DNA of 64,000 nt from Anolis carolinensis (Eukaryota). The DNA lies in assembly GCF_035594765.1 (NCBI RefSeq), contig NC_085841.1, positions 318,007,402 through 318,071,401 on the forward strand. Direction: 5' to 3'. Both the position numbers and the translations under genes were made by a program. Under the pieces are notes generated by a model. That model did not search any database. It was given only the letters and a program-made list of their open reading frames with translations, and was not told the DNA's origin. Positions 1-64,000 of this stretch are shown piece by piece (within the stretch, counting starts at the first letter, position 1; each line of letters begins with the position of its first letter).

Positions 1-2328
1 ATAAGATAAGTGCAAAGAAGCCAGAATGGATGTCCAAAGAACTTCTAACTGGGCTAAAACTCAAAGGAGACATACACAAGAAGTGGAAAAGGGGAGAAAT
101 CATCAAAGAAGAATTCAAACCAATAACCAACTCCTGTAGGGAAAAGGTTTGCAAGGCTAAAGTGCAAAATGAGCGCAGGCTTGCTAGAGACATTAAAAAC
201 AATAAAAGGGCTTCTTTGCTTATGTCAATAGGAAAAGGAAGAACAATTAGGTGATAGGGCCTCTGCGAGGAGAAGATGGGGTAATACTGACAGGAGATAG
301 GGAAAAGGCAGAACTACTTAATGCCTTCTTTGCCTTGGTCTTCTCACAAAAAGAAAGCCAGCCTCAACCTCAGCAACATGGAGTGGATGAGGGATTAGGG
401 GAAATCCAACCCCAAATAGGGAAACAAGTTGTCCAGGAACACCTGGCCACTCTAAACGAATTCAAGTCCCCAGGGTCAGATCAACTACATCCAAGAGTAT
501 TGAAGGAACTAGTGGAAGTTATTTCGGAACCACTGGCAATAATCTTTTAGAGTTCTTGGAGAAAGGGAGAAGGCCCAGCAGATTGGAGGAAAGCAAACGT
601 GGTCCCTATCTTCAAGAAGGGAAAAAAGGATGACCCAAACAATTGCTGTCCGGTCAGCCTCACGTCGATATCAGGAAAGATTCTGGAAAAGATCATTAAT
701 GAAGTGGTCTGCAAACACTTAGAAACAAATGCGGTCATCACTAATAGTCAACACAGATTTATTAAAAACAAATCATGCCAGACTAATCTGATCTCTTTTT
801 TCAATAGCGTTACAAGCTGGGTAGATGTAGGGAACACCGTGGAGGTAGCGTATTTGGATTTCAGTAAGGCCTTTGACAAGGTCCCCCATAACCTTCTGGC
901 CAACAAGTTAGTCAAATATGGGTTAGGCAAAACTACTGTTGGGTGGATCTGTAATTGGCTAAGTGAACGAACCCAAAGAGTGCTCAACAATGTGTCTTCT
1001 TCATCCTGGAAAGAAGTCACGACTGGAGTGCCGCAGGGTTCCATCCTGGGCCAGGTTCTATTTAACATCTTTATTAGTGACTTAGATGAAGGGCTAGAAG
1101 GCATGATCATCAAGTTTGCAGATGACACCAAACTGGGAGGGATAGCTAATACTCCAGAAGACAGGAGCAGAATCCAAAACGATCTTAACAGATTAGAGAG
1201 ATGGGCTGAAATTAAAAAAAAATGTTCAACAGGGACAAATGCAAGATACTCCACGTAGGCAGAAAAATTGAAAAGCAAAGATACAGAATGGGGGATGGCT
1301 GGCTCAACAGCAGTACGTGTGAAAAAGATCTTGGAGTCCTCATGGACAACAAGTTAAATATGAACCTACAATGTGATGCGGCGGCTTAAAAACCCAATGG
1401 GCTTTTGGTCTGCATAAATAGGAGTATAGTGTCTAGATCCAGGGAAGTCATACTACTCCTTTATTCTGCCAAACCACACCTGGAATCACACTGTGTCCTA
1501 TTCTGGGCACCGCAACTGAAGGGAGATGATGACAAGCTGGAAAGTGTCCAGAGGAGGGTGACTAAAATGATCAAGGCTCTAGAGAACAAGCCCTATGAGG
1601 AGTGGCTTAAAGAGCTGGGCATGTTTAGCCTGCAGAAGAGAGGGCTGAGAGGAGACATGATACCCTGTTTCCCCGAAAATAAGACATCCCCTGAAAGTAA
1701 GACCTAGTAGAAATTTTGCTGAATTGCTAAATATAAGGCCTCCCCCGAAAGTAAGACCTAGAAAAGTTTTTGTTTGGAAGCATGCCCACCAAACAGAACA
1801 CCAGAGCATGCAGGATCGGTAAATGTATGTACCATAGATTGTTGTACATGGAAATAATGGTAGTAACAAGAAATTCTTGATAGGAATCACAGTTTGTCTG
1901 GTTATGCTGGTTTGTGATGGCAACTACTCTACAGTATATAATAAATTAATAAAAATTAATATAAGACACTGTCTTATTTTTGGGGAAACACGGTAGCCAT
2001 GTATAAAGATGTGAGGAGAAGTCATAGGGAGGAGGGAGCAAGCTTGTTTTCTGCTGCCCTGCAGACTAGGACGCGGGACAGTGGCTTCAAACTGCAGGAA
2101 AGGAGATTCCACCTGAATATCAGGAAGAACTTCCTAACTGTGAGAGCTGTTCGGCACTGGAACTCTCTGCCCCGGAGTGTGGTGGAGGCTCCTTCTTTGG
2201 AGGCTTTTAAGCAGAGGCTGGATGGCCGTCTTTCGGGGGTGCTTTGAATGTCATCTTCCTGCTTCTTGGCAGGGGGGTTGGACTGGATGGCCCATGAAGT
2301 CTCTTCCAACTCTATGATTCTATGATTC
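1..2328 (+). mobile_element. CR1 LINE, 3' part of ORF2 (reverse transcriptase) plus 3' UTR; degenerate, runs off the left edge of the window
   Basis: ORF pieces 30-254, 251-550, 599-1258, 1405-1660 and 1999-2247 carry the CR1 RT motifs [44 protein letters not shown] and RKNFLTVRAV..WNSLP. Ends in the CR1 terminal repeat TCTATGATTCTATGATTC (2311-2328). Several stops and frameshifts. Confidence 0.95.
1663..1993. mobile_element. Non-autonomous Tc1/mariner-superfamily MITE inserted in the CR1
   Basis: TIRs CCCTGTTTCCCCGAAAATAAGACA / TGTCTTATTTTTGGGGAAACACGG. TA duplication at 1661-1662 and 1994-1995. Removing it restores CR1 GGAGACATGATAGCCATGTAT (GDMIAMY). Confidence 0.92.
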
Positions 2329-2734
2329 CAAGGCAAAAGCAAAAGTCTTTAATTCTCAGTGCCCAAAGAGCATATTAGTAGAGATAGTGCTTAAAGTACT
2401 GACATAAAGCACTGGAAAATAGAGCATATTTATTTGCTTTGACAGCTATTCAGATCACCCACACCAGCCTTTGATTGGCTGAAAACAGGCCCAGTTAGGA
2501 TCCGGGTCTCCATTGGCTGAAGGTACCAGGAAGTAACCCCTATGTTTGGTTTTTCCAACTGTGAAAAACTCAAGGTACTGTCATTTGCTAAGCTGAAGTG
2601 TGGATTTGTTTAAAGGTCTGCCTCCATGAGGGGCACAGACATCAGGAATGTACTGACGTCAAATGCAAAGTTTATGATTGACTTAAGGTCTAGTCTCAAT
2701 ACCTTCATAAACAACCTCAGTGTGTCTTCTATGA

Positions 2735-2790
2735 ATGAATGTCTGGAGGAGGTAATGGACTGGATGAGGGAAAGCAAATTGAAACTGTTT
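2735..2790 (+). mobile_element. Short L2-type LINE RT remnant
   Basis: Translates ECLEEVMDWMRESKLKL, like the L2 'CL..V..WM..N.LKLN' segment. Confidence 0.5.
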
Positions 2791-3120
2791 ATGTATTCTG
2801 AGGGATAAGACCACTAAGTTTCCAAATCCCATCTTCTATTGTCTCTCCATCCTTGGGCTATTGTAGCCTGGCTATCATACATTTTAGGATTTCTGATCCA
2901 TTGTGAGAGGATTAGTTAGACTAGGTACACATGTCCAGGAGCTAGGTACTTTTGCAAGGTGATTAGATCAAAACAGCCTTGGGGAGGAAGGAGACACAGC
3001 CCACGTGGCTATATCAAAATGGTAAAACGTAAGAGAGACGACAATCTACTGACACTGATTGTGAAAGAGATATTTAATATAAATTCACTGATAATTATCT
3101 AGAGTTTATTCTTTAGGAGG

Positions 3121-3454
3121 ATTCCTTGGTGGCACAGCATGTTAAACTGAACTTAAGCTGAACTTGCTGAGCGAAAGGTCAGTGGTTCGAAACCAGGGAG
3201 CGGGGTGGGCTCCCTCTGTTAGCCCCAGCTTCTGCCAACCTAGCAGTTTGAAAACATGCAAATGTGAGTAGATCAAAGGTACTGCTCCAGTGGGAAGGTA
3301 ATGGTGCTCCATTCAGTCATGCCGGCCACATTACCTAGAAGGTGTTTTCGGACAACGCCAGCTCTTCAGCTTAGAAATGGAGATGAGCACCACCACCCAG
3401 AGTCGGACACAACTAGACTTAATGTCAAGGGGAAACCTTTTACCTTTACCTTTA
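3121..3454 (+). mobile_element. Sauria SINE
   Basis: tRNA-like head (TGGTGGCACAGC...GGTTCGAAACC), Sauria body (GCTTCTGCCAACCTAGCAGTTTGAAAACATGCAAATGTGAGTAGATC) and (ACCTTT)n tail. Flanking repeat TTTAGGAGG at 3112-3120 and 3455-3463. Confidence 0.9.
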
Positions 3455-5715
3455 TTTAGGAGGTTTTTTGATAACACTCGACTCTCATTCCCTCATTGCT
3501 TCTGCTCAGTCAATATGAATCATATTTATTTCAGTCAATGACCACTCAATATGAATGTTGATATTGTTGTGGTCTGCTTTATGCCTTATGTGGTGTTTCG
3601 TGGCCACTGAAAAATAAAAATGGCAACTTTTCCCCTTTCTACTGCATTACATAGTTGTATAAAACTTTTGCCTCCAAGAAAGCAATAGGTGCATACACAA
3701 ACTGTGGGATTGACTTATATAGGGATTAATGCTGATGATTTGGTTGCCATGTACATATTAGAAAAGCCACGGTAGGCTTATGGATGGAAGCATCAGATGA
3801 AAGAATAGGCTAAATGCCATAATTCCTACATTACCAACTGTACCTTGAACCAGAACATAACTAGTACTTTAGTCATACCTTAGCTGGAGAAAAATCTCAA
3901 CCAAACATTTTACTCATCAGCTCTTTTTTTAAATGCACCAAACCAAAATTTAGCAATTACACCTGCAAAACCCATCCTCCAGTTCCCATTTGTACTGATG
4001 CAAGCCATGCCACTGATGTTAATTGAAAGAAGATCTTGGTTCCTAATGAGACGGAAATGTAAAACCTCTTTTTAACTAATGCAAAAGGTCTGGGGTATAG
4101 CCATAGTCTTTTTAACTGGCAATTGCATGGCAAAATCTGTTTCCACCAATAGGAAAGAATGCAAAGTTTCTACATACAGAGGTTCACAGCAGCTGATGTG
4201 AAAAGCCTGTGCCAGATGTGTTGAAAAGTTTTCTGCAGCTGATGAGAAAGGGTTCAAGCTGGCCAATGTGAGAGACAGATGGCCATGGCCTCAGGGCTGT
4301 AAGGGATATTTACAGGACAAAAATGTACAAGAGCTGGAAAGTGGATGAAACTTTGTTCTAATTTAAATAAAACCAGTTTTACAGTAATCTGCTGAGGCTA
4401 CATTCATTCTCAGGTTGCAATTACAAAAGGCGACCTCCTCCTGCACTCTGGACTTGTCTAAAACTTGTGAATCCAAATTGTTCAGTCTTTTCTGTTTTGC
4501 ATATGGCCTTTGGCACACCACTCTGTTGGTCCCACCCCAGCTCATATCCCAGTAACAAGAGCCTGATTGGACATCTGTCATCAATCATTATAAGAGTACA
4601 TTGCTTACTGTGCCACAAGTAGCTTTCATTCTATAATTGTGGGTCAGCTCCATTCAGTTTTAAGGTAGTCTGCCACAAGAAAGAAATAAACTGCACAAAA
4701 AATTAGCAAATGCTTTAAATAAAACAAAAGATATGCTTGTTAGCTAGTCAAATAGCTTTGACTAGCTAGGTTTCGTTCAGCCCCTGAACCAAACCTAGAA
4801 ATTATTTATGTTCACTGCATAATATCTATTCAGATTACAATTAACTTTAAACAAGATTGCCAGGATGTGAGTTTCTATATACTTTCATTAAAACATGCAA
4901 ACATTACTTTTCATAAATGACAACTCCCACAATCCTGTAGGAGGATGGTCATTTGGAGAATTTTAGGAACTGTTACATAAAAGAGTATTTGTTTCTAAAT
5001 TGTGCTCTTCTCTGTATTTTAAAAGAGTTTAGAACAAAAGAAAGACCATCTGAGGCAGAAACATAGTGAGTCTAGTGAAAACTATACTTCTCACAATTTG
5101 ATGCCTCTAGTAAAATTGAAAATTGAATGTGAAGGCAATAACTCTTTTGTGTTTCTCACCTCCAACTGGTGTTTGAACTCATACTGCATAGTGCTGGTTG
5201 ACCTGTTGTTACATATAGTCATTAAGGTGGACTTACTTCCATGATTTTTTTCTAACTGCTGTTAAACCCCATCAATAGTGTCCATCCCCATATCTTGTAG
5301 CAGTGAAATTTGTAATCCAGATATACAATTTCTATTGAATTTTGCATTTGCTATATGTTCACAAGCAACATGAAGACACATATCACTACTATTATGAGCC
5401 TTAGTATTGCTACAATTAGTACCACTACTACTATTATTTCCCTTTGAGCCAAACAGTAAGCAAGTGCAGCTTTCAAGTTAGTGAATATGCTTTGGATTTT
5501 TGCCTGAACTGGAAAAAGGTACTGCACCTTGGATAGCTTGTATGAGCATTTAGCATTGCTTTTCTATTTTCTAGCAATCAGTTATGTTGATAACACAGAA
5601 TAATAGTTATTTTTGATTTCTCCGTCTACTTCCTCCATAATATGCAAATCACTATAATTCCCTCCTCTGACCTAGTTTCTACTAAGCTATAGGCTTTTTT
5701 TAGTTGGCTAGGCAC

Positions 5716-5800
5716 TTTATTTATTTTTATTTATTTATAACAGTATTTCTACCCCACCCTTCTCATCCCCAAAGGGGGACTTAGGGCGGCTTACAACAAT
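5716..5800 (-). mobile_element. L2-type LINE/SINE 3' tail
   Basis: Reverse strand reads GTAAGCCGCCCTAAGTCCCCC...GAGAAGGGTGGGGTAGAAAT...(TAAA)n. Confidence 0.7.
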
Positions 5801-6187
5801 TATAGATCAACAATATAAAACAATTACACGACAAATATACATTGAATTAATTAAGTTAAAACATCATTAAAACATCATTAAAACATTTTATCATTTAAGG
5901 TGCAAGCCTCAGTCCAAGTCTATCAGTTCATTGTTGTACATTCATAATTATTATTATTGCTTCATCTAACTTTAGCATGCCTATCATGCATAAGTTTCAT
6001 ACTTTTTACAAATATGGTGACTAAGGATGTTATCTTTTTACTAAATTATGATGGCATACATAAGACTTCAATTCACTTTTATAGTCATCACATAGATTGG
6101 AATTATGTTCCAAACAGGCAATTACAAATTCTCTCTCTAACCCCCACATACACAATATCACTCTGTAAGCAGTACAGCCTCCATGCC

Positions 6188-6655
6188 ATGGCTAGCATAG
6201 TAGGTTAAACCACCAGCTACAGAAGATCTTGCCGACTGGAAGGTTGCCGCAGGTTGGGATGAGCTGCCACGGTCAGCCCTAGCTTCTGCTTATCTAGCAG
6301 TTCGAAAGCAGCAATGTGAGTAGATAAATAGGCACCACTTTGATGGGGAGGTAAAAGGCGCCCCTGAAAAACATGCCAGCAATTCAATCCGGAAGGCATT
6401 GATGGACAACAGGCTCCTTGGCATGGAAAAATGAAACAGTAGTATCTCCTCATGGTACAGCCTCCAGATGACAGAGATGAAAAAAGAGGGAAGCACTGCC
6501 TCTGTTTATGTACTGTCTGTCTTTGTTGTCAATTGTATAACGGCATTGAATGTTTGCCATATATGTACCCTGTAATCCATTCTGAGTCCCCTCAGAGAGA
6601 TAGAGCGGAATATAAATAAAGAATATTACTACTACTACTACCGTACTACTATTAT
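6188..6655 (+). mobile_element. SINE with Sauria-like 5' body and L2-derived 3' tail (Anolis SINE2 type)
   Basis: CTAGCAGTTCGAAAGCAGCAATGTGAGTAGATAAATAGG is shared with the Sauria SINEs. 3' end GGCATTGAATGTTTGCC...CTGAGTCCCCTCAGAGAGATAGAGCGGAATATAAATAAA followed by (TAC)n. Confidence 0.75.
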
Positions 6656-7778
6656 TGGAAAGCAAGTGATGTGGGGAGAACGCTTACAGTTCTTTCCTTT
6701 TAGCTTGACATATTGCAAGGAAATCCTCTGCAGGGATTTCAGAAGGGCTTCTGGGGATCCCTGCAAGCATGGCCTGCTACATCAGGCAAAAACAAAAACA
6801 AGAAAAAAACCCCAAACATGTGGGTTAACTGTTCATTCTTTGATGCTGCAAGTCTTCTCCTTTTGTGCTCCAGGGACACAGAGCTTTTCTGGAGTAAGCA
6901 CAAGGGTGTGGTAGCAGCAGATGGCCTTGAAATACATGCAGTAGTGAATCCACTTCAAATTGTAAAATAATTTACCCAAATTCCTGGACCATACCCCCAA
7001 GATAAGTTTTTGAACAGCTTCTTGAAAGTTCAAATTAAGTTCTAGAGCAGATTTATTGCCCAATGAAATTGGTGCTGACTCTGGAATGATTCTCATTGAT
7101 TTCTAATGCTTATAACATATGTGTAGCATTAGCTTACTTACATCCCTCCTGTATGATAGGATCTTAGGCTTGTTGTACCAGGAGTTTGAACATCTTCAGA
7201 GACTCATTTTGAGCTTCCTTTCTCAGAGGAGTTTTTTTGTGTCTGTTGGAACAAAAAAGGGAGTCTGCTTAGTGGTATGGCCTTTTGAATTATTTCTTCA
7301 CAGAATGCCTCAGTTTTGGCATCAGGTTGAAAAGTATTTTCCCCATATGTTAAAATGTTGTTAGTTTATGGTTAGGCTTTATGCCTCTTGTATACTTCCT
7401 TAGGGTGACACGTAGCTTGAAAATCTTCCTAAAATGTTTTGCAATAAATAAATATTCAGAGGAACAGAAAGCATATATGCAATGGCTTCAGCCATTTGGC
7501 TTATCTTCTCATTCTAGCAAACCGCCAAAGCTTCAAGAAAAGACTGAAAAATATATAAGGATGGATATTAGCTTTGCAGAACTGTAAATGTGCAGCATCT
7601 TGGTGTAAAGTTACTACTGTGCATCTTTCTTAGCTCTCTATCATATTGCAATAGATCATTAACTTCTTCTACAATGTACAATGTATTATGCTATATCAGA
7701 GTGATGACTCTTTAAGGAAAGACCCTAAACAATGTATATTGTAATATTTTACTTTAATCTTTGGTTGAAAGCACATAA

Positions 7779-7788
7779 CACATACACA

Positions 7789-7829
<41 letters not shown>
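7779..7829. repeat. (CA)n(GA)n compound microsatellite
   Basis: Seen directly. Confidence 0.95.
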
Positions 7830-7835
<6 letters not shown>

Positions 7836-9264
7836 TATGCACACTGCTTGATGTAGTAACAGATTCCCTTGGGACTTCTACATCATTTGACCCCTTCACC
7901 TCCTTCTGTCCCTGTTTTATTTCATCAGAGTTTGGTCACTGAGCTCACAATGACCATTAATGTAACTAATTATAATAACTTTTTTAAAACAAAAATAAGA
8001 TTAAATGTATATGTTCTACTCAAGTGCACTCTGCATTTTTTTTAAAAAACCCATGTCATCATGAATAATCAGAAAGGCTGCAAATAAAATGCCAAAACGG
8101 TGTAACAGTGCAAAGTAACCTCTTAGAAAGGTTACAATCTGTCAAAAAACAGAACAGAACCCAACCATTTGTATGGTTAAATGCCACACAGCAAGATGCT
8201 GTTAATGGACTATGTGTAATGATTATTTAGGCATTGGTTGCTTATTATGTCTCTGAAGCAGCTATTTATATTGTGTTGTTTTGAAGTCCATGAAGATATG
8301 TAATTCAGTGTTGATTTGTTCAGAAAAATGAATGTATGGTAGGACATCAAACATACCACTCCTTATTTTCCTGATTTCAATAATTCTTTCCAACTCTCTC
8401 TGTGCCCTGAATTAGCATTGATACTGATTGTGAGAATAAAGACTAGTTACTTCATTGAACGATCATAAAGTCAATCATGTGTATAAAATTACTTAGTAAT
8501 TCAGCCAGCTGGTCTCTATTTGGATTCAGTTTAGTTTATTAGTTTACATGGAGAATTCCCTTCACATTTATGAGGAGGAGAGTATATAGAAACTGGTTGA
8601 TAATTAATTGCAGTTTTTTTTTAAAAAAAGGGAAATTATTTATCTGGTTCTGCTTCTAACACTTTTTACATCCTTTCTGAATAAAGTATTCTTTCATAAT
8701 TCTATTTGACTTATCTGCTATACACATACAAACAGTGTTTTATACATAATTTTCCTCCCTTTCCAGTACAGTAAAATACTCTTGATGCTCTGTAATAATT
8801 TTCTAGCAGATAAATACTTTCAATATGTAATTATGCATATAGAGGTGTTCATACCTGGAAAAACCTAAATAGCTATTGTTAAATGAAGAACAGTCAGTTT
8901 TCTTCAGCCGATCTAGCTTGTTCAGCTGGCTGTAATGGTAAGGGCCCAGCTATAATTTTTTTTCGGATGAAACGGGCCACACAGCAGCTGGTCACGGCTC
9001 CTCCTCTCCTATTCAGCATTACGCGGTGCACAAAGAAGTTTCTGCATGCTCACATGCAGTTTCCCTGTGAGCCTTGCCTGTTAGGTCAATCAGAATAGAA
9101 GAATGCCAGGACGTGTCTTACACAAGCTGTGTCTATTAAATGGGATGAGAGCTTCCATTGCTCTCAGTTGCGTCCTGGATCTAGAGAGGTGCTTCAGTAC
9201 AATTGCCTTGCTGCTTTCCCTCAGCTTTATTTTTTGGCTTGGCCTTTCTCTAACATTGAATTTT

Positions 9265-9410
9265 CCGGGTTGTTGTGAGTCTTCCGGGCTGTATGGCCAT
9301 GGTCTAGAAACATTCTCGCTTGACGTTTTGCCCACAACTATGTCAGGCATCCTCAGAGGTTGAGGGGTCAACAACCCAGTGATTCCGGCCATGAAAGCCT
9401 TCAACAACAT
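9265..9410. mobile_element. Short Penelope-like element insertion (inverted pseudo-LTR arm plus direct 3' end)
   Basis: Homologous to 21412-21652. 10-bp TSD ATTGAATTTT at 9255-9264 and 9411-9420. Decayed hammerhead motif on the minus strand (CTGAGGA...GCAAAACGTC). Confidence 0.8.
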
Positions 9411-9663
9411 ATTGAATTTTTGATTTTCTTTTATTTCCCTTTATTTTCTTGATTCTTTTTATTTAGTGGGACTGGGAGTTGGGAAAGTGCGGGACGGGTG
9501 GGTGAGATGCATGCATGCGTTTGGGGACTTGGGAGAAAGAAAGAGCATCTCTTTGCTCTTGATGTACTTTTCTTTAAAAATATTTGGGTGGCTCTGAGAG
9601 TTTTGAGTGATCCTTTAGCTTCTTTTTCTCCTCTCCCCCTACTTCAGAAAATACATTTATAAG

Positions 9664-9709
<46 letters not shown>
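9664..9709. repeat. (TAA)n microsatellite, left target of the R4/Dong element
   Basis: Seen directly. Confidence 0.95.
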
Positions 9710-9712
<3 letters not shown>

Positions 9713-12700
9713 TTACCATCAGGCCACAGTACAGACAGTAGCAGACTCCAGCAACACTGGAGCAGACTGAAGAAAGTGTGGAGCTTTTGCAAGAATTTGA
9801 AGAACCAACACCTGAAGAACCAACACCTGAAGAACCAACACCATTACCAGGAATGTTGACAGCAAGACAACAAGAGCTCAAGGATAAAATCATGGCCCAT
9901 GCTGCAGCAAATGCAGTAAGAAAGAGACTCCCAACTTTAAAAACAGTGCTCAAGAGACGCCTGGCATTTCTCATGAAAGATATGAATACATTACTTTCTA
10001 CTGTCCATATAACATCCATTGAACAAACAATCTAGTTTGCCTACAGTACAGCAGTGATAGTAACAGAAGAGCTTGGACTCCTTCAACCAATGCAGCCCCA
10101 AAGAAAATCGACTGGAAAACCAAAATGGAAGATCAGGTTGGAGCTGAAAATCAAAAATCTATGATCAGATGCAAGTAACCTAGAAAATATGAAGTAGAAG
10201 AAACGGAAGAATGACAAAAGCAAGCAATACTTGATCAGAAAGTACTGGAACACCAGAAAAATTGAAGAAGCTTTGGAAATAGTGAAAGAACAAATTGCAG
10301 CAACTGCCAGAAAAATTGAAATATGAAGCCAGAATCATCCAGTACAGACAAAACCAACTGTTTCAATCAGACCAAAGACAGTTCTACCAGAGTCTGAACC
10401 AAACAACAGACACAGTAACCACAAAGCCAGAGAAAACTGCAACTACTAAGTTCTGGAAAGAACTTTGGGAAAATAATAAAAACTACAACAAAAACGCTGG
10501 GTGCATAAAGGAGTTTGAAGGAAAATTCTCACAGAACAAAATGGAACAGATGGAAATAACAACTGAAATGATCAGCAAACGAGTGCAAAAAGTCAAGAAC
10601 TGGACATTGTCTGGTAGTGATCAACTGCATGGATTTTGGCTCAAATATCTGATTAGTTTACATGGAAAAATGGCCCAACAATTCAATGAGATGCTGCAAA
10701 AAGGAAGTATCAGTGAATGGTTAACAACTAGAAGAACATACCTAATGCAAAAGAATCCAGCAAAAGGAGCAGCACCAGGAAACTATAGGCCAATAACGTG
10801 TCTACCCACTATGTTTAAACTACTGACTGGCATCATAGCTGACAGAATTCAAGACTATCTTGAAGAAAAGAGCATCTTGCTAGATGAACAGAAAGGCAAC
10901 AAACGGAAAAGCAGGGGCACAAAAGACCAGTTATTAATTGACAAAATGATTCTGGAGAACTGTAAAATCCAAAAAGCTAATCTTCACATGACGTGGATTG
11001 ACTACAAAAAGGCCCTTGACTCACTCCCACACAGCTGGATCATCAAGTGCCTGGACGCCATCGGGATTTGTAAAAATGTTGGCACTTTTTATTGAAAATA
11101 TGATGGAGCGCTGGAAAACTGAACTATTTGTTGGAAACGAAAGCTACGGACTTGTCAACATCAGAAGAGGAATTTTCCAGGGATACTCACTATCCCCACT
11201 GCTTTTCATTATTGCCACGATCTCTCTGTGAACAATCTTACAAAAAACAGACCTCGGCTATCAAGCCTCCAAGAAATCTCACAAAATTTCACATCTGATG
11301 TACATGGATGACCTGAAGCTGTATGGGAAAACTGAAACTGAAATTGAGTCTCTGACCAACACTGTCCGAATCTTTAGCGCTGATATCAACATGGAGTTTG
11401 GTCTGGAAAAATGTTCGACAGTGGCATTGAAGAAGGGAAAAATCATTGAAAGTGAGGACATAAATATGCCTAATGACCAAATGATAAAGTGTCACTAGCC
11501 AGAGGCCTATAAATATCTGAGTATACTACAGCTGGACAACATCAAGCATGAACATGTAAAACTATGGTCAGCAAAGAATACACTAAAGGGGTCAGAAAAA
11601 TTCTCAAAAGCAAGCTCAATGGAGGCAACACCATCAAGGCCATAAACACCTGGGCCATACTTGTCATAAGATATACTGCTGGCATCATAAGATATAAGAT
11701 ATACTGCTGGCAACCCAAATTGAACTGGAAATTTGGACAGAAAAACAAGAAAATTCATGACCATTCATAATTCATTTCATCCTCACAGTGATGTTGACTG
11801 GCTATATCTGCCTGGAAGATCTGGTGGCAGAGGACTCTTACAAGTAAAACAAACAGCTAAAGAAGAAGAACATGCTCTGGCAGAGTATGTAAAGGAAAGT
11901 GAAGAACCTGCTTTGATTGAAGTCAAAAATCAGAAAATCCTCAAAGCACAGCAGACAAAGAATCAGTACAAAAAAAACGCACTACAAACTAGAGCTAACA
12001 GCTGGCACGACAAAACATTGCATGTGCAGTTCTTTGACAAAATTGAAGGAAAAGCTGATAAGAAGCAGACCTGGCTATGGCTCACGAATGGGACACTGAA
12101 GAAGGAGACAGAAGGTCTGATTCTTGCAGCCCAGGAGCAAGCCATCAGAACAAATGCAATTAAGGCCAAGATCGAAAAATCATCTAATGACCCAAAATTC
12201 AGACTATGCAAGGAAGCTGACAAAACTTTGATCATATCCTCAGCTGCTGTAAGAAGATCGCACAGACCGACTACAAACAAAGGCACAATTATGTGGCCCA
12301 AATGATCCATTGGAATCTATGTCACAAGTACCACCTGCCAGCAGTAAAGAACTGGTGGGAACACAAACCTGCAAAGGTAGTGGAAAATGAGCATGCAAAA
12401 ATACTGTGGGACTTTCGAATCCAGACTGACAAGGTTTTGGAACAAAACACACCAGACCTCACGGTTGTGGAAAATAAAAAATTTGGATTATTGATGTCAC
12501 CGTACCAGGTGATAGTTGGATTGATGAAAAAAAAAAAAAAACCAGGAAAAACTCAGCCATTATCAGGACCTCAAGATCGAACTGCAAAGGCTCTGGCATA
12601 AACCAGTGCAGGTGGTCCCTGTGGTGATCGGCACATTGGGTGCCATGCCAAAAGAGCCGGCATTTGGAAACAATAAACATTGACAAAATTATGATCTGTC

Positions 12701-12853
12701 AACTGCAAAAGGCCACCTTACAGGGATCTGCACGCATCATACAAAAATACATCACACAGTCCTAAACACTTGGGAAGTGTTCGACTTGTGATTTTGTGAT
12801 ACGAAATCCAGCATATAGATCTCGTTTGCTGTGTCATACTATGTCTTTGTGTC
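9710..12853 (+). mobile_element. R4-clade (Dong-like) non-LTR retrotransposon with RT and restriction-like endonuclease; probably 5'-truncated, degenerate
   Basis: ORF pieces 9778-10035, 10295-11095 (NYRPITCLPTMFKLLT, WIDYKKA.DS.PH), RRGIFQGYSLSPL, MYMDDLKLY (11298), 11733-12305 (ETEGLILAAQEQAIRT, zinc-knuckle remnant RLCKEA) and 12293-12601 (ILWDFRIQTD...PDL). About 90-nt 3' UTR. Flanked by (TAA)n on both sides, the known Dong target. Confidence 0.92.
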
Positions 12854-12898
<45 letters not shown>

Positions 12899-12899
12899 T
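12854..12899. repeat. (TAA)n microsatellite, right side of the R4/Dong element
   Basis: Seen directly. Confidence 0.95.
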
Positions 12900-13073
12900 C
12901 CCAGCAAACAAACAGAAAAGACTCATTCTCAGAAAACTACAACCTAGCTACCTACCTGCCTACCTACCTATCTATAATTTCATTCCTTTGCAAACAAGTT
13001 CTCTCTGTTTATTTTTCTTTCTGTGCTCTCTGCTTATTTCAAGTAATATTACTGATTATTATTACTTATTTTA

Positions 13074-13111
<38 letters not shown>

Positions 13112-13241
13112 GTATTGGTAATAATCCTTTGGCTGTTGCCAGTAGTAAAACTACAACACTTAGGTTTCAGCTTCAATCTGTGGAGAAACTTTACCAGAAC
13201 CCATTCTCTCTTCTCCTCTCCCTCAGAAAATATATAAAAAG

Positions 13242-13284
<43 letters not shown>
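13074..13284. repeat. Two further (TAA)n tracts (about 13074-13111 and 13242-13284)
   Basis: Seen directly. Confidence 0.9.
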
Positions 13285-13285
<1 letters not shown>

Positions 13286-13428
13286 CCCAGCAAATAAACA
13301 GAAAAGCCTCATTCTAATAAGGGGACAATGCTTGCTGCTGTTGCTGGCTTCTTCCAGTATGTTTTGTGAGAACAAGAAACACAAAAGCTTTGGAAGAAGT
13401 TGTTTGCTGTTTTTTTTTTATTAGTAAA

Positions 13429-14153
13429 CTAGCTGTGCCCGGCCACACGTTGCTGTGGCGAAGTATGGTGGTATGGGAAATAAAGTATTGAGGAATTGGT
13501 GGTAGTTAAGGTAAAGGGTAAACGTTTTCCCCTGACATTAAGTCCAGTCATGTCTGACTCTGGGGGTTGGTGCTCATCTCCATTTCTAAGCTGAAGAGCC
13601 GGTGTTGTCCATAGACTCCTCCAAGGTCATGCGGGATGACTGCATGGAGCGGCGTTACCTTGCTGCCGGAGCAGTACCTATTGATGCACTCACATTTGCA
13701 TGTTTTTGAACTTCTGGGTTGGCAGAAGCTGGGACTAACAATGGGGGCTCTCTCCGCTCCCCCAATTCAAACCTGCGGCCTTTCAGTCCAGAAGTTCAGC
13801 AGCTCAGCGTTTTAACACGCTGCGCCATCAGGGGATATTATTTCCTAAAGGTTGTGAATATACAATATTTCTGATTGGTTTTTTTGGTCTGTTGGAGGCA
13901 AGTATGAATGCTGCAATTAGGAAAAATGATTAGGATGTAATGGCCTTGCAGCTTTAAAGCCTGGCTGTTTTCTCCCTGAGTGAATTTTTTGTTGGGAGGT
14001 GTTAGCTGGCCCTGATTGTTTCCTGTGTGGAATTCCCCTGTTTTCAGAGCGTTGTTCTTTATTTAGTATTCTGATTTTAGAGATTGTATTGTTCTGTTTT
14101 ATTATACCACATTAATTTTTATATATTCTGATTTTAGTGTTTTTGAATACTTG
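13429..14153 (-). mobile_element. Non-autonomous Helitron, 3' end intact; 5' boundary approximate
   Basis: Minus strand ends GCCACA-GCAACG-TGTGGC (6-bp hairpin, 13442-13459) then CGGGCACAG-CTAG followed by host T, the canonical Helitron 3' terminus. Confidence 0.72.
13508..13835 (-). mobile_element. Sauria SINE inside the Helitron
   Basis: AAGGTAAAGGGTAAACGTTTTCCCCTGACATTAAGTCC...AAGTTCAGCAGCTCAGCG...GCGCCATCAGGGG, the reverse complement of the family at 3121-3454. Confidence 0.9.
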
Positions 14154-15981
14154 CTGAAATTAGGTGCACTAAGATTTTAAGGAAAATCTGATTGATTCAA
14201 TGGGCTTACTCTAGTTAGTATTACCAATGGATTTCAGTCTTTTATCTAGAAAATAAAAGTTGATTGAAGTGCAACGTGGATTGTCAAGCCTTTACAAGTG
14301 ATAAGTGTATATATATAATTCTTGATTACAGATACTCTTTGTATAGAAATATAACAATTGCTGAATACAAATCATGTTTTTCTGCTTCTCCATTGACATA
14401 CATACTTTGTTCAGAATATGTGTTATATTGTTATAACAATAAAGCTGAACTAAACAGATTGTGTATTAGAATACCAGAGATGTATCAGCAGCAGCAGACT
14501 GTTTTCACACTATTGTAAATGCACCAGCATTTAAGTACATAGAGTGTGAAGCAGCTCAAAGATGATCTACACCCAGCCAGAATCTTTCTTAAATTTTCTG
14601 TCTAAATGGAGTCTAAACAGTATTCTGTATTGCTCATTTCGCATGTTAGAGTGTTATTTTCAGCCTCAATGATGTGGAAAAGATTCCGCCCTGTGCCATT
14701 CTTCATTTATGATCCCATGATTTACATCCACTGGTAAGAACAACACAAGACTTTTAAGTAGCAAATGTAAATAAATTTCATAAGCATCAGAATAAAATGA
14801 ATGTGGTATAAAACAGATTTTAAAAGTGTGGTAAAATGCAGCCACTTCGATCATGAGAATGATTTCCTTTTTTAAGTATCAATATAAGATGTAAATGCCC
14901 AAGAAGCAATCAAGTCAACTAAGTGACAACCCCCATGGTAGCTCCTTGGGTACATGCTAGCTGTTTCTAAGATATCTACCATGAAATGGGTTTCTAGAGG
15001 CAATCATGTAACCATGATTTTATTTAGTATGTGAATAAATATGTAGAGAGAAGTACTCCATAGTACACATCCATTTTGTATTAAGTAAAGTTTGGCGCTC
15101 AACTTATTATGGAGAGGAGAGGCATTTTATTTCCATTCGCATTTGTGATGCTCCTCTTAGCTCTTGTTTTGAGAAGGCTAAAACTAGGGACATAAGGGTG
15201 TGGAGCTTGTGCATTTCATTAACAACATAAAATGGGCAACAATTTGATCACTGCACAAATTCTGCTTTTGTTTTCTTCCTAAGTGATTATTTTAGTTGAG
15301 TTTTCTTCTACGGTTCCAGGTGAAATTGACTGTTTAGAAGTGTTCCATAGCATATAGATAGAAGCTATTTTTGGAGTTTATCATTAGGTAGAAAGAGTCA
15401 AAATCAGAATAAAGAAAAAACATGTGTCAATTTAATCTACTCTTTAAAACAGATGAAAAGAGGAAATAATCAATTGTTTAAAAATCCCATTTGTGATTAC
15501 ATCAAGAAGAAAAAAATCATTTGAAAGCTGATCTTTAACTTAGCATTGCTTAGTCACAGAATCAATTAAAGTTCTTCTCATTCACAGAGAAGCAGATCTT
15601 CTAGGTACAGGTCAGGTCAGGTCTAAGATCAATAATGGGTTAATGTGCTAAAGAGATTGCAATGGATAAGTAGCTGCTCCAGACATGCAGAGGCGTTTGT
15701 TAAACAGAAATTCCTCTCTCAAGTGTTTTAAGCCTTAAAAAGATACAAAGGAAGAAAAGTCTTGATTTGACAAGGCAAGGAACATACATTTTATAGTGCA
15801 TAAGAAATACACTAAATCAGCAGAATATATATTTCAACATGTTTTCAATACACTGTTGTTCAGAAAATTCTTGTGATTGCCATTTGGGTAGCCAGAAGAT
15901 ACTTTGGTATTCCGGTCTGTTGTAGCTGATATTTTAAAGCACAAAGTATTATTACTTTTTATAAACCATTAAGAAATAAAT

Positions 15982-15989
15982 TATGTATG

Positions 15990-16045
<56 letters not shown>
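15982..16045. repeat. (TATG)n(TATC)n microsatellite
   Basis: Seen directly. Confidence 0.95.
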
Positions 16046-16320
16046 AAAGAATAGGCATTGGATTTGGACTGTGCACCAACACCCTTATAATCCCCACATA
16101 CACATATCCTGTGAAAACTATCCCAGAATCATTATTGTTATCTGAATCCTGTTAAATCTGATTCCAATTACATGAAACAAAGGTGGAGGCCAAGGCTTCC
16201 CATTTGTCCTTGTTTGCATTTTTACAAAAATAAATGTGCAAATGGCAATAAGCACTTATTTCACATATCCCTTGCATGCCCAGGAATCTTGCAAGTGTTC
16301 TTCTTTTTATTTATTTTTAA

Positions 16321-16321
<1 letters not shown>

Positions 16322-16376
<55 letters not shown>
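16322..16376. repeat. (TA)n microsatellite
   Basis: Seen directly. Confidence 0.95.
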
Positions 16377-16378
<2 letters not shown>

Positions 16379-17444
16379 AATTTAGGAGGTCTGAAAGCAG
16401 AGCAATTAGACCAGGAAAGCATGGGTGGTAATGGCAGGAGAGGAATCCCCCATGGTTAGTTATTGTTATAATAGAGAGAGATTTAACTAATTTGAATATC
16501 TGTGTTGGCTTGTATGTGTTGTATTCAACATCACAGCTGGACAAAACAAACATTACCATTGCAGAATACACACTTCATTGGTTGTTGTTTTATTTTTAAG
16601 ATGATCTGAAAAACTTATATTTCTCACCCATTACTTCAGCGCATCATCAGAAGCAGAAATAATCAGTTATAGGGAGCCCTGCTGTGTAATTCAAATACAC
16701 ATCATTCCCAGGCATGGGCTCTTATTCAAGGCCAATTGGAAACAGGCATCCTTCCTCACAGGGAGAACTGACCTCTCTATTGACCCATGCAAATATTACA
16801 TTGAGTAACTTGTCCTTGACTTAAAGGAGTTATGATCCTCATTAGTGACTTAAGTATAAACATAGAATTATCACTGAAATGTCTCATAATCAAAAACATC
16901 ACTCTCTATAATTGGAGAGAATGTTAAAGAGTCTTTCTGAAACAGAAGACATGCCTCATCTAAGAAGGATATACCAAAAGCATTTGTAGGCCACTTTGTT
17001 TCAGTAATGAATAGTTAGGAGAATATAAATTGGGGAATATAACTCCCAGCATTCACCTATAACCATGGACACCAGAATCATGCCCAAATAGTAATGTTTA
17101 CCAAGTTCTGGAACCACAAACCTTTTTGAAACATAGTAGACTTTTAAAATAAGACTTCAGCCTGATAGATTTTAGAGACTGAGATATACTGTGGCCATGA
17201 TAGGTAGGCTCAGGCTGGTAAAATATCTAGGCCTCATTTACACTGGCCAATTGTTTTAAGAGCAAGTCCAGATTGGACCTGGATGCCTCAGTGGTGTTCA
17301 TACACTCCATGCCCAACCCACTGTAGTGGCTGGGTAGAGTCTACATAGGCCAACTGGGCCAAAACCAATTTGGTCCATGTGATGGCATGGACCAAAGGAA
17401 AACTATAATGTCTGGCTATACCCAGTGGCTATCGGTATACCCTC

Positions 17445-18180
17445 TGATGTACTTCAGTTCTTTAAAATAAAGACTCTTGAGGCAGGATAAAGTTAACCAA
17501 ATAAGTTTACTGGAAACAAAAGGCAAAGTTAACGTCAGTCAGGGTTCTTGAAAATCGAATCAAAATAATATATTACAAAGACAAAGTTTGTTGGTTGCAC
17601 TTAGTTACACTGGTAATAAATACTTGACTATAATGGTGGTAAGTCACTTGGTAAAATACTTGGCTATTGAAGGTAGAGTACTGGACTATATTGTTGGTAA
17701 ATACTTGGCTATAGATATAATACAGAACTAAGATGGTAAAGTACAGAACTATGGTGAAGTACACTAAGCTATATTGGTAAAGTACTGTTTTGGTGGTAAA
17801 TACTGGACTTTGCTATGGTAAATTCTGGACTATGATAACTATATGGTAATGTACAGAACTATGATGACTATATGGTAGGGTACTCTAAGCTATGTTGGTA
17901 AAATACGTGCTAAGGATACCTGTTTGGATTGCCAAGGAACCCAGATAATTTCTGGCCTTCTCCTCTGAAACTCTGACACAGAATAAAAAGGAGGGAAAAG
18001 CCTTTCAGGCAAGCTCTGAAGCAAAAAGACTAAACCAATTGAGTCAGACCTTTAGGAAGATTTTAAGCTCCACCCCTAAAACTACGTACAAATGGAAAAG
18101 TCCACACCAAAGGGAGAACTTAACAAGGAAATGAAGCAGAGGAGGAAAAAGGCTAGGCCAAGATATCACAGTCCACCTTA
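17445..18180 (-). mobile_element. Probable old solo LTR containing a degenerate minisatellite
   Basis: Termini TGATGT...ACCTTA (imperfect inverted). Imperfect 5-bp flanks CCCTC/CCTTC. AGTAAA signal near the minus-strand 3' end. About 12 copies of TGGTAAA(G)TACT(G)GACTAT-like units at 17605-17905. Confidence 0.5.
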
Positions 18181-18689
18181 CCTTCACTGTCACAATTGTT
18201 GTTCTTGGCCAGCTGTAGAGCTCTAGTAGAGCTTCTAGCCATTGTGGTCATCCTGTGCTAACATCAGCAGAGATACTAACACGACCAAGAAGAAGGAGGG
18301 AAATCTCTGTGGTCATCTGCAGTAGCAACAGTCACATGGGCCTGATTTATCCCCTTTTGCCTGTGCTGATGAGTGCAGGGACAATGGGATCACAACATCG
18401 GACTTGGTCATGCTGTGCCTGTTTTACTCTGTTTTAAGAACCAAACAAGCAGGAGCAACTCACCATTCAATGTGGGCTATGTAGCTTATGTAGACAAATC
18501 CCCAGATAACCTATGCTGATAGAAGTATTAGTTTGCAAAGCTGCTAGTGAAGATATGCTGATGGGGTGGCTAAAGTAGAGTGGATGAAACAGAGGGAGGA
18601 ACAAAACTTTCATGTTTTGCATGGCATTTGTAGGGAAATCTGGTGGTTTAATCCATAATATAACATTCTGAGTACAGTGAAAATCTAGA

Positions 18690-18905
18690 TAGTGTTGTGT
18701 GCCTTCAAGTTTCCGTTGGTTTATGGTGACACTAGGATTTTCTTGGCAAGATTTCTTTAGAGGGGGTTGCCATTGCTACCCTCTACAGCTGAGAGACTGT
18801 CATTTGCCCAAGTTTACCCAATGAGTTTTCATGGTTAAATGGGGATTTCAATCTTGGTCTCCCAGATTCCTAGTCCAGCTCTAAAACCACTATACCATTC
18901 TGACT
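18690..18905 (-). mobile_element. Old tRNA-derived SINE (CORE-like body, RTE-like tail)
   Basis: TTGCCCAAGTTTACCCAATGAG...GGGATTTCAATCTTGGTCTCCCAG...AACCACTATACCA, a reverse B-box/A-box remnant. Confidence 0.55.
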
Positions 18906-21076
18906 CTGTAAATCTAAGTATGTGTGTAACATATGTTTTTCTTAATAAAATTAAATGAGTATTCCTTCACTAAGAAAACCCTATGAAATTCATGAGGTCA
19001 CTATAAGTTGACAGGCAACTTGAGGATACGTACACACATACAGAAAACAGCCCTAAATACAAAATTAATCATTCCCTTGTTTTCTTGACATGTTATAAAG
19101 TATGAAAAAACCCTTGTACTCTCTTGATTTTATACAATCTAACCTCAAGTAATATATAGTTACAATAAAGGGCAATAAACTCTTAGTCCTAATCATGTAG
19201 CTAAGCTAGTCCTCCTCCCACGCAGACCATTCTAATACCCCTTATTTTCTGACAATGTTTTAAATAGGTTGTTGTTCCTTATACTTAAGCAGTTCAAGTG
19301 GCTGCCACTAGTGAAAAGCTCACACTGGTTTCAACAAGCTCTCAAGATCTGTTCAATGGATTCCAAGGGAGGGATATAATTAAAGGAATGCCCTTGAGTT
19401 AGCACTTCACTGTCCAAAGATATTTGAGTGGTCTTAGAATTCAAAACACAGTGGCACTTGTATGGAAACGAAGCACAAAAGGACAGTTTTCCTTATGGTC
19501 TACTTTGTCAACAATCTACTATTCAGGCAAAAGTTAAGTTGGGACTTTCAATAATGTAGAGTACTCAGGTTGAGATTTCATCCAGAGACAGATGTTTCAA
19601 TACTACTGATCAATGAGAAGATGGTTTGCCTGGTGCAATTTTTATAAATAGGAATTATGCTAAAGTTGTGTACCTGATAATTGATTCAAGTTTTGGCACT
19701 AACGGCACAATAATTCCCTGGGGATAGCCTGAGGTTGCAAATGGACAGAACTTTCTATCTTTTATTTATTTAGTGTATGCCACACCAGTCCAAAAATATT
19801 GAGAAAAAACACTGAACATAATAAACACAGTTATTTATTAATATAGAAAAACTTACTGGGTTTGAAGTACAGTGAGGAACTCAGTTTGAAATGTGATTGG
19901 TTAGGATAATTTGAATATTTCTCATTTTTTACAATAAGGAAAGAATGTATACACAAATGCATTAAACTATATTGTAGTTAAATATACAGGTGTTTTATCT
20001 GAAATCTTTTTCACTTTTGTATGAGTATTTTATTGAGAATGCTTATTTTTAACATATTGCATCAGTGTTTTCATGTTATTATAAAAGAATATTATTTAAC
20101 CCAAAACAATTCACCACTAAATGAAATTCTATTTATTAAAATATTCACATCCTATATCACAATAGAGTAGAATATAATTTATAGAGAATATTCAAGTAAT
20201 ATGGGCAATATTCTGTGAATTTCACATGTTTTTCTTCCAAAGGGAATTCCATTTGTAGTTCTCTGTTGCCTGAAGTCTGCCTAATGAAATCTTTCTCACT
20301 CATAGAATTAGCAGTGTATTTGGTTGGGAAGCATTTAAAATTCTCTGTGCATACTATACATGCAAAAGTGGAATAAAACCTTGCATACTTACAAGGCCTT
20401 TTTGTTGGTTTCAGTAGAGCCCAAATTAAGCAGCTCTTGTTCATTTAGCACATTTGAAAGGAGCTGAACTTTTAAGATTCTCATCTGTCAGCCCCCATCA
20501 TTTCAGTTGACAGCTGACAGTTGTAAAGTGAGATACACATAAACCATGCTAAGTGAAATGCTGCTAATAAACACTATTGTTTTTTCTACAGCTAGTAACA
20601 ACACCTCAAGCAACTTTTCTAGAAAGTAGTTTATCTTTAAGAACGATCCTTTTGCTGGGTCATTTTTCATTTGTTATCTGTAAGGAGAAACTGTCTAGAA
20701 AAAACTAGAAGAAACTTGAGCCCAAATATACCACAGTGATATTTAATTTGTGACATTTGCAGATACTAAGTATGTGTTATTGTTAATCAAATCTTTCTTT
20801 ATTATGGTCATAGGACCAGCATAATGACAGTCTAGGCTAAAAGCTAAAATGCAGAGGTGTATTAAAAAGCTAAAACACAAGACACTAATTAAAAATAATT
20901 TTAAAAATATAGAAGGAAAAGAAAAGGGAAGAAAATCTGGATGGAGGAGTAGGACCATTAAGGAAAAATGAGTGACCATAAAAGGGGGGGGGGTGTATAG
21001 GCAGTAGGTGTTGTTGTTAATATAGCATCTGATGAATACATGGAACTTTGCAAAATATAACAAGACTAAAACTTTA

Positions 21077-21399
21077 CTGTGTTCACTTTTTGCGGATTCG
21101 CTGTTTTGCGGTTTTTCAATAAACTCTAAAAGACTATTATAAATAATAAAAAACTACAATTTACAGCCTAAGGAAGGGAGGAAGGAGAAGCCAAAGGGAG
21201 AGAAAAGGAGCCCAAGCAGCAACGGGAGGAGAAGAAGGCGATTTATCAACATACAATTGGTTGATAAAGACTTAAAATAGTGTATAACTACTAAAATAAT
21301 GTATAAATATGAAAATAAATATAGTGTCCCTACTTCACGGATTTTTACTTATTGCAGGTGGTCCTGAAACCTAACCCCCCAATAAGTGAGGGAACACTG
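21077..21399. mobile_element. Tc1/mariner (Tigger/pogo-like) MITE
   Basis: TA-CTGTGTTC at the left end and ATAAGTGAGGGAACACTG at the right end. Left terminus partly deleted. Confidence 0.65.
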
Positions 21400-21411
21400 A
21401 ACAAACAAAAG

Positions 21412-21652
21412 GGTTATTGTATGTTTTCCGGGCTGTATGGCCATGTTCCAAAAGTATTCTCTCCTGACGTTTCGCCCACATCTATGGTAGGCAGCCTCAG
21501 AGGTGTGAGGTATGATCTCACATCTCGGAGGATGCCTGCCATAGATGTGGGTGAAACGTCAGGAGAGAATACTTCTGGAACACGGCCATACAGCCCGGAA
21601 AACATACAACAACCCTGTGATCCCGTCCATTAAAGCCTTTGACAACACATTT
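21412..21652. mobile_element. Penelope-like element, fold-back pseudo-LTR pair with hammerhead ribozyme motifs
   Basis: 99-bp inverted arms 21411-21509 and 21517-21615 with a 7-nt spacer. Tail GATCCCGTCCATTAAAGCCTTTGACAACACA. 11-bp TSD ACAAACAAAAG at 21401-21411 and 21653-21663. Confidence 0.85.
21522..21567 (+). ncRNA. Minimal type I hammerhead ribozyme motif with one core substitution; mirror copy on the minus strand at about 21459-21504
   Basis: C(G/T)GAGG(A/C), then T-GCCTGC-CATAGAT-GTGGG(T/C) (stem II), GAAAC, GTC and AGG. The consensus of the two arms gives an intact CUGANGA/GAAA/UC core. Confidence 0.65.
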
Positions 21653-23541
21653 ACAAACAAAAGTTATAAATTGTAATCTAAAGTTAAAATTTAAAGCTGT
21701 AGGAGGCCACAAAAGAAAATAAGGAGCTTGTCTGACTGACCATTTAATATTGTTAAATAAAATGTCCCTCTGATAGTAATTCTATAAATATGTAGGTCAT
21801 ATTGAATTAGTGATGACCACTCAGAGGTAAGAGTGTATAAGATTCCAGCTCAATACTACAATTCAATATATGTTGATGTAGAAGTAAAATAAGGAAGAAG
21901 GAAAAAGGAAGGCGGAATATATCAACACCTTTAAGACTAATTGGCTTTTATTTTAGCATACGTTTTTGTTAGCACGAAACTCCACTGAATGCAACGAAGC
22001 TTATCTCGGTTACCTATTGCAGAACTGAAGGAATTTACTATTAAAAATGAAAGAATACTTCCTTGATATTAAAATACTGAAATAATGGTTTGATAAAATA
22101 TAAATCCCACAATCAGGGACTAGCTCAGATTTTAGTAATGATTTAGTGGCTATTTAAAGTATATTTGTTTATATATTACAAAGGCTTCTTAAATAATTGC
22201 TTAGGTGCAATTGGAGTACTCAGTCTAAAAAATGTTGGTAATGAAAAGCAATATTTTAAAAATTTCAAATGTTGCTAATGTACTCTGGTTTAGAGCTAGC
22301 AGTATACAATGGCTTGGATTCAGACAAAGTGATGCTTAGGACAAACCCATTGAAATCAACATCAGACTAATTTGTCAATTTCTGTTTGTTTCTTCCTTTA
22401 CAAATAAAAGGAGACACAGAAAACTGACACAGAGATGTAGATAGTGTCTCTGGAAGTCGTGCTGCAACTGACTAACACAGCTACTTATTTGAAAGTTATT
22501 GGGTAGTTATTGCCAGATAGTGTTTATTTATGTTAATGGAATATTTCATTTGGTATTTTGGGGATCATATGTTTTTGGAATGGCTGTTAATTTTTTCATG
22601 AATATTTGAACCGAGGTTTTATACTTCTCTGCACTATACTTCTTACACTTTGAAAAATAAGAGAAAAGTCTCTCATAAATATGGCTTTTTGTGTGTTGTT
22701 ATGCCAAACACCAAAGATCTGTAGAATCTTTAAGAGGTTTTGCTATAGCCCGAGGAAACGTGCCAGTACAGTGCAATGCCCATTGAACCAAGTAACCATA
22801 CTGGGTGAACGGTCATGGGTTGCCACTGCTAAAACCATGTTATTTAGAACATGTACACACTTGTAAACATACTGCCGATGGCCTAATTTGTGGAGCCCCA
22901 GAGTGACTGATATAAATCCTGCCTATTAAAAACATTCTTGTCAATTACCTTGTCAGTTTCAATCTAAGCACTCATTGAAAGGAGTTACTTTTATGTGTTC
23001 CCCCTTGGGGCTATCACTGCTTGTTTATAATGTAACAACCACACCCCTAAAGGAACCGCAAGGTAGTAAAAATTATTCTTATAATATACACATTATAAGA
23101 ATTCCCTGTAGTGCTGATTGCTTTAATGATGTAACTAAACACTACTCAATCCTGCCAGAACTAAATGCCTTTTAAAGTAACAATGCCAAGAAAAGTATAG
23201 GCCAGCATGGAAAGGTGATAATTACCTAACTGGGCATAGAAACACTACTGGATCATCTTAGCTAAGTGCATTTAAAATGAACAAATGCACGGCAAATATA
23301 TACAGTGAAAAAGTTTGATTCTTTAACAGAAAAGTTCTATGTATGTACGTCTACTCAGAACAGTGTGTTCATTCAGGCTGATTCCCAGATACATGAAAAT
23401 AATGTCACAGTCTAAAAGAAGCAAGACAGAGTTTTTGAAAAGTGAACAAATAATGTACTGGTTAAAAAGGGATAAACCAGGAATTACCATGCCATATGTG
23501 TGAAGTGTTGATTCATTAGGTGGCAGCAGGAGGAAGTCTTA

Positions 23542-23671
23542 GGCCCCTTCCACACAGCTGAATAAAATCCCACAATATCTGCAGTGTGGACTCAAATAAC
23601 CCAGTTCAAAGCAGATATTGTGCGTTATTCTGTCTTGTTATTTTGGGTTAAATGGCAGTGTGGAAGGGTCC
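23542..23671. mobile_element. PIF/Harbinger-type MITE
   Basis: TIRs GGCCCCTTCCACAC / GTGTGGAAGGGTCC. TTA and TAA flanks. Confidence 0.8.
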
Positions 23672-24911
23672 TAAGATAAATCATAATAATCACAGCCTAA
23701 GTTTCCCTTTTTAAAATATATTTCCCACATGAAGGAAGTAATAATAAGCTACGTAACAGGACTGTTGTCAGAGCCTTTTCAAGATGCTTTGCTGCCTCAG
23801 CAGAAGGACAGGATGGCACCCCACTTCAATCTACAAACAAAAGTAGAGTGAAGTAATAGTTTAATTTTATCTCAACATTTCTATCAAGTCTTTTAAGTCC
23901 TCCCACATACTCAAAGTACAGAAGTTCTTCTTGATGTTGTTATTTATAATTAGCATTAGCATCATCCTTATCTTCATCTTTTTCTCCAATAATGGGACTC
24001 AAAACAATGTATAAAAATTTGAGCCAATAAGATAAAAGAATATTAAAAGACTTAAAAATAAAAGGATATTAAAAGAACATGCAAAAAGTTGTTAAACTTT
24101 ATTCATTAAATTATTCACAAAATTAAAATCTTTTAAACACATCTATGAAAACTAGATAAAAGTCATCAAGGCAGCACACCATTAAAAGCTTTTGCAGTCT
24201 GGTCCCAAAAGCCTGTTGGGATGAATCAGTTTATACTTGAAAACATGAAAGGGGACATCCTAGCCTTTCTGGCCACCCTGAAGATCTTAGGCCTTTCATT
24301 TTATTTACTGAATTTATATCCTGCCGTTCCTCCAAGATAGGATTCAAGGTAGAACATATAAAAACAGTGCCTTGAATAACCAGGACCTGAACTGTATAAT
24401 GCTTTATTGATCATAACCAGCACTTTGTAACACAAGCACCTTTTAAAGAGATGGTCTTGGTGAACTGATCAGAAGGAATAGCTAGAAGAAGCTATCTTGG
24501 TGCATCAACATACTTGCCTCACCTCTACTTAGTGGTGAGGCCACTTCTGAATGATGGAATGATGTAGACATTTATTAAGCACTTTCAACATCGAAAACTT
24601 GCAATTCAAAGTTGAAGTGCTGCAGTCATTGAGAATTACATGGTCTCACAAAAAAGTTTCTTCTTCCTCTACTCCCCACACTTGAGCAAATTTGAAGCTG
24701 CAAGCAGGAGGGGAAATCTATTCCAACAGTAACTGTCATTTGTTCTTGTTGTATAGCTTCAAATCAACTCTTTACTTATTTCAACATTATCCTAGGACTT
24801 TCTTGACAAGATTTATTCCCCTTCAACTAAGGACATTATCACATCAACCTTAGTCTTGTGGCAAGTGCATTGTTTAAGCAAAATTAAATACTCTATTTAC
24901 TTGAATCTAGT

Positions 24912-25253
24912 GTGACATCAAATCTACCTATTGTGGCTCAGCCTGCTCTTCAGCCTGAGATGGAGTTCAAATCAGATTTCAGGCCCATCCAAGATTTTGA
25001 CCGAAGCCCTGTAAATTTGCAGGTGTCTGAAGTAGTTGTTACAGAGGATCCGGTAATTGAGGAACAATCCAATGGTCAGTCAAGGCTGATTCAGCCAGAT
25101 GGGGCTGTCAGCTTGGAGGAGTGTGTTGATTTTGACCGAAGAGGGATGTTTACGAGAGAGAGGAGCAGAAGGGAGGGTTTGAGAAGAAGTCAGTGTTTGG
25201 CTCTCAGACGCACTAATGAGGAACTTTTACATGAGAAGACTAGCACTCCCTAG
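24912..25253 (+). CDS. Putative LTR U3-encoded peptide (113 codons; acidic body, C-terminal FDRR..F...LRRSQ[C/R]LA)
   Basis: Open from the LTR edge. Motif spacing is identical to ORFs 38547-38822 and 60104-60397. The Cys codon TGT is one CpG transition from Arg CGT. Confidence 0.45.
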   Translation: MTSNLPIVAQPALQPEMEFKSDFRPIQDFDRSPVNLQVSEVVVTEDPVIEEQSNGQSRLIQPDGAVSLEECVDFDRRGMFTRERSRREGLRRSQCLALRRTNEELLHEKTSTP

Positions 25254-25537
25254 TTCTCATTGCACTGTAGCCTTGAAATCTCTTTAAAGATGCCTTGCTC
25301 CGTTTTTCCTGTGCAGTGTCAACTTTGCTATCCATCAGTTTTATACCTTGCTGCAATTGTACTATGCTGGCACTTTGAATTCCCACAGTTAATCTTCTAC
25401 ACAACCTCCCTTCCTAGCCATATTTGCCCTACCTACCATATGTGGGGAATAACCAGTGATATTGGATACAGTGAAAGAGTTATCCATCAATAAAAGGATT
25501 CAATCATTATTCAAGCAATATAACTATGGGACAGACA
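24913..25537 (+). mobile_element. Solo LTR (Gypsy-type), older; carries a U3 ORF
   Basis: TG...CA ends (TGACATC...GGGACAGACA), imperfect TSD TAGTG/CAGTG, AATAAA at about 25489. The left end could instead be 24911. Confidence 0.65.
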
Positions 25538-27009
25538 CAGTGTTGTGTGATAAGCCCCGATCAAGGACCCTTTTATCCAGGCCTTGTGTGATAAAGCCTA
25601 AGATGGTATGACTTACTCAAGGTTACTCAGTCATTGAGAAATTTAAATATTAGCTTCCGAAGCCCAAGTCCAATGTTCAAACCTCTATATCATGTTGGTT
25701 CCTCATGACCATTTGACTGGATAGTTGTATCTTTAGCCTTGGGTATTCTCTGTACTTACACATGACAAATGAGTATGTGTTTCTCTGTGGCCTTTTCAAT
25801 TTCCACTGCCTTCTGAACTTTCAGCACTTCTCTCATTCTAGTTTTTATACCTTAGATGCACAGGTAAGATGTTCCTTTCAGATTATGCATGAAATAACAA
25901 ACGTTACAATAGATCAAGTAATTTGGTCAGGAAACCTTCCAACTCTCTGAAAGTGTGAAAACTTTTGGTGATCCTATTTCCTTTTATAGCTCTCTAAAAT
26001 GTCATTCAGATGCTGTTCACTGTTTCACCAGGCATTTATCCTTTCATTCTTTCTGTTAACTGAGAACCAGATAGCTTTTAAACTCAAGAAATCATAAGCT
26101 TAGCCTCTGGTTAAATGTTGAATTTTGAAAGATGTTGAAAAGGCAACTCCATGGAAGAGTTTTACTAATATTAATAATGCTATTAAACAAACTTTGATGT
26201 GCTTCACCCCTGTCTATATTCTCTGTTTTGAAAACTTCTCTTAGTTCCCATTACTCAGCATGGAACCACTTTACTCACGCAAGCATCACAGTAAAATTAG
26301 TTGCTTCAACTGTAAAATGATATTGCAGGAAAAACAAAGGTCAGTCACAGCTTTGAAGTTTGTTGTTCAGTGTGTTGAAAGTTTTTAAGTGCATGTAGTA
26401 TTTTCAGGTTTTTGGAAAACATCTGTGGACAGATTTTCTAACGTGGTCTTTATCACTAAGCCAAATATTTAATGAGTATATTTATCTGATGATATTTTTA
26501 AAGAAAAGCATTTTAAAGCTTTTTGGACAGTTGACAGATATTTTCCTCTCTGATATAACCACATTTCACATATTATAAATGCATTTGCAGATAGTTGGGC
26601 GTGGACAGCATGAGATGAACCTCTTTTGGGTTTCAAGAATTAAGTTAGCTTCTCTTGGAATAAAATGTGGACCAACCAAGTTAAGGATGAAAACCATATG
26701 CGATTTCAGGTGTGGCTGAAAGCAAGAACTACTGATGAAGTTTTATGTAAAGAGATAAAAATCTGTATATGGGCTGTCAGAAACAGTTTGGCTGAACAAA
26801 GTCACTGTTCCTAAAACACTGCCGATATTCGTAAATGAGAATTGAATGAGAAACACCTGGGAAGGACCTTAATATGAGCATGCTGGTGTTCTTTGCAAGG
26901 CACAAGAGGGACCACATTAAAAGTATGTAAATTGGGTAACTCCAAGTAGATCATGAAATGTCAGAACATTTTGAAGACAATGAGTGCTTTTCTATCTAAA
27001 GAGTGAGGA

Positions 27010-27645
27010 AACTAACGACAATGCATATGTATGTCACATGCCCTAATTACATCCTGTTTTGACTACTGTAATATACTGTATGCAGGTCTGCCTTTGGAAA
27101 CTGTTTGGGAACATCATGAGTTTAAAACTGCAGTAGTTGAATGTATCAAAGGGAAAACTGCAACAATTTTCCTGACTACTTGTATGTTTCCAGGCATAAG
27201 TCAATATGCTTATTGTGATCCTTAAAGTCCCATACATTTTAGATCTATCTAGAAATCTGAAATATAATTTCCTCTTAAATAAATTAGCTTGAGTTTTAAA
27301 ATCTTTGGGGAATTGCTTTTTCCTTGTCCCATTTACATCACAGACATGTTTAGAGAAGAACATAGGATAGAGCCATTCTCAGCGGCTGCTCCCTGGCTGT
27401 GAAATTCTCTCCCATCCCTGTGTCATTTTGCCTGCAGAAAAGTATGTTTTTATTTAGGAAAGCCTTTGTTTCTTATTATAGCAAAAGGATTGTAAATCTT
27501 TTATTAACTGCATTTTAAAACGTGCTTAAAACTCTTTTAACTTTGTATTTTAATACATTTCTTTATTTAACTTTTGAATTAGTAAGATTTTAGCTCTATG
27601 ATGTTTTGAGTCCTGTGCAAGGAGAAGATTTAAAAAGTAAATAAT
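27010..27645 (+). mobile_element. Old L2 LINE 3' fragment
   Basis: HALITSCFDYCNILYAGLPLE (27031-27225), the 'RAFS.AAP.LWNSLP'-like segment at about 27370-27415, and a decayed 3' tail. Confidence 0.7.
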
Positions 27646-27822
27646 CTGTATAAAGTAAGAACTGTGACTCAGTAGCAGAGTACATCCTATTCATAACAAA
27701 ACTCCCAGAAGCCAATTTTGATCTTGTGGATATGCTACCTCAGTGTTACAATACCAATAATGCAAGGGGTAGGTGGGAGAAGACTGTAGGTATAGCAGTG
27801 AAAAAAGCATAGTACTGGAAGT

Positions 27823-28356
27823 TTACTTCTTGGGAGGAGAGCAATGACCAACCTTGACAAAATAGTGAAGAGCAGAGACATCACACTGGCAACAAAGGTC
27901 CACATAGTGAAAGCAATTGTATTCCCCATAGTAACCTATGGATGTGACAGCTGGACATAAGGAAGGATGAGCGAAGAAAGATAGAGGCTTTTGAACTCTG
28001 GTGCTGGAGGAAAATCCTGAGAGTGCCTTGGACCGCAAGAAGATCCAACCAGTCCATCTTCCAGGAAATAATGCCCGGCTGCTCACTGGAGGGAAGGAAA
28101 TTAGAGGCAAAGCTGAAGTATTTTGGCCACATCATGAGGAGACAGGAAAGCTTGGAAAAGATCACAATGCTGGGGAAAATGGAAGGAAAAAGGAAGATAG
28201 GCCGACCAAGGGCAAGATGGATGGACGGTATCCTTGAAGTGACTGGCTTGACCTTGAAGTAACTGGGGGCGGTGATGGCCAACAGGGAGCTCTGGCGTGG
28301 ACTGGTCCATGATGTCACGAAGAGTCGGAGATGACTTAACGACTGAGCAGCAGCAG
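27823..28356 (+). mobile_element. RTE/BovB LINE 3' fragment
   Basis: LLGRRAMTNLDKIVKSRDITLATKVHIVKAIVFP, AFELWCWRKILRVPWTARRSNQS and LKYFGHIMRR..SLEK..MLGK.EGKR..GRPR.RW.D. 3' end GTCACGAAGAGTCGG..ACTTAACGACTGAGCAGCAGC. Confidence 0.93.
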
Positions 28357-29014
28357 GAGAAACTGACTGTTTGGAGTGGTGGTTTTTTTCTGTTCTTTCT
28401 AAAAGTTCACTTTTTCACGACTCTGGAAAAAGTTGCTTTTGGGTGGCAACAAGATTCTGGCTTCAGTCCTCTGAATATATTGTATGATCTCCTGGAGAGC
28501 CATTCCCAAACCCTGTCAGATGGATGTCACCAATTGTTCATCCCATACAAAGCATCTTCTTATCTTGAAGGCATTTGGAGATTTTTCCCACAAAAATGTA
28601 CATTTTCCAGCCCAAATCTTTTGTTGATCCTTGGGGAGCTTAAAAACCACATTGGGGAACATCTATTTTCACAGACCATACTTTCCTCTTCTATACCTTA
28701 ACAGGATCCTTTTATTTTCTAGAAGTGTGGGAATTTAAATCTAAAGTACTGAGAATCCCCTCAAGTACTTCTGAGAATCCCCTGAAGTATCACTGTAGTC
28801 AATTGGGATTTATTTATTTTTTAGTTTTCACTAGAAAGTGCAGTCTCTGCACTGGATCCAGGTGCTGCTTCAATGTGCTCTATCATGCCAGTCCAAAGCT
28901 GTGTGCTGCTTTTACATCCTAGCCTCTATATTTCAAGAAGCAGATGAAATGCAAATGTAGGTTCAAGTGCATTAATGACATGCTTTTGACTGCGGGAACA
29001 GCGATAGAGATATA

Positions 29015-29337
29015 CAGTAGAGTCTCACTTATCCAACATAAACCGGCCGGCAGAACGTTGGATAAGCAAATATGTTGGATAACAAGGAGAGATTAAGGAG
29101 AAGCCTATTAAACATCAAATTAGGTTATGATTTTACAAATTAAGCACCAAAACATCATGTTATACAACAAATTTGACAGAAAAAGTAGTTCAATACGCAG
29201 TAATGCTATGTAGTAATTACTGTATTTATGAATTTAGCACCAGAATATCACAATGTATTGAAAACATTGACTACAAAAATGCATTGGATAATCCAGAATG
29301 TTGGATAAGCGAATGTTGGATAAGTGAGACTGTACTG
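29015..29337. mobile_element. Tc1/mariner (Tigger-like) MITE
   Basis: TIRs CAGTAGAGTCTCACTTATCCAAC / GTTGGATAAGTGAGACTGTACTG. TA TSD at 29013-29014 and 29338-29339. Confidence 0.92.
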
Positions 29338-29594
29338 TAGTTATGTTATTAAAATAACAGATAGTGATTTTCATAATTCCAGTTAATTACATATCCAACA
29401 CTTGTGGATTTGCTTCTTTAGCCTTCCAGATATTTTGAACTGTAATTTCCATAATTCTCAACCTATTTGTTGGCTGGCCAGATGGGAGTTTTAATCCAAC
29501 ATGTATAGATGATGCTACTTTTGGGAAGCCTAATCTAATAGTTTACCAAGTAAAAAGAATGGAAGATTAAAATACACTAATTGCAGAGATAGTA

Positions 29595-29815
29595 CAGTAG
29601 GACCCCCATATTGATGGCAAATACATTCCTGAACTTACTGTGGAAACAGGAAACCATGGATAATACCAAACCCTGTTGAAATGAATGACCTCCCCTGGAT
29701 GTCACCACAGAATCTCCAGGAGGACCTCAACATTTCTATAGAGGACATATTTTGTTGGATTTGGGTAGGTGAAACCTCAGGTACTGATCCCGTGGTACAA
29801 GGTTGTCCTTTACTA
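29595..29815. mobile_element. Old Tigger-like MITE; related copy at about 32432-32705
   Basis: TA-CAGTAGG start. Both copies share ACTTACTGTGGAAA..GAAA..TGGATAA...AAACC...TGAAATGAA. Confidence 0.5.
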
Positions 29816-31041
29816 ATTTAATTTCTTTCAAGGGATAGTGAGTCACAAGCCAGGAGTAAATGTAGTCATTGCAAGGTCAGTAGGTTTCTGTTTTATTCAC
29901 TGTGGGTGTAGCAGTAGGGAAATGGAAATGGAATAATAGCATGAAGAATCTCAGGGGAATATGTTACAATGTGTGCCAAATTATTACATCTTTACATTGC
30001 CTCTAATTTATAAGGAGGACACTAGATACATACAACATGAGCATGCTTTAGAAATGATCTCTTGTTTGAAGGAGAGGGCATTTAAAAAAAAACCTGAACA
30101 GAGCAGCCTTTAAAGTGTTGTCCTCTAAAATAACACCACCATGGCTACTGTTCAGAAGAAAATATGACATCCCATATTTTATTCAAAACTAAAGTAAGAT
30201 GTCCCCTCCCAGATCTTGAGTAATTTTTCCCTTTCATCAGGACAAACAAAAGAGCAAAATACAGAAATTGTGTGTTTCTCTGTGTGTGTCAGAGGAGTGG
30301 TTTTTTAAAACATGGCTTTAAATTGAACACTGGGTTGTTCCATTGAGACAACTTTTAAAATGTTACTTCTAGATCCCTTTTGTGTCTGCTGTGCTAATAA
30401 TGTCAAGAGAATAATCAACACCCACTCTATATATTTTAAAGATCCCTTAAAACCCACCTAGGGCATCATATTCTTAAGGCAAGAAGCAAGAGAACCTTTC
30501 ATTGGCCAAATACCATCACAACTTCCTGACTATTGTATTTATTTATCCATGAAACAGTTCTAACAATTATATGGTTTTTGTACATTCTGTAAATTGAAAT
30601 AGTCTGCCCACGAATAATTTCTCAAGTTTATGTCCTGTAAAGAAATGTTAAATAATGGACAGAAAATATTTCTTTTTGAAATGTTCACAGCCCAAGAACA
30701 GAAAAGTGTTGGGAAAAAACTATTTTACACCTCAAGATTTTGTAAATGTTTTGACATGTCTCAGGATCTCTACAGATAAAACTTGATATTTTTTCTAAAT
30801 GAGATATCGTGAAGACTTCTATTAATCAAAAATGGCTAAATCAAAATTTGCTTCTTCCAACTAGAGAAAACTCATTGAATTGTTAAATGTGAGTTAACCT
30901 ATATCTCGCGGATTCAATGAGTCTATTCTGGTGGGGGTTAGCAACTGTACTGTGGTCTTAGAGCTAGTCTACATAAGCTTAATAGCATGTACTCAAGTTG
31001 CAGTCTTTTGGGTTATCTAGCAATCATGCATGCATTTTCAA

Positions 31042-31574
31042 TGTAGGATGGTTTATGTAGTTAGTTTGTTGCTTAGTAACCTGAGCCAAAGCTGCATTCC
31101 AAAGTTGATGGCACCAATTTAGGGGTTTGCATGTGAAGTGGGAAAGGGAGTATCCTTTCTGGGGATATACAGGAAGTGATGCACACCTTTAGAATTTGGG
31201 GTATATAAGGGGAGATTTTCTTTTGTTCTCTCCCTTGATCCTGCCATGCGGCTTACTGTTTCTCTCTCACACATGCGGAAGAGATATGCAGTATCCTGAT
31301 GGAGATAGGCCCTGCATGATCCTGGCCTATACTATTTTCTTTGGAAATAAGATGTTTTACCTGTATGATCATCATCAAAGATTGTGAGTAAACATACTTT
31401 TACTATTTTAATTTTGGTGTCTCTGATGTTTATTTTTATCTGCATGACTTCTTAAAGGGAAAGGGAGGCTGGCTATTTTGTTTTTCTTACCTCTGCTCAA
31501 ATAAACCCCCAGTCTTCTGTGTTTTTGGCTACTGTGCACCAATATCTAACCATATTGGTATCATAATTCTAACA
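31042..31574 (+). mobile_element. Probable LTR (possibly Ty1/copia 5' LTR) followed by a PBS remnant
   Basis: TGTAGG...CTAACA ends, TATATAAG at 31202, AGTAAA and AATAAA signals. Followed by GGTTATG, the start of the copia-type PBS GGTTATGGGCCCAG. No TSD found. Confidence 0.5.
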
Positions 31575-34053
31575 GGTTATGATCATATTTTCTAATACAG
31601 TCACTTCTGGGTGGCCCCTGAACTCCAAAGCACATTGCTAATTCAGACTGTCCACATGGGCCACTGCTGCCACCCAGTTTTCCCAATGTCCATCAGCACA
31701 GGGAAGAGGGGGCAGATCAGGCCTGTATCACCACTGCCATATGACTGCAAGAGCTCCTTAAGAGCTCCTGGTTCTCATGGGCACCCAATGCTAACATCAG
31801 CAGAGGCACCTATATGATCAAGAAGAAGGGGGAGGGGCTTCTCCTCCAAGTCATTGAGATGCATCTGTTGATGTCAGCACAGAGCACCCACAATGGCCAG
31901 GAGCTCTTATGGGGCTTGTTAGTCACCTGGCAATGGCAACATTGACATACCTGGAAAGGGGTTGAGCTGTGATCTCAGCCCAGCTCAACCATCTGGGTTG
32001 CAAATTACTACCACCACAGGTTGGGGATGGTGTTTCGTGGCTTACTCCATTGACAGTCTGGAGCATGTTTTCTATAACCCTCTGATGTGGGTGTGATATC
32101 TAAGGCAATACATGCCTTCTTCTCATTATGGCTCTTGCTTTTACTCCTTGGGTCATGGTGGTGGAATTAGATATTAAAGGCTTCCTTGCTAGAAAAACAT
32201 ACACTTCCTTGTAAGTTATTCACAGGTTTTTATGGTAAGTCTCAGATTTACAGAGCTCTAGGTTGCTTAGCTGAATAGCCTTTCTGGAGTTAGAAACTTC
32301 CTTAGTACTATGATAGAGTACTTAGTGCCTGGGAAAGACTATGCACTTCAAGAACCCAAGCAAAAAAAAAATCTTCTAGAACCCAGAAAAAAAAGTCTTC
32401 AATCTTTTCTAGAGATGTCAAAATAAAGATACAGTATAGTCCCTGTACCCGTGTGGAACTTACTGTGGAAATAAGAAATTGGATAAGAGGGAAACCTACT
32501 GAAATGAACATTAGCATTATGTTGGAAAATCTAAAAAAAAATCAATCCCCTTTAGGAATTTGTTAGGTTCTACAGGGAAACTCTATGATAATGTCTAGGA
32601 GATGTATATAGCATCAATTGGGGGACATAGAACATTATAGAGAGGATATATTCTATTGGATGGGGGTAGTGAAAGCATGGGTTCCAATTCCACATAGTGT
32701 TGTATTTTTATGTAGTGATGCTTATGCAATTTGATCCTTCATACTGTAAATATACAGTGAATATACACAATTTCTGGCATCTGGAGAACCATATGATGAG
32801 TTTTCTCATTGGTGTAAGCAGCAGAGTATGTTGACATGCATTCACACCCTCTTTTTTAGGGCATTATCCCAAAGTTGTTCAAAGTGTGTGTAGTCTAAGA
32901 AAATTCTAAAGTCATGATGCTTAATGAGAATCAATTAATGTCTATTCCTGCACAGATAATAAATACATTCCCACGTACATGATATAACACATCCTTTTCT
33001 CTGTATTTAATTCTAGATAAAGTGTTTGTGTTTGGAAAGTCCTTTCCTTGTTATGCCATTACAGTAAATGATTTTGACAATTTAATTTCCTAGGTTATCT
33101 TTGTTTTGCTATAAATTTTTATATTAGATTGCAGAATGGTAATTTGAGAAAGAAAATAAGAATAAAAATCATTAACTGGTTAAAAGATATTGGGTGTAAT
33201 CCACTAAGCTATGACACCATTAAATAGCTAGCTGTTTCAGTAGCTTTTTTTCAATGAATGCTTAAACATATCTCATTGAAATGAATAGTTGCTGCAAAAA
33301 AGCAGTGGTCAGTTGATTGCACTTTTTAACTTCACTCCAGATATATTAGTCCAGGTTGGTAGATGAACCCGCAAAAGATGCATGTTGTGTATATATCTAA
33401 ATTTCAGTGTCTTGAAAATTTTATCATTAGAATTAGTCCATTCGTTGAAATCACAGAATTCAACATTGTTGGTGTGCTTATAGTGCTGTGGACAATTCAT
33501 CACCCAGTGGTTAACCTTTTAATAAAGAATCTACCCTTTCTAAGTTAGATTGGTTCTTGAACAGCAGACACACAGTTTAGAATGAGAGCTATGCATGAAG
33601 CTTAACTGACTTGAATGAATACCAACAGTCCTAAATATTCTGACTAGGCTATTGGGAGTTACCATCCAAGAACATCTGGAGTACATCCTAAGTTAGTTTG
33701 AAAGATTGTTGGATGCCAATTGATGGTCTGAATGCTGAGATTATGGTTTGAGTTTGATCCATACATCTTGTGAGATGATCTCTGTTCATGGCATATTCTG
33801 GATGGAGGAAGAGCATTTCTCTCTGCATTTCGTGAGAGGGGATTCCAGGTTTGCTCTACTACAAATGCAAAGAAGGATGAAAACACACAGTTCTTTCTCT
33901 ACCATGGAAATTGCATTCAATCTTTGAAAAAGGTTGCTGAATAAATCTTGCCAAGAAATCATCTTGATACATTTTTCTGAAAGCACACAACTACAAACAT
34001 AAAAGGACACAGGCCATATATTGTACATGTATTCATTTTTGAAGGCTGTAGGT

Positions 34054-34187
34054 CAGTGGTTCTCAACCTATGGTCCCCAGATGTTTTGGCCTTCAACTCC
34101 CATAAATCCTGACAGCTGGTAAACTGCCTGGGATTTCTGGGAGTTGTAGGCCAAAGCACATGGGGACCCACAGGTTGAGAACCACTG
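34054..34187. mobile_element. hAT MITE
   Basis: TIRs CAGTGGTTCTCAACCT / AGGTTGAGAACCACTG. 8-bp TSD CTGTAGGT/CTATTGGT (6/8). Confidence 0.9.
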
Positions 34188-35429
34188 CTATTGGTGATTA
34201 GGCAATAGCAGGAATAAAAGGAATAGTAACATGTAAAAAACTTGCCTGTGTCACTGGTCCTTTTGATATTTCAAATTTACACTGTTTTTGACACATACAT
34301 TAAATGTAATGAGCAACATGTATTTAGCTCTTTCTAGATTATGTCTTGTCTCCAAATAAATTAACCCCTTTTTGGCAGTACTGCAGAGAGTAGGAAGACA
34401 GATCATATGTACTGGGTAAAAATACTGTCCACGAGCTAATAAGCTTATAATCTTCACGCACAAGCTGCCTGTTATGTGAGTTTGGCACAAGTAACTTAAC
34501 TTCCTCAAAGCTGTCAGCTCTGCAGGATTTTGCTACTAGCTGGGTGTTGGTTTGTTCAAGTTGACCTTTTCTGGGTAAATAAATAGCCTCTCACACTTAC
34601 ATGGTTTACAGTTTACTTAACAGCATGATAGTACTTATAATAAAGCATGCAGAAGACAAGCCAAGCACTGAAGAAAATAATTCTGCTATAGAGCTTGAAT
34701 AAATCAGGAGAAAGCAAGAAGGAAAGTAAATAAAAATGAATTTTGCACATTCATGCACAACTAGCTGGAACAAAAGAATATAAACAAAAAACTGGGCAGA
34801 TGTTAAAACTAACAAGTTGAAGAAAAACTCTAGTAAGAGTTTGTTTATAGAATATGATGGGTCTGAGCCATAAAATATTGGGGGGGGGGGGAAGGCAAAA
34901 AGACTCTACTTAAAAATTTAAGAAAAATGGAACATGGAACCATGGCCCATTTTGACTAAGGAAGTGAATATTTCTCAGGATGTGACTGAGGATATGAATA
35001 TCCCAATTTCCTTGTATTTTTTATTATCTTATTATCTGTTGTTTCTTTTCACCTGTGTGCATTTTTTGTATGCATTTTGAAGTGTACATGCTTTATAATG
35101 AATTTTTCATTAACTAAACAATGCTTATCCATATTTTGCACCAACATGAGTTATACAGTATGCCTTCAAAATGTCCGGGGAATCTCTTTTCCTTTACCTC
35201 CATCCATACAGGTGGGAAGACAGGAGAGGGACTCTTCAGCAATTTCTTCAAGGGCTGAAATTCTCTTATGTAGAAGTTACATTAGTGCCCTCCTTACTAT
35301 CTTTTTGTTGGCAAACAAATAACTTTTTGTTTCAGGAGGCTATTGAGGATTGACTGCTCTAAGCCTGGTTGTGTTGTGTTGTTTGCATCTCTTTTTCCTT
35401 TACTTACTGTTTTAAAGTTTTTAATTTTG

Positions 35430-35500
35430 GGCTGTTGTGTGGTTTCCAGGCTATATGACCATGTTCTAGCAGTATTTTCTCCTGATGTTTCACCTGCATT
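35430..35500 (-). mobile_element. Penelope pseudo-LTR fragment
   Basis: Homologous to the left arm of 21411-21509 (GGTTTCCAGGCTATATGACCATGTTCTAGCAGTATTTTCTCCTGATGTTTCACC). Confidence 0.7.
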
Positions 35501-36065
35501 CTTCATAGAATCTGTTTTTAATTTTATTGGTAATTTAATTAATTTTAAAAATATTATGTCATGCAATTGTTAGCTGTATGTTTTAACTTTTGTAAGCCAC
35601 CATTATTGTGATTATGATGGATTAAAGAGGCTCACAAGATAAAAAGAAATTCAAGTAAACTTACTACAGAAAGGCAGGAATAAAATAAATAAAAATAAAA
35701 TATTTTTCAGGTACTGGGAAACAAAACTTATTTCAGTTTGGCTCTTTAATATGCACAAAATTGGAACATGGTCTTTTTAAAACACATATTTAATTTTCTC
35801 TGTATGAAATAGACTTTTTTATGCAACAGAAATTTATTTTTTCTGCCAAGAAAGACCATATGTGAATTTTGTGTAGAACAATTTTCCAATTGAAGAAATG
35901 TTCGCCTGGGAAGCTACTTTGTCTCCCAAACTCCCACTGCCATTGGCTGGCCTGGTCCTCCAGTGGCAGAGATCCAGAGGAATGGGTAGGCACAATGGGT
36001 ACTTGGGACGTATCTTCTTTTCCCAACTCTCACACATTTCATGGATTCTGGCATTTTGCTGCTAA

Positions 36066-36215
36066 GGCCTCATCTACATTGCCATATAATGCAGTTTCAT
36101 AATGCAGTTTAACTGCATTGAACGGCATTATATGAGTCTACACTGCCATATAATGCCGTTCAATGTAGTTAAACTGCATTATGAAACTACATTATATGGC
36201 AGTGTAGATGGGGGT
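36066..36215. mobile_element. Palindromic PIF/Harbinger-type MITE
   Basis: GGCCTCATCTACATTGCCATATAATGCAG ... CTACATTATATGGCAGTGTAGATGGGG. Nearly fully self-complementary, with TAA/TTA flanks. Confidence 0.85.
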
Positions 36216-36657
36216 TTATGAAATACAGCTCACCCTATATTCAGCTGCTACATAAAAAAAACTTAAGTGATAATTAGGGTTGTGCCTGGATCCACTTTAA
36301 AAAGTGGTCTTTGGCTTATTCGGAGGCTCATAACGACAAGGGCTCCACAGTCATGTTTTTTTCGGCCACAACAAGACGGTGACTGCTGAAAAAGTCTGCT
36401 TTCAGTTTCTTTTGGCTACACATGGAGTGTGAGGAGGGAGGCAGCCGTTAGAAGGGAAAAATCCCAGAAAGAGTGTTTTCTTTAGCCCTTGCTTTAAACT
36501 CAGGTGTCCTTGAAAAACAGAAAGGAAAGGATGCCAGGAATGGGAGTTTCTTACGCCATTGCCTTAAACCAAGTCTCATTGAAAGACAGAAAGAAAAGGA
36601 TCACAGAAAGAGTGGTATCTTAACTCTGGTGCTTTTAATCCAGGTCTTAATTAAGGA

Positions 36658-38500
36658 TTTATTTATTTATTTCTATGCTGCTTTTCTTCAGGATGGACCC
36701 AAGGTGGCTCACATCATATTAAAAATAAACATACCAATAATTAAAATCATAACTAAACAAATATTAGAGGTTCAATAATCCTTAAAAACTTTCCGTATCA
36801 TTAAACATTAAAAGTTAAAATCAGTCTAAAATCCTCCCTGAAATCAGCTCCAGTAAGTAACCTGGCTGTTATTCTCTGGACAAATTGAAGTTTTCGAATA
36901 CTTTTCAAGGGCAGTCCCACGTAGAGCTCATTACAGTAGTCCAAATGGGATGTAACCAGTGCATGTACCATAGTGGACAAGTCAGATTTCTCCAGGAACC
37001 GGCATAGTTGGCGCACATGTTTTAGTTGTGCAAAGGCAAATCTGGGCTTCCAGATTTGAGGCGGAATCCAGAATCACCCCAAACTGCGAACCTGAGATTT
37101 CAAAGGGAGTGTAACCCCCAACCAGCTCAAGTTGTAACCCTATTCCCGGATCGATTTTACACAAGACAAGCAGTATCTCTGTTTTATCTAGATGTTTATC
37201 CTCATCCAGTCCATTACTGACCTCAGGCAGCGGTTCAGGTGTGGGACAGCTTCCTTAGCATCCGATGGAAAGGAGTAGTAGAGCTGAGCATCATCCGCAT
37301 GCAGATGATACCGAACTTCAAAACTCTGGATGATCTCTCCCAGCAGTTTCATGTTGTTGTTAAGTAACATTGAGGATAGGGATGAGCTTCTTTTAATGCC
37401 ATGGGGACCCTGCTTTGGTGGAGTGAGGCATTAATCAGCTCCCTTATCCAGGTTGTTTTAACAGCCAAGAGGGACAAGGGTCAAGAATGCAGGTGGTGGC
37501 TCTGTCTTCTCCCAAGATGTATTGCTATCCTCGGATAAAACCAATTGGAATGAATCCATAAATATCGGATAAGACGGTGCCATGGCTACTTCCACCGGAG
37601 CTCTATTAATAATGAATCTATTCTGATCTTAGTGGCAAAAGACAGGCATCATGAATCTAGGCTGATCTTGATGGCAAAAGGCAGGCAAAATCCTCACAAT
37701 GGGCAGTGGTATAGAACAGATGGCCCTCTACTTTGGGGTTTAAGAACCCTTTAACCACTCTGAACAGCTCTGAGGACCTATCTTTAGCAGCCACAATAGA
37801 CATGGTTTTCGTTGCTGCCTCAGTAGCCCTGCTGTATGCCTTCTGGTGGTGCCTAGTCTTTTGGTAATCGGATTCACTTTGGTTCTTTCATCACTCACAC
37901 TCTAGTCTCTTTCCTGTCTGCCTCATTCCTAATATCTACTTGGAAAACCAAGGGGCCAGTTTAGCTCCACATCTGGGAAGGGGATGTTTTGGAGTGATCA
38001 CATTAACAGTCCTGGCCGCTTCCGTATTCCAGAGATCAATCAGAGCATCAATAGAATCACCTACCCTGGTAACTGGGAAGTCCCCAAAAGAACTCCAGGA
38101 ATCAATCTGGATCCATAATATATAAATAAAACTTTATTTATATTCTGCCCTATCTCCCCGAGGGGACTCCTTAATGGGTCTGCAACTTTCGTGGAGGGAA
38201 GGGGTCCCAGGGGGTCTAAACCTGACCAAGAAATGATGTAACCATGACAAAGGGACTCCTGAAAGTTCCTTCACCATCAGATTCTGACTACCTTCGCTCT
38301 CCGTGACAAACACCAGATCAAGATGGTGTCCAGCCTTATGAGTGGGATGAGCTGTCACTTGAAACAGCTGCACCTAAAAAGGTAGATTCAGCATAGATAT
38401 TGAAGTCTCCTGGCACAAAACGTCTGGGAGAGTCCCAGACCAGGCCTGAAATCAACCCTGTCAGCTCAATTAGGGAGGTTGTTGGGCAACAAGATGGCCG
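36658..38500 (-). mobile_element. L2 LINE, internally deleted and degenerate
   Basis: Minus ORFs: PTHKAGHHLDLVF (endonuclease end, 38134-38373), YHLHADDAQLYYSF (RT, 37188-37370) and VHALVTSHLDYCN..YVGLPLK (36801-37016). (TAAA)n tail at 36658-36672. A second short L2 tail is inserted at about 38132-38170. Confidence 0.88.
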
Positions 38501-38545
38501 GATATAAGGACAAATGATCCCAGAAAGAGGAGTATCTTAACCCTG

Positions 38546-39424
38546 TGTGATGCCCCATGGGCCTTGGAGTCCTGACCCCAGTGCCATCATGGATCATGAT
38601 GATGAAAACATGGGATTTTTGCCGTCTCAACAAGAGACCGTGCCATTCCAGATGCCTGTTGTGGACAATTCTTGCCAAGAACTCATTAAAACAGACCTTG
38701 AACAAGTTCTTCCCAGCGCTTCTCCCCCCTTCGTGAGACGGGAGTTTTTTGAGGCGAGCTGTTTCCAGAGAGCGCAAACAAGGAGAAGCGTGAGATTAGC
38801 AGCAAGACAGGGTGCTAATTAGCTAGTTTCCCCTGGGAGCTTTCAGGGAGGAACGCATCTGGATGAAGATGTGTTTCGCTTCTTTTTCCCTTGGGAAAAG
38901 AAGCTCTGGACACCTGTTTGCAGGAAGATTCGAAGTTCCTTAAAAGCTTTTCGCACGGGCAAATCTGAGCGGAGTCAACGTGTCAGTTGAAGGATTAACT
39001 TCGGTTCTAGTTAAGTGTGGACTGCGTTTTGAGTCCGCTATCTCTAGTCTCTCCGTGCCTTGCCTTGCCGTGTACTTGACCGGTCACCGTGTTCCCAGCC
39101 TTGCATCTTGTGCCAAGTACCCAGTCTTGTCTTCAGTTCCTGCCTTGGACTTACTTTGAACTCTAGAAAAACTTTGGACGCTTTCCCCACTCTAACTGCT
39201 TGGAAGTAGAGTGTGTTTCGGTTTTGGGATTATAACTTTGAACTCTAATATTATATACTGGACAATATATTTCTGGACTATATTTGACCTTCCCTGAAAG
39301 GTCTACTGCTGGACTACATTCTCTACTTGTTTTTATCCTATTATAATATTTCCTTAATAAAGATATTAGATTGTTATTGGCCTCCGTGTGTTGGTTCTTA
39401 GTGCTCCGCTGCCAGGGCGTGACA
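38546..39424 (+). mobile_element. Solo LTR (Gypsy-type, 879 bp), related to 60103-61078
   Basis: TGTGA...TGACA ends. Perfect 5-bp TSD CCCTG at 38541-38545 and 39425-39429. AATAAA at about 39356. 3' third clearly similar to 60860-61078. Confidence 0.93.
38547..38822 (+). CDS. Putative LTR U3-encoded peptide (91 aa; ends RRSVRLAARQGAN*)
   Basis: Intact frame from LTR base 2. Aligns at protein level with 60104-60397 at both ends. Confidence 0.55.
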   Translation: MMPHGPWSPDPSAIMDHDDENMGFLPSQQETVPFQMPVVDNSCQELIKTDLEQVLPSASPPFVRREFFEASCFQRAQTRRSVRLAARQGAN

Positions 39425-42164
39425 CCCTGGTGCTTTTAATCCAGTTCTTAATGAAGGATATAAGGACAAACGATGCCTACAATGACGGGATTGAAAATGG
39501 ATTTCTGTCCTTCCGTATTCGGGAGGCTCCTGAAAAATGGATCAGGCCCCCACTGAAATCCAGGACACCAAAACAGATCATGGTTTACCTGAATTGCAGA
39601 AACCTAATGGTAATGCCCAGAATGTCATTAATTATATTCTTTAACATTATAACTGTATGTTGGCTGAGCACTGGTTATTAAAAGCAGAAGTAAAGACAAC
39701 AATTTCAATCTTAACAATAGTAATAACTGTACTTTTTAAAAAATCCACAAAATTATTATCCTTATTTTCATGCTTTATGGTTTGAGTAGAGCTCTGGACA
39801 GGACAGAGACATGAAATGCCTTTGGATCCGGTTCAAGCAGAGCCAGCTGACTAATTGCCTCTTCTGTTTGGAGATAATCGGTTGCTTATAAAACATTATC
39901 CTTCTGCAAGCTTACCTTATTATTAATGTAATGTTTTATGAGTAGAGTCAACTGCAAGGAAACAAGAGAAATATCCACCCTGGGGTGTTTTAAAGCTGGA
40001 GGGGAAATGAACACACACAGGCACACAAACGCACACACCATGGGATTTTATCAAGGCATTGCAGCTTTGACCTGTATTATTTGTTTCTATTTTTAAAGAT
40101 CCAAATATCATCCTGGATAAAAGTCAGCAGAGACATGAATATGTCTGCAGGATGTCTGCTATGATTAATCTTAATTCACAATGAAGATGTTGAATAAAAC
40201 AATGTGTATTATAATATATGCCTTATTAAAAGAAAATGCTAAATATTAAAACTGCATCCTGAGGGTTTTTTTTTTTAAAAAAAATCCTGGCCACAGAAGT
40301 ATGTTCTGTCCCTGCTTTAGCACTTTCTAAAACCAAAAGCCAGTGCATTTTATTTTGATTGTAGATATGGTTTCTCTCACTCTCCCTCCTTTCTGCCTCT
40401 GTGTGATAGTTTGCCATACAAAAAAGATATAGCTCAATAAAATGAAAGATCCACTGTACTGTATTATTGGCCTGAAGGAATTCTTCATCAGGTTAATGGA
40501 TCTGATGGTTTCCTCTTCACTGGTTTTCAGGATGATTATATTTTATTTATAGGAAGAAAATAATAGTTAATCATAAATATATTGAAAATGTGTTGTAATA
40601 CTGCGTACATTGGTAATAATAACACAGGTATGGAAACAATTTTCTCTTTGGTTTTGTTTCCCTAAGTGCTGATGTTTTGCAAATCCATTGACTTGAAATT
40701 AAATAGCCTCCTGTATCAGCAGCGAAAGAGTTACATTCCATCTATTGCTCTATCTGTATTGCTTTGCTGATCAGAGAGATTTCATTACACAGAATACTTT
40801 TTACACCTGAGGTGCTTCTTTTTGAAATAGCAAAATAGTGAACAAAATAGCCGAGAGCTGAAATCTCGTGGATAGCAAACAAGTTGTCCTCTGGAGGCTA
40901 TAAGATCTGATTTCCAAGTCAGCTGAGTCATTTGCCAGATGAAAAGCCTACTGGTCAACCATAATTGTGTCCAGAGGTTTGAATCTTAAACCATTATATG
41001 TGGCTTGCAAATTTATACTGGAAATATGAGAAACAGCATGAACAGAAGCATGTTGTAAAGCAAAACCACAGTACCTAGAGAATTGGATAATTTATTGCAG
41101 GCTTAAAAAAAAACTTTAAACTCTTACCTGTGTCTTTTATGTGCAAATTTAAATGGATCTGGGAATAGTTTTGTATTTGATGCAAGCTTATACATGTTAA
41201 CAAAACAAGTGGTGTAATTTTAAACTGTAAGATCCTCAGTGAAGGAGGGAAGGCAGCAGTATTGTATTTGCAACAATGCTGAATTATAGCATTCCACTCA
41301 TCTTACTGTAGTTTACTGAGTTGGGTGGCTGAAGGTGGGGAGGTGCTGAATCAAAGTTAGTCCTCAGGCAACCAGAAATGCTTGTTACATGGGTCCCTAA
41401 TGGGTGGCAAAAGATCGACTGTGGCATTGCATTTCACCAAAAAATAAAAGAGAGACTTCTCTGCAGTTCCATTAGTCATAATGATTGAAATCCACTGCAT
41501 CACTGTGGGGTAGAACAGCAGACAGACCATTTTGGGAGTGAATCGCAGATTCTACACAGATTTTTTTCAGGGGAAGAAAAGGCGAGAGACAAGAAGATAG
41601 CAATTACTGTTGAATTTTTCATGCTTACAATGTGTTATTATCTCAACCCAGCACTCCCTCTAATGGCTATGTATGGCCTTTGACTGGACACCTACATTAA
41701 TTTTAGAGCTCTTCTATTGTTTTGCTTGCAGCAAAATTTGACATAAATGCAATGTTTCACCTCAGGTTGAACTTGGTGGGGAAACAACATGAAAGTCAAT
41801 TAAAATCTCAACTCACTTCCCACTATTTTTTCAATAACATTTTTTTATCATCCATTATTATTATTTCACACCAAAAGGTGTTTGAAAGACCTTTGGGTCG
41901 GTGCTACCAAAAGAAAAGACTGTCTGCCACACTTTCTTTTGCTGAGATACATCAGAAGCAACATTTTAAATAATACCTATGAAAATAATGTAGAACATGA
42001 GATATCGGGTAAAATGATAATGATAACGTCTTCTAAGTTCTAATGCAATAGGGCTCCAGTTCAAATCCCGTTCATAAATATGGATTCTCTTTGGTATTGT
42101 GGCTCAGTCTATGCTTTCAAATGAAGAAAAACAACATTAGATTATTTTAAAGAACTGTTTTTAT

Positions 42165-42637
42165 GATTTCTGAGATATTGCACTGATATTGCTTGGGACT
42201 AGAAGTGTTTTGGGATTTTATAAATATTTAGGATTATTTGCATATAATGAGATATATATAATGAGATATATAATGAGACTTGGTGGACCCAAGCCTGAAT
42301 ACAAATGTCATTTATGTTTCATATACACCTTATTCACATAGCCTGGCAGTAATTTTATATATTTTAAAAATAATTTTGTATCACAGAAAAATAACAGATT
42401 ACTTTTTCTAGATCTGTAACTTCATTTAAAAATATTATCAAGTAAAAAATTATAGGCACAGACACAAGCAGGTGAATGTGGTATAATGCCGGGATAACAC
42501 TCATATTTTTGTACCTGTCCTCTTCAGCCACTGGGCCTCGGAAAGCAAAGGTGTCACTATCTTAGCCATCTATGGGGACAATTGTAGATTTTGGAGCATT
42601 TTGGATTTAGGAGTGCCAGAGGAGTGGGCTGAACCTG
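42165..42637. mobile_element. Old Tigger-like MITE remnant
   Basis: Ends GCTGAACCTG-TA. Internal similarity in reverse orientation to 54044-54367. Confidence 0.45.
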
Positions 42638-44178
42638 TATGTACTAATGAGTATCCATATTTATGCAAACATTCTTGGAAATTGGATTCTTTTCCACAAA
42701 ATTTATCAGATTATCCTTATGAGCAAGACCAATACTCTGGCTTTGCCTTATTAATATGGTATAAAGGTATCAAAGGTGTCATAATTTAATCAGAGGAAAC
42801 ACCTTGATATGCTTTCAAATCAATGATATGCACTATTTTATTGTTTGGAAAAAGAAAAAAAAACGGAATCAATAAATTTTACTGTACTCCACTAATAATT
42901 TGTAATTGAAAGTCAAAAATACGGGTAGAGATTGTATAAGCAGAAGTAGAGAAACTAGCCAATAAGATTGAAGAAAGCACACCATTGAAATGACCAAAGA
43001 AAGAGAAGTGATTCTAAGTTATCAGAATCTCTCTCTCTCTCTAAAGAGCAAGATAGTTTATCCAAGGCTAAGGGCCAAATTAACAGACATTTTGGTAATA
43101 CAAATGTTAAATTCTCTCTCCCAACCTCCTGTGGAGCGGACAGTATTCAGGCTCTCCTAAATTTATTTGAAACCTCTGCTAGTTCTAAGAAGCTTCTGTA
43201 TTGCTGCATCTGGAAAAATCATTTAGGTGCTATATAGGTAAAGCCCACCAAATGCAGTCCAAATGAAAAAGTTTTACTTTTGTTCGAGATAGAAACCTCA
43301 CAGAGTTAAATCCTAGTTCCTCAACTCCTTTTTCTTTAGGAGTCCCCTGTTGTAGCTAAAATGAAGTATCCCCAATGCAGAAAATGTATCTGATGTAGCC
43401 ATGTTAGCCATACAGCAAAATTCAACAACATCCAAAATCCACAAAAGTGTTTTTCTGATGTAGTGGTACAGAGGTTTCATGAGAAGTTCAATGTTATCTA
43501 CTTAAAAAGGGTAGGTAGCCTTATTCAGGACAGAAATGGCCCAAGCATAACTTAAGTAGCACAGGGCCTTGTTTGTCCTAAATCCAGCACGGAGCAGCTT
43601 GGATAGAGGGATACAAAGGCAGAGGAAAGTTGTGGTGTGTACAATCGTCAAGGGAGATAGTGCGATGTCAGTAATGTGGGAGAGTGTTGTTTTTTTCTTC
43701 CCATACTATTTAGTGGGAAATCCCTACAAGCTCTGTTAATATGGTTTTTTGGCCAGTAAAAATTAATAATATTGCCATGATGAAACATGCAAAATAAGTT
43801 TCAATTTTTGTTAATATGAATATCAGACTAATAGTGCAAACAGGCAATGGTGCCAAAACCAAATTCTAAAGAAAATCAAACTAACTGGATAATACATTGA
43901 ATATAGTTTTGGCAGAAGTAATAATCATTCTTGTTAAAATCTGTCTGGCCCAGAAACCCTACAACTGTCATGGATCTGCTTAATTTTCAAAATACTATTG
44001 TTTTAATTGTTTTGAAATTGTGTAATTTGCAATTGTTAAATTACTTAATACAGTAATTGTAGACAGCTGAAATTATTCCTCATAGGTTTTCAATTTAAAT
44101 TCTTCTAATTCTATCTTTTAGCTTTAAACTTATATCAGATTATATACGGTTGATATAATCTGATATAATATAATACAA

Positions 44179-44408
44179 CCCGGGGCTGTGGCGCAGACGG
44201 GAGAGCAAACCAGTGCAATTAACTGCGATGAATCACTGACCAGGAGGTCATAAGTTCGAGGCCCGCTCGGAGCTATGTTGTTGTTTGTCTTTGTCCTATG
44301 TTAAAAGGCATTGAATGTTTGCCTAATATGTGTAATGTGATCCGCCCTGAGTCCCCTTCGGGGTGAGAAGGGCGGAATATAAATGCTGTAAATAAATAAA
44401 TAAATAAT
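44179..44408 (+). mobile_element. Short tRNA-derived SINE with L2-type tail
   Basis: A box TGGCGCAGACGG, B box GTTCGAGGC. 3' GGCATTGAATGTTTGCC...GATCCGCCCTGAGTCCCCTTCGGGGTGAGAAGGGCGGAATATAAAT(AAAT)n. Many CpGs retained, suggesting it is young. Confidence 0.85.
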
Positions 44409-44494
44409 ATTTGTTGGATTAATGTGAAGTTGAATACAGACTGGCTCTGACTTTTGGCCCAATGCTACTGGCCCTGTTGTAACGGTCACACAGT

Positions 44495-44668
44495 GTTTTA
44501 CTGTTTTAATGGGGTATGATACTGTTTTTTAAGTGTGTTTTTACGATTGTTTGTTTTTACTATATTTTGAATTATATGTGGCATTAATCTTGCCATTATG
44601 TAAGACCTCTCTGGGTCCCCCCTGGGGAGAAGAGCGGTATATAAAATAAATAAATAAATAAATAAATA
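44495..44668 (+). mobile_element. L2-type 3' end fragment
   Basis: TGTAAGACCTCTCTGGGTCCCCCTGGGGAGAAGAGCGGTATATAAAA(TAAA)n. Confidence 0.7.
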
Positions 44669-44795
44669 TCTTTTGGTTCTATGATAGAGGACAGGATAGC
44701 ATTGTTTTAATGAATTATTACTACATAGCAATTATTTCTAGAATTAAAAATGCTTAGGAAAAAGGGAACACTACAACCCTGCCTGGTCTATCTAG

Positions 44796-44826
<31 letters not shown>

Positions 44827-46439
44827 TTACAGAAATAAAAAGATGTAGCTATAAATGTAGATACAAGTGAAAGAGAATAACAAACTTATTTTGAAAGAGG
44901 AAAGAATTTGAGCTAAATAATAGAGAAAACCCAGTTAACACACATAAGAAGATATCCTCTGTGAAGTGCAGAATTTTGAACAATTACCCAACAGGGATGT
45001 ATATTCAGCTCAGTAACTTTGGTTTGTTCAAGCCTAGTATTCAAATAACTAATACACTTTAATATAAGGCTAAGGAAATAAAAGGAGACAAATGTTTTAA
45101 GTTATAAAACAGTGAAAAATACTTAGTTGCATGTCTATAATTTTACATAGACTGAGCCAATAAACTCCAAGATGCTTTTTATTTCCTTTTATGCAAATAT
45201 GCAATAAGCGTGATTATATTGTTTGCAATGATTTACAAATCTTGCTCTAAAGTTCACATTCCGATGCTTTAAGATTTCTGCAAACCAGAACAACATATAT
45301 CCTCACACTCACCTGGTTTTATTTGTTATTCCAAGAGACATTATTACATTTAATTATTTCTTAAATCAAATGTATTCAGTCTTAAACAGCATTTGTAATT
45401 GAAATGGTTTGGGATGAAACTTTAGTTGCTGTCTCATTCCTTTAAATCTTTCTGTTTTTATTTAATACTGAGAGAAAAATTTCTATCTCATGTATCACTA
45501 AAATTAATACTTTGGATAATTATTTGTTTTATTTTTCATATCATGCCATTTCAAACCTGCTTTACTATTTCCTTGGGGAAAATACTTTCACTATCCAGTG
45601 GGTTGGATCCAAATTTTATTCTTACAACAGCCACTATTTATGAGCAAGATTCTATTCAGAATTCTGCCAAGGTATTTTGGGAAACTAGTCTTTGCAGTAA
45701 CAAAATAGGTAGAATACTTGTTAGGGTTTTTACTGTAATGGGTGTAACTGTAAGTGTGGGTTGGAGAGTAAACTCTACAATTTGTTCTCCTAGGTGGCCG
45801 AATGAAAATGGGTGCCTGGCTAATACCTTTCTCTAAGGTTGCTTCTATACAGCCACATCATCTGGATCACAACAACATTTTTTCCTACCCCATTTGGATA
45901 AATGTCCTGAACTGCAGCATCCCATGGGATGAGAATCAGTAATGGAGCTCATCTTCCAACTCAAAAACAAAAACGGAAATGTGATTTATTTTCAGGGAGT
46001 GAGAGAAAAAGGTGTTTGATAACCTTTCTAAAGGCTTTTCTACACTTACTAAAACCCAGGTGGAAGAGGGGTTAAAATAACCTGCTTCCTCCTGGGTTTA
46101 AGTCCCCACCCCCTCCCACAACCCTGGGCTTGGCATCCAGCCACTCCCCCAGCCCCCTATTCCTCCATCAAAACTTACCCAAAGGGGCCTTCTGGCAGCG
46201 CAGGCCCCTCTGGAGTGTCCTCCCCCTCCCCCTTCTGACACATCATTTCCAAGCATCAGGATGACTCTGCAGAGGGGCCTGCATTGCCTGCAGTTCCCTC
46301 TGGAAAGTTTTGAAAGAGAAATGGGAGTCTGGGAGGGGGGGGGGAGCCCAAAGAACTGGGATTGCAATAGAGATTGACCACTGAGATCGTGGAATGCGGT
46401 CCCAGAAGTCAATGAGAACTACGGTATATCATATTTGGA

Positions 46440-46783
46440 CCTTTCTAGTCCATGCCAGCCCAATGGTCATCGTTTGACCATATAACCACCTACACTGTGA
46501 ACTCTAGTTGGCTGCTGTAAATTAATGTGGATGTTTGTTTGGATTTTGTTATTATATAATTTTGTTTGACTACATGCAGTTTAATTTATTGATGTTGGGT
46601 TTAATTCACTGATGTTAGGCTTTAATTTGATGTTAGGTTTTAATGTGATTTTTATATGTGGGGTTTCTCTGGGACTTTATGTCAGTATTGTTTGTTTACG
46701 AAGGCATTGAATGTTTGCCATTTTATGTTGGAATCCGCCCTAAGTCCCCTTGGGGAGATAGGGCGGAATACAAATAAATTATT

Positions 46784-46830
<47 letters not shown>
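46440..46830 (+). mobile_element. L2-type 3' end with (ATC)n tail
   Basis: GGCATTGAATGTTTGCC...GAATCCGCCCTAAGTCCCCTTGGGGAGATAGGGCGGAATACAAATAAA followed by (ATC)n at 46783-46830. Confidence 0.75.
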
Positions 46831-47919
46831 TGTCATCATCCCCACAGGCCCAGCACCTTTTAGTAAGGTCCAGACTTGTTGAGGTGTTTAACTTTGGTTA
46901 AACCCGTTACCAATCACAGGTTTTGGGCCTGTGTAGAAGGGCTCTGAGAGTGCCATATCTGGTTCCTTTATCCAGATTTTCCAGAGGTGGCGATGTTTGC
47001 ATGAGTGCTGTGCATGCTCTTCCTGGATTTCTGCTCTGCAGCGTCCATGCACTGATCAGCTGCAGCACATTTTATAACTGATTTTGGAGTTTCTCTTGAT
47101 GTTTTTAAACACACATTTTCCATGTGGTTGCGCATTACAGCACACATTAGGGGTATGCATTTTCTAGTCTTCCCCTCAATAATCTACATCATTCTCGATT
47201 TTACAGCATGTGTAGATGGGGCCTTAGACACTGAAGTATTATGGTCCATATGAATCCCTGAAGTCTGTTTTTTAGGCACGCCCAATCAACCCAATTTTAA
47301 AAAATACCCACATGGCATTGTGTTTAATTTTAAAATTGTTAAGGAACAAATGCCCCCCCCCCCCCCAACTCTTAGCATTTGTACACGACAGGCTAAAAAC
47401 TCTCTCTTCTTACTGAAAGTGACTGGCAGAGCTTTTTAAAGAAAAATCTTGCTTTGCAGAAGCAGCAAATAAAACTGTGCTCCAATCTATCCCCATAAAA
47501 CAGTCACTGAGGCAAATTGCCTTTTGTAGAGAGAGCTACAAAGGACAGTCTGACTTTGAAGTGGACAGTATTTTAATGTGGGCTGGAGTTTATTAAGAGT
47601 TATGAAGTATTAGCTGCTTTGAGTCCCCTTGGAGAGCTAGGCGGTGTATAAATAAAGTATAGTAAATAATAAATGTAAATAATAATAATCTACATGGGAC
47701 AGGTAAATTGGGGCACTACTGCCCTGGAGCTGCCCTGGATCCAACACATACCTGCTGAATCTAGTGCCATGTGTCCAGATGTTCCATCTCACCCCTTGCT
47801 GGTCTTATCTTGCTACCACTGCTCTGCACCAACCACAGAGCTTCCTGAGACAGCCTGGTCATCACTTGTCTCATCTGCTGACAGGGTGCCCATGATCAGC
47901 AAGGACAAAATAGTATGTA

Positions 47920-48072
47920 TTTACATATGTGCCTTCAAATGGCATGTCAGTTCATGCCAACCCCATGAATTTAATAGGAATATTCAGAAATGGCTTTGCC
48001 AGTGTCTTCCTTGAATTACAGCATACAGCACCCAGCATTCATTGGCAGTCTCCCATCTAAGTACTAACCTGT
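47920..48072 (-). mobile_element. 5S rRNA-derived SINE (SINE3 type), 5'-truncated
   Basis: Minus strand CAGGTTAGTACTTAGATGGGAGACTGCCAATGAATGCTGGGTGCTGTATGCT resembles the 3' half of 5S rRNA. Followed by GGAAGACACTGGCAAAGCCA (RTE-type) and a tail similar to 18970-19040. Confidence 0.7.
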
Positions 48073-49975
48073 ATTCCTCCATTTCCACTTGGTGAGGTGA
48101 TTACAGACTTTGAAATCTACCAATCTGGCTTTTGTGTTTGAGCACAGGTATTCCCCAGGGGAAATGTACCTCATATGCCTTGTGTTAAGGAATGTAGATG
48201 CAGCCCTCAGTACTTGAGCCATAAATAAAACGAAAAGCTTTTAAAATAACCCTCAATGAATAAATGAATCTACAATTCAACCCAAATTTGTTACAGTTTG
48301 GTTGATTATTCAAGTGGAATAAAATATTTTAGGATTAAAAATTGCACAAAAAGGAGCTAATTTGATTAAAGCCATATATTACTCTGTATCTATTTCCTCA
48401 TTACCACTCACGGTTTGACACTTGTGAAGTAAACGGATGTTAATATCATACATTAGGAAGAATTCCCCTCCTGAGAGCAAAGCTAGCTTAGCGAAGTGAT
48501 ATTTAATGCTTTCTATGATATTTATTTAACTAAAATGGCTGATTAGATGTTAAACAGAACAGAGGTTAATGATCTTTGTTATTGGTATTATAAAAAAATT
48601 AAGAAAGAATAAAATAGGGTTAATGATGTATGCCATTATTGTTATTACGGGGATTAAAAACATGCAGTTGTAGGCTGTATAGAAAAATGGGCCCCAAGCT
48701 GTGAGTAATTAGTGAAATTGTATTGTGCTTTAACCTTAGCCAGTAATTAATTACTAGGATCGGATGCTGTTGCTTATGAGCATCGGTCTGGACCAGTTAG
48801 TTATAACATATTAAAATCTACTTATAATTTTTAATGAAAAAGAAATAGCAAAGAAAATGTGTCTTATCTCAAGCTAGGTTTAAAACTATGCTTCTATCAG
48901 TAGCATATACATTGAAAAGGAAGAAGAGAAGTCAAAAAAGGTCACATGCCCACTGGGCAGCAAGTACCATATTAAAAGATGAATGAGATTTGAGATGATG
49001 TAGCTTTCGGCCTTCTTTAGTTTGTAGGATAACCTAAATTTGTTCAACTTATTGCATAGATGTCCTTGTGACTGAGCTGTCATCTTGTATCTTGCCCTTT
49101 TCCCTCTGTTTCTATCATTTGTATAATGAAAAGGGTCAGGGAGATTGTTAATATATAACAAACTCCTTTGCAAATAATTACCTATCTATAATTTAGAACA
49201 TTATAATTTATTATATGTAAAAAAATGTTTAAAGAAATGAGCAAAGGTGCTGGCCATCCATTATCAATTCACTGAAATACTTACATATTAGACTTGAAGT
49301 TCCCATGAATTTTGGAATCAAACAATTACTAACATTATGAAAGTCATGTTGGTTGACACCCCCCCCCCCCCAAAAATCATTCCAGTCAGTGGACCAGTCA
49401 AAAATAGTCAGCTTTTCCACAATATTCTCCCTCCCTTCCCCATTTATCTGAGAAAACCCTGCCTTTATATGCAGTATTTGGACCTGCAGGGCAGTTGTAA
49501 TGCTGTGATGATGTGGAAGAAAAACCATAACTTGTCTCTTGATATCATATGACCTTTGGTTTCTCCCAAGTCACAGTGGACTATTGTTATATATGCAATT
49601 CTTGTTTGGTACATTACAAGAGTTTGTCTTGGAAAAGTAGTTTGTGCATGACCTGAGAGTTTCATGTTATCAGCAGAGAAAATGCAAGCTTCTAAATGTT
49701 CTTCCCTCACTGATTTTCATGCTAATAGGTTTCATTTATTCTGTCCAATGCCATAAGGTAAGCTTGCATATGCATGCCCTGTTTCACAACAAAAATATGT
49801 TGTAGATATTATATATACACCTGATTGTGTCTGTGCCTATTATTATGTTATTTATAACATTTTAAAAAGATGTTACAGGGCTTAAAAAAGTACTATTTTG
49901 AAAAGTAATTTTTGTCACAATTTGGTTTTCTTATAGTTAAAAGATAATTAAAAATACAAAAATGATTAAAACTTA

Positions 49976-50752
49976 CTGTATTTACTCGAGTAATACACAC
50001 CTTTTTTGACCGAATTAAATCACCAAAAATGAGGTGCACATTAGATTTGATGGTACATTAGAATTGTGCACATACTCCTTCCCGTTCCTTGTTGGTGCCA
50101 CCCTGTAGGATGTGAGCACCTTGCAGCCACTGCCATCACCTGCTCCTCCCTCTCCTGTTGGGTTAGTCACCCACTCAGCAGTTGCCACACTCACCCAACT
50201 TGACCTCCTCACCTCAGTCTAGCAGTCCGAGAGCTTTGCCTGTTGCAAATGCCTTGCAGCCGCTGCCGCTGCCTCCTCTTCCGCCTCCTCATCCTCCTAC
50301 TTTTCCATTGAATTGGTCTTTCACTCAGTAGCCACCCCATCTCAATTGGCTTCACCTCATCACCTCAAACCGGCAGCCTGAGAGCTTGGCCTGATGAACG
50401 GGCACGACTTCTCCTTGTCTGTTGGCCATTCCACTGCCTGCCTCCCTGATGCAACCTTGCTTGTGCTGTTGGGCCTGTTGTCAGGGAGGCAAGCAGAGAA
50501 AAGTGAGTGAGAGAGTGGGGAGCAGTGCCTCCCAACTAATCTCATTCATGAGGCCTTCAAAATCTCCCCCTTGGTTTTGAAAACCTCATAAATGTGACCA
50601 GATGGGAACTCCATGAGAATGGTAAAGGTGGATGGCTTCGTGTTCACATATAACACTAATAAACTGGGTGCATCCCTTTTTTGTTATGTGCACTTTCAAA
50701 ATTGAGGTGCATGCTACATTTGATGGTGCATTATACTTGAATAAATATGAGT
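49976..50752. mobile_element. Old mariner/pogo-type non-autonomous DNA transposon
   Basis: TA-CTGTATTTACTCGAGTAAT ... ATTATACTTGAATAAATATG-AG-TA imperfect TIRs. Subterminal direct repeat AAAATGAGGTGCA..TTAGATTTGATGGT at both ends. Confidence 0.6.
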
Positions 50753-51119
50753 ACTTAACTAAAGTAATTTCTACACTGACCATCGGAGTAGAAATGGATC
50801 GGCCCCATGATAACTAAATGTTGCAGGGGCTGATCCGGGTTAACCTGGCCTATCTTAACATGACTTCGGCCTGGGTTAGGCTAGGTCAGGGAACACCCAA
50901 ATCCTACCCCAGGATTCGGACTTTCTTTTCCCTTAAGGTAGTTGGGCAGTTGGGCTAGAAATGTTCAAATATGGGTTTTATGTATGAAAGACCTAAAAGC
51001 CTAAATAGATTTTAAAGAAATAATAAGCTTCAGAGGAAAGGCAATGCAACATTTTGCAGTTTAAAAAAAGCCAATGAGTAACTAACTAGAACATTTTTAG
51101 ATCTTCTGTACATGATAAT

Positions 51120-51368
51120 TTAAAAACCATCTAAAGACACATCTCTTCCAGCAGGCCTACCCAGACAGTTTTTTTTACTATTAATCTTAAACTCATGTCC
51201 TTTGTTTGATGTCTGTTTTGTGTATGTTAATATGTATTTTATAGAAATGCAGTTTTAATGTGGATCTTTTATAGAAATATGTATATTTATTAAATTTTTG
51301 CAATGTTCGTATTTTTAATTGTGTTGTTACCCGCCTTGAGCTGCAGGGAAGAGCAGATAAAAAATAAA

Positions 51369-51418
<50 letters not shown>
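51120..51418 (+). mobile_element. L2 3' end with (ATT)n tail
   Basis: TTTAAAAACCATCTAAAGACACATCTCTTCCAGCAGGCCTAC (FKNHLKTHLFQQAY), CCGCCTTGAG...GGGAAGAGCAGATAA and (ATT)n at 51369-51417. Confidence 0.8.
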
Positions 51419-51927
51419 AACCAAATGCAGTTTGTTCTATATCATGAGTAGTATGCTACTACTCTACATAGAGAGATTTTGGATAGGTGATGCATAAGCA
51501 AATACAGAAACTTTCAAAATAAATTTTATCTTGGCATCATCCTACGGACAGCGTTGTATCAACATGGTTGGAAGCACTCATCAAGATGCTGAGATTATGC
51601 AGTGCAGACAAGCATAAGATGCAGCCAGGTAATGTTTCCCTCTAAAGGTCAATGTACTGCAGTGGTGTTGTCGTTATGCATCCTGCAGCAGGCTGAGTGC
51701 TCGAACACAGATATTACCATGGAGCACTAATAGTAGGTGACATTTGGCCAAGACTGCAATGTGAAGTCAACTTCCTAAATAAAACTCACTCAATTCAGTG
51801 GAAATTCTGACTAGACCATCCATGTCTCCAATTTTATCAAAGACAAATTTCCATTTGCAGGACTCTCAGAGGAAAATACTCAGTGTGAAGACATCCTCTG
51901 TTTGAAGGGTTGTCCAGTGTCAATATA

Positions 51928-52249
51928 GTAAAGGTTTTCCCCTGACGTTAAGTCTAGTCATGTCTGACTCTGGGGGTTGTTGTTCATCTTCTTTCTAAGC
52001 CGAGCTGGTGTTGTCCGTAGACACCTGCAAGGTCATGTGGCTGGCATGACTGCATGGAGTGCTTTTACCTTCCCCCCGGAGCGGTACCTATTGATCTACT
52101 CACATTTGCATGTTTTTGAACTGCTAGGTGGGCAGGAGCTGGGGCTAACAGCTGGCGCTCATTCCACTCCCAGGATTTGAACCTGGCACCTTTTGGTCCA
52201 CAAGTTCAGCAGCTCAGCGCTTTAACACACTGTGCCACCAGGGGCCCCT
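51928..52249 (-). mobile_element. Sauria SINE
   Basis: Full length. 13-bp TSD CAGTGTCAATATA at 51915-51927 and 52250-52262. Confidence 0.95.
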
Positions 52250-52458
52250 CAGTGTCAATATACTTTAAGGTAAAACAATCTTCATCTTAAGGACTTGATA
52301 AGATGTTTAAAAAGAATAAAAAATCCATCTTCTCTAGGTTTGTAGTTTAGTGAGGCCCAGGACCTGTCTGGACCCTTAAAGCCCCCTCCCTAAACTACAA
52401 GCCCCAGAATTCTGCAGGAGGCAGAAACCGGATTTAAAAATGGATCTATGCTCTACTG

Positions 52459-52593
52459 CAGTGGTTCTCAACCTGCGGATACCCAGATGTTTTGGCCTAC
52501 AACTCTCAGAAATTCCAGCCAGTTTATCAGCTGTTATGATTTCTGGGAGTTGAAAGCCAAAACATCTGGGGACCCGCAGGTTGAGAACCACTG
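52459..52593. mobile_element. hAT MITE, same family as 34054-34187 in opposite orientation
   Basis: TIRs CAGTGGTTCTCAACCTG / CAGGTTGAGAACCACTG. TSD CTCTACTG/CTCTAGTG (7/8). Confidence 0.92.
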
Positions 52594-54043
52594 CTCTAGT
52601 GTGATACTTGTAGGTTTTAGCTCTAAGTGTTTGAAGACTGATTCATTTTATAAGATAAAAACAGCAATGGGAACACTAAGAAATTTAAAATAAAGTCTAT
52701 AATATAAAATAGTGGCAATTGCCTCATAATATACAAGAAATCTTAGGAATAAATAAGCACCAACTTTTGAACTGATAGATTTTTTTCCTTTGCTCCATTG
52801 AATATCTAAGAATGGTAAGATTCAATAATAAATTTCTCATTTTTGATAACATATGAAATCACTTCAGAGACTGAACCTTTCAAACTAGAAATTTACTTTT
52901 CCACCATACCTTTCAGAAGCTATATTTCAAAAGCTAGTCTTTTTGTTTTCTAGTTGTCCATTATTAGCAGTAATCTTAACCATCTCTAACCTCTCCTATG
53001 ATAGGTTTGGCATTAAATGTCAACCAACTTGTTTCATAGGCTAATTTTTCATTTTCATTTTCACACTTATGTCAACTCATGACATTATAGCTCTTTAATT
53101 TCTTCAGTGAAATACGGTGTCAGCAGGAAACAGTAGTAATTTAGGATTATGTATTCAAGTCTCTTTCCAGTAGAGTTGAACTCCCCAGGTCATCTTCCAG
53201 TCTATCTTCCGCAAACACTTGTATAACATAAAATGATCCAATGGTTTACTGTTTTCTTTTACAGAAGAAAGCAGCAACAGGGGTGCCCACATATAGCATT
53301 TGGCCAAAATGAACTACATTGAAACTAACATGTCTTCAAGTATATTCATTTATGCCCCACTTGTTAAAAATAAGAAGCAGGAGTGGGTATCATAGGGATA
53401 CACCTTGAAATATTGTTGTAACCTGGATTTTCAGCACATTCTTATGTAATTTTACATGGCGGAATAAAAAGTTATAATTCTATAGCTTTTCAAGAATTTG
53501 TAACATGAGGAACTTATATAGTAGAGGAGGTTGGACTAGATGTCCTATAAGACTCCTTTCACTGTTTGACTCTAACTGTGGAAAGTACATTTAATGTACC
53601 ATCTGCACTTGTGCACAGGTCAGTTTCATGCATTAGCCGAAGGCAGGTTTTGGGGTCACACAGTTATGGGTTTTGATGTTATCCATTATTAAGTCAAGAG
53701 TAATTCCATGGAGAGGGGGGAAGGCCAGTGTTGCCATTTTCTCATCCAGGCATTCAGACAAGTCAGAAGAGACACTGTGGTGAAGAGATTAGAAGGGATT
53801 GCTGCTTCTTTTGGGTTCTCTCAGAACAGACTAAGCTCTTGTCCTTTGCACAGAGAAGTGGGAGTTCCTTATACATTAACCCATGGATAAGTCGGGTTTT
53901 TTTGTTTAATTTATTGATTAAAATTTATAGACCTTACACAAGTATATACAGTATAAGTATTTCAAAATTACAATTGTCAATAGATACAGATATTTTCTGT
54001 CCACTCAAACCATATGTAGTCTTGATTTATACACTCTGCTGAA

Positions 54044-54367
54044 CAGGTTGAGCATCCTTTATCAGAACTTCCCAAATCTGAAATACTCCAAAGTATGCAA
54101 TTGTCCACATGGGTAGTTGAGATAGTGACACACTTGCTGTTTGATGGTTCACTGTGTGCCATGCCCAACATTATTTAAAAATATTGTATACAATTACTTT
54201 TAGACTGCATGTATAAGGTGTGTTTTGTGTTTAGCCTTGGGTACCATCTTATTATATACATATACTCAAATACAGGCATTTCAAAATCCAAAGGGGAGGA
54301 GGAGGATTATTCCAAAATCCAAACCACTCCTAGACTCACACATTTTGGACAAGGGATATTTAACCTG
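54044..54367. mobile_element. Tigger-like MITE
   Basis: CAGGTTGAGCATCCTTTATC ... GACAAGGGATATTTAACCTG-TA imperfect TIRs. Confidence 0.7.
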
Positions 54368-55305
54368 TATATAATATGGATGACCCTTTCTAACTGAGTC
54401 CAACAGCATAGTGCATGTAATTTTGTAAATAAGATATCGGAAAATGATAAAGATCTTGATAAAAATGATTAAATGTTGATTGATGGATATTATTTGTATT
54501 GGCTACCCTAAAGGAGGGAAAGGGATTAATATGACGAGAAAAGCCACATTCTGAGTTCTATTTATTCATATTTATGGGCATTTGGATTTGCATACAAATG
54601 TTCCTGCACCTTTACTGTTCCATACAGGAAAAAGTCCTCCTCTGCATTTGTATAAAGTATCTTTTTACAGCTGGGGTCAGTATAAGGTGAATTGAAGCAT
54701 TAATATACTGGTTGACCTTTCCCAGGAATTCCAGATAAAGACCCAGAAGTTGAGTCAGAGATAATCACAAGATCTGGAATTTACAAAAACAAACTCTCCA
54801 TACATCTACCTGTCAGACCTCTTCCTCTAAGAGAGGACACAAGGTCACTGAAAAGGCCTCTTTCCATCAACTTATTATTATCATTCTTTGAGTGCAGTTC
54901 AAAAGTATGCATGGAAGGCCCTGATTCTTCAATGCTGTGCACCTCCTCTCAGTATTTTATTCTACTTTTTTTCTTTTTAGAACACACCATTTAAACATGT
55001 TAAGGGGGTAGAGGTTGAAAAACAAGTTTGTATAGAATCAGGCTTGTTCTGAGAACATCCACACACAAATGGATGTTGCCTAGATTGCTGATATGAATAA
55101 GCTCTCATATCTGCATTAAACTTTGGACAGCAATTTCAGAGAAATTACTGATTGAGCTGCAGTGCGTTGTGCAATTGCAATTCTTACGTGCATTTGACAA
55201 CAACCCTGCAGGTCTGTTATGCCAATCCACAAAGGATTCATGTTGTACAGTTGATTGCCTATGACAGCATAATAAGGATTATTGGATCCAGAGGCTATCT
55301 CTCTA

Positions 55306-55518
55306 TGGGTACATCTACACTGTAGGATTAGTGCAGTCTGGCATCACTTTAACTGCACAATGCAGTGGAATCATGCTAGGTATAGTTTTGAAAGGTCTTT
55401 AGCCTTTTCTGTCAAAGAGTGCTGGTGCCTTACCAAATTACAAATCGCATACGGTAGCATTATGTCATGCCAGTTAAAGTGATGCCAAACTGCATTAATT
55501 CTTTAGTGTAGGTGCACC
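55306..55518. mobile_element. Harbinger-type MITE, old
   Basis: GGGTACATCTACACT ... AGTGTAGGTGCACC inverted termini, with internal inverted GGCATCACTTTAACTG / CAGTTAAAGTGATGCC. Confidence 0.7.
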
Positions 55519-55926
55519 TGATGCCTGCTCTTATAAGAATTATGATGATGATGATGATGTCCATTTATATCCCACTTTTTCTCTCACAAGGAGACTCAAA
55601 GTGGCTGTCAAAGTGGTAGTTTTAGATAGAAAGTGCCACATTATAGTTCTTCTGCACATTCTATTCAGAACCAAGATCTCCTGTGTGATACCAATGCTAT
55701 TGTAACTCACAAGTTTTCTCTTTTTAATCTGGCAGCAATGAAAATTCAGACTAAACGTATTGCCATTATTGCAGTTGATTGCTGTGGGAATGTTCTTAGT
55801 TACAACATTCTGTTTTTATTAAATTGTATCTTAATGGTATGGAATTTTAATAGACATGATATGTATGCCAATTGTTTTATGTAGTATTTTTATAATGTTT
55901 TATATTGTTGCTCTTTTATATCCTTG

Positions 55927-56252
55927 TGTCAGGACCCATGTTTCCCGGGCCTTCACGTTGGCGCCGGGAATCAGGCCCCTGACATTCCCGCGCATTCCTG
56001 AACTGATAAGCAGGCCGGGGCCGGCCTTGAGACATCAACGGACAAAGGGGGTTTTTGGCGGGCACTGTGCGCGGGTTTTTTCACTGAGCGGGAATTGCTT
56101 GTTTGAATGTGGGAGGAGGCTATATAAAGGGACCCGAGGGCATCACCCAGCACTCTTGGCTTCTTATGCGTCAGTTATCCTTCAGTAAACATTCATCTTG
56201 TTTACGTGCCGGTCTCGCGTCTTCATTCCCGAGCGGCTGGAGTGAGCTGACA
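55927..56252 (+). repeat. 5' LTR
   Basis: TGTCA...TGACA. TATATAAA at 56121, AGTAAA at about 56184. Three substitutions relative to the 3' LTR. Confidence 0.98.
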
Positions 56253-56255
56253 GGC

Positions 56256-56266
56256 AAGCCAAGAGT
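56256..56266 (+). promoter_or_regulatory. Self-priming primer-binding site
   Basis: AAGCCAAGAGT is the exact reverse complement of ACTCTTGGCTT (56152-56162), which lies 31 nt after the TATA start. There is no TGG tRNA-type PBS. Confidence 0.8.
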
Positions 56267-56295
56267 ACTGACGCCATCCTGTGTTACAGTGAGGT

Positions 56296-56790
56296 ATGGA
56301 AATGGACGAAGAGGCAGAAACTTTGATCGGAGCAGAGGGGGGCATGTCCCTCTCCGACCAGTTCGAGGGGTTTGCAGCCGTGGCGGCTTCCACCGCATAT
56401 GCGCACCCTAACGGAGTCACTCGTAGACGAGAGAGGGCGCGAAGGGACGACGCGGAGCCCAAGTAGCGATTTGAGCTTCGTGTCCCCACAAAGACTAGAG
56501 TTCCTGGAGGAGAGAATGGGTGCCCTCGAAAGCACGCTTGACGTCATGTCAAAAGCGATGGAGCGCCTCGCTCCTCTCCTCGCGGCAAGCTGGGAGGGAA
56601 TGGCCCGGGCCGAACCCAGGCAGACGACGGGCGAGGAATGGACCCAGGGGGCCCCGAAAGACATGGGGGCCCGCGCCAAATCCCAAACGGGCCTCGCGAG
56701 GACGGAGGGGGGCGACAATGGCAGTAGCGAGGACAAAAGAAGACCCCAGAGAGAGCCGTTGGATTTTCTCCCCCCCCGGTGCCCCCGGCA
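56296..56790 (+). pseudogene. gag: gag N-terminal region with two apparent frameshifts
   Basis: ATG 56296 (MEMDEEAETL...) stops at 56464. The coiled-coil-like RLEFLEERMGALESTLDVMSKAMERL lies in the next frame (56372-56920). The frame returns to that of 56779 near the C-run at about 56770-56777. Confidence 0.6.
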
Positions 56791-59700
56791 CACGCCGGGC
56801 GCGGCGCTAGCCATCGAGGGGAAGCGACGGGACATCATCACCGAGCCCCAGGGGACATGCAACGCACCGGGCCGTGGGGACCGCCTGCCCCATTCCCACA
56901 GCAGAGGAGGGAGGAGTTGAGAATCGAGTACGAGGGGGAACCCTCTGAGCTAGACTTTTTCATGACCACCGTCAGAGGCTTCATGGAGGACAACGGACAG
57001 ACTTTTGCGTCCGAAGCCAGTCGGGTTAGGGCTATAGGAGCCGCCTTGAGGAAGGCAGCTGCGGGTTGGTATGTGCAACTACATGCCAGGCGCGACCCCT
57101 GCCTGAACTCTGTACGGCAGTTCCTGGCAGCCCTGGAAGGCCGTTTCCGCGATCCGCTGGAGCAACTCCGGGCGAAGGAGGGGCTGAGAACCATCCTCCA
57201 GGGGCAGAGGTCAGTCTCCCAGTACGTGGAGGAATTCCAGAGCCTAGCAGAAAAGGTTAGAGACTGGAGCGACGTGACGAAGCTGGAGTGCTTTAAGGAG
57301 GGGCTGAGACCCGAGCTCCTCTCCTGGGCGGCACACAGAGACGATCCAGGGACGCTACAAGGCTGGATTCAGCTGGCAGGGCGCGTCGAGACAACGCTAG
57401 CTCAAGTGAGGAGACAACGAGGAGGCGGAAGACCACAACGACAGCAACCCCAGCCGAGCGGGGAGATCAGGAAGCCAGGGGGACCCCCCTCCGGGAAACG
57501 ACCTGAGGGAAAAGGAAATACCAACAAGGCATGGAGCGGATGTTTCGTGTGCGGGCGTGTAGGGCACCGGGCTGCCGAATGCTGGCAGCGGAAAGGGGAA
57601 GGGGGCAACCAGCCCAAACCCAAGACTGCGGCAGGAAAGCGGGCAGAGGAGGAAACTCCGGGAGGAAGCCGACCCGATGAGCTAGTAAGTCATGACAAAA
57701 GAATGCTAGTAATGCCAATTAGAATAGAGGGGAAGGACAAACACGCCACATGTAAAGCTTTTATCGACTGCGGGTGCTCGAGGAACATCGTCACACCCGA
57801 ACTAGCAGGGGAATTGGGGTGCGAGACGGTGGCGCTCGGGACACCGCTCGCATTCTCGCAGCTCGATGGATCCCTGGCCTCAGGAGGGGTGGCCAAACAC
57901 TCCGTAGAGAAGGTCAAATGCCAGATAGGGACCTGGGGAGGAGAGGTGTCGTTTGTCATATCCCCAATGGCGACCTATAACGTAATATTAGGCATGCCAT
58001 GGTTGGAACAGGCCAATCCACTTATTGATTGGGAGGCTAGGAGCCTACTCTTCAAAAGGATAGAGAAAGAGATAAGCAACAAGGGGGAAGAAGAACTTGG
58101 CAGGTTGGAAGAACTGGCTAGGCAATTACCCGAAGAATATCGTGACTTTGTTGATGTTTTTGACGAAAAGGGAGCCGATAAATTTCCACCCAAAAGGAGA
58201 GTAGAAGTAGGGATCGAACTAGTGCCAGGGGCAGAACTCCCCAAAGCTAAAATCTACCCGATGTCTGCACAGGAAAAGGAGGAACTGAGGAAGTATATTG
58301 ACAAAAACTTGGCACGGGGTTTCATAGAACCATCGAATTCCCCCCTGGGGGCCCCAGTGTTGTTCAGGCGTAAAAAGGACAATTCGCTTAGGCTATGTAT
58401 TGACTATAGAAATCTGAACGCAATCAGCACAGATAACAAATACCCATTACCCCTAATGAAGGATTTGTTGTCCCAATTGGCAGAGGGGAAAATATTCACG
58501 AAATTAGACTTAATTGAAGCGTACCACAAATTAAGGATCAAACCAGAAGACAGGTGGAAGACTGCTTTCTCCTGTAATTATGGATTATTCAACTACCGAG
58601 TGTGCCCTTTTGGTTTAAAAAATGCAGGAAGCGTATTTATGCAGTTAATTAACGAGGTACTCCACCCGTTGTTACACAGGGGAGTCTATGTCTACCTAGA
58701 TGACATATTAATAAGAGGGGAGACCAAACAGCAGCATGTCCAATTGGTGAGGGAAGTACTCCAAAAGCTTAGGGAAGCAAAACTCTATGCCAGGATAGCC
58801 AAATGCGAATTCAACAAGGACCAAATAGACTTCCTGGGATACAGAATTTCATCCCAAGGGATAGCCATGGACCCCGCTAAGGTGGAGGATGTGAAAGGGT
58901 GGGAGGCCCCAAAAACCCGTAAACAACTACAGTCCTTCCTTGGGTTTGCGAATTTCTACCGGACGTTTGTGAAAGACTTTGCACAACTAACACTGCCACT
59001 GACAGACCTACTAAAGACAAAGGGGAGGGGGGAAACGACCAGAGTAAAGGCCCCGGGGGCTAAGCTGGCGTGGACAAGGGAATGCCAAGAGGCCTTTGAA
59101 GCCCTAAAGGGGAAATTTACAGAGGAACCGGTGTTGCAACACCCTGATATGTCCAAGCAATTTGTTGTACATTGCGATGCCTCCGATTGTGCGTATGGGG
59201 CGGTCCTGTTGCAAAGGGACCGGGAGGGTAACCTTAAACCATGCGGGTACCTGTCGCGAAAATTCAATGATGTAGAGAAGCGCTGGCCGATTTGGGAAAG
59301 GGAAGCGCTGGCCATCTTGAGAGCACTGGAATGCTGGAGACACCTCCTGGAAGGAAGCGGGACCCCTTTTGAAGTGTGGTCTGACCATAAAAATTTACAA
59401 TACCTGAGATCCCCTCGCAAACTGTCCCCCAAGCAAATGAGATGGGCCCAGTATTTCAGCAGATTCGACTTCCAACTGAAATTTTTCCAGGGGAAACATA
59501 ATGTACTGCCTGACGCGCTCTCACGCATGCCTCAGCATGAGGTGGGGCCCCAAGACTCCGAGGGAGGGATATTCTCAGACAAACAGTGGGGCCTAGCGGT
59601 CACAACCAGAGCGCAAGCCGAGAGAGAGAATAAACTCACGGCCATCAAGACGGAGGGGGAAACATGGGAGAAGGAATTAAAGCAAGCATATCAGGGGGAC

Positions 59701-60102
59701 ACCTGGTTGATTTCCAATAAGGGGAAGGGGGAACTGCATGGAGGTTTGATGTTTGTCAACAAAAAGCTGTACATTCCTGAAATATTGCGGCCAGAAATGC
59801 TGAAACGGTATCACGACAGTAAAGGGGCGGGCCACCTGGGGCTTACAAAAACCATAAAGCTATTAGCAAGGCAATGTTGGTGGCCGGGGATGAGGGGAGA
59901 TGTGAAGTCACACATCGCCAAATGTGACCTATGTGCAGAAAACAAAACAACCCCCGGGAAACCACAAGGGCTGTTACAAACCGTAGTAGAACCCACGAGG
60001 CCGTGGGAATGCATAGCGATGGATTTTGTGGGCGAACTACCCCCTAGCCGGGGGTGTCGATACATTTGGACTGTTTTGGACCTGTTTTCCAAACAGGCCC
60101 AC
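56779..60102 (+). CDS. pol: Gag-Pol polyprotein, part 1 (capsid, CCHC knuckle, protease, RT, RNase H, integrase N-terminus)
   Basis: CFVCGRVGHRAAEC, AFIDCGC, LRLCIDYRNLN, PFGL, YLDD, HCDASD, WSDHKNL, integrase H-X6-H...CDLC and AMDFV. Open for 1108 codons up to the inserted LTR. Confidence 0.95.
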
Positions 60103-61078
60103 TGTGATGACCCATGGGCCTTGTAGTCCTGCTCATGACATTGTGATGCCTGATGAAGAAGGAAACTTGGGTTTTTTACCTTCCCAGTCAGAACTGGATT
60201 CTTCCCAGACAGATTCTTCCCAGCCAGATCTGGGAACCTTGCACCTGCAAGAGGGTTATGTCCCAGAAGTATGTCAAACAAACACTGAGGCTACATCTCC
60301 TGTGTTTTCTCGCCATGAGTTTTGTAAACAACAGAGAGGTTTGGAAGCGGCCTCGCGCAGGAGTGCTAGAATAATTGCTAAGAATTTAGCCAATTAAGCC
60401 TGCTTTCCATGAGAATCTTTAAGGAGTCAAACATCTGGTCTCAGAGATTAGCTTTCGTTTCTGGTTCCCAGAGAACTGCTCTCGGCGGGAAAGTTAGACT
60501 CTATATAGGTGTTTTACCCGCGGAGTAACTTTGCGGAGTCAATTCGTCAGCCTCCGGAGCGAGTTGCGTCTGGACAGCGCGCTCCGATCCAAGCCTCGTT
60601 CCTGTTCAAGCCTTGTTCTTGTTTTCAAGCCTTCGCTCCTGTTTCCCAGCCTTGTTTACCTACGGACCTTGCCTCGCCTTTCAGGACTAAGCCTTGCCTT
60701 GTTTCACGGATTTTACCAAGTAATTCCACGGATCTTGTTCTTGTTCCTTGTTACCTTGTGCCACGATTCAAGCCTTGTTTTCAAGTATCAAGTTAATTCC
60801 TAGCCTTGCTCAAGTTCATGGACTAAAGGACCTTGTCATCTCCCCTCACTTTGCCTGGCAAAGTGAGTGTTTCGGTTATTGGATTACAACTTTGGACCTT
60901 AATATTTCATATTGAACATTGTTTCTTTGGACTAATTTTGACCTTTCCTGAAAGGTCTGCTTCTGGACTAACTTTTACATTTGCTTTTATTAACTTTATA
61001 TATTTCCTTAATAAAGATATTAGATAGAATCTGGCCTCTGCGTATGGTTATTGGTGCTCTGTAGCCTGGGTCGTGACA
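60103..61078 (+). mobile_element. Solo LTR (976 bp) nested in the Gypsy integrase
   Basis: TGTGA...TGACA ends. Perfect TSD CCCAC at 60098-60102 and 61079-61083. TATATA at 60502, AATAAA at about 61010, internal AAGCCTTG-like repeats. Confidence 0.96.
60104..60397 (+). CDS. Putative LTR U3-encoded peptide (97 aa; ends RRSARIIAKNLAN*)
   Basis: Intact frame from LTR base 2. Homologous to 38547-38822, with a net in-frame 6-codon length difference. Confidence 0.55.
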   Translation: MMTHGPCSPAHDIVMPDEEGNLGFLPSQSELDSSQTDSSQPDLGTLHLQEGYVPEVCQTNTEATSPVFSRHEFCKQQRGLEAASRRSARIIAKNLAN

Positions 61079-61083
61079 CCCAC

Positions 61084-61842
61084 TTCGTGCCGCTACAGAA
61101 ACTCCCCTCGGCTGAGAAACTCGCCGAGCTGTATATTAAACACATTTATCGCCTGCACGGATGCCCCGAGAAGGTAATTAGCGATAGGGGGGTCCAGTTC
61201 ACGGCGAGGTTTTGGGGGACGTTCTTACAGATGCTGGGGGCAGAGAGGAGCCTAAGCTCAGCGTTCCACCCCATGACCAACGGGGGGGTCGAACGCACAC
61301 AGCAAACGCTGGCGCAATACCTGAGAATATATTCTAACCGTAGGCAGAACGACTGGGCTGACCTATTACCGTTCGCTGAGGCAGCCTTTAACGGGGCGAC
61401 GCACTCCGCCACAGGGAGATCCCCCTTTGAGATTGTATACGGCCAAGAAGTAGCGCCGTTCCCAAAGTTGCCCGAGTGGAAAGAAGAGGGGGAGTTCGAA
61501 GGCAGGGAATGGCGAACAAGGATCAGAGCTGGGTGGCAGGATGTGGCGGCGGCACTGAGAGAAACGCAGCGAAAGTACAAACTATTTGCTGACCGAAAGC
61601 GCAGGGAGGGGGAGACAATTGAGGAGGAAGACTTGGTCTGGCTGAGTACAAAAAACTTAAGTCTGGGGCTCCCCTCCAAAAAGTTGAGCCCGCGTTACAT
61701 AGGCCCCTTCAGAGTGTCAAGGAGAATCAACGAGGTCACCTACCAACTGAAACTACCAAGGGATCTGGGGAAGGTACACCCAGTATTCCATTGTAGCTTG
61801 CTTAAGAAATACAGGGGTACGTTGGACAACGGAGAGTCGTAG
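61084..61842 (+). CDS. pol: Pol part 2: integrase core and GPY/F domain, no chromodomain
   Basis: ISDRGVQF, HPMTNGGVER and RYIGPF. In frame with part 1 once the 981-bp insertion (LTR plus one TSD copy) is removed, joining as KQAH|FVPL. Confidence 0.95.
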   Translation, partial: FVPLQKLPSAEKLAELYIKHIYRLHGCPEKVISDRGVQFTARFWGTFLQMLGAERSLSSAFHPMTNGGVERTQQTLAQYLRIYSNRRQNDWADLLPFAEAAFNGATHSATGRSPFEIVYGQEVAPFPKLPEWKEEGEFEGREWRTRIRAGWQDVAAALRETQRKYKLFADRKRREGETIEEEDLVWLSTKNLSLGLPSKKLSPRYIGPFRVSRRINEVTYQLKLPRDLGKVHPVFHCSLLKKYRGTLDNGES

Positions 61843-61863
61843 ATGTATTGGTTGTTTCTTTTC

Positions 61864-61891
61864 AGGAGGAAGAGGAAGAAGAGGAGGAGGA
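61864..61891 (+). promoter_or_regulatory. Polypurine tract
   Basis: AGGAGGAAGAGGAAGAAGAGGAGGAGGA just before the 3' LTR. Confidence 0.9.
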
Positions 61892-61896
61892 CACCA

Positions 61897-62222
61897 TGTC
61901 AGGACCCATGTTTCCCGGGCCTTCACGTTGGCGCCGGGAATCAGGCCCCTGACATTCCCGCGCATTCCTGAACTGATAAGCAGGCCGGGGCCGGCCTTGA
62001 GACATCAACGGACAAAGGGGGTTTTTGGCGGGCACTGTGCGCGGGTTTTTTCACTGAGCGGGAATTGCTTGTTTGAATGTGGGAGGAGGGTATATAAAGG
62101 GACCCGAGGGCATCACCCAGCACTCTTGGCTTCTTATGCATCAGTTATCCTTCAGTAAACGTTCATCTTGTTTACGTGCCGGTCTCGCGTCTTCATTCCC
62201 GAGCGGCTGGAGTGAGCTGACA
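61897..62222 (+). repeat. 3' LTR
   Basis: 323/326 identical to the 5' LTR. Confidence 0.98.
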
Positions 62223-62373
62223 TCCTTGTATATAGTTGCTTCTTTACATACTGTATTTCTTTGTGTGAATGCATTAATAAGCGGAATAGATAAAAAGTGA
62301 AGATTTATATGAACACAGAGGAAATACCATAAAAATAGGGAGATGTCAAAGGCCATTACCTGATTAGCCAGAT

Positions 62374-62699
62374 GGGTAAACGTAAAGGTTTCCTCCTGAC
62401 ATTAAGTCTAGTTGTGTCGGGGGATTGGTGCTCATCTGCATTTCTAAGCCGAAGAGCTGGCGTTGTCCATAGATGCCTCCAAGGTCATGTGGCCAGCATG
62501 ACTGCATGGAACACTGTTACCTTCCCACCAGAACGGTACCTATTGCCCTACTTACATTTGCATGTTTTCAAACTGCTAGGTTGACAGAAGCTGGGGCTAA
62601 CAGTGGGAGCTCACCCTGCTCCCCAGATTCAAACTGCTGACCTTTTGGTCAACAAGTTCAGCAGCTCAGAGGTTTAATCCACTGCACCACTAGAGGCTT
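62374..62699 (-). mobile_element. Sauria SINE
   Basis: 13-bp TSD TGATTAGCCAGAT at 62361-62373 and 62700-62712. Confidence 0.95.
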
Positions 62700-62981
62700 T
62701 GATTAGCCAGATACACAAGGTCATTTTACATCTGGCCAAAAATATTTTAACATGTTATATCAATGAGATTTTAATTCTAAGTTTTACCTTAAACTGTTTT
62801 TACTTTACTATTTCTGGAAGTCACCCTGGGAGAAAGGTAGCATATAAGTGAAATAAAAGATAGACAAACAGACAAACAAGAAACTTTTGCATAATGTGTT
62901 TCTCACTTGTCTGAAAAACACATTTATTAAAACAGGATTAAAACACTGATCAGAGCTATTATGAACACAGCCCAGAAGGGT

Positions 62982-63245
62982 TTTTTTTTTTCGTGTCAGG
63001 AGCAACCAGAGTTGCTTCTGGAGTGAGAGAATTGGCCGTCTGCAAGGACGTTGCCCAGGGGACGCCCAGATGTTTTGATGTTTTTACCATCCTTGTGGGA
63101 GGCTTCTCTCATGTCCCCGCATGGAGCTGGAGCTGATAGAGGGAGCTCATCCACACTCTCCCCAGGTGGGATTCGAACCTGGCAGCTTTCAGGTCAGCAA
63201 CCCAACCTTCAAGTCACTTAGTCCACTACGCCATCTGGGGGCTCC
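62982..63245 (-). mobile_element. Young tRNA-derived SINE with poly(A) tail, distinct family
   Basis: Minus strand: GGAGCCCC..ATGGCGTAGTGG (A box), GGTTCGAATCCC (B box), ending GCTCCTGACACG(A)11. 12-bp TSD GCCCAGAAGGGT at 62970-62981 and 63246-63257. Confidence 0.9.
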
Positions 63246-63505
63246 GCCCAGAAGGGTGAAAACCTTCAAACATCTCCATAACTTTGCTGGTAATTCCTGC
63301 ATGTATTCAGTTAAAGGAAACTAAATGAATATAGTAAGGACATTTAAAAAGACTTTGGGAGATTACTGTAACTCAGCAACAAAGCACATTCATTACATTG
63401 AAACAGACCCAGGTTCTGTCCTTAGCATCTACAGTTAAACTGGGAAAAGCTCCCCCCTCTCTCTATCTTTCTCAGAAAAATCCATCCTGTGGCTTATCGT
63501 GTACT

Positions 63506-63669
63506 NNNNNNNNNNNNNNNNNNNNNNNNNNNNNNNNNNNNNNNNNNNNNNNNNNNNNNNNNNNNNNNNNNNNNNNNNNNNNNNNNNNNNNNNNNNNNNN
63601 NNNNNNNNNNNNNNNNNNNNNNNNNNNNNNNNNNNNNNNNNNNNNNNNNNNNNNNNNNNNNNNNNNNNN
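63506..63669. other. Assembly gap (N run)
   Basis: Seen directly. Confidence 1.
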
Positions 63670-64000
63670 CTAAAAATCTTGGGTTTTACAGTTGACTGCA
63701 ATTTTGATGCCATTCGTTCCATTTAATACATTTGAAAATACCATACCTCCAATTAGAAAATGTATAGGATGGAAATATTACTTCATTTACAAATATTACT
63801 AACAAAATTTATTTCAAATCAAGATATTTATGTTTCTACAATATAAATATGGTGAAGGTAGGCAATTATAAAAATTTCTACAAATGTTAATAACTGCTTT
63901 TTATTTAAATGATACTGAGATGATGCTATTAATAAATCCTTATCTGTTTTCCTGATTTATTAAGAGGGCAAATCTTTTCCTGTTCAGGTTAATTTTACAA

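What the first reader, a model, noticed from the sequence alone, without database searches (positions are those of the whole stretch)
24912..25253. A third, dissimilar LTR carries the same motif with identical spacing
By eye this older LTR has little nucleotide similarity to the other two. It still opens with a 113-codon acidic ORF containing FDRRGMFTRERSRREGL-RRSQCLALR. This aligns ungapped to FVRREFFEASCFQRAQT-RRSVRLAAR (38547 ORF) and FSRHEFCKQQRGLEAAS-RRSARIIAK (60104 ORF), with F at position 1, R at 3 and RRS at 18-20 in all three. The discordant Cys is TGT, one CpG deamination from Arg. Three independent insertions within 36 kb suggest the U3 peptide is an old, widespread feature of several LTR families (inference).
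Basis: partly seen in the sequence, partly recalled or inferred. Interest (0 to 1): 0.75.

Follow-up and report, generated by a model that had tools for sequence, protein, structure and literature searches.

The report
Lizard retrotransposon integrase tail mimics HMGN
The reading frame at the start of this repeat is likely the leftover tail of a lizard jumping gene's integrase enzyme, as database proteins show for a neighbouring repeat, and in that family the tail ends in a conserved arginine motif matching the one HMGN proteins use to grip nucleosomes, so it is predicted to help the element hold on to chromatin when it inserts.

Summary
The motif is real; the "stand-alone U3 peptide in three independent families" is not. 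The 60104 ORF is the last 97 residues (98% identical) of an Anolis Ty3/Gypsy chromovirus Pol, read through the polypurine tract into the 3' LTR after a chromodomain. The 38547 LTR is its end-to-end DNA homologue, so two of the three are one lineage. The 24.9-kb repeat (A) is multicopy and probably starts at 24929, not 24911. It keeps the same reading phase, and its motif block scores far above shuffles against a family profile built without it (0/3000). Most other copies have the CpG (Arg) form of the Cys codon. A's parent Pol was not found, and its 3' end and target-site duplication are unresolved. In the family, RT, IN core and chromodomain stay 93-100% identical while the tail falls to 50%. 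Yet F-x-R-x14-R-x-S-x-R is kept in 32/32 tails, with synonymous codon changes. The usual form, RRSARIAA, matches the acidic-patch-binding motifs of yeast Dot5 (7/8) and HMGN (6/8). Best reading: an LTR-encoded nucleosome tether beside the chromodomain; binding is untested. The motif was found only in anole proteins (0/30 non-anole relatives).

The parts
24929..25537 (+). Repeat A: old multicopy LTR-like element (5' boundary inferred; 3' end approximate; no target-site duplication found)
   Evidence: Contig depth about 20-50 times the flanks over about 24931-25335, most pieces under 95% alike, diverse flanks before 24931; TATA-like TTTAAA at 25283 and AATAAA at 25489; TSD searches at chance level
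24930..25253 (+). LTR-encoded frame of A (107 codons, phase +2 of the LTR start): likely integrase C-terminal tail; acidic disordered N-part, basic helix at the end
   Evidence: AlphaFold2 of the 106-aa part: disordered 1-68, helix 69-103, pLDDT about 80
25131..25208 (+). Motif block of A (F-x-R-x14-RRS..); HMGN-like octamer position 25182-25205; the anchor-position codon 25194-25196 is decayed to Cys in this copy
   Evidence: Profile score 35.8, 0/3000 shuffles; copy variation
24894..24928 (.).
   Evidence: Other copies leave the window sequence behind 24926
38546..39424 (+). Solo LTR B (TG..CA, 5-bp TSD CCCTG); tail frame 38547-38822; motif RRSVRLAA at 38781-38804
60103..61078 (+). Solo LTR C (TG..CA, 5-bp TSD CCCAC) inserted into the integrase gene of element D; tail frame 60104-60397 = Pol residues 1116-1212 of P0004; motif RRSARIIA at 60356-60379
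55927..62222 (+). Element D: separate Ty3/Gypsy element hosting LTR C; not part of the motif-bearing family
   Evidence: LTR pair 99% identical; Pfam gag-PR-RT-RH-IN, no chromodomain hit; long separate branch in RT-RH tree

Best explanation
The frame at 24930-25253 is likely the LTR-encoded C-terminal tail of the integrase of an old anole Ty3/Gypsy chromovirus, as is shown for the neighbouring LTR C, and the tail's terminal R-R-S-x-R motif is predicted to tether the integrase to the nucleosome H2A-H2B acidic patch in the manner of HMGN proteins. Shown: in the C family the pol frame runs RT-RNaseH-IN-SH3-chromodomain, through the polypurine tract (..GRGLEEGDS) and on for 85-97 codons into U3 of the 3' LTR. 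Because both LTRs are copies, every solo LTR starts with this frame in phase +2. Shown: the tail diverges fast with frame-keeping indels while F-x-R-x14-R-x-S-x-R stays fixed. Predicted: a long acidic disordered linker followed by a basic helix of about 27 residues. Inferred: A belongs to a distant sister family with the same design. Inferred: the chromodomain reads a methyl-lysine mark while the flexible tail grips the acidic patch, holding the integration complex on chromatin and perhaps biasing target choice. Solo LTRs such as A, B and C would not make the protein; they are decaying imprints of it.
For: P0003 matches Pol P0004 residues 1116-1212 at 98%, directly after a Chromo domain at 1041-1089. 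Of 45 Anolis proteins examined, 34 have a chromodomain hit and 31 of these continue in frame into the tail. Against P0004, 12 full-length relatives have RT 94-100%, IN core 95-100% and chromodomain 94-100% identity but tail 50-92%. Tail lengths are 85-97 aa. F68, R70, R85, S87, R89 and A92 are invariant in 32/32 tails, and R86 in 31/32. B versus C codons give dN 0.57 and dS 1.57; F68, R70, R85, R86, S87 and A92 differ only synonymously. The octamer is RRSARIAA in 23/32 tails: 7/8 with Dot5 RRSARIAT and 6/8 with HMGN RRSARLSA. In Dot5 the arginines at motif positions 1, 2 and 5 are required for nucleosome binding (PMC13347269, passages). Position 5 is the cryo-EM arginine anchor in HMGN2 and Dsup (PMC12487698). 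The chance of RRSxR[LI] in a 97-aa tail at Pol composition is about 3e-4. For A: same phase, open frame in 44/20000 shuffles, motif score, same predicted disorder-then-helix layout, and motif-block identity A-B of 11/26, like B-C at 10/26. Precedent for an LTR-encoded targeting tail: plant CRM group A elements (PMC3059260; PMC3605345).
Against: No binding or targeting data exist here. A's parent Pol was not found, so its link to an integrase is by analogy. A has no established TSD, and this copy has Cys at the anchor position. Among A's other genomic copies, the 33 listed variants in the frame show no selection (24 non-synonymous, 8 synonymous, 1 stop; codon positions 9/13/11), and a CpG-type stop is in 38-67% of depth. 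That is expected of dead solo LTRs but gives no independent support. AlphaFold2 places the motif inside a continuous helix, whereas the modelled Dsup segment is proline-flanked and straddles an H2A helix, so the binding mode may differ. The tail's N-terminal part is also conserved (13 of 24 invariant positions among six divergent tails lie in residues 1-28). RRSxR is short. The 32 tails are related, not independent. Pfam HMG14_17 was not hit.
Confidence: 0.55

Rival explanations
1. It is the integrase tail, but the basic helix is a nuclear localisation signal, a non-specific DNA clamp or a docking site for a non-histone host factor (as other integrase C-termini bind Sir4, Pol III factors or BET proteins), and the HMGN likeness is incidental.
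For: Predicted continuous helix with fixed F-to-RRS spacing. Conserved F-x-R and N-terminal residues have no counterpart in the HMGN octamer. Ty5-Sir4 and Ty1/Ty3-Pol III precedents (PMC12159745 passage).
Against: The invariant residues are those needed in Dot5/HMGN/Dsup (R1, S3, R5; R2 in 31/32), with a hydrophobic residue at position 6 in all 32. No lysine appears at these positions in any of the 32 octamers, which would be unusual for a generic basic NLS (recalled).
Confidence: 0.25
2. A is unrelated to B/C, or only convergent: an LTR of another Gypsy clade, or another repeat, whose Arg-rich frame happens to fit.
For: No DNA similarity. Pairwise BLASTP not significant. HMM E 0.41. No parent found. 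No TSD. A's start differs from the TGTGATG of B/C.
Against: Ungapped profile without A scores it about 7 SD above shuffles and nearly twice the next segment of the window. Same phase, similar length, same charge layout and predicted fold. CpG (Arg) form in most other copies.
Confidence: 0.12
3. One reading: a separately expressed U3 peptide (from a spliced or read-through RNA) with its own function.
For: An ATG at codon 2 is invariant in 32/32 B/C tails. Some predicted host gene models begin with or include this frame (P0007, P0008, P0084-P0086).
Against: That ATG is part of the terminal TGTGATG integrase-recognition end, and the identical residues among the first nine codons are DNA-identical between B and C. 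U3 lies upstream of the TATA-like box, so the LTR's own promoter would not transcribe it (established LTR biology). The frame is continuous with Pol in 31/34 cases. A lacks an ATG there. The gene models are predictions.
Confidence: 0.08

Closest known systems
Plant CRM group A centromeric chromoviruses (CR motif)
   Same: [quoted passage not shown]
   Different: The CR motif replaces the chromodomain, whereas here a chromodomain is kept upstream of the PPT and the LTR-encoded motif is additional. No centromeric location is shown here. Sequence similarity to the CR motif was not tested.
Vertebrate sushi/Tf2-like chromoviruses (fish and amphibian Gypsy Pols P0010-P0039)
   Same: Same domain order with SH3_Tf2-1 and Chromo; RT-RH 47-57% identical; 11/30 show a G-rich PPT-like stretch plus Val followed by 3-45 more residues, i.e. 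apparent read-through into the LTR.
   Different: Their tails are short and often end in SP[DEC][YF] (8/30). 17/30 have RGRP just after the chromodomain, 0/30 have RRSxR, and 0/45 anole proteins have RGRP.
HMGN nucleosome-binding motif (HMGN1/2/5), yeast Dot5 and tardigrade Dsup HMGN-like motifs
   Same: Octamer RRSARIAA versus RRSARIAT, RRSARLSA and RRSSRLTS; the essential Arg positions 1, 2 and 5 and Ser 3 are conserved; the motif sits in a disordered region.
   Different: It sits at the C-terminus of a retroelement integrase, inside a predicted helix with a fixed upstream F-x-R. There is no HMGN protein homology (no Pfam hit). Binding is untested.
Viral acidic-patch tethers (foamy virus Gag CBS, KSHV LANA, hCMV IE1)
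   Same: Short arginine-anchor peptides that hold a viral complex on chromatin; in foamy virus tied to integration (PMC9040877 passages).
   Different: Those are in Gag or nuclear antigens, not an integrase tail, and their motifs are different.

Membership tests
Ty3/Gypsy chromovirus (B/C family) | Pol order PR-RT-RH-IN with a C-terminal chromodomain | tested here: met
   Pfam on P0004/P0005; tail of LTR C is 98% identical to P0004 1116-1212
Ty3/Gypsy chromovirus (B/C family) | TG..CA LTRs with a 5-bp TSD | tested here: met
   B: CCCTG; C: CCCAC
Ty3/Gypsy chromovirus (B/C family) | RT groups with chromoviruses | tested here: inconclusive
   Six anole rows form a 100/100 clade among chromodomain Pols, but the tree has no non-chromovirus reference and its deep nodes are open
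Ty3/Gypsy chromovirus (repeat A) | Interspersed multicopy repeat with an LTR-type 5' boundary, TATA and polyA signals | tested here: met
Ty3/Gypsy chromovirus (repeat A) | Defined 3' end with a TSD | tested here: inconclusive
   Only one-mismatch candidates, at about the chance number
Ty3/Gypsy chromovirus (repeat A) | Internal region with chromodomain Pol in frame with the LTR frame | not testable with these tools
   No host genome held; no parent in protein or contig searches
CRM group A (CR motif) | Pol extends into the 3' LTR | tested here: met
   31/34 chromodomain-bearing anole Pols
CRM group A (CR motif) | CR motif in place of a chromodomain | tested here: not met
   A Pfam Chromo domain is present upstream of the PPT; not a member, works-like analogy only
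HMGN-like nucleosome-binding motif | R-R-S-x-R core with Arg at positions 1, 2 and 5 | tested here: met
   31/32 B/C tails have all three, one has RSS; this copy of A has Cys at position 5, most other copies have the Arg-type codon
HMGN-like nucleosome-binding motif | Acidic-patch-dependent nucleosome binding | not testable with these tools
   No histone sequences in session; AlphaFold 3 is reported to fail on HMGN2-nucleosome (PMC12487698)
HMGN protein family | Pfam HMG14_17 homology | tested here: not met
   No Pfam family at E<=1 for the three tails

The most novel reading that the evidence does not exclude
Anole chromoviruses have evolved an HMGN-mimicking acidic-patch anchor, encoded in their LTR, that works with the chromodomain as a two-point nucleosome reader. 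Because it lies in the fast-turning-over LTR, the tether can change independently of the enzyme. Fish relatives have an RGRP (AT-hook-like, recalled) motif instead, suggesting vertebrate chromoviruses repeatedly borrow HMG-protein chromatin grips. I found no report of an HMGN-like motif in a retroelement in the listings.
Probability: 0.45. Interest if true: 0.75.

Novelty: new variant of a known kind. Interest (0 to 1): 0.58.

Why it matters
How vertebrate LTR retrotransposons choose insertion sites is little studied. This gives a concrete, cheap-to-test candidate tether: a natural peptide of about 30 residues whose core matches an experimentally validated acidic-patch motif at up to 7 of 8 positions. 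If it binds, it adds a retroelement integrase to the short list of HMGN-motif proteins (HMGN, Dsup and Dot5 in the papers read) and gives a vertebrate parallel to the LTR-encoded CR motif of plant centromeric elements. It also explains a recurring annotation trap: ORFs at the start of reptile solo LTRs, and gene models that fuse them to host genes, are integrase tails rather than new accessory genes.

Tried and rejected
No host genome is held, so copy-by-copy analysis of A was impossible. Parent of A was not found in any search. The word-indexed search of longer proteins with the three-way alignment gave 5 hits, all B/C family; with A alone, 0 of 155 candidates scored. HMMER on 1.84 billion representatives gave 4 hits: 3 Anolis B/C-family gene models and 1 unrelated repeat protein, which I rejected. 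Viral contigs and metagenome contigs gave none confirmed. These are weak negatives for an old family with no intact annotated copy. ESM Atlas gave no usable hit for the tail; the first attempt was not run. PDB sequence search found only a designed helical repeat at E 0.053, rejected. Pfam found no family for the tails and no AT_hook hit in five fish Pols, so the AT-hook reading of RGRP is recalled, not shown. No run holding A is on record as RNA; two guessed-RNA runs were laid but say nothing on expression. I first placed A's start at 24911 and then 24932; both were dropped. All TSD candidates were at chance level. No complex prediction was sent (no histone sequences in session; the method is reported to fail for this motif). 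Fold search was not run. Earlier-findings look-ups returned nothing. No supplementary files were read; the motif alignments in the supplements of PMC13347269 and PMC12487698 could list further HMGN-like proteins.

Full report
Setting. The window is repeat-rich vertebrate DNA. Near-identical proteins in the database are labelled Anolis carolinensis. No whole genome is held. I call the three repeats A (the finding), B (38546-39424) and C (60103-61078).

Observation. The 113-codon frame and the ungapped F-x-R-x14-RRS alignment are as described. B and C are clean solo LTRs with TG..CA ends and 5-bp target-site duplications. They are homologous along their whole length (local score 305 against a shuffle mean of 31) and their peptides are 35% identical (E 3e-14), so they are one lineage. 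A shows no DNA similarity to either and no significant pairwise protein match. Laying contigs of four public runs on 24400-26200 shows A is a multicopy repeat. Summed depth is about 20-50 times the flanks over about 24931-25335 (not a copy number), and most pieces are under 95% alike. Several contigs begin at 24931 with diverse flanks whose last two letters are the LTR-type dinucleotide, and 24894-24926 follows a different repeat. The LTR-encoded frame is 107 codons, in phase +2 like B and C. A has a TATA-like box at 25283 and AATAAA at 25489, but no 3' end or TSD above chance. The same copies decay neutrally. Of 33 listed variants in the frame (40 rows shown, 35 more withheld by the tool), 24 are non-synonymous, 8 synonymous and 1 a CpG-type stop carried by 38-67% of depth.

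What the frame is. Searching longer proteins with the three-way alignment returned five Anolis proteins. The top two are complete Gypsy Pol proteins (PR, RT, RNase H, IN, SH3_Tf2-1, Chromo). The C ORF is their last 97 residues: 98% identical to P0004 1116-1212, directly after the PPT-encoded ..GRGLEEGDS. I examined 45 Anolis proteins (3 representatives and 42 listed members of clusters of 366, 94 and 17). Of these, 34 have a chromodomain hit, 31 of those continue in frame into the tail, and 30 tails are full length. The 'U3 ORF' is thus the integrase C-terminus overlapping the 3' LTR, copied into every LTR. Read-through of pol into the LTR is known in plant chromoviruses (PMC3059260, passages; PMC3605345, passages). 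It is also apparent in 11 of 30 non-anole hits, mostly fish. That part is ordinary.

Does A belong? Profiles built from the B/C family without A rank A first among the window's other six-frame segments. The HMM gives 7.6 bits, E 0.41, with 25/5000 shuffles reaching it. The ungapped 26-residue matrix from six divergent tails gives 35.8 against 3.6+/-4.4, 0/3000 and 0/5000 shuffles, next segment 19.3 of 1,524 (block chosen after the motif was noticed). In that block A-B identity (11/26) is like B-C (10/26). An open frame of 106 codons in this phase arises in 44/20000 shuffles. AlphaFold2 gives A the same layout as the family tail: disordered acidic part, then one helix (A 69-103; P0079 disordered 297-376, helix 381-407). 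A's parent was not found. I put homology at about 85%, and the integrase link for A is inferred.

Selection on the motif. Against P0004, 12 full-length relatives keep RT, IN core and chromodomain at 94-100% while the tail drops to 50-92%, with in-frame length changes (85-97 aa). Even so F68, R70, R85, S87, R89 and A92 are invariant in 32/32 tails and the F-to-RRS spacing never changes. Between B and C, dN is 0.57 and dS 1.57 over 85 aligned codons. F68, R70, R85, R86, S87 and A92 differ only synonymously, whereas the identical residues among the first nine codons are DNA-identical, as expected of the LTR end. The tails are related, so 32 is not 32 independent trials; six tails under 80% identity give the same result.

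Likely function. The octamer is RRSARIAA in 23/32 tails (others RRSLRIAA 4, RRSARITA 2, three singletons). [quoted passage not shown] In cryo-EM structures of HMGN2 and Dsup the fifth-position arginine is the anchor (PMC12487698, parts 1-2 of 5). That arginine is invariant here and is the position decayed in this copy of A. Acidic-patch tethering is used by foamy virus Gag, LANA and IE1 (PMC9040877, passages). I therefore commit to this mechanism: chromodomain plus a flexible LTR-encoded tail whose end grips H2A-H2B, holding the integrase on chromatin (0.55 overall). Against it, nothing is measured, the motif is short, and it is predicted helical, while the Dsup segment is proline-flanked. The upstream F-x-R and the conserved N-terminal residues are unexplained. 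An NLS, DNA-clamp or host-factor helix is the main rival (0.25).

Spread and novelty. All genuine hits of the tail are Anolis. None of 30 non-anole hits has RRSxR in its last 220 residues, and 17 have RGRP after the chromodomain instead. No other reptile Pol was among the named hits, so the age of the motif is open. An RT-RH tree groups six anole rows at 100/100 among chromodomain Pols with unresolved deep nodes, and element D lies on a separate long branch. Ten literature searches showed no paper on an HMGN-like motif in a retroelement or on this anole tail. I saw listings only, except the seven papers read as passages or parts (also PMC3601003, and PMC12159745). The library lacks most subscription papers and repeat databases, and no supplements were read.

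Verdict. This is a new variant of a known kind: a chromovirus integrase with an LTR-encoded putative targeting tail, here ending in an HMGN-like motif. Interest 0.58; 0.75 if nucleosome binding is confirmed.

Noticed in passing
window 55927-62222: Gypsy element D has 99% identical 326-bp LTRs and a 6-bp flanking duplication (TCCTTG), longer than the 5 bp of B and C. Its integrase ends after the SH3 domain with no chromodomain hit, and solo LTR C sits inside its integrase gene.
   Followed up: partly
window about 61850-61900: A polypyrimidine run ending in CAG (splice-acceptor-like) lies just before D's polypurine tract. D's LTR has its own 86-codon phase +2 frame without the RRS motif, out of frame with its integrase.
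   Followed up: no
proteins P0010-P0039: 17 of 30 non-anole hits have RGRP directly after the chromodomain (AT-hook-like, recalled; no Pfam AT_hook hit in 5 scanned) and 8 of 30 end in SP[DEC][YF]; the anole family has neither.
   Followed up: partly
proteins P0004 vs P0047-P0067: Pol bodies 93-100% identical carry tails only 50-76% identical with in-frame indels, pointing to LTR swapping or very fast tail evolution within one family.
   Followed up: partly
proteins P0007, P0008, P0084, P0085, P0086: Predicted Anolis gene models splice or fuse this LTR frame to other genes (PDZ domain protein 9, a C19orf12-like gene, a LINE RT); probably prediction artefacts or exonised LTRs.
   Followed up: no
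window 24894-24926, 24766-24826 and 25620-25741: Short fragments of other multicopy repeats flank A (raised depth and shared loose ends); not identified.
   Followed up: no
window 10541-12601 and 748-2247: Fragmented ORFs that look like non-LTR retrotransposon reverse-transcriptase remnants (by eye; no family scan run).
   Followed up: no

What the first reader, a model, noticed from the sequence alone, without database searches (positions are those of the whole stretch)
38546..38822. Conserved peptide encoded in the U3 of related solo LTRs, ending in a nucleosome arginine-anchor-like RRSxRL motif
Seen in the sequence: the solo LTRs at 38546 and 60103 both start an open frame at LTR base 2 (t|GTG ATG). 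Their N-termini align (VMPHGPWSPDPSAIMDHDDENMGFLPSQQE vs VMTHGPCSPAHDIVMPDEEGNLGFLPSQSE). The acidic middles are unalignable and differ by an in-frame 6 codons. The C-termini align without gaps to the same stop (SPPFVRREFF...RRSVRLAARQGAN* vs SPVFSRHEFC...RRSARIIAKNLAN*). Keeping frame and motif across such divergence suggests selection on protein. The ORF lies upstream of the LTR TATA, so it could only be expressed from the 3' LTR copy, either as read-through of the integrase C-terminus across the PPT or from a spliced RNA. Established knowledge: RRSARL is the core of the HMGN nucleosome-binding domain that contacts the H2A-H2B acidic patch; U3-encoded ORFs exist in MMTV (sag) and HIV (nef overlap); the plant CRM integrase tail extends into the 3' LTR. 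Inference: a reptile Gypsy lineage may encode a chromatin-tethering (or NLS) module inside its LTR, so each solo LTR deposits a copy.
Basis: partly seen in the sequence, partly recalled or inferred. Interest (0 to 1): 0.85.

Follow-up and report, generated by a model that had tools for sequence, protein, structure and literature searches.

The report
Integrase tail encoded in lizard LTRs
The open frames at the start of these lizard solo LTRs are dead copies of the last ~90 codons of a chromodomain-retrotransposon integrase that reads past the polypurine tract into its own LTR; that tail ends in the same RRSxR peptide that HMGN, Dsup and yeast Dot5 use to grip nucleosomes, so it may tether integration to chromatin, but binding has not been tested.

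Summary
Window 38546-39424 and 60103-61078 are true solo LTRs (TG..CA ends, 5-bp target duplications). Each carries an open frame from LTR base 2 (91 and 97 codons) that ends at the same aligned stop. A third, dissimilar LTR (24911-) does the same.

The frame is not a separate gene. Anolis carolinensis gene models (5 protein clusters, at least 64 member sequences) show an integrase (zinc finger, core, SH3) and a chromodomain. These are followed by a purine-rich linker ...GDS and then VMTHGPCSP..., the same peptide, running to the same stop. LTR B's peptide is 80% identical to one such tail.

A rattlesnake relative shows the same layout in DNA: the integrase frame runs 328 nt into the 3' LTR in the same phase.

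Selection on the protein is supported. pN/pS is 0.58 (CI 0.44-0.77), against about 1.1-1.2 in shifted frames. Ten of the 13 best-supported differences to other genomic copies are synonymous.

The tail is acidic, then basic, ending in RRS[AVL]R[IL]AA[KR]. That matches HMGN RRSARLSA and Dot5 RRSARIAT. Nucleosome binding is inferred, not shown.

The plant CRM group A layout is the precedent. No paper held in the searched library links an HMGN-like motif to an integrase. This scan has already reported the same family on other DNA of this genome.

The parts
38541..38545 (.). Target-site duplication of LTR A (CCCTG); second copy at 39425-39429
   Evidence: Read directly
38546..39424 (+). Solo LTR A (879 bp, TGTGATG...GTGACA); TATA-like TTAAAAG at 38940-46; AATAAA at 39356-61
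   Evidence: 51-74% identical to LTR B along its length
38547..38822 (+). Relic of the integrase tail coding region (91 codons + stop), frame from LTR base 2
   Evidence: 54% aa identity to P0009:524-610, the end of an integrase-chromodomain protein
38598..38630 (+). Conserved acidic block DDENMGFLPSQ
   Evidence: N, G, F, P and Q are invariant across subfamilies
38781..38804 (+). HMGN-like motif RRSVRLAA (followed by RQGAN and the stop)
   Evidence: R, S, R and A are invariant in alignment A4
60098..60102 (.). Target-site duplication of LTR B (CCCAC); second copy at 61079-61083
60103..61078 (+). Solo LTR B (976 bp) inserted in the integrase gene of a young non-chromo Gypsy; TATATA at 60502-07; AATAAA at 61010-15
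60104..60397 (+). Relic of the integrase tail coding region (97 codons + stop)
   Evidence: 80% aa identity to P0013:421-517 (E = 8e-50), the tail of an integrase-chromodomain protein
60155..60187 (+). Conserved acidic block EEGNLGFLPSQ
60356..60379 (+). HMGN-like motif RRSARIIA (followed by KNLAN and the stop)
24911..25835 (+). Third, dissimilar LTR C (starts TGTGACA; the 3' end and TSD (A/T)TCTAG are uncertain)
24912..25253 (+). ORF from LTR base 2 (113 codons), no ATG near the start, same F-x16-RRS spacing. The motif RRSQCLAL at 25182-25205 has Cys (TGT) where the anchor Arg would be
   Evidence: only a weak match to the anole tails (E about 0.07)
55927..62222 (+). Host element of LTR B: a Gypsy without a chromodomain, 326-bp LTRs with 3 differences, TSD TCCTTG. 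Its integrase ORF stops at 61842, before its own PPT and 3' LTR (61897), which gives the contrast case

Best explanation
Shown: the ORFs at the 5' end of solo LTRs A and B (and probably C) are inert copies of the last ~90 codons of the pol/integrase gene of Anolis chromoviruses (Ty3/Gypsy elements with a chromodomain). In the full element the integrase frame does not stop after the chromodomain. It runs through a short basic linker and the polypurine tract (...ERGLEEGDS) and enters U3 of the 3' LTR at base 2. It ends about 280 nt inside the LTR, upstream of the LTR promoter. Because U3 is copied to both LTRs at reverse transcription, every LTR, solo LTRs included, carries the coding sequence. 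Only the 3' copy is part of a translated frame. The tail is under purifying selection in the lineage of active elements. It has conserved islands (HGPxSP, the acidic (D/E)EEN(L/M)GFxPxQ block, SPxFxR, and RRSxR[IL]AA[KR] five residues from the end) separated by a fast-evolving, indel-rich acidic spacer. Inferred, at about 40% odds: the terminal RRSxR[IL] peptide acts as an HMGN/Dsup/Dot5-type arginine anchor on the H2A-H2B acidic patch. Together with the chromodomain it would give the integrase a two-point hold on nucleosomes that helps target or stabilise integration. The confidence figure below refers to the shown part.
For: - Solo LTR anatomy.
- Same frame, phase and stop in three LTRs.
- Anolis carolinensis proteins P0005, P0006 and P0008-P0013 (clusters of 4, 1, 33, 9 and 17 members) hold Integrase_H2C2, rve, SH3_Tf2-1 and Chromo domains. 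These are followed by the tail to the same C-terminus.
- LTR B's tail is 80% identical to P0013:421-517, and LTR A's is 54% identical to P0009:524-610.
- DNA-level proof of the layout in a squamate relative (Crotalus L001): LTRs start at 5118 and 10050, and a contiguous integrase-chromodomain gene (9001-10377) runs 328 nt into the 3' LTR. The junction RDS|VV is in the same phase as the anole GDS|VM.
- Selection.
- Motif: consensus RRS[ALV]R[IL]AA[KR], against HMGN RRSARLSA, Dsup RRSSRLTS and Dot5 RRSARIAT. In those proteins R1, R2 and R5 are required and contact the acidic patch (PMC12487698; bioRxiv 10.64898/2026.01.14.699602).
- Background: RRS.R[LIVM] occurs 0 times in 69,087 non-tail residues of 125 chromoviral proteins.
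Against: - No Anolis DNA of a full-length copy could be fetched. The anole junction therefore rests on automated gene models.
- No evidence of transcription or of the protein. The 'RNA?' runs were contigs indistinguishable from a DNA run.
- The motif is only 8-9 residues. Pfam finds no HMG14_17 match, PDB phmmer finds nothing and the Atlas finds nothing.
- AF2 (low confidence, mean pLDDT 52) draws the last 27 residues as a helix, whereas HMGN and Dsup bind in an extended form.
- Some copies carry RRNLR, RQSLR or RRSLS. Snake tails carry ARRRRQxxR instead. RRSxR is not significantly enriched in tails outside Anolis (4 seen against 1.7 expected, p about 0.09).
- A basic C-terminus could equally be an NLS or a nucleic-acid contact.
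Confidence: 0.85

Rival explanations
1. The tail is real integrase sequence, but its basic end serves another purpose. It could be a nuclear localisation signal, a contact with DNA or RNA, or a docking site for a host protein other than the nucleosome. In that case the likeness to HMGN is coincidental.
For: Integrase C-termini of Ty1 and Ty3 carry NLSs (established knowledge). The motif is short. AF2 predicts a helix at pLDDT about 74 for the last 27 residues. Snake and fish relatives have different basic tails. RRSxR is not enriched outside Anolis.
Against: The conserved residues are exactly R1, R2, S3, R5 and the [IL] at position 6, the ones that matter in HMGN, Dsup and Dot5. They are not a K/R cluster of NLS type. 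The match to Dot5 RRSARIA is 7 of 7 in P0006, P0013 and P0001 (bioRxiv 10.64898/2026.01.14.699602). Synonymous codon turnover at these residues shows selection on the peptide.
Confidence: 0.35
2. The frame is an independent U3-encoded accessory gene (of sag/nef type) that starts at the ATG at LTR bases 5-7. It would be expressed from a spliced or LTR-internal RNA, perhaps even from solo LTRs.
For: The ATG at bases 5-7 is present in A, B and all anole tails ('VM'). Gene models P0001, P0002 and P0007 begin in or splice from such LTRs.
Against: LTR C and the Crotalus element have no ATG there, yet they keep the frame from base 2. The frame is continuous with integrase in five protein clusters (at least 64 member sequences). 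The ORF lies upstream of the LTR's own TATA. P0001, P0002 and P0003 are chimeras with unrelated host or LINE sequence. No RNA evidence was obtained.
Confidence: 0.05
3. The conservation reflects DNA-level constraint on the LTR end (integrase att site, enhancers) or chance, not a protein.
For: The first ~28 nt are nearly identical between A and B, as expected for an att end. Long stop-free runs of 71-101 codons also occur elsewhere in these LTRs. DNA identity of the ORF part (51%) is no higher than that of other LTR parts.
Against: Differences concentrate at third positions and are synonymous. Shifted frames show pN/pS of about 1.1-1.2 and many stops. All indels are in frame. The same peptide ends annotated integrases.
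Confidence: 0.03

Closest known systems
Plant CRM group A chromoviruses (centromeric retrotransposons), Neumann et al. 2011, PMC3059260
   Same: [quoted passage not shown] The LTRs begin TGATG-like.
   Different: CRM group A has lost the canonical chromodomain and the CR motif is unrelated in sequence. The anole elements keep a canonical chromodomain and add an acidic-basic tail of about 108 aa ending in RRSxR[IL]. The host is a vertebrate.
HMGN nucleosome-binding core and HMGN-like motifs of tardigrade Dsup and yeast Dot5
   Same: The peptide R-R-S-x-R-[LI]-x-x is shared: HMGN RRSARLSA, Dsup RRSSRLTS, Dot5 RRSARIAT, and here RRSARIAA / RRSARIIA / RRSVRLAA. It sits in a disordered region near a protein terminus, as in Dot5.
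   Different: There is no homology outside the motif (Pfam HMG14_17 not matched), so this is mimicry or convergence at most. Binding is untested. It sits at the end of a retrotransposon integrase.
Retroviral and retrotransposon integration tethers: MLV integrase C-terminal tail to BET ET domain, Ty5 integrase targeting domain to Sir4, chromodomains of Tf1/MAGGY-type chromoviruses, PFV Gag CBS and KSHV LANA on the acidic patch
   Same: A short linear peptide at or near the integrase C-terminus (or on Gag/LANA) docks the element to a chromatin component. LANA and PFV Gag use an arginine anchor on H2A-H2B.
   Different: No integrase is known, in the library searched, to carry an HMGN-type acidic-patch motif. 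Here it would act beside a chromodomain.
U3-overlapping ORFs of retroviruses (MMTV sag, HIV nef)
   Same: Coding sequence lies inside U3, so LTRs carry it.
   Different: Those are separate genes with their own start and mRNA. Here the frame is the continuation of pol.

Membership tests
Solo LTR of an LTR retrotransposon | TG..CA termini and a short target-site duplication, with no internal region | tested here: met
   A: TG..CA, TSD CCCTG. B: TG..CA, TSD CCCAC, and it splits a host integrase codon run exactly. C: the 5' end is clear; the 3' end and TSD are uncertain.
Solo LTR of an LTR retrotransposon | U3-R-U5 signals (TATA-like box, polyadenylation signal near the 3' end) | tested here: met
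   TATA-like box at 38940-46 and 60502-07; AATAAA at 39356-61 and 61010-15, in aligned columns. This is sequence reading only.
Chromovirus (Ty3/Gypsy with chromodomain integrase) as parent | Integrase with H2C2 zinc finger, rve core, SH3/GPY-F domain and a C-terminal chromodomain, physically joined to this tail | tested here: met
   Pfam hits on P0005 and P0006. The tail follows the chromodomain in P0005, P0006 and P0008-P0013. LTR B is 80% identical to the tail of P0013. The join is seen in gene models, not in anole DNA.
LTR-encoded integrase tail (CRM group A-type layout) | The pol frame continues through the PPT into the 3' LTR | tested here: met
   DNA level in Crotalus L001: the gene at 9001-10377 is contiguous, the 3' LTR starts at 10050 and the phase is the same. 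Protein level in Anolis. Full-length anole DNA could not be fetched.
HMGN-like nucleosome acidic-patch motif | Arginines at motif positions 1, 2 and 5 (essential in HMGN2, Dsup and Dot5) | tested here: met
   A has RRSVR and B has RRSAR. These positions are conserved across subfamilies with synonymous codon turnover. LTR C has RRSQC, so position 5 is lost in that old copy. Some decayed copies have RRNLR, RQSLR or RRSLS.
HMGN-like nucleosome acidic-patch motif | Ser at position 3 and Leu/Ile at position 6 | tested here: met
   S and L/I are present in A, B and C and in most anole tails.
HMGN-like nucleosome acidic-patch motif | Acidic-patch-dependent binding to nucleosomes | not testable with these tools
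PMC12487698 reports that AlphaFold 3 gives only low-confidence, wrongly oriented models even for HMGN2.
HMGN protein family (Pfam HMG14_17) | Profile match over the HMGN domain | tested here: not met
   No Pfam hit at E <= 10 for six tails. No PDB sequence hit.
LEDGF/HRP2 TND-interacting motif (helix, acidic linker, FxGF) | Two phenylalanines in F-x-G-F after an acidic linker (PMC9987994) | tested here: not met
   The conserved block is (D/E)EEN[LM]GF. The first Phe position is Asn in all anole tails of this family.
Separate U3 accessory gene (sag/nef type) | Own initiation codon and an mRNA independent of pol | tested here: inconclusive
   An ATG at LTR bases 5-7 is present in A and B but absent in C and in the Crotalus element. 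The frame is continuous with integrase. No usable RNA data were obtained.

The most novel reading that the evidence does not exclude
Anole chromoviruses carry, at the extreme C-terminus of integrase and encoded inside their own LTR, a working mimic of the HMGN/Dsup/Dot5 arginine-anchor peptide. The integrase would then hold the nucleosome at two points: the chromodomain on a methylated H3 tail and RRSxR on the H2A-H2B acidic patch. This would be the first integrase known to dock directly on the acidic patch. It would also be an example of LTR U3 serving as a fast-evolving cassette for swapping chromatin-targeting peptides between retrotransposon lineages. Other tails in this genome and in fish and snakes carry different basic motifs.
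Probability: 0.35. Interest if true: 0.8.

Novelty: new variant of a known kind. Interest (0 to 1): 0.6.

Why it matters
How LTR retrotransposons and retroviruses choose integration sites is known for only a handful of tethers (LEDGF, BET, Sir4, TFIIIB/AC40, chromodomain-H3K9me). An integrase tail ending in an HMGN-type acidic-patch peptide would add a new class of tether. It would also enlarge the recently opened set of HMGN-like nucleosome binders (Dsup, Dot5). It is directly testable with a 30-residue peptide.

The finding also has a practical side for annotation. Conserved 'micro-ORFs' at the start of vertebrate chromovirus LTRs are integrase ends, not new genes. They do get pulled into automated gene models (P0001, P0002, P0003, P0007). 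Repeat libraries that split elements into an internal part and an LTR cut the integrase short.

Tried and rejected
- **Pfam on six tails and on fish and snake tails:** no family match.
- **PDB sequence search:** nothing.
- **ESM Atlas feature search:** best score 0.76, which is in the noise range.
- **The look-up of encoding contigs:** P0005 and P0006 are not on record. For P0018 and P0001 the gene range was too long to return DNA. The anole junction was therefore not seen in DNA.
- **The look-up of sequencing runs and read laying:** only Logan contigs were available. The runs guessed as RNA look like the DNA run, and no loose end upstream of 38546 was listed. Nothing can be said about expression or splicing. 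The call was still useful for variant letters.
- **AF2 of P0013:330-517 on a 7-row alignment:** mean pLDDT 52. The tail middle is below 45 and the last 27 residues form a helix at about 74. This model is too weak to use, and no fold search was run on it.
- **Enrichment of RRSxR in chromoviral tails outside Anolis:** 4 seen against 1.7 expected, p about 0.09, not significant.
- **ORF length as evidence:** rejected, because the rest of the LTRs also has 71-101-codon stop-free runs.
- **FxGF/LEDGF reading for the acidic block:** rejected for this family, because Asn stands in place of the first Phe.
- **Modelling on H2A-H2B:** not run.

Full report
**1. What is in the window**

Window 38546-39424 (LTR A, 879 bp) and 60103-61078 (LTR B, 976 bp) both begin TGTGATG and end GTGACA. 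Each is flanked by a perfect 5-bp duplication: CCCTG for A and CCCAC for B.

LTR B sits inside the integrase gene of another element, a Gypsy without a chromodomain (55927-62222). That element's 326-bp LTRs differ at 3 positions. Its integrase reading frame is split exactly at the insertion...DLFSKQAH | LTR B | FVPL.... B is therefore a very recent insertion that has already collapsed to a solo LTR.

A and B align along their whole length. Identity is 50-58% over most of it and 74% over the last ~230 nt. The TATA-like boxes and AATAAA signals fall in aligned columns.

**2.

From LTR base 2, A is open for 91 codons and B for 97. The first 30 codons align without gaps. So do the last ~34, which run to the same stop. 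The acidic middle differs by in-frame indels.

A third LTR starts at 24911 (TGTGACA). It is unrelated in most of its sequence. Even so, it is open from base 2 for 113 codons and shows the same F-x16-RRS spacing.

ORF length alone is not remarkable, because the pyrimidine-rich remainder of these LTRs has stop-free runs of 71-101 codons. The codon pattern is what carries the argument:
- Over all 87 aligned codons of A against B, pS is 0.72 and pN is 0.41. The ratio is 0.58, with a bootstrap 95% interval of 0.44-0.77 and no replicate at or above 1. Synonymous sites are saturated, so the true ratio is lower.
- The two shifted frames give ratios of 1.06-1.24 and are full of stops.
- In GFLPSQ, five of six codons differ only at synonymous third positions.
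- In the RRSxR motif the codons are AGG AGA AGC ... AGA in A and CGC AGG AGT ... AGA in B.
- Independent support comes from public contigs of the same organism. Of the 13 best-supported letters at which other genomic copies differ from LTR A inside the ORF, 10 are synonymous and 10 lie at third positions. My binomial estimate for 10 or more synonymous out of 13, taking about 28% synonymous by chance, is roughly 3e-4.

**3. What it is**

A profile of the two peptides was searched against 1.84 billion representative proteins. It returned only chimeric gene models ending in the same peptide.

Searching with one of those tails while allowing longer proteins found Anolis carolinensis 'Gypsy retrotransposon integrase-like' proteins. 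P0005, P0006 and P0008-P0013 belong to clusters of 4, 1, 33, 9 and 17 member sequences. They contain, in order:
- Integrase_H2C2, rve, SH3_Tf2-1 and Chromo domains;
- the linker ...YPAKPRPRxSxRxxxxERGLEEGDS;
- then VMTHGPCSP... through to ...RRSxRIAAKxxA(D/N) at the C-terminus.

LTR B's peptide is 80% identical (E = 8e-50) to residues 421-517 of P0013. LTR A's is 54% identical to the tail of P0009. The parents are therefore chromoviruses whose integrase frame continues for about 108 residues beyond the chromodomain. The last ~87-97 of those residues are encoded by U3.

I could not fetch anole DNA for these models. I tested the layout in DNA in the closest relative that had a retrievable locus, Crotalus adamanteus L001. 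There, 604-bp LTRs (95-97% identical) start at 5118 and 10050. The intronless gene at 9001-10377 encodes rve-SH3-chromo. It crosses into the 3' LTR at ...RDS|VVIQ..., in the same phase as the anole GDS|VM (LTR base 1 is the third base of the Ser codon). It then runs 328 nt into the LTR. In that element the 5' LTR copy of the frame is broken by a 1-nt insertion.

By contrast, the non-chromo Gypsy that hosts LTR B stops its integrase frame at 61842, before its own PPT.

Fish chromoviral proteins in the same search also extend past a GGG(T/S)VT stretch by about 18 residues, ending in ...SPEY. By analogy that stretch looks PPT-encoded, but this was not checked in DNA. If so, reading into U3 would be widespread in vertebrate chromoviruses, and only the length and content of the tail would vary.

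**4. Anatomy of the tail**

Across subfamilies the chromodomain is about 95% conserved, while the tail is 40-80% conserved. The first two thirds of the tail are acidic with no basic residues. The last third is basic.

The conserved islands are:
- HGPxSP. This overlaps the LTR terminus, so a DNA-level att constraint cannot be separated from protein constraint here.
- (D/E)EEN(L/M)GFxPxQxE.
- SPxFxR.
- RRS[ALV]R[IL]AA[KR], followed by 4-5 residues and the stop.

AF2 on a shallow alignment gave a poor model. The middle of the tail is below pLDDT 45, which is compatible with disorder. The last 27 residues form a helix at about pLDDT 74. I do not lean on this model.

**5. How it most likely works**

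The shown part is the layout and the selection. The inferred part is the function.

The terminal motif matches the HMGN core RRSARLSA. It matches even more closely the yeast Dot5 motif RRSARIAT, where P0006, P0013 and P0001 read RRSARIAAK. Cryo-EM shows that HMGN2 R23 and R26, and Dsup R363 and R367, sit in the H2A-H2B acidic patch (PMC12487698). In Dot5, R6, R7 and R10 are required for nucleosome binding (bioRxiv 10.64898/2026.01.14.699602).

The residues kept in the tails are those same positions, R1, R2, S3, R5 and [LI]6, and they show synonymous codon turnover. In 69,087 non-tail residues of the 125 chromoviral proteins whose chromodomain could be located (of 128 held), RRS.R[LIVM] never occurs.

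I therefore put about 40% on an acidic-patch tether acting beside the chromodomain. I put about 35% on another role for the basic end, such as an NLS, a nucleic-acid contact or a different partner.

Points against the tether reading:
- The motif is short.
- There is no family-level similarity to HMGN.
- Snake tails carry ARRRRQxxR instead.
- RRSxR is not significantly enriched outside Anolis.
- LTR C has Cys (TGT) at the anchor position. That fits CpG decay of CGT in an old copy, but this is inference.

The acidic EENxGF block lacks the first Phe of the FxGF motif that LEDGF/HRP2 partners require (PMC9987994). I therefore do not file it as a TND-interacting motif.

**6. Comparison with what is known, and novelty**

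The layout has a published precedent in plants. [quoted passage not shown]

I found no paper in the searched library that combines 'HMGN-like' with integrase. Among the papers on acidic patch, retrotransposon, integrase and chromodomain, none describes such a tail. I rate the finding as a new variant of a known kind.

This scan has already reported the same family on other DNA of this genome. Three follow-up reports reached the same reading (s1-519628, s1-519684, s1-539920). I reached it from my own searches before reading them.

- the DNA-level rattlesnake element with the conserved junction phase;
- the contrast with the host Gypsy in this window;
- the synonymous bias of variant letters in public contigs;
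- the survey of tails across vertebrate chromoviruses.

**7. Limits**

There is no anole full-length DNA, no RNA or protein evidence and no binding test. No modelling on histones was possible, because no histone sequence was available by reference. PMC12487698 also reports that AlphaFold 3 fails on HMGN2-nucleosome complexes.

Noticed in passing
window 55927-62222: A nearly intact Gypsy without a chromodomain. It has 326-bp LTRs (55927-56252 and 61897-62222) with 3 differences, TSD TCCTTG and PPT-like purines at 61851-61896. The gag-pol frame is open from 56779 to the LTR B insertion and resumes at 61084-61842. The only visible damage is the solo LTR B in its integrase.
   Followed up: partly
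P0001, P0002, P0003, P0007 (Anolis carolinensis gene models): Solo or 5' LTR copies of the tail ORF are pulled into automated gene models. P0001 makes it the last part of 'LOC107983085 isoform X2'. P0002 uses it as a first exon fused to a C19orf12-like protein. P0003 places it at the end of a LINE reverse transcriptase. P0007 splices it as an N-terminus (MPPVMTHGPCSP...ENMG) to gag. These are likely annotation artefacts or exonisations.
   Followed up: partly
P0039, P0043, P0062, P0066, P0071, P0107, P0126 and others (fish chromoviral proteins): The fish linker after the chromodomain reads PAPRGRGRPPRRRGRPSG...GGGTVT and is followed by about 18 residues ending in SPEY/F. The RGRP repeats look like AT-hook cores (HMGA type) by eye. 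Pfam gave no hit at E <= 10.
   Followed up: partly
L001:5118-5721 versus L001:10050-10652 (Crotalus adamanteus): In this element the 3' LTR copy of the tail frame is intact (109 codons). The 5' LTR copy is frameshifted by a 1-nt insertion after 47 codons. The snake tail is acidic and then ends in ARRRRQLARVRQQRSMKHLQSKKKRQGETLP, with no RRSxR.
   Followed up: yes
window 38441-38545 and 39425-39615: The flanks of LTR A are themselves repeated in the genome. Contig depth runs from tens to tens of thousands, and many 'goes back' or 'skips' joints were reported. A unit GGATATAAGGACAAA(T/C)GAT occurs on both sides of the LTR. LINE-like ORF fragments lie at 36801-37370 and 38134-38373 on the minus strand.
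   Followed up: no
window 39193-39380 and 60862-61043: The R-end/U5-proximal ~190 nt of the LTRs (around TTCCTTAATAAAGATATTAGAT) is far more conserved (74-76% between A and B) than the rest. It is also far more abundant in public contigs, with depth 10-100 times that of the rest of the LTR. This suggests it is shared by many LTR families.
   Followed up: no
window 38760 and 25194-25196: LTR A has TGT (Cys72) where other copies have CGT (Arg). LTR C has TGT at the position of the motif's fifth residue (Arg in the other families). Both fit CpG decay after insertion.
   Followed up: partly
window 63500-63670: A run of N (assembly gap or mask).
   Followed up: no
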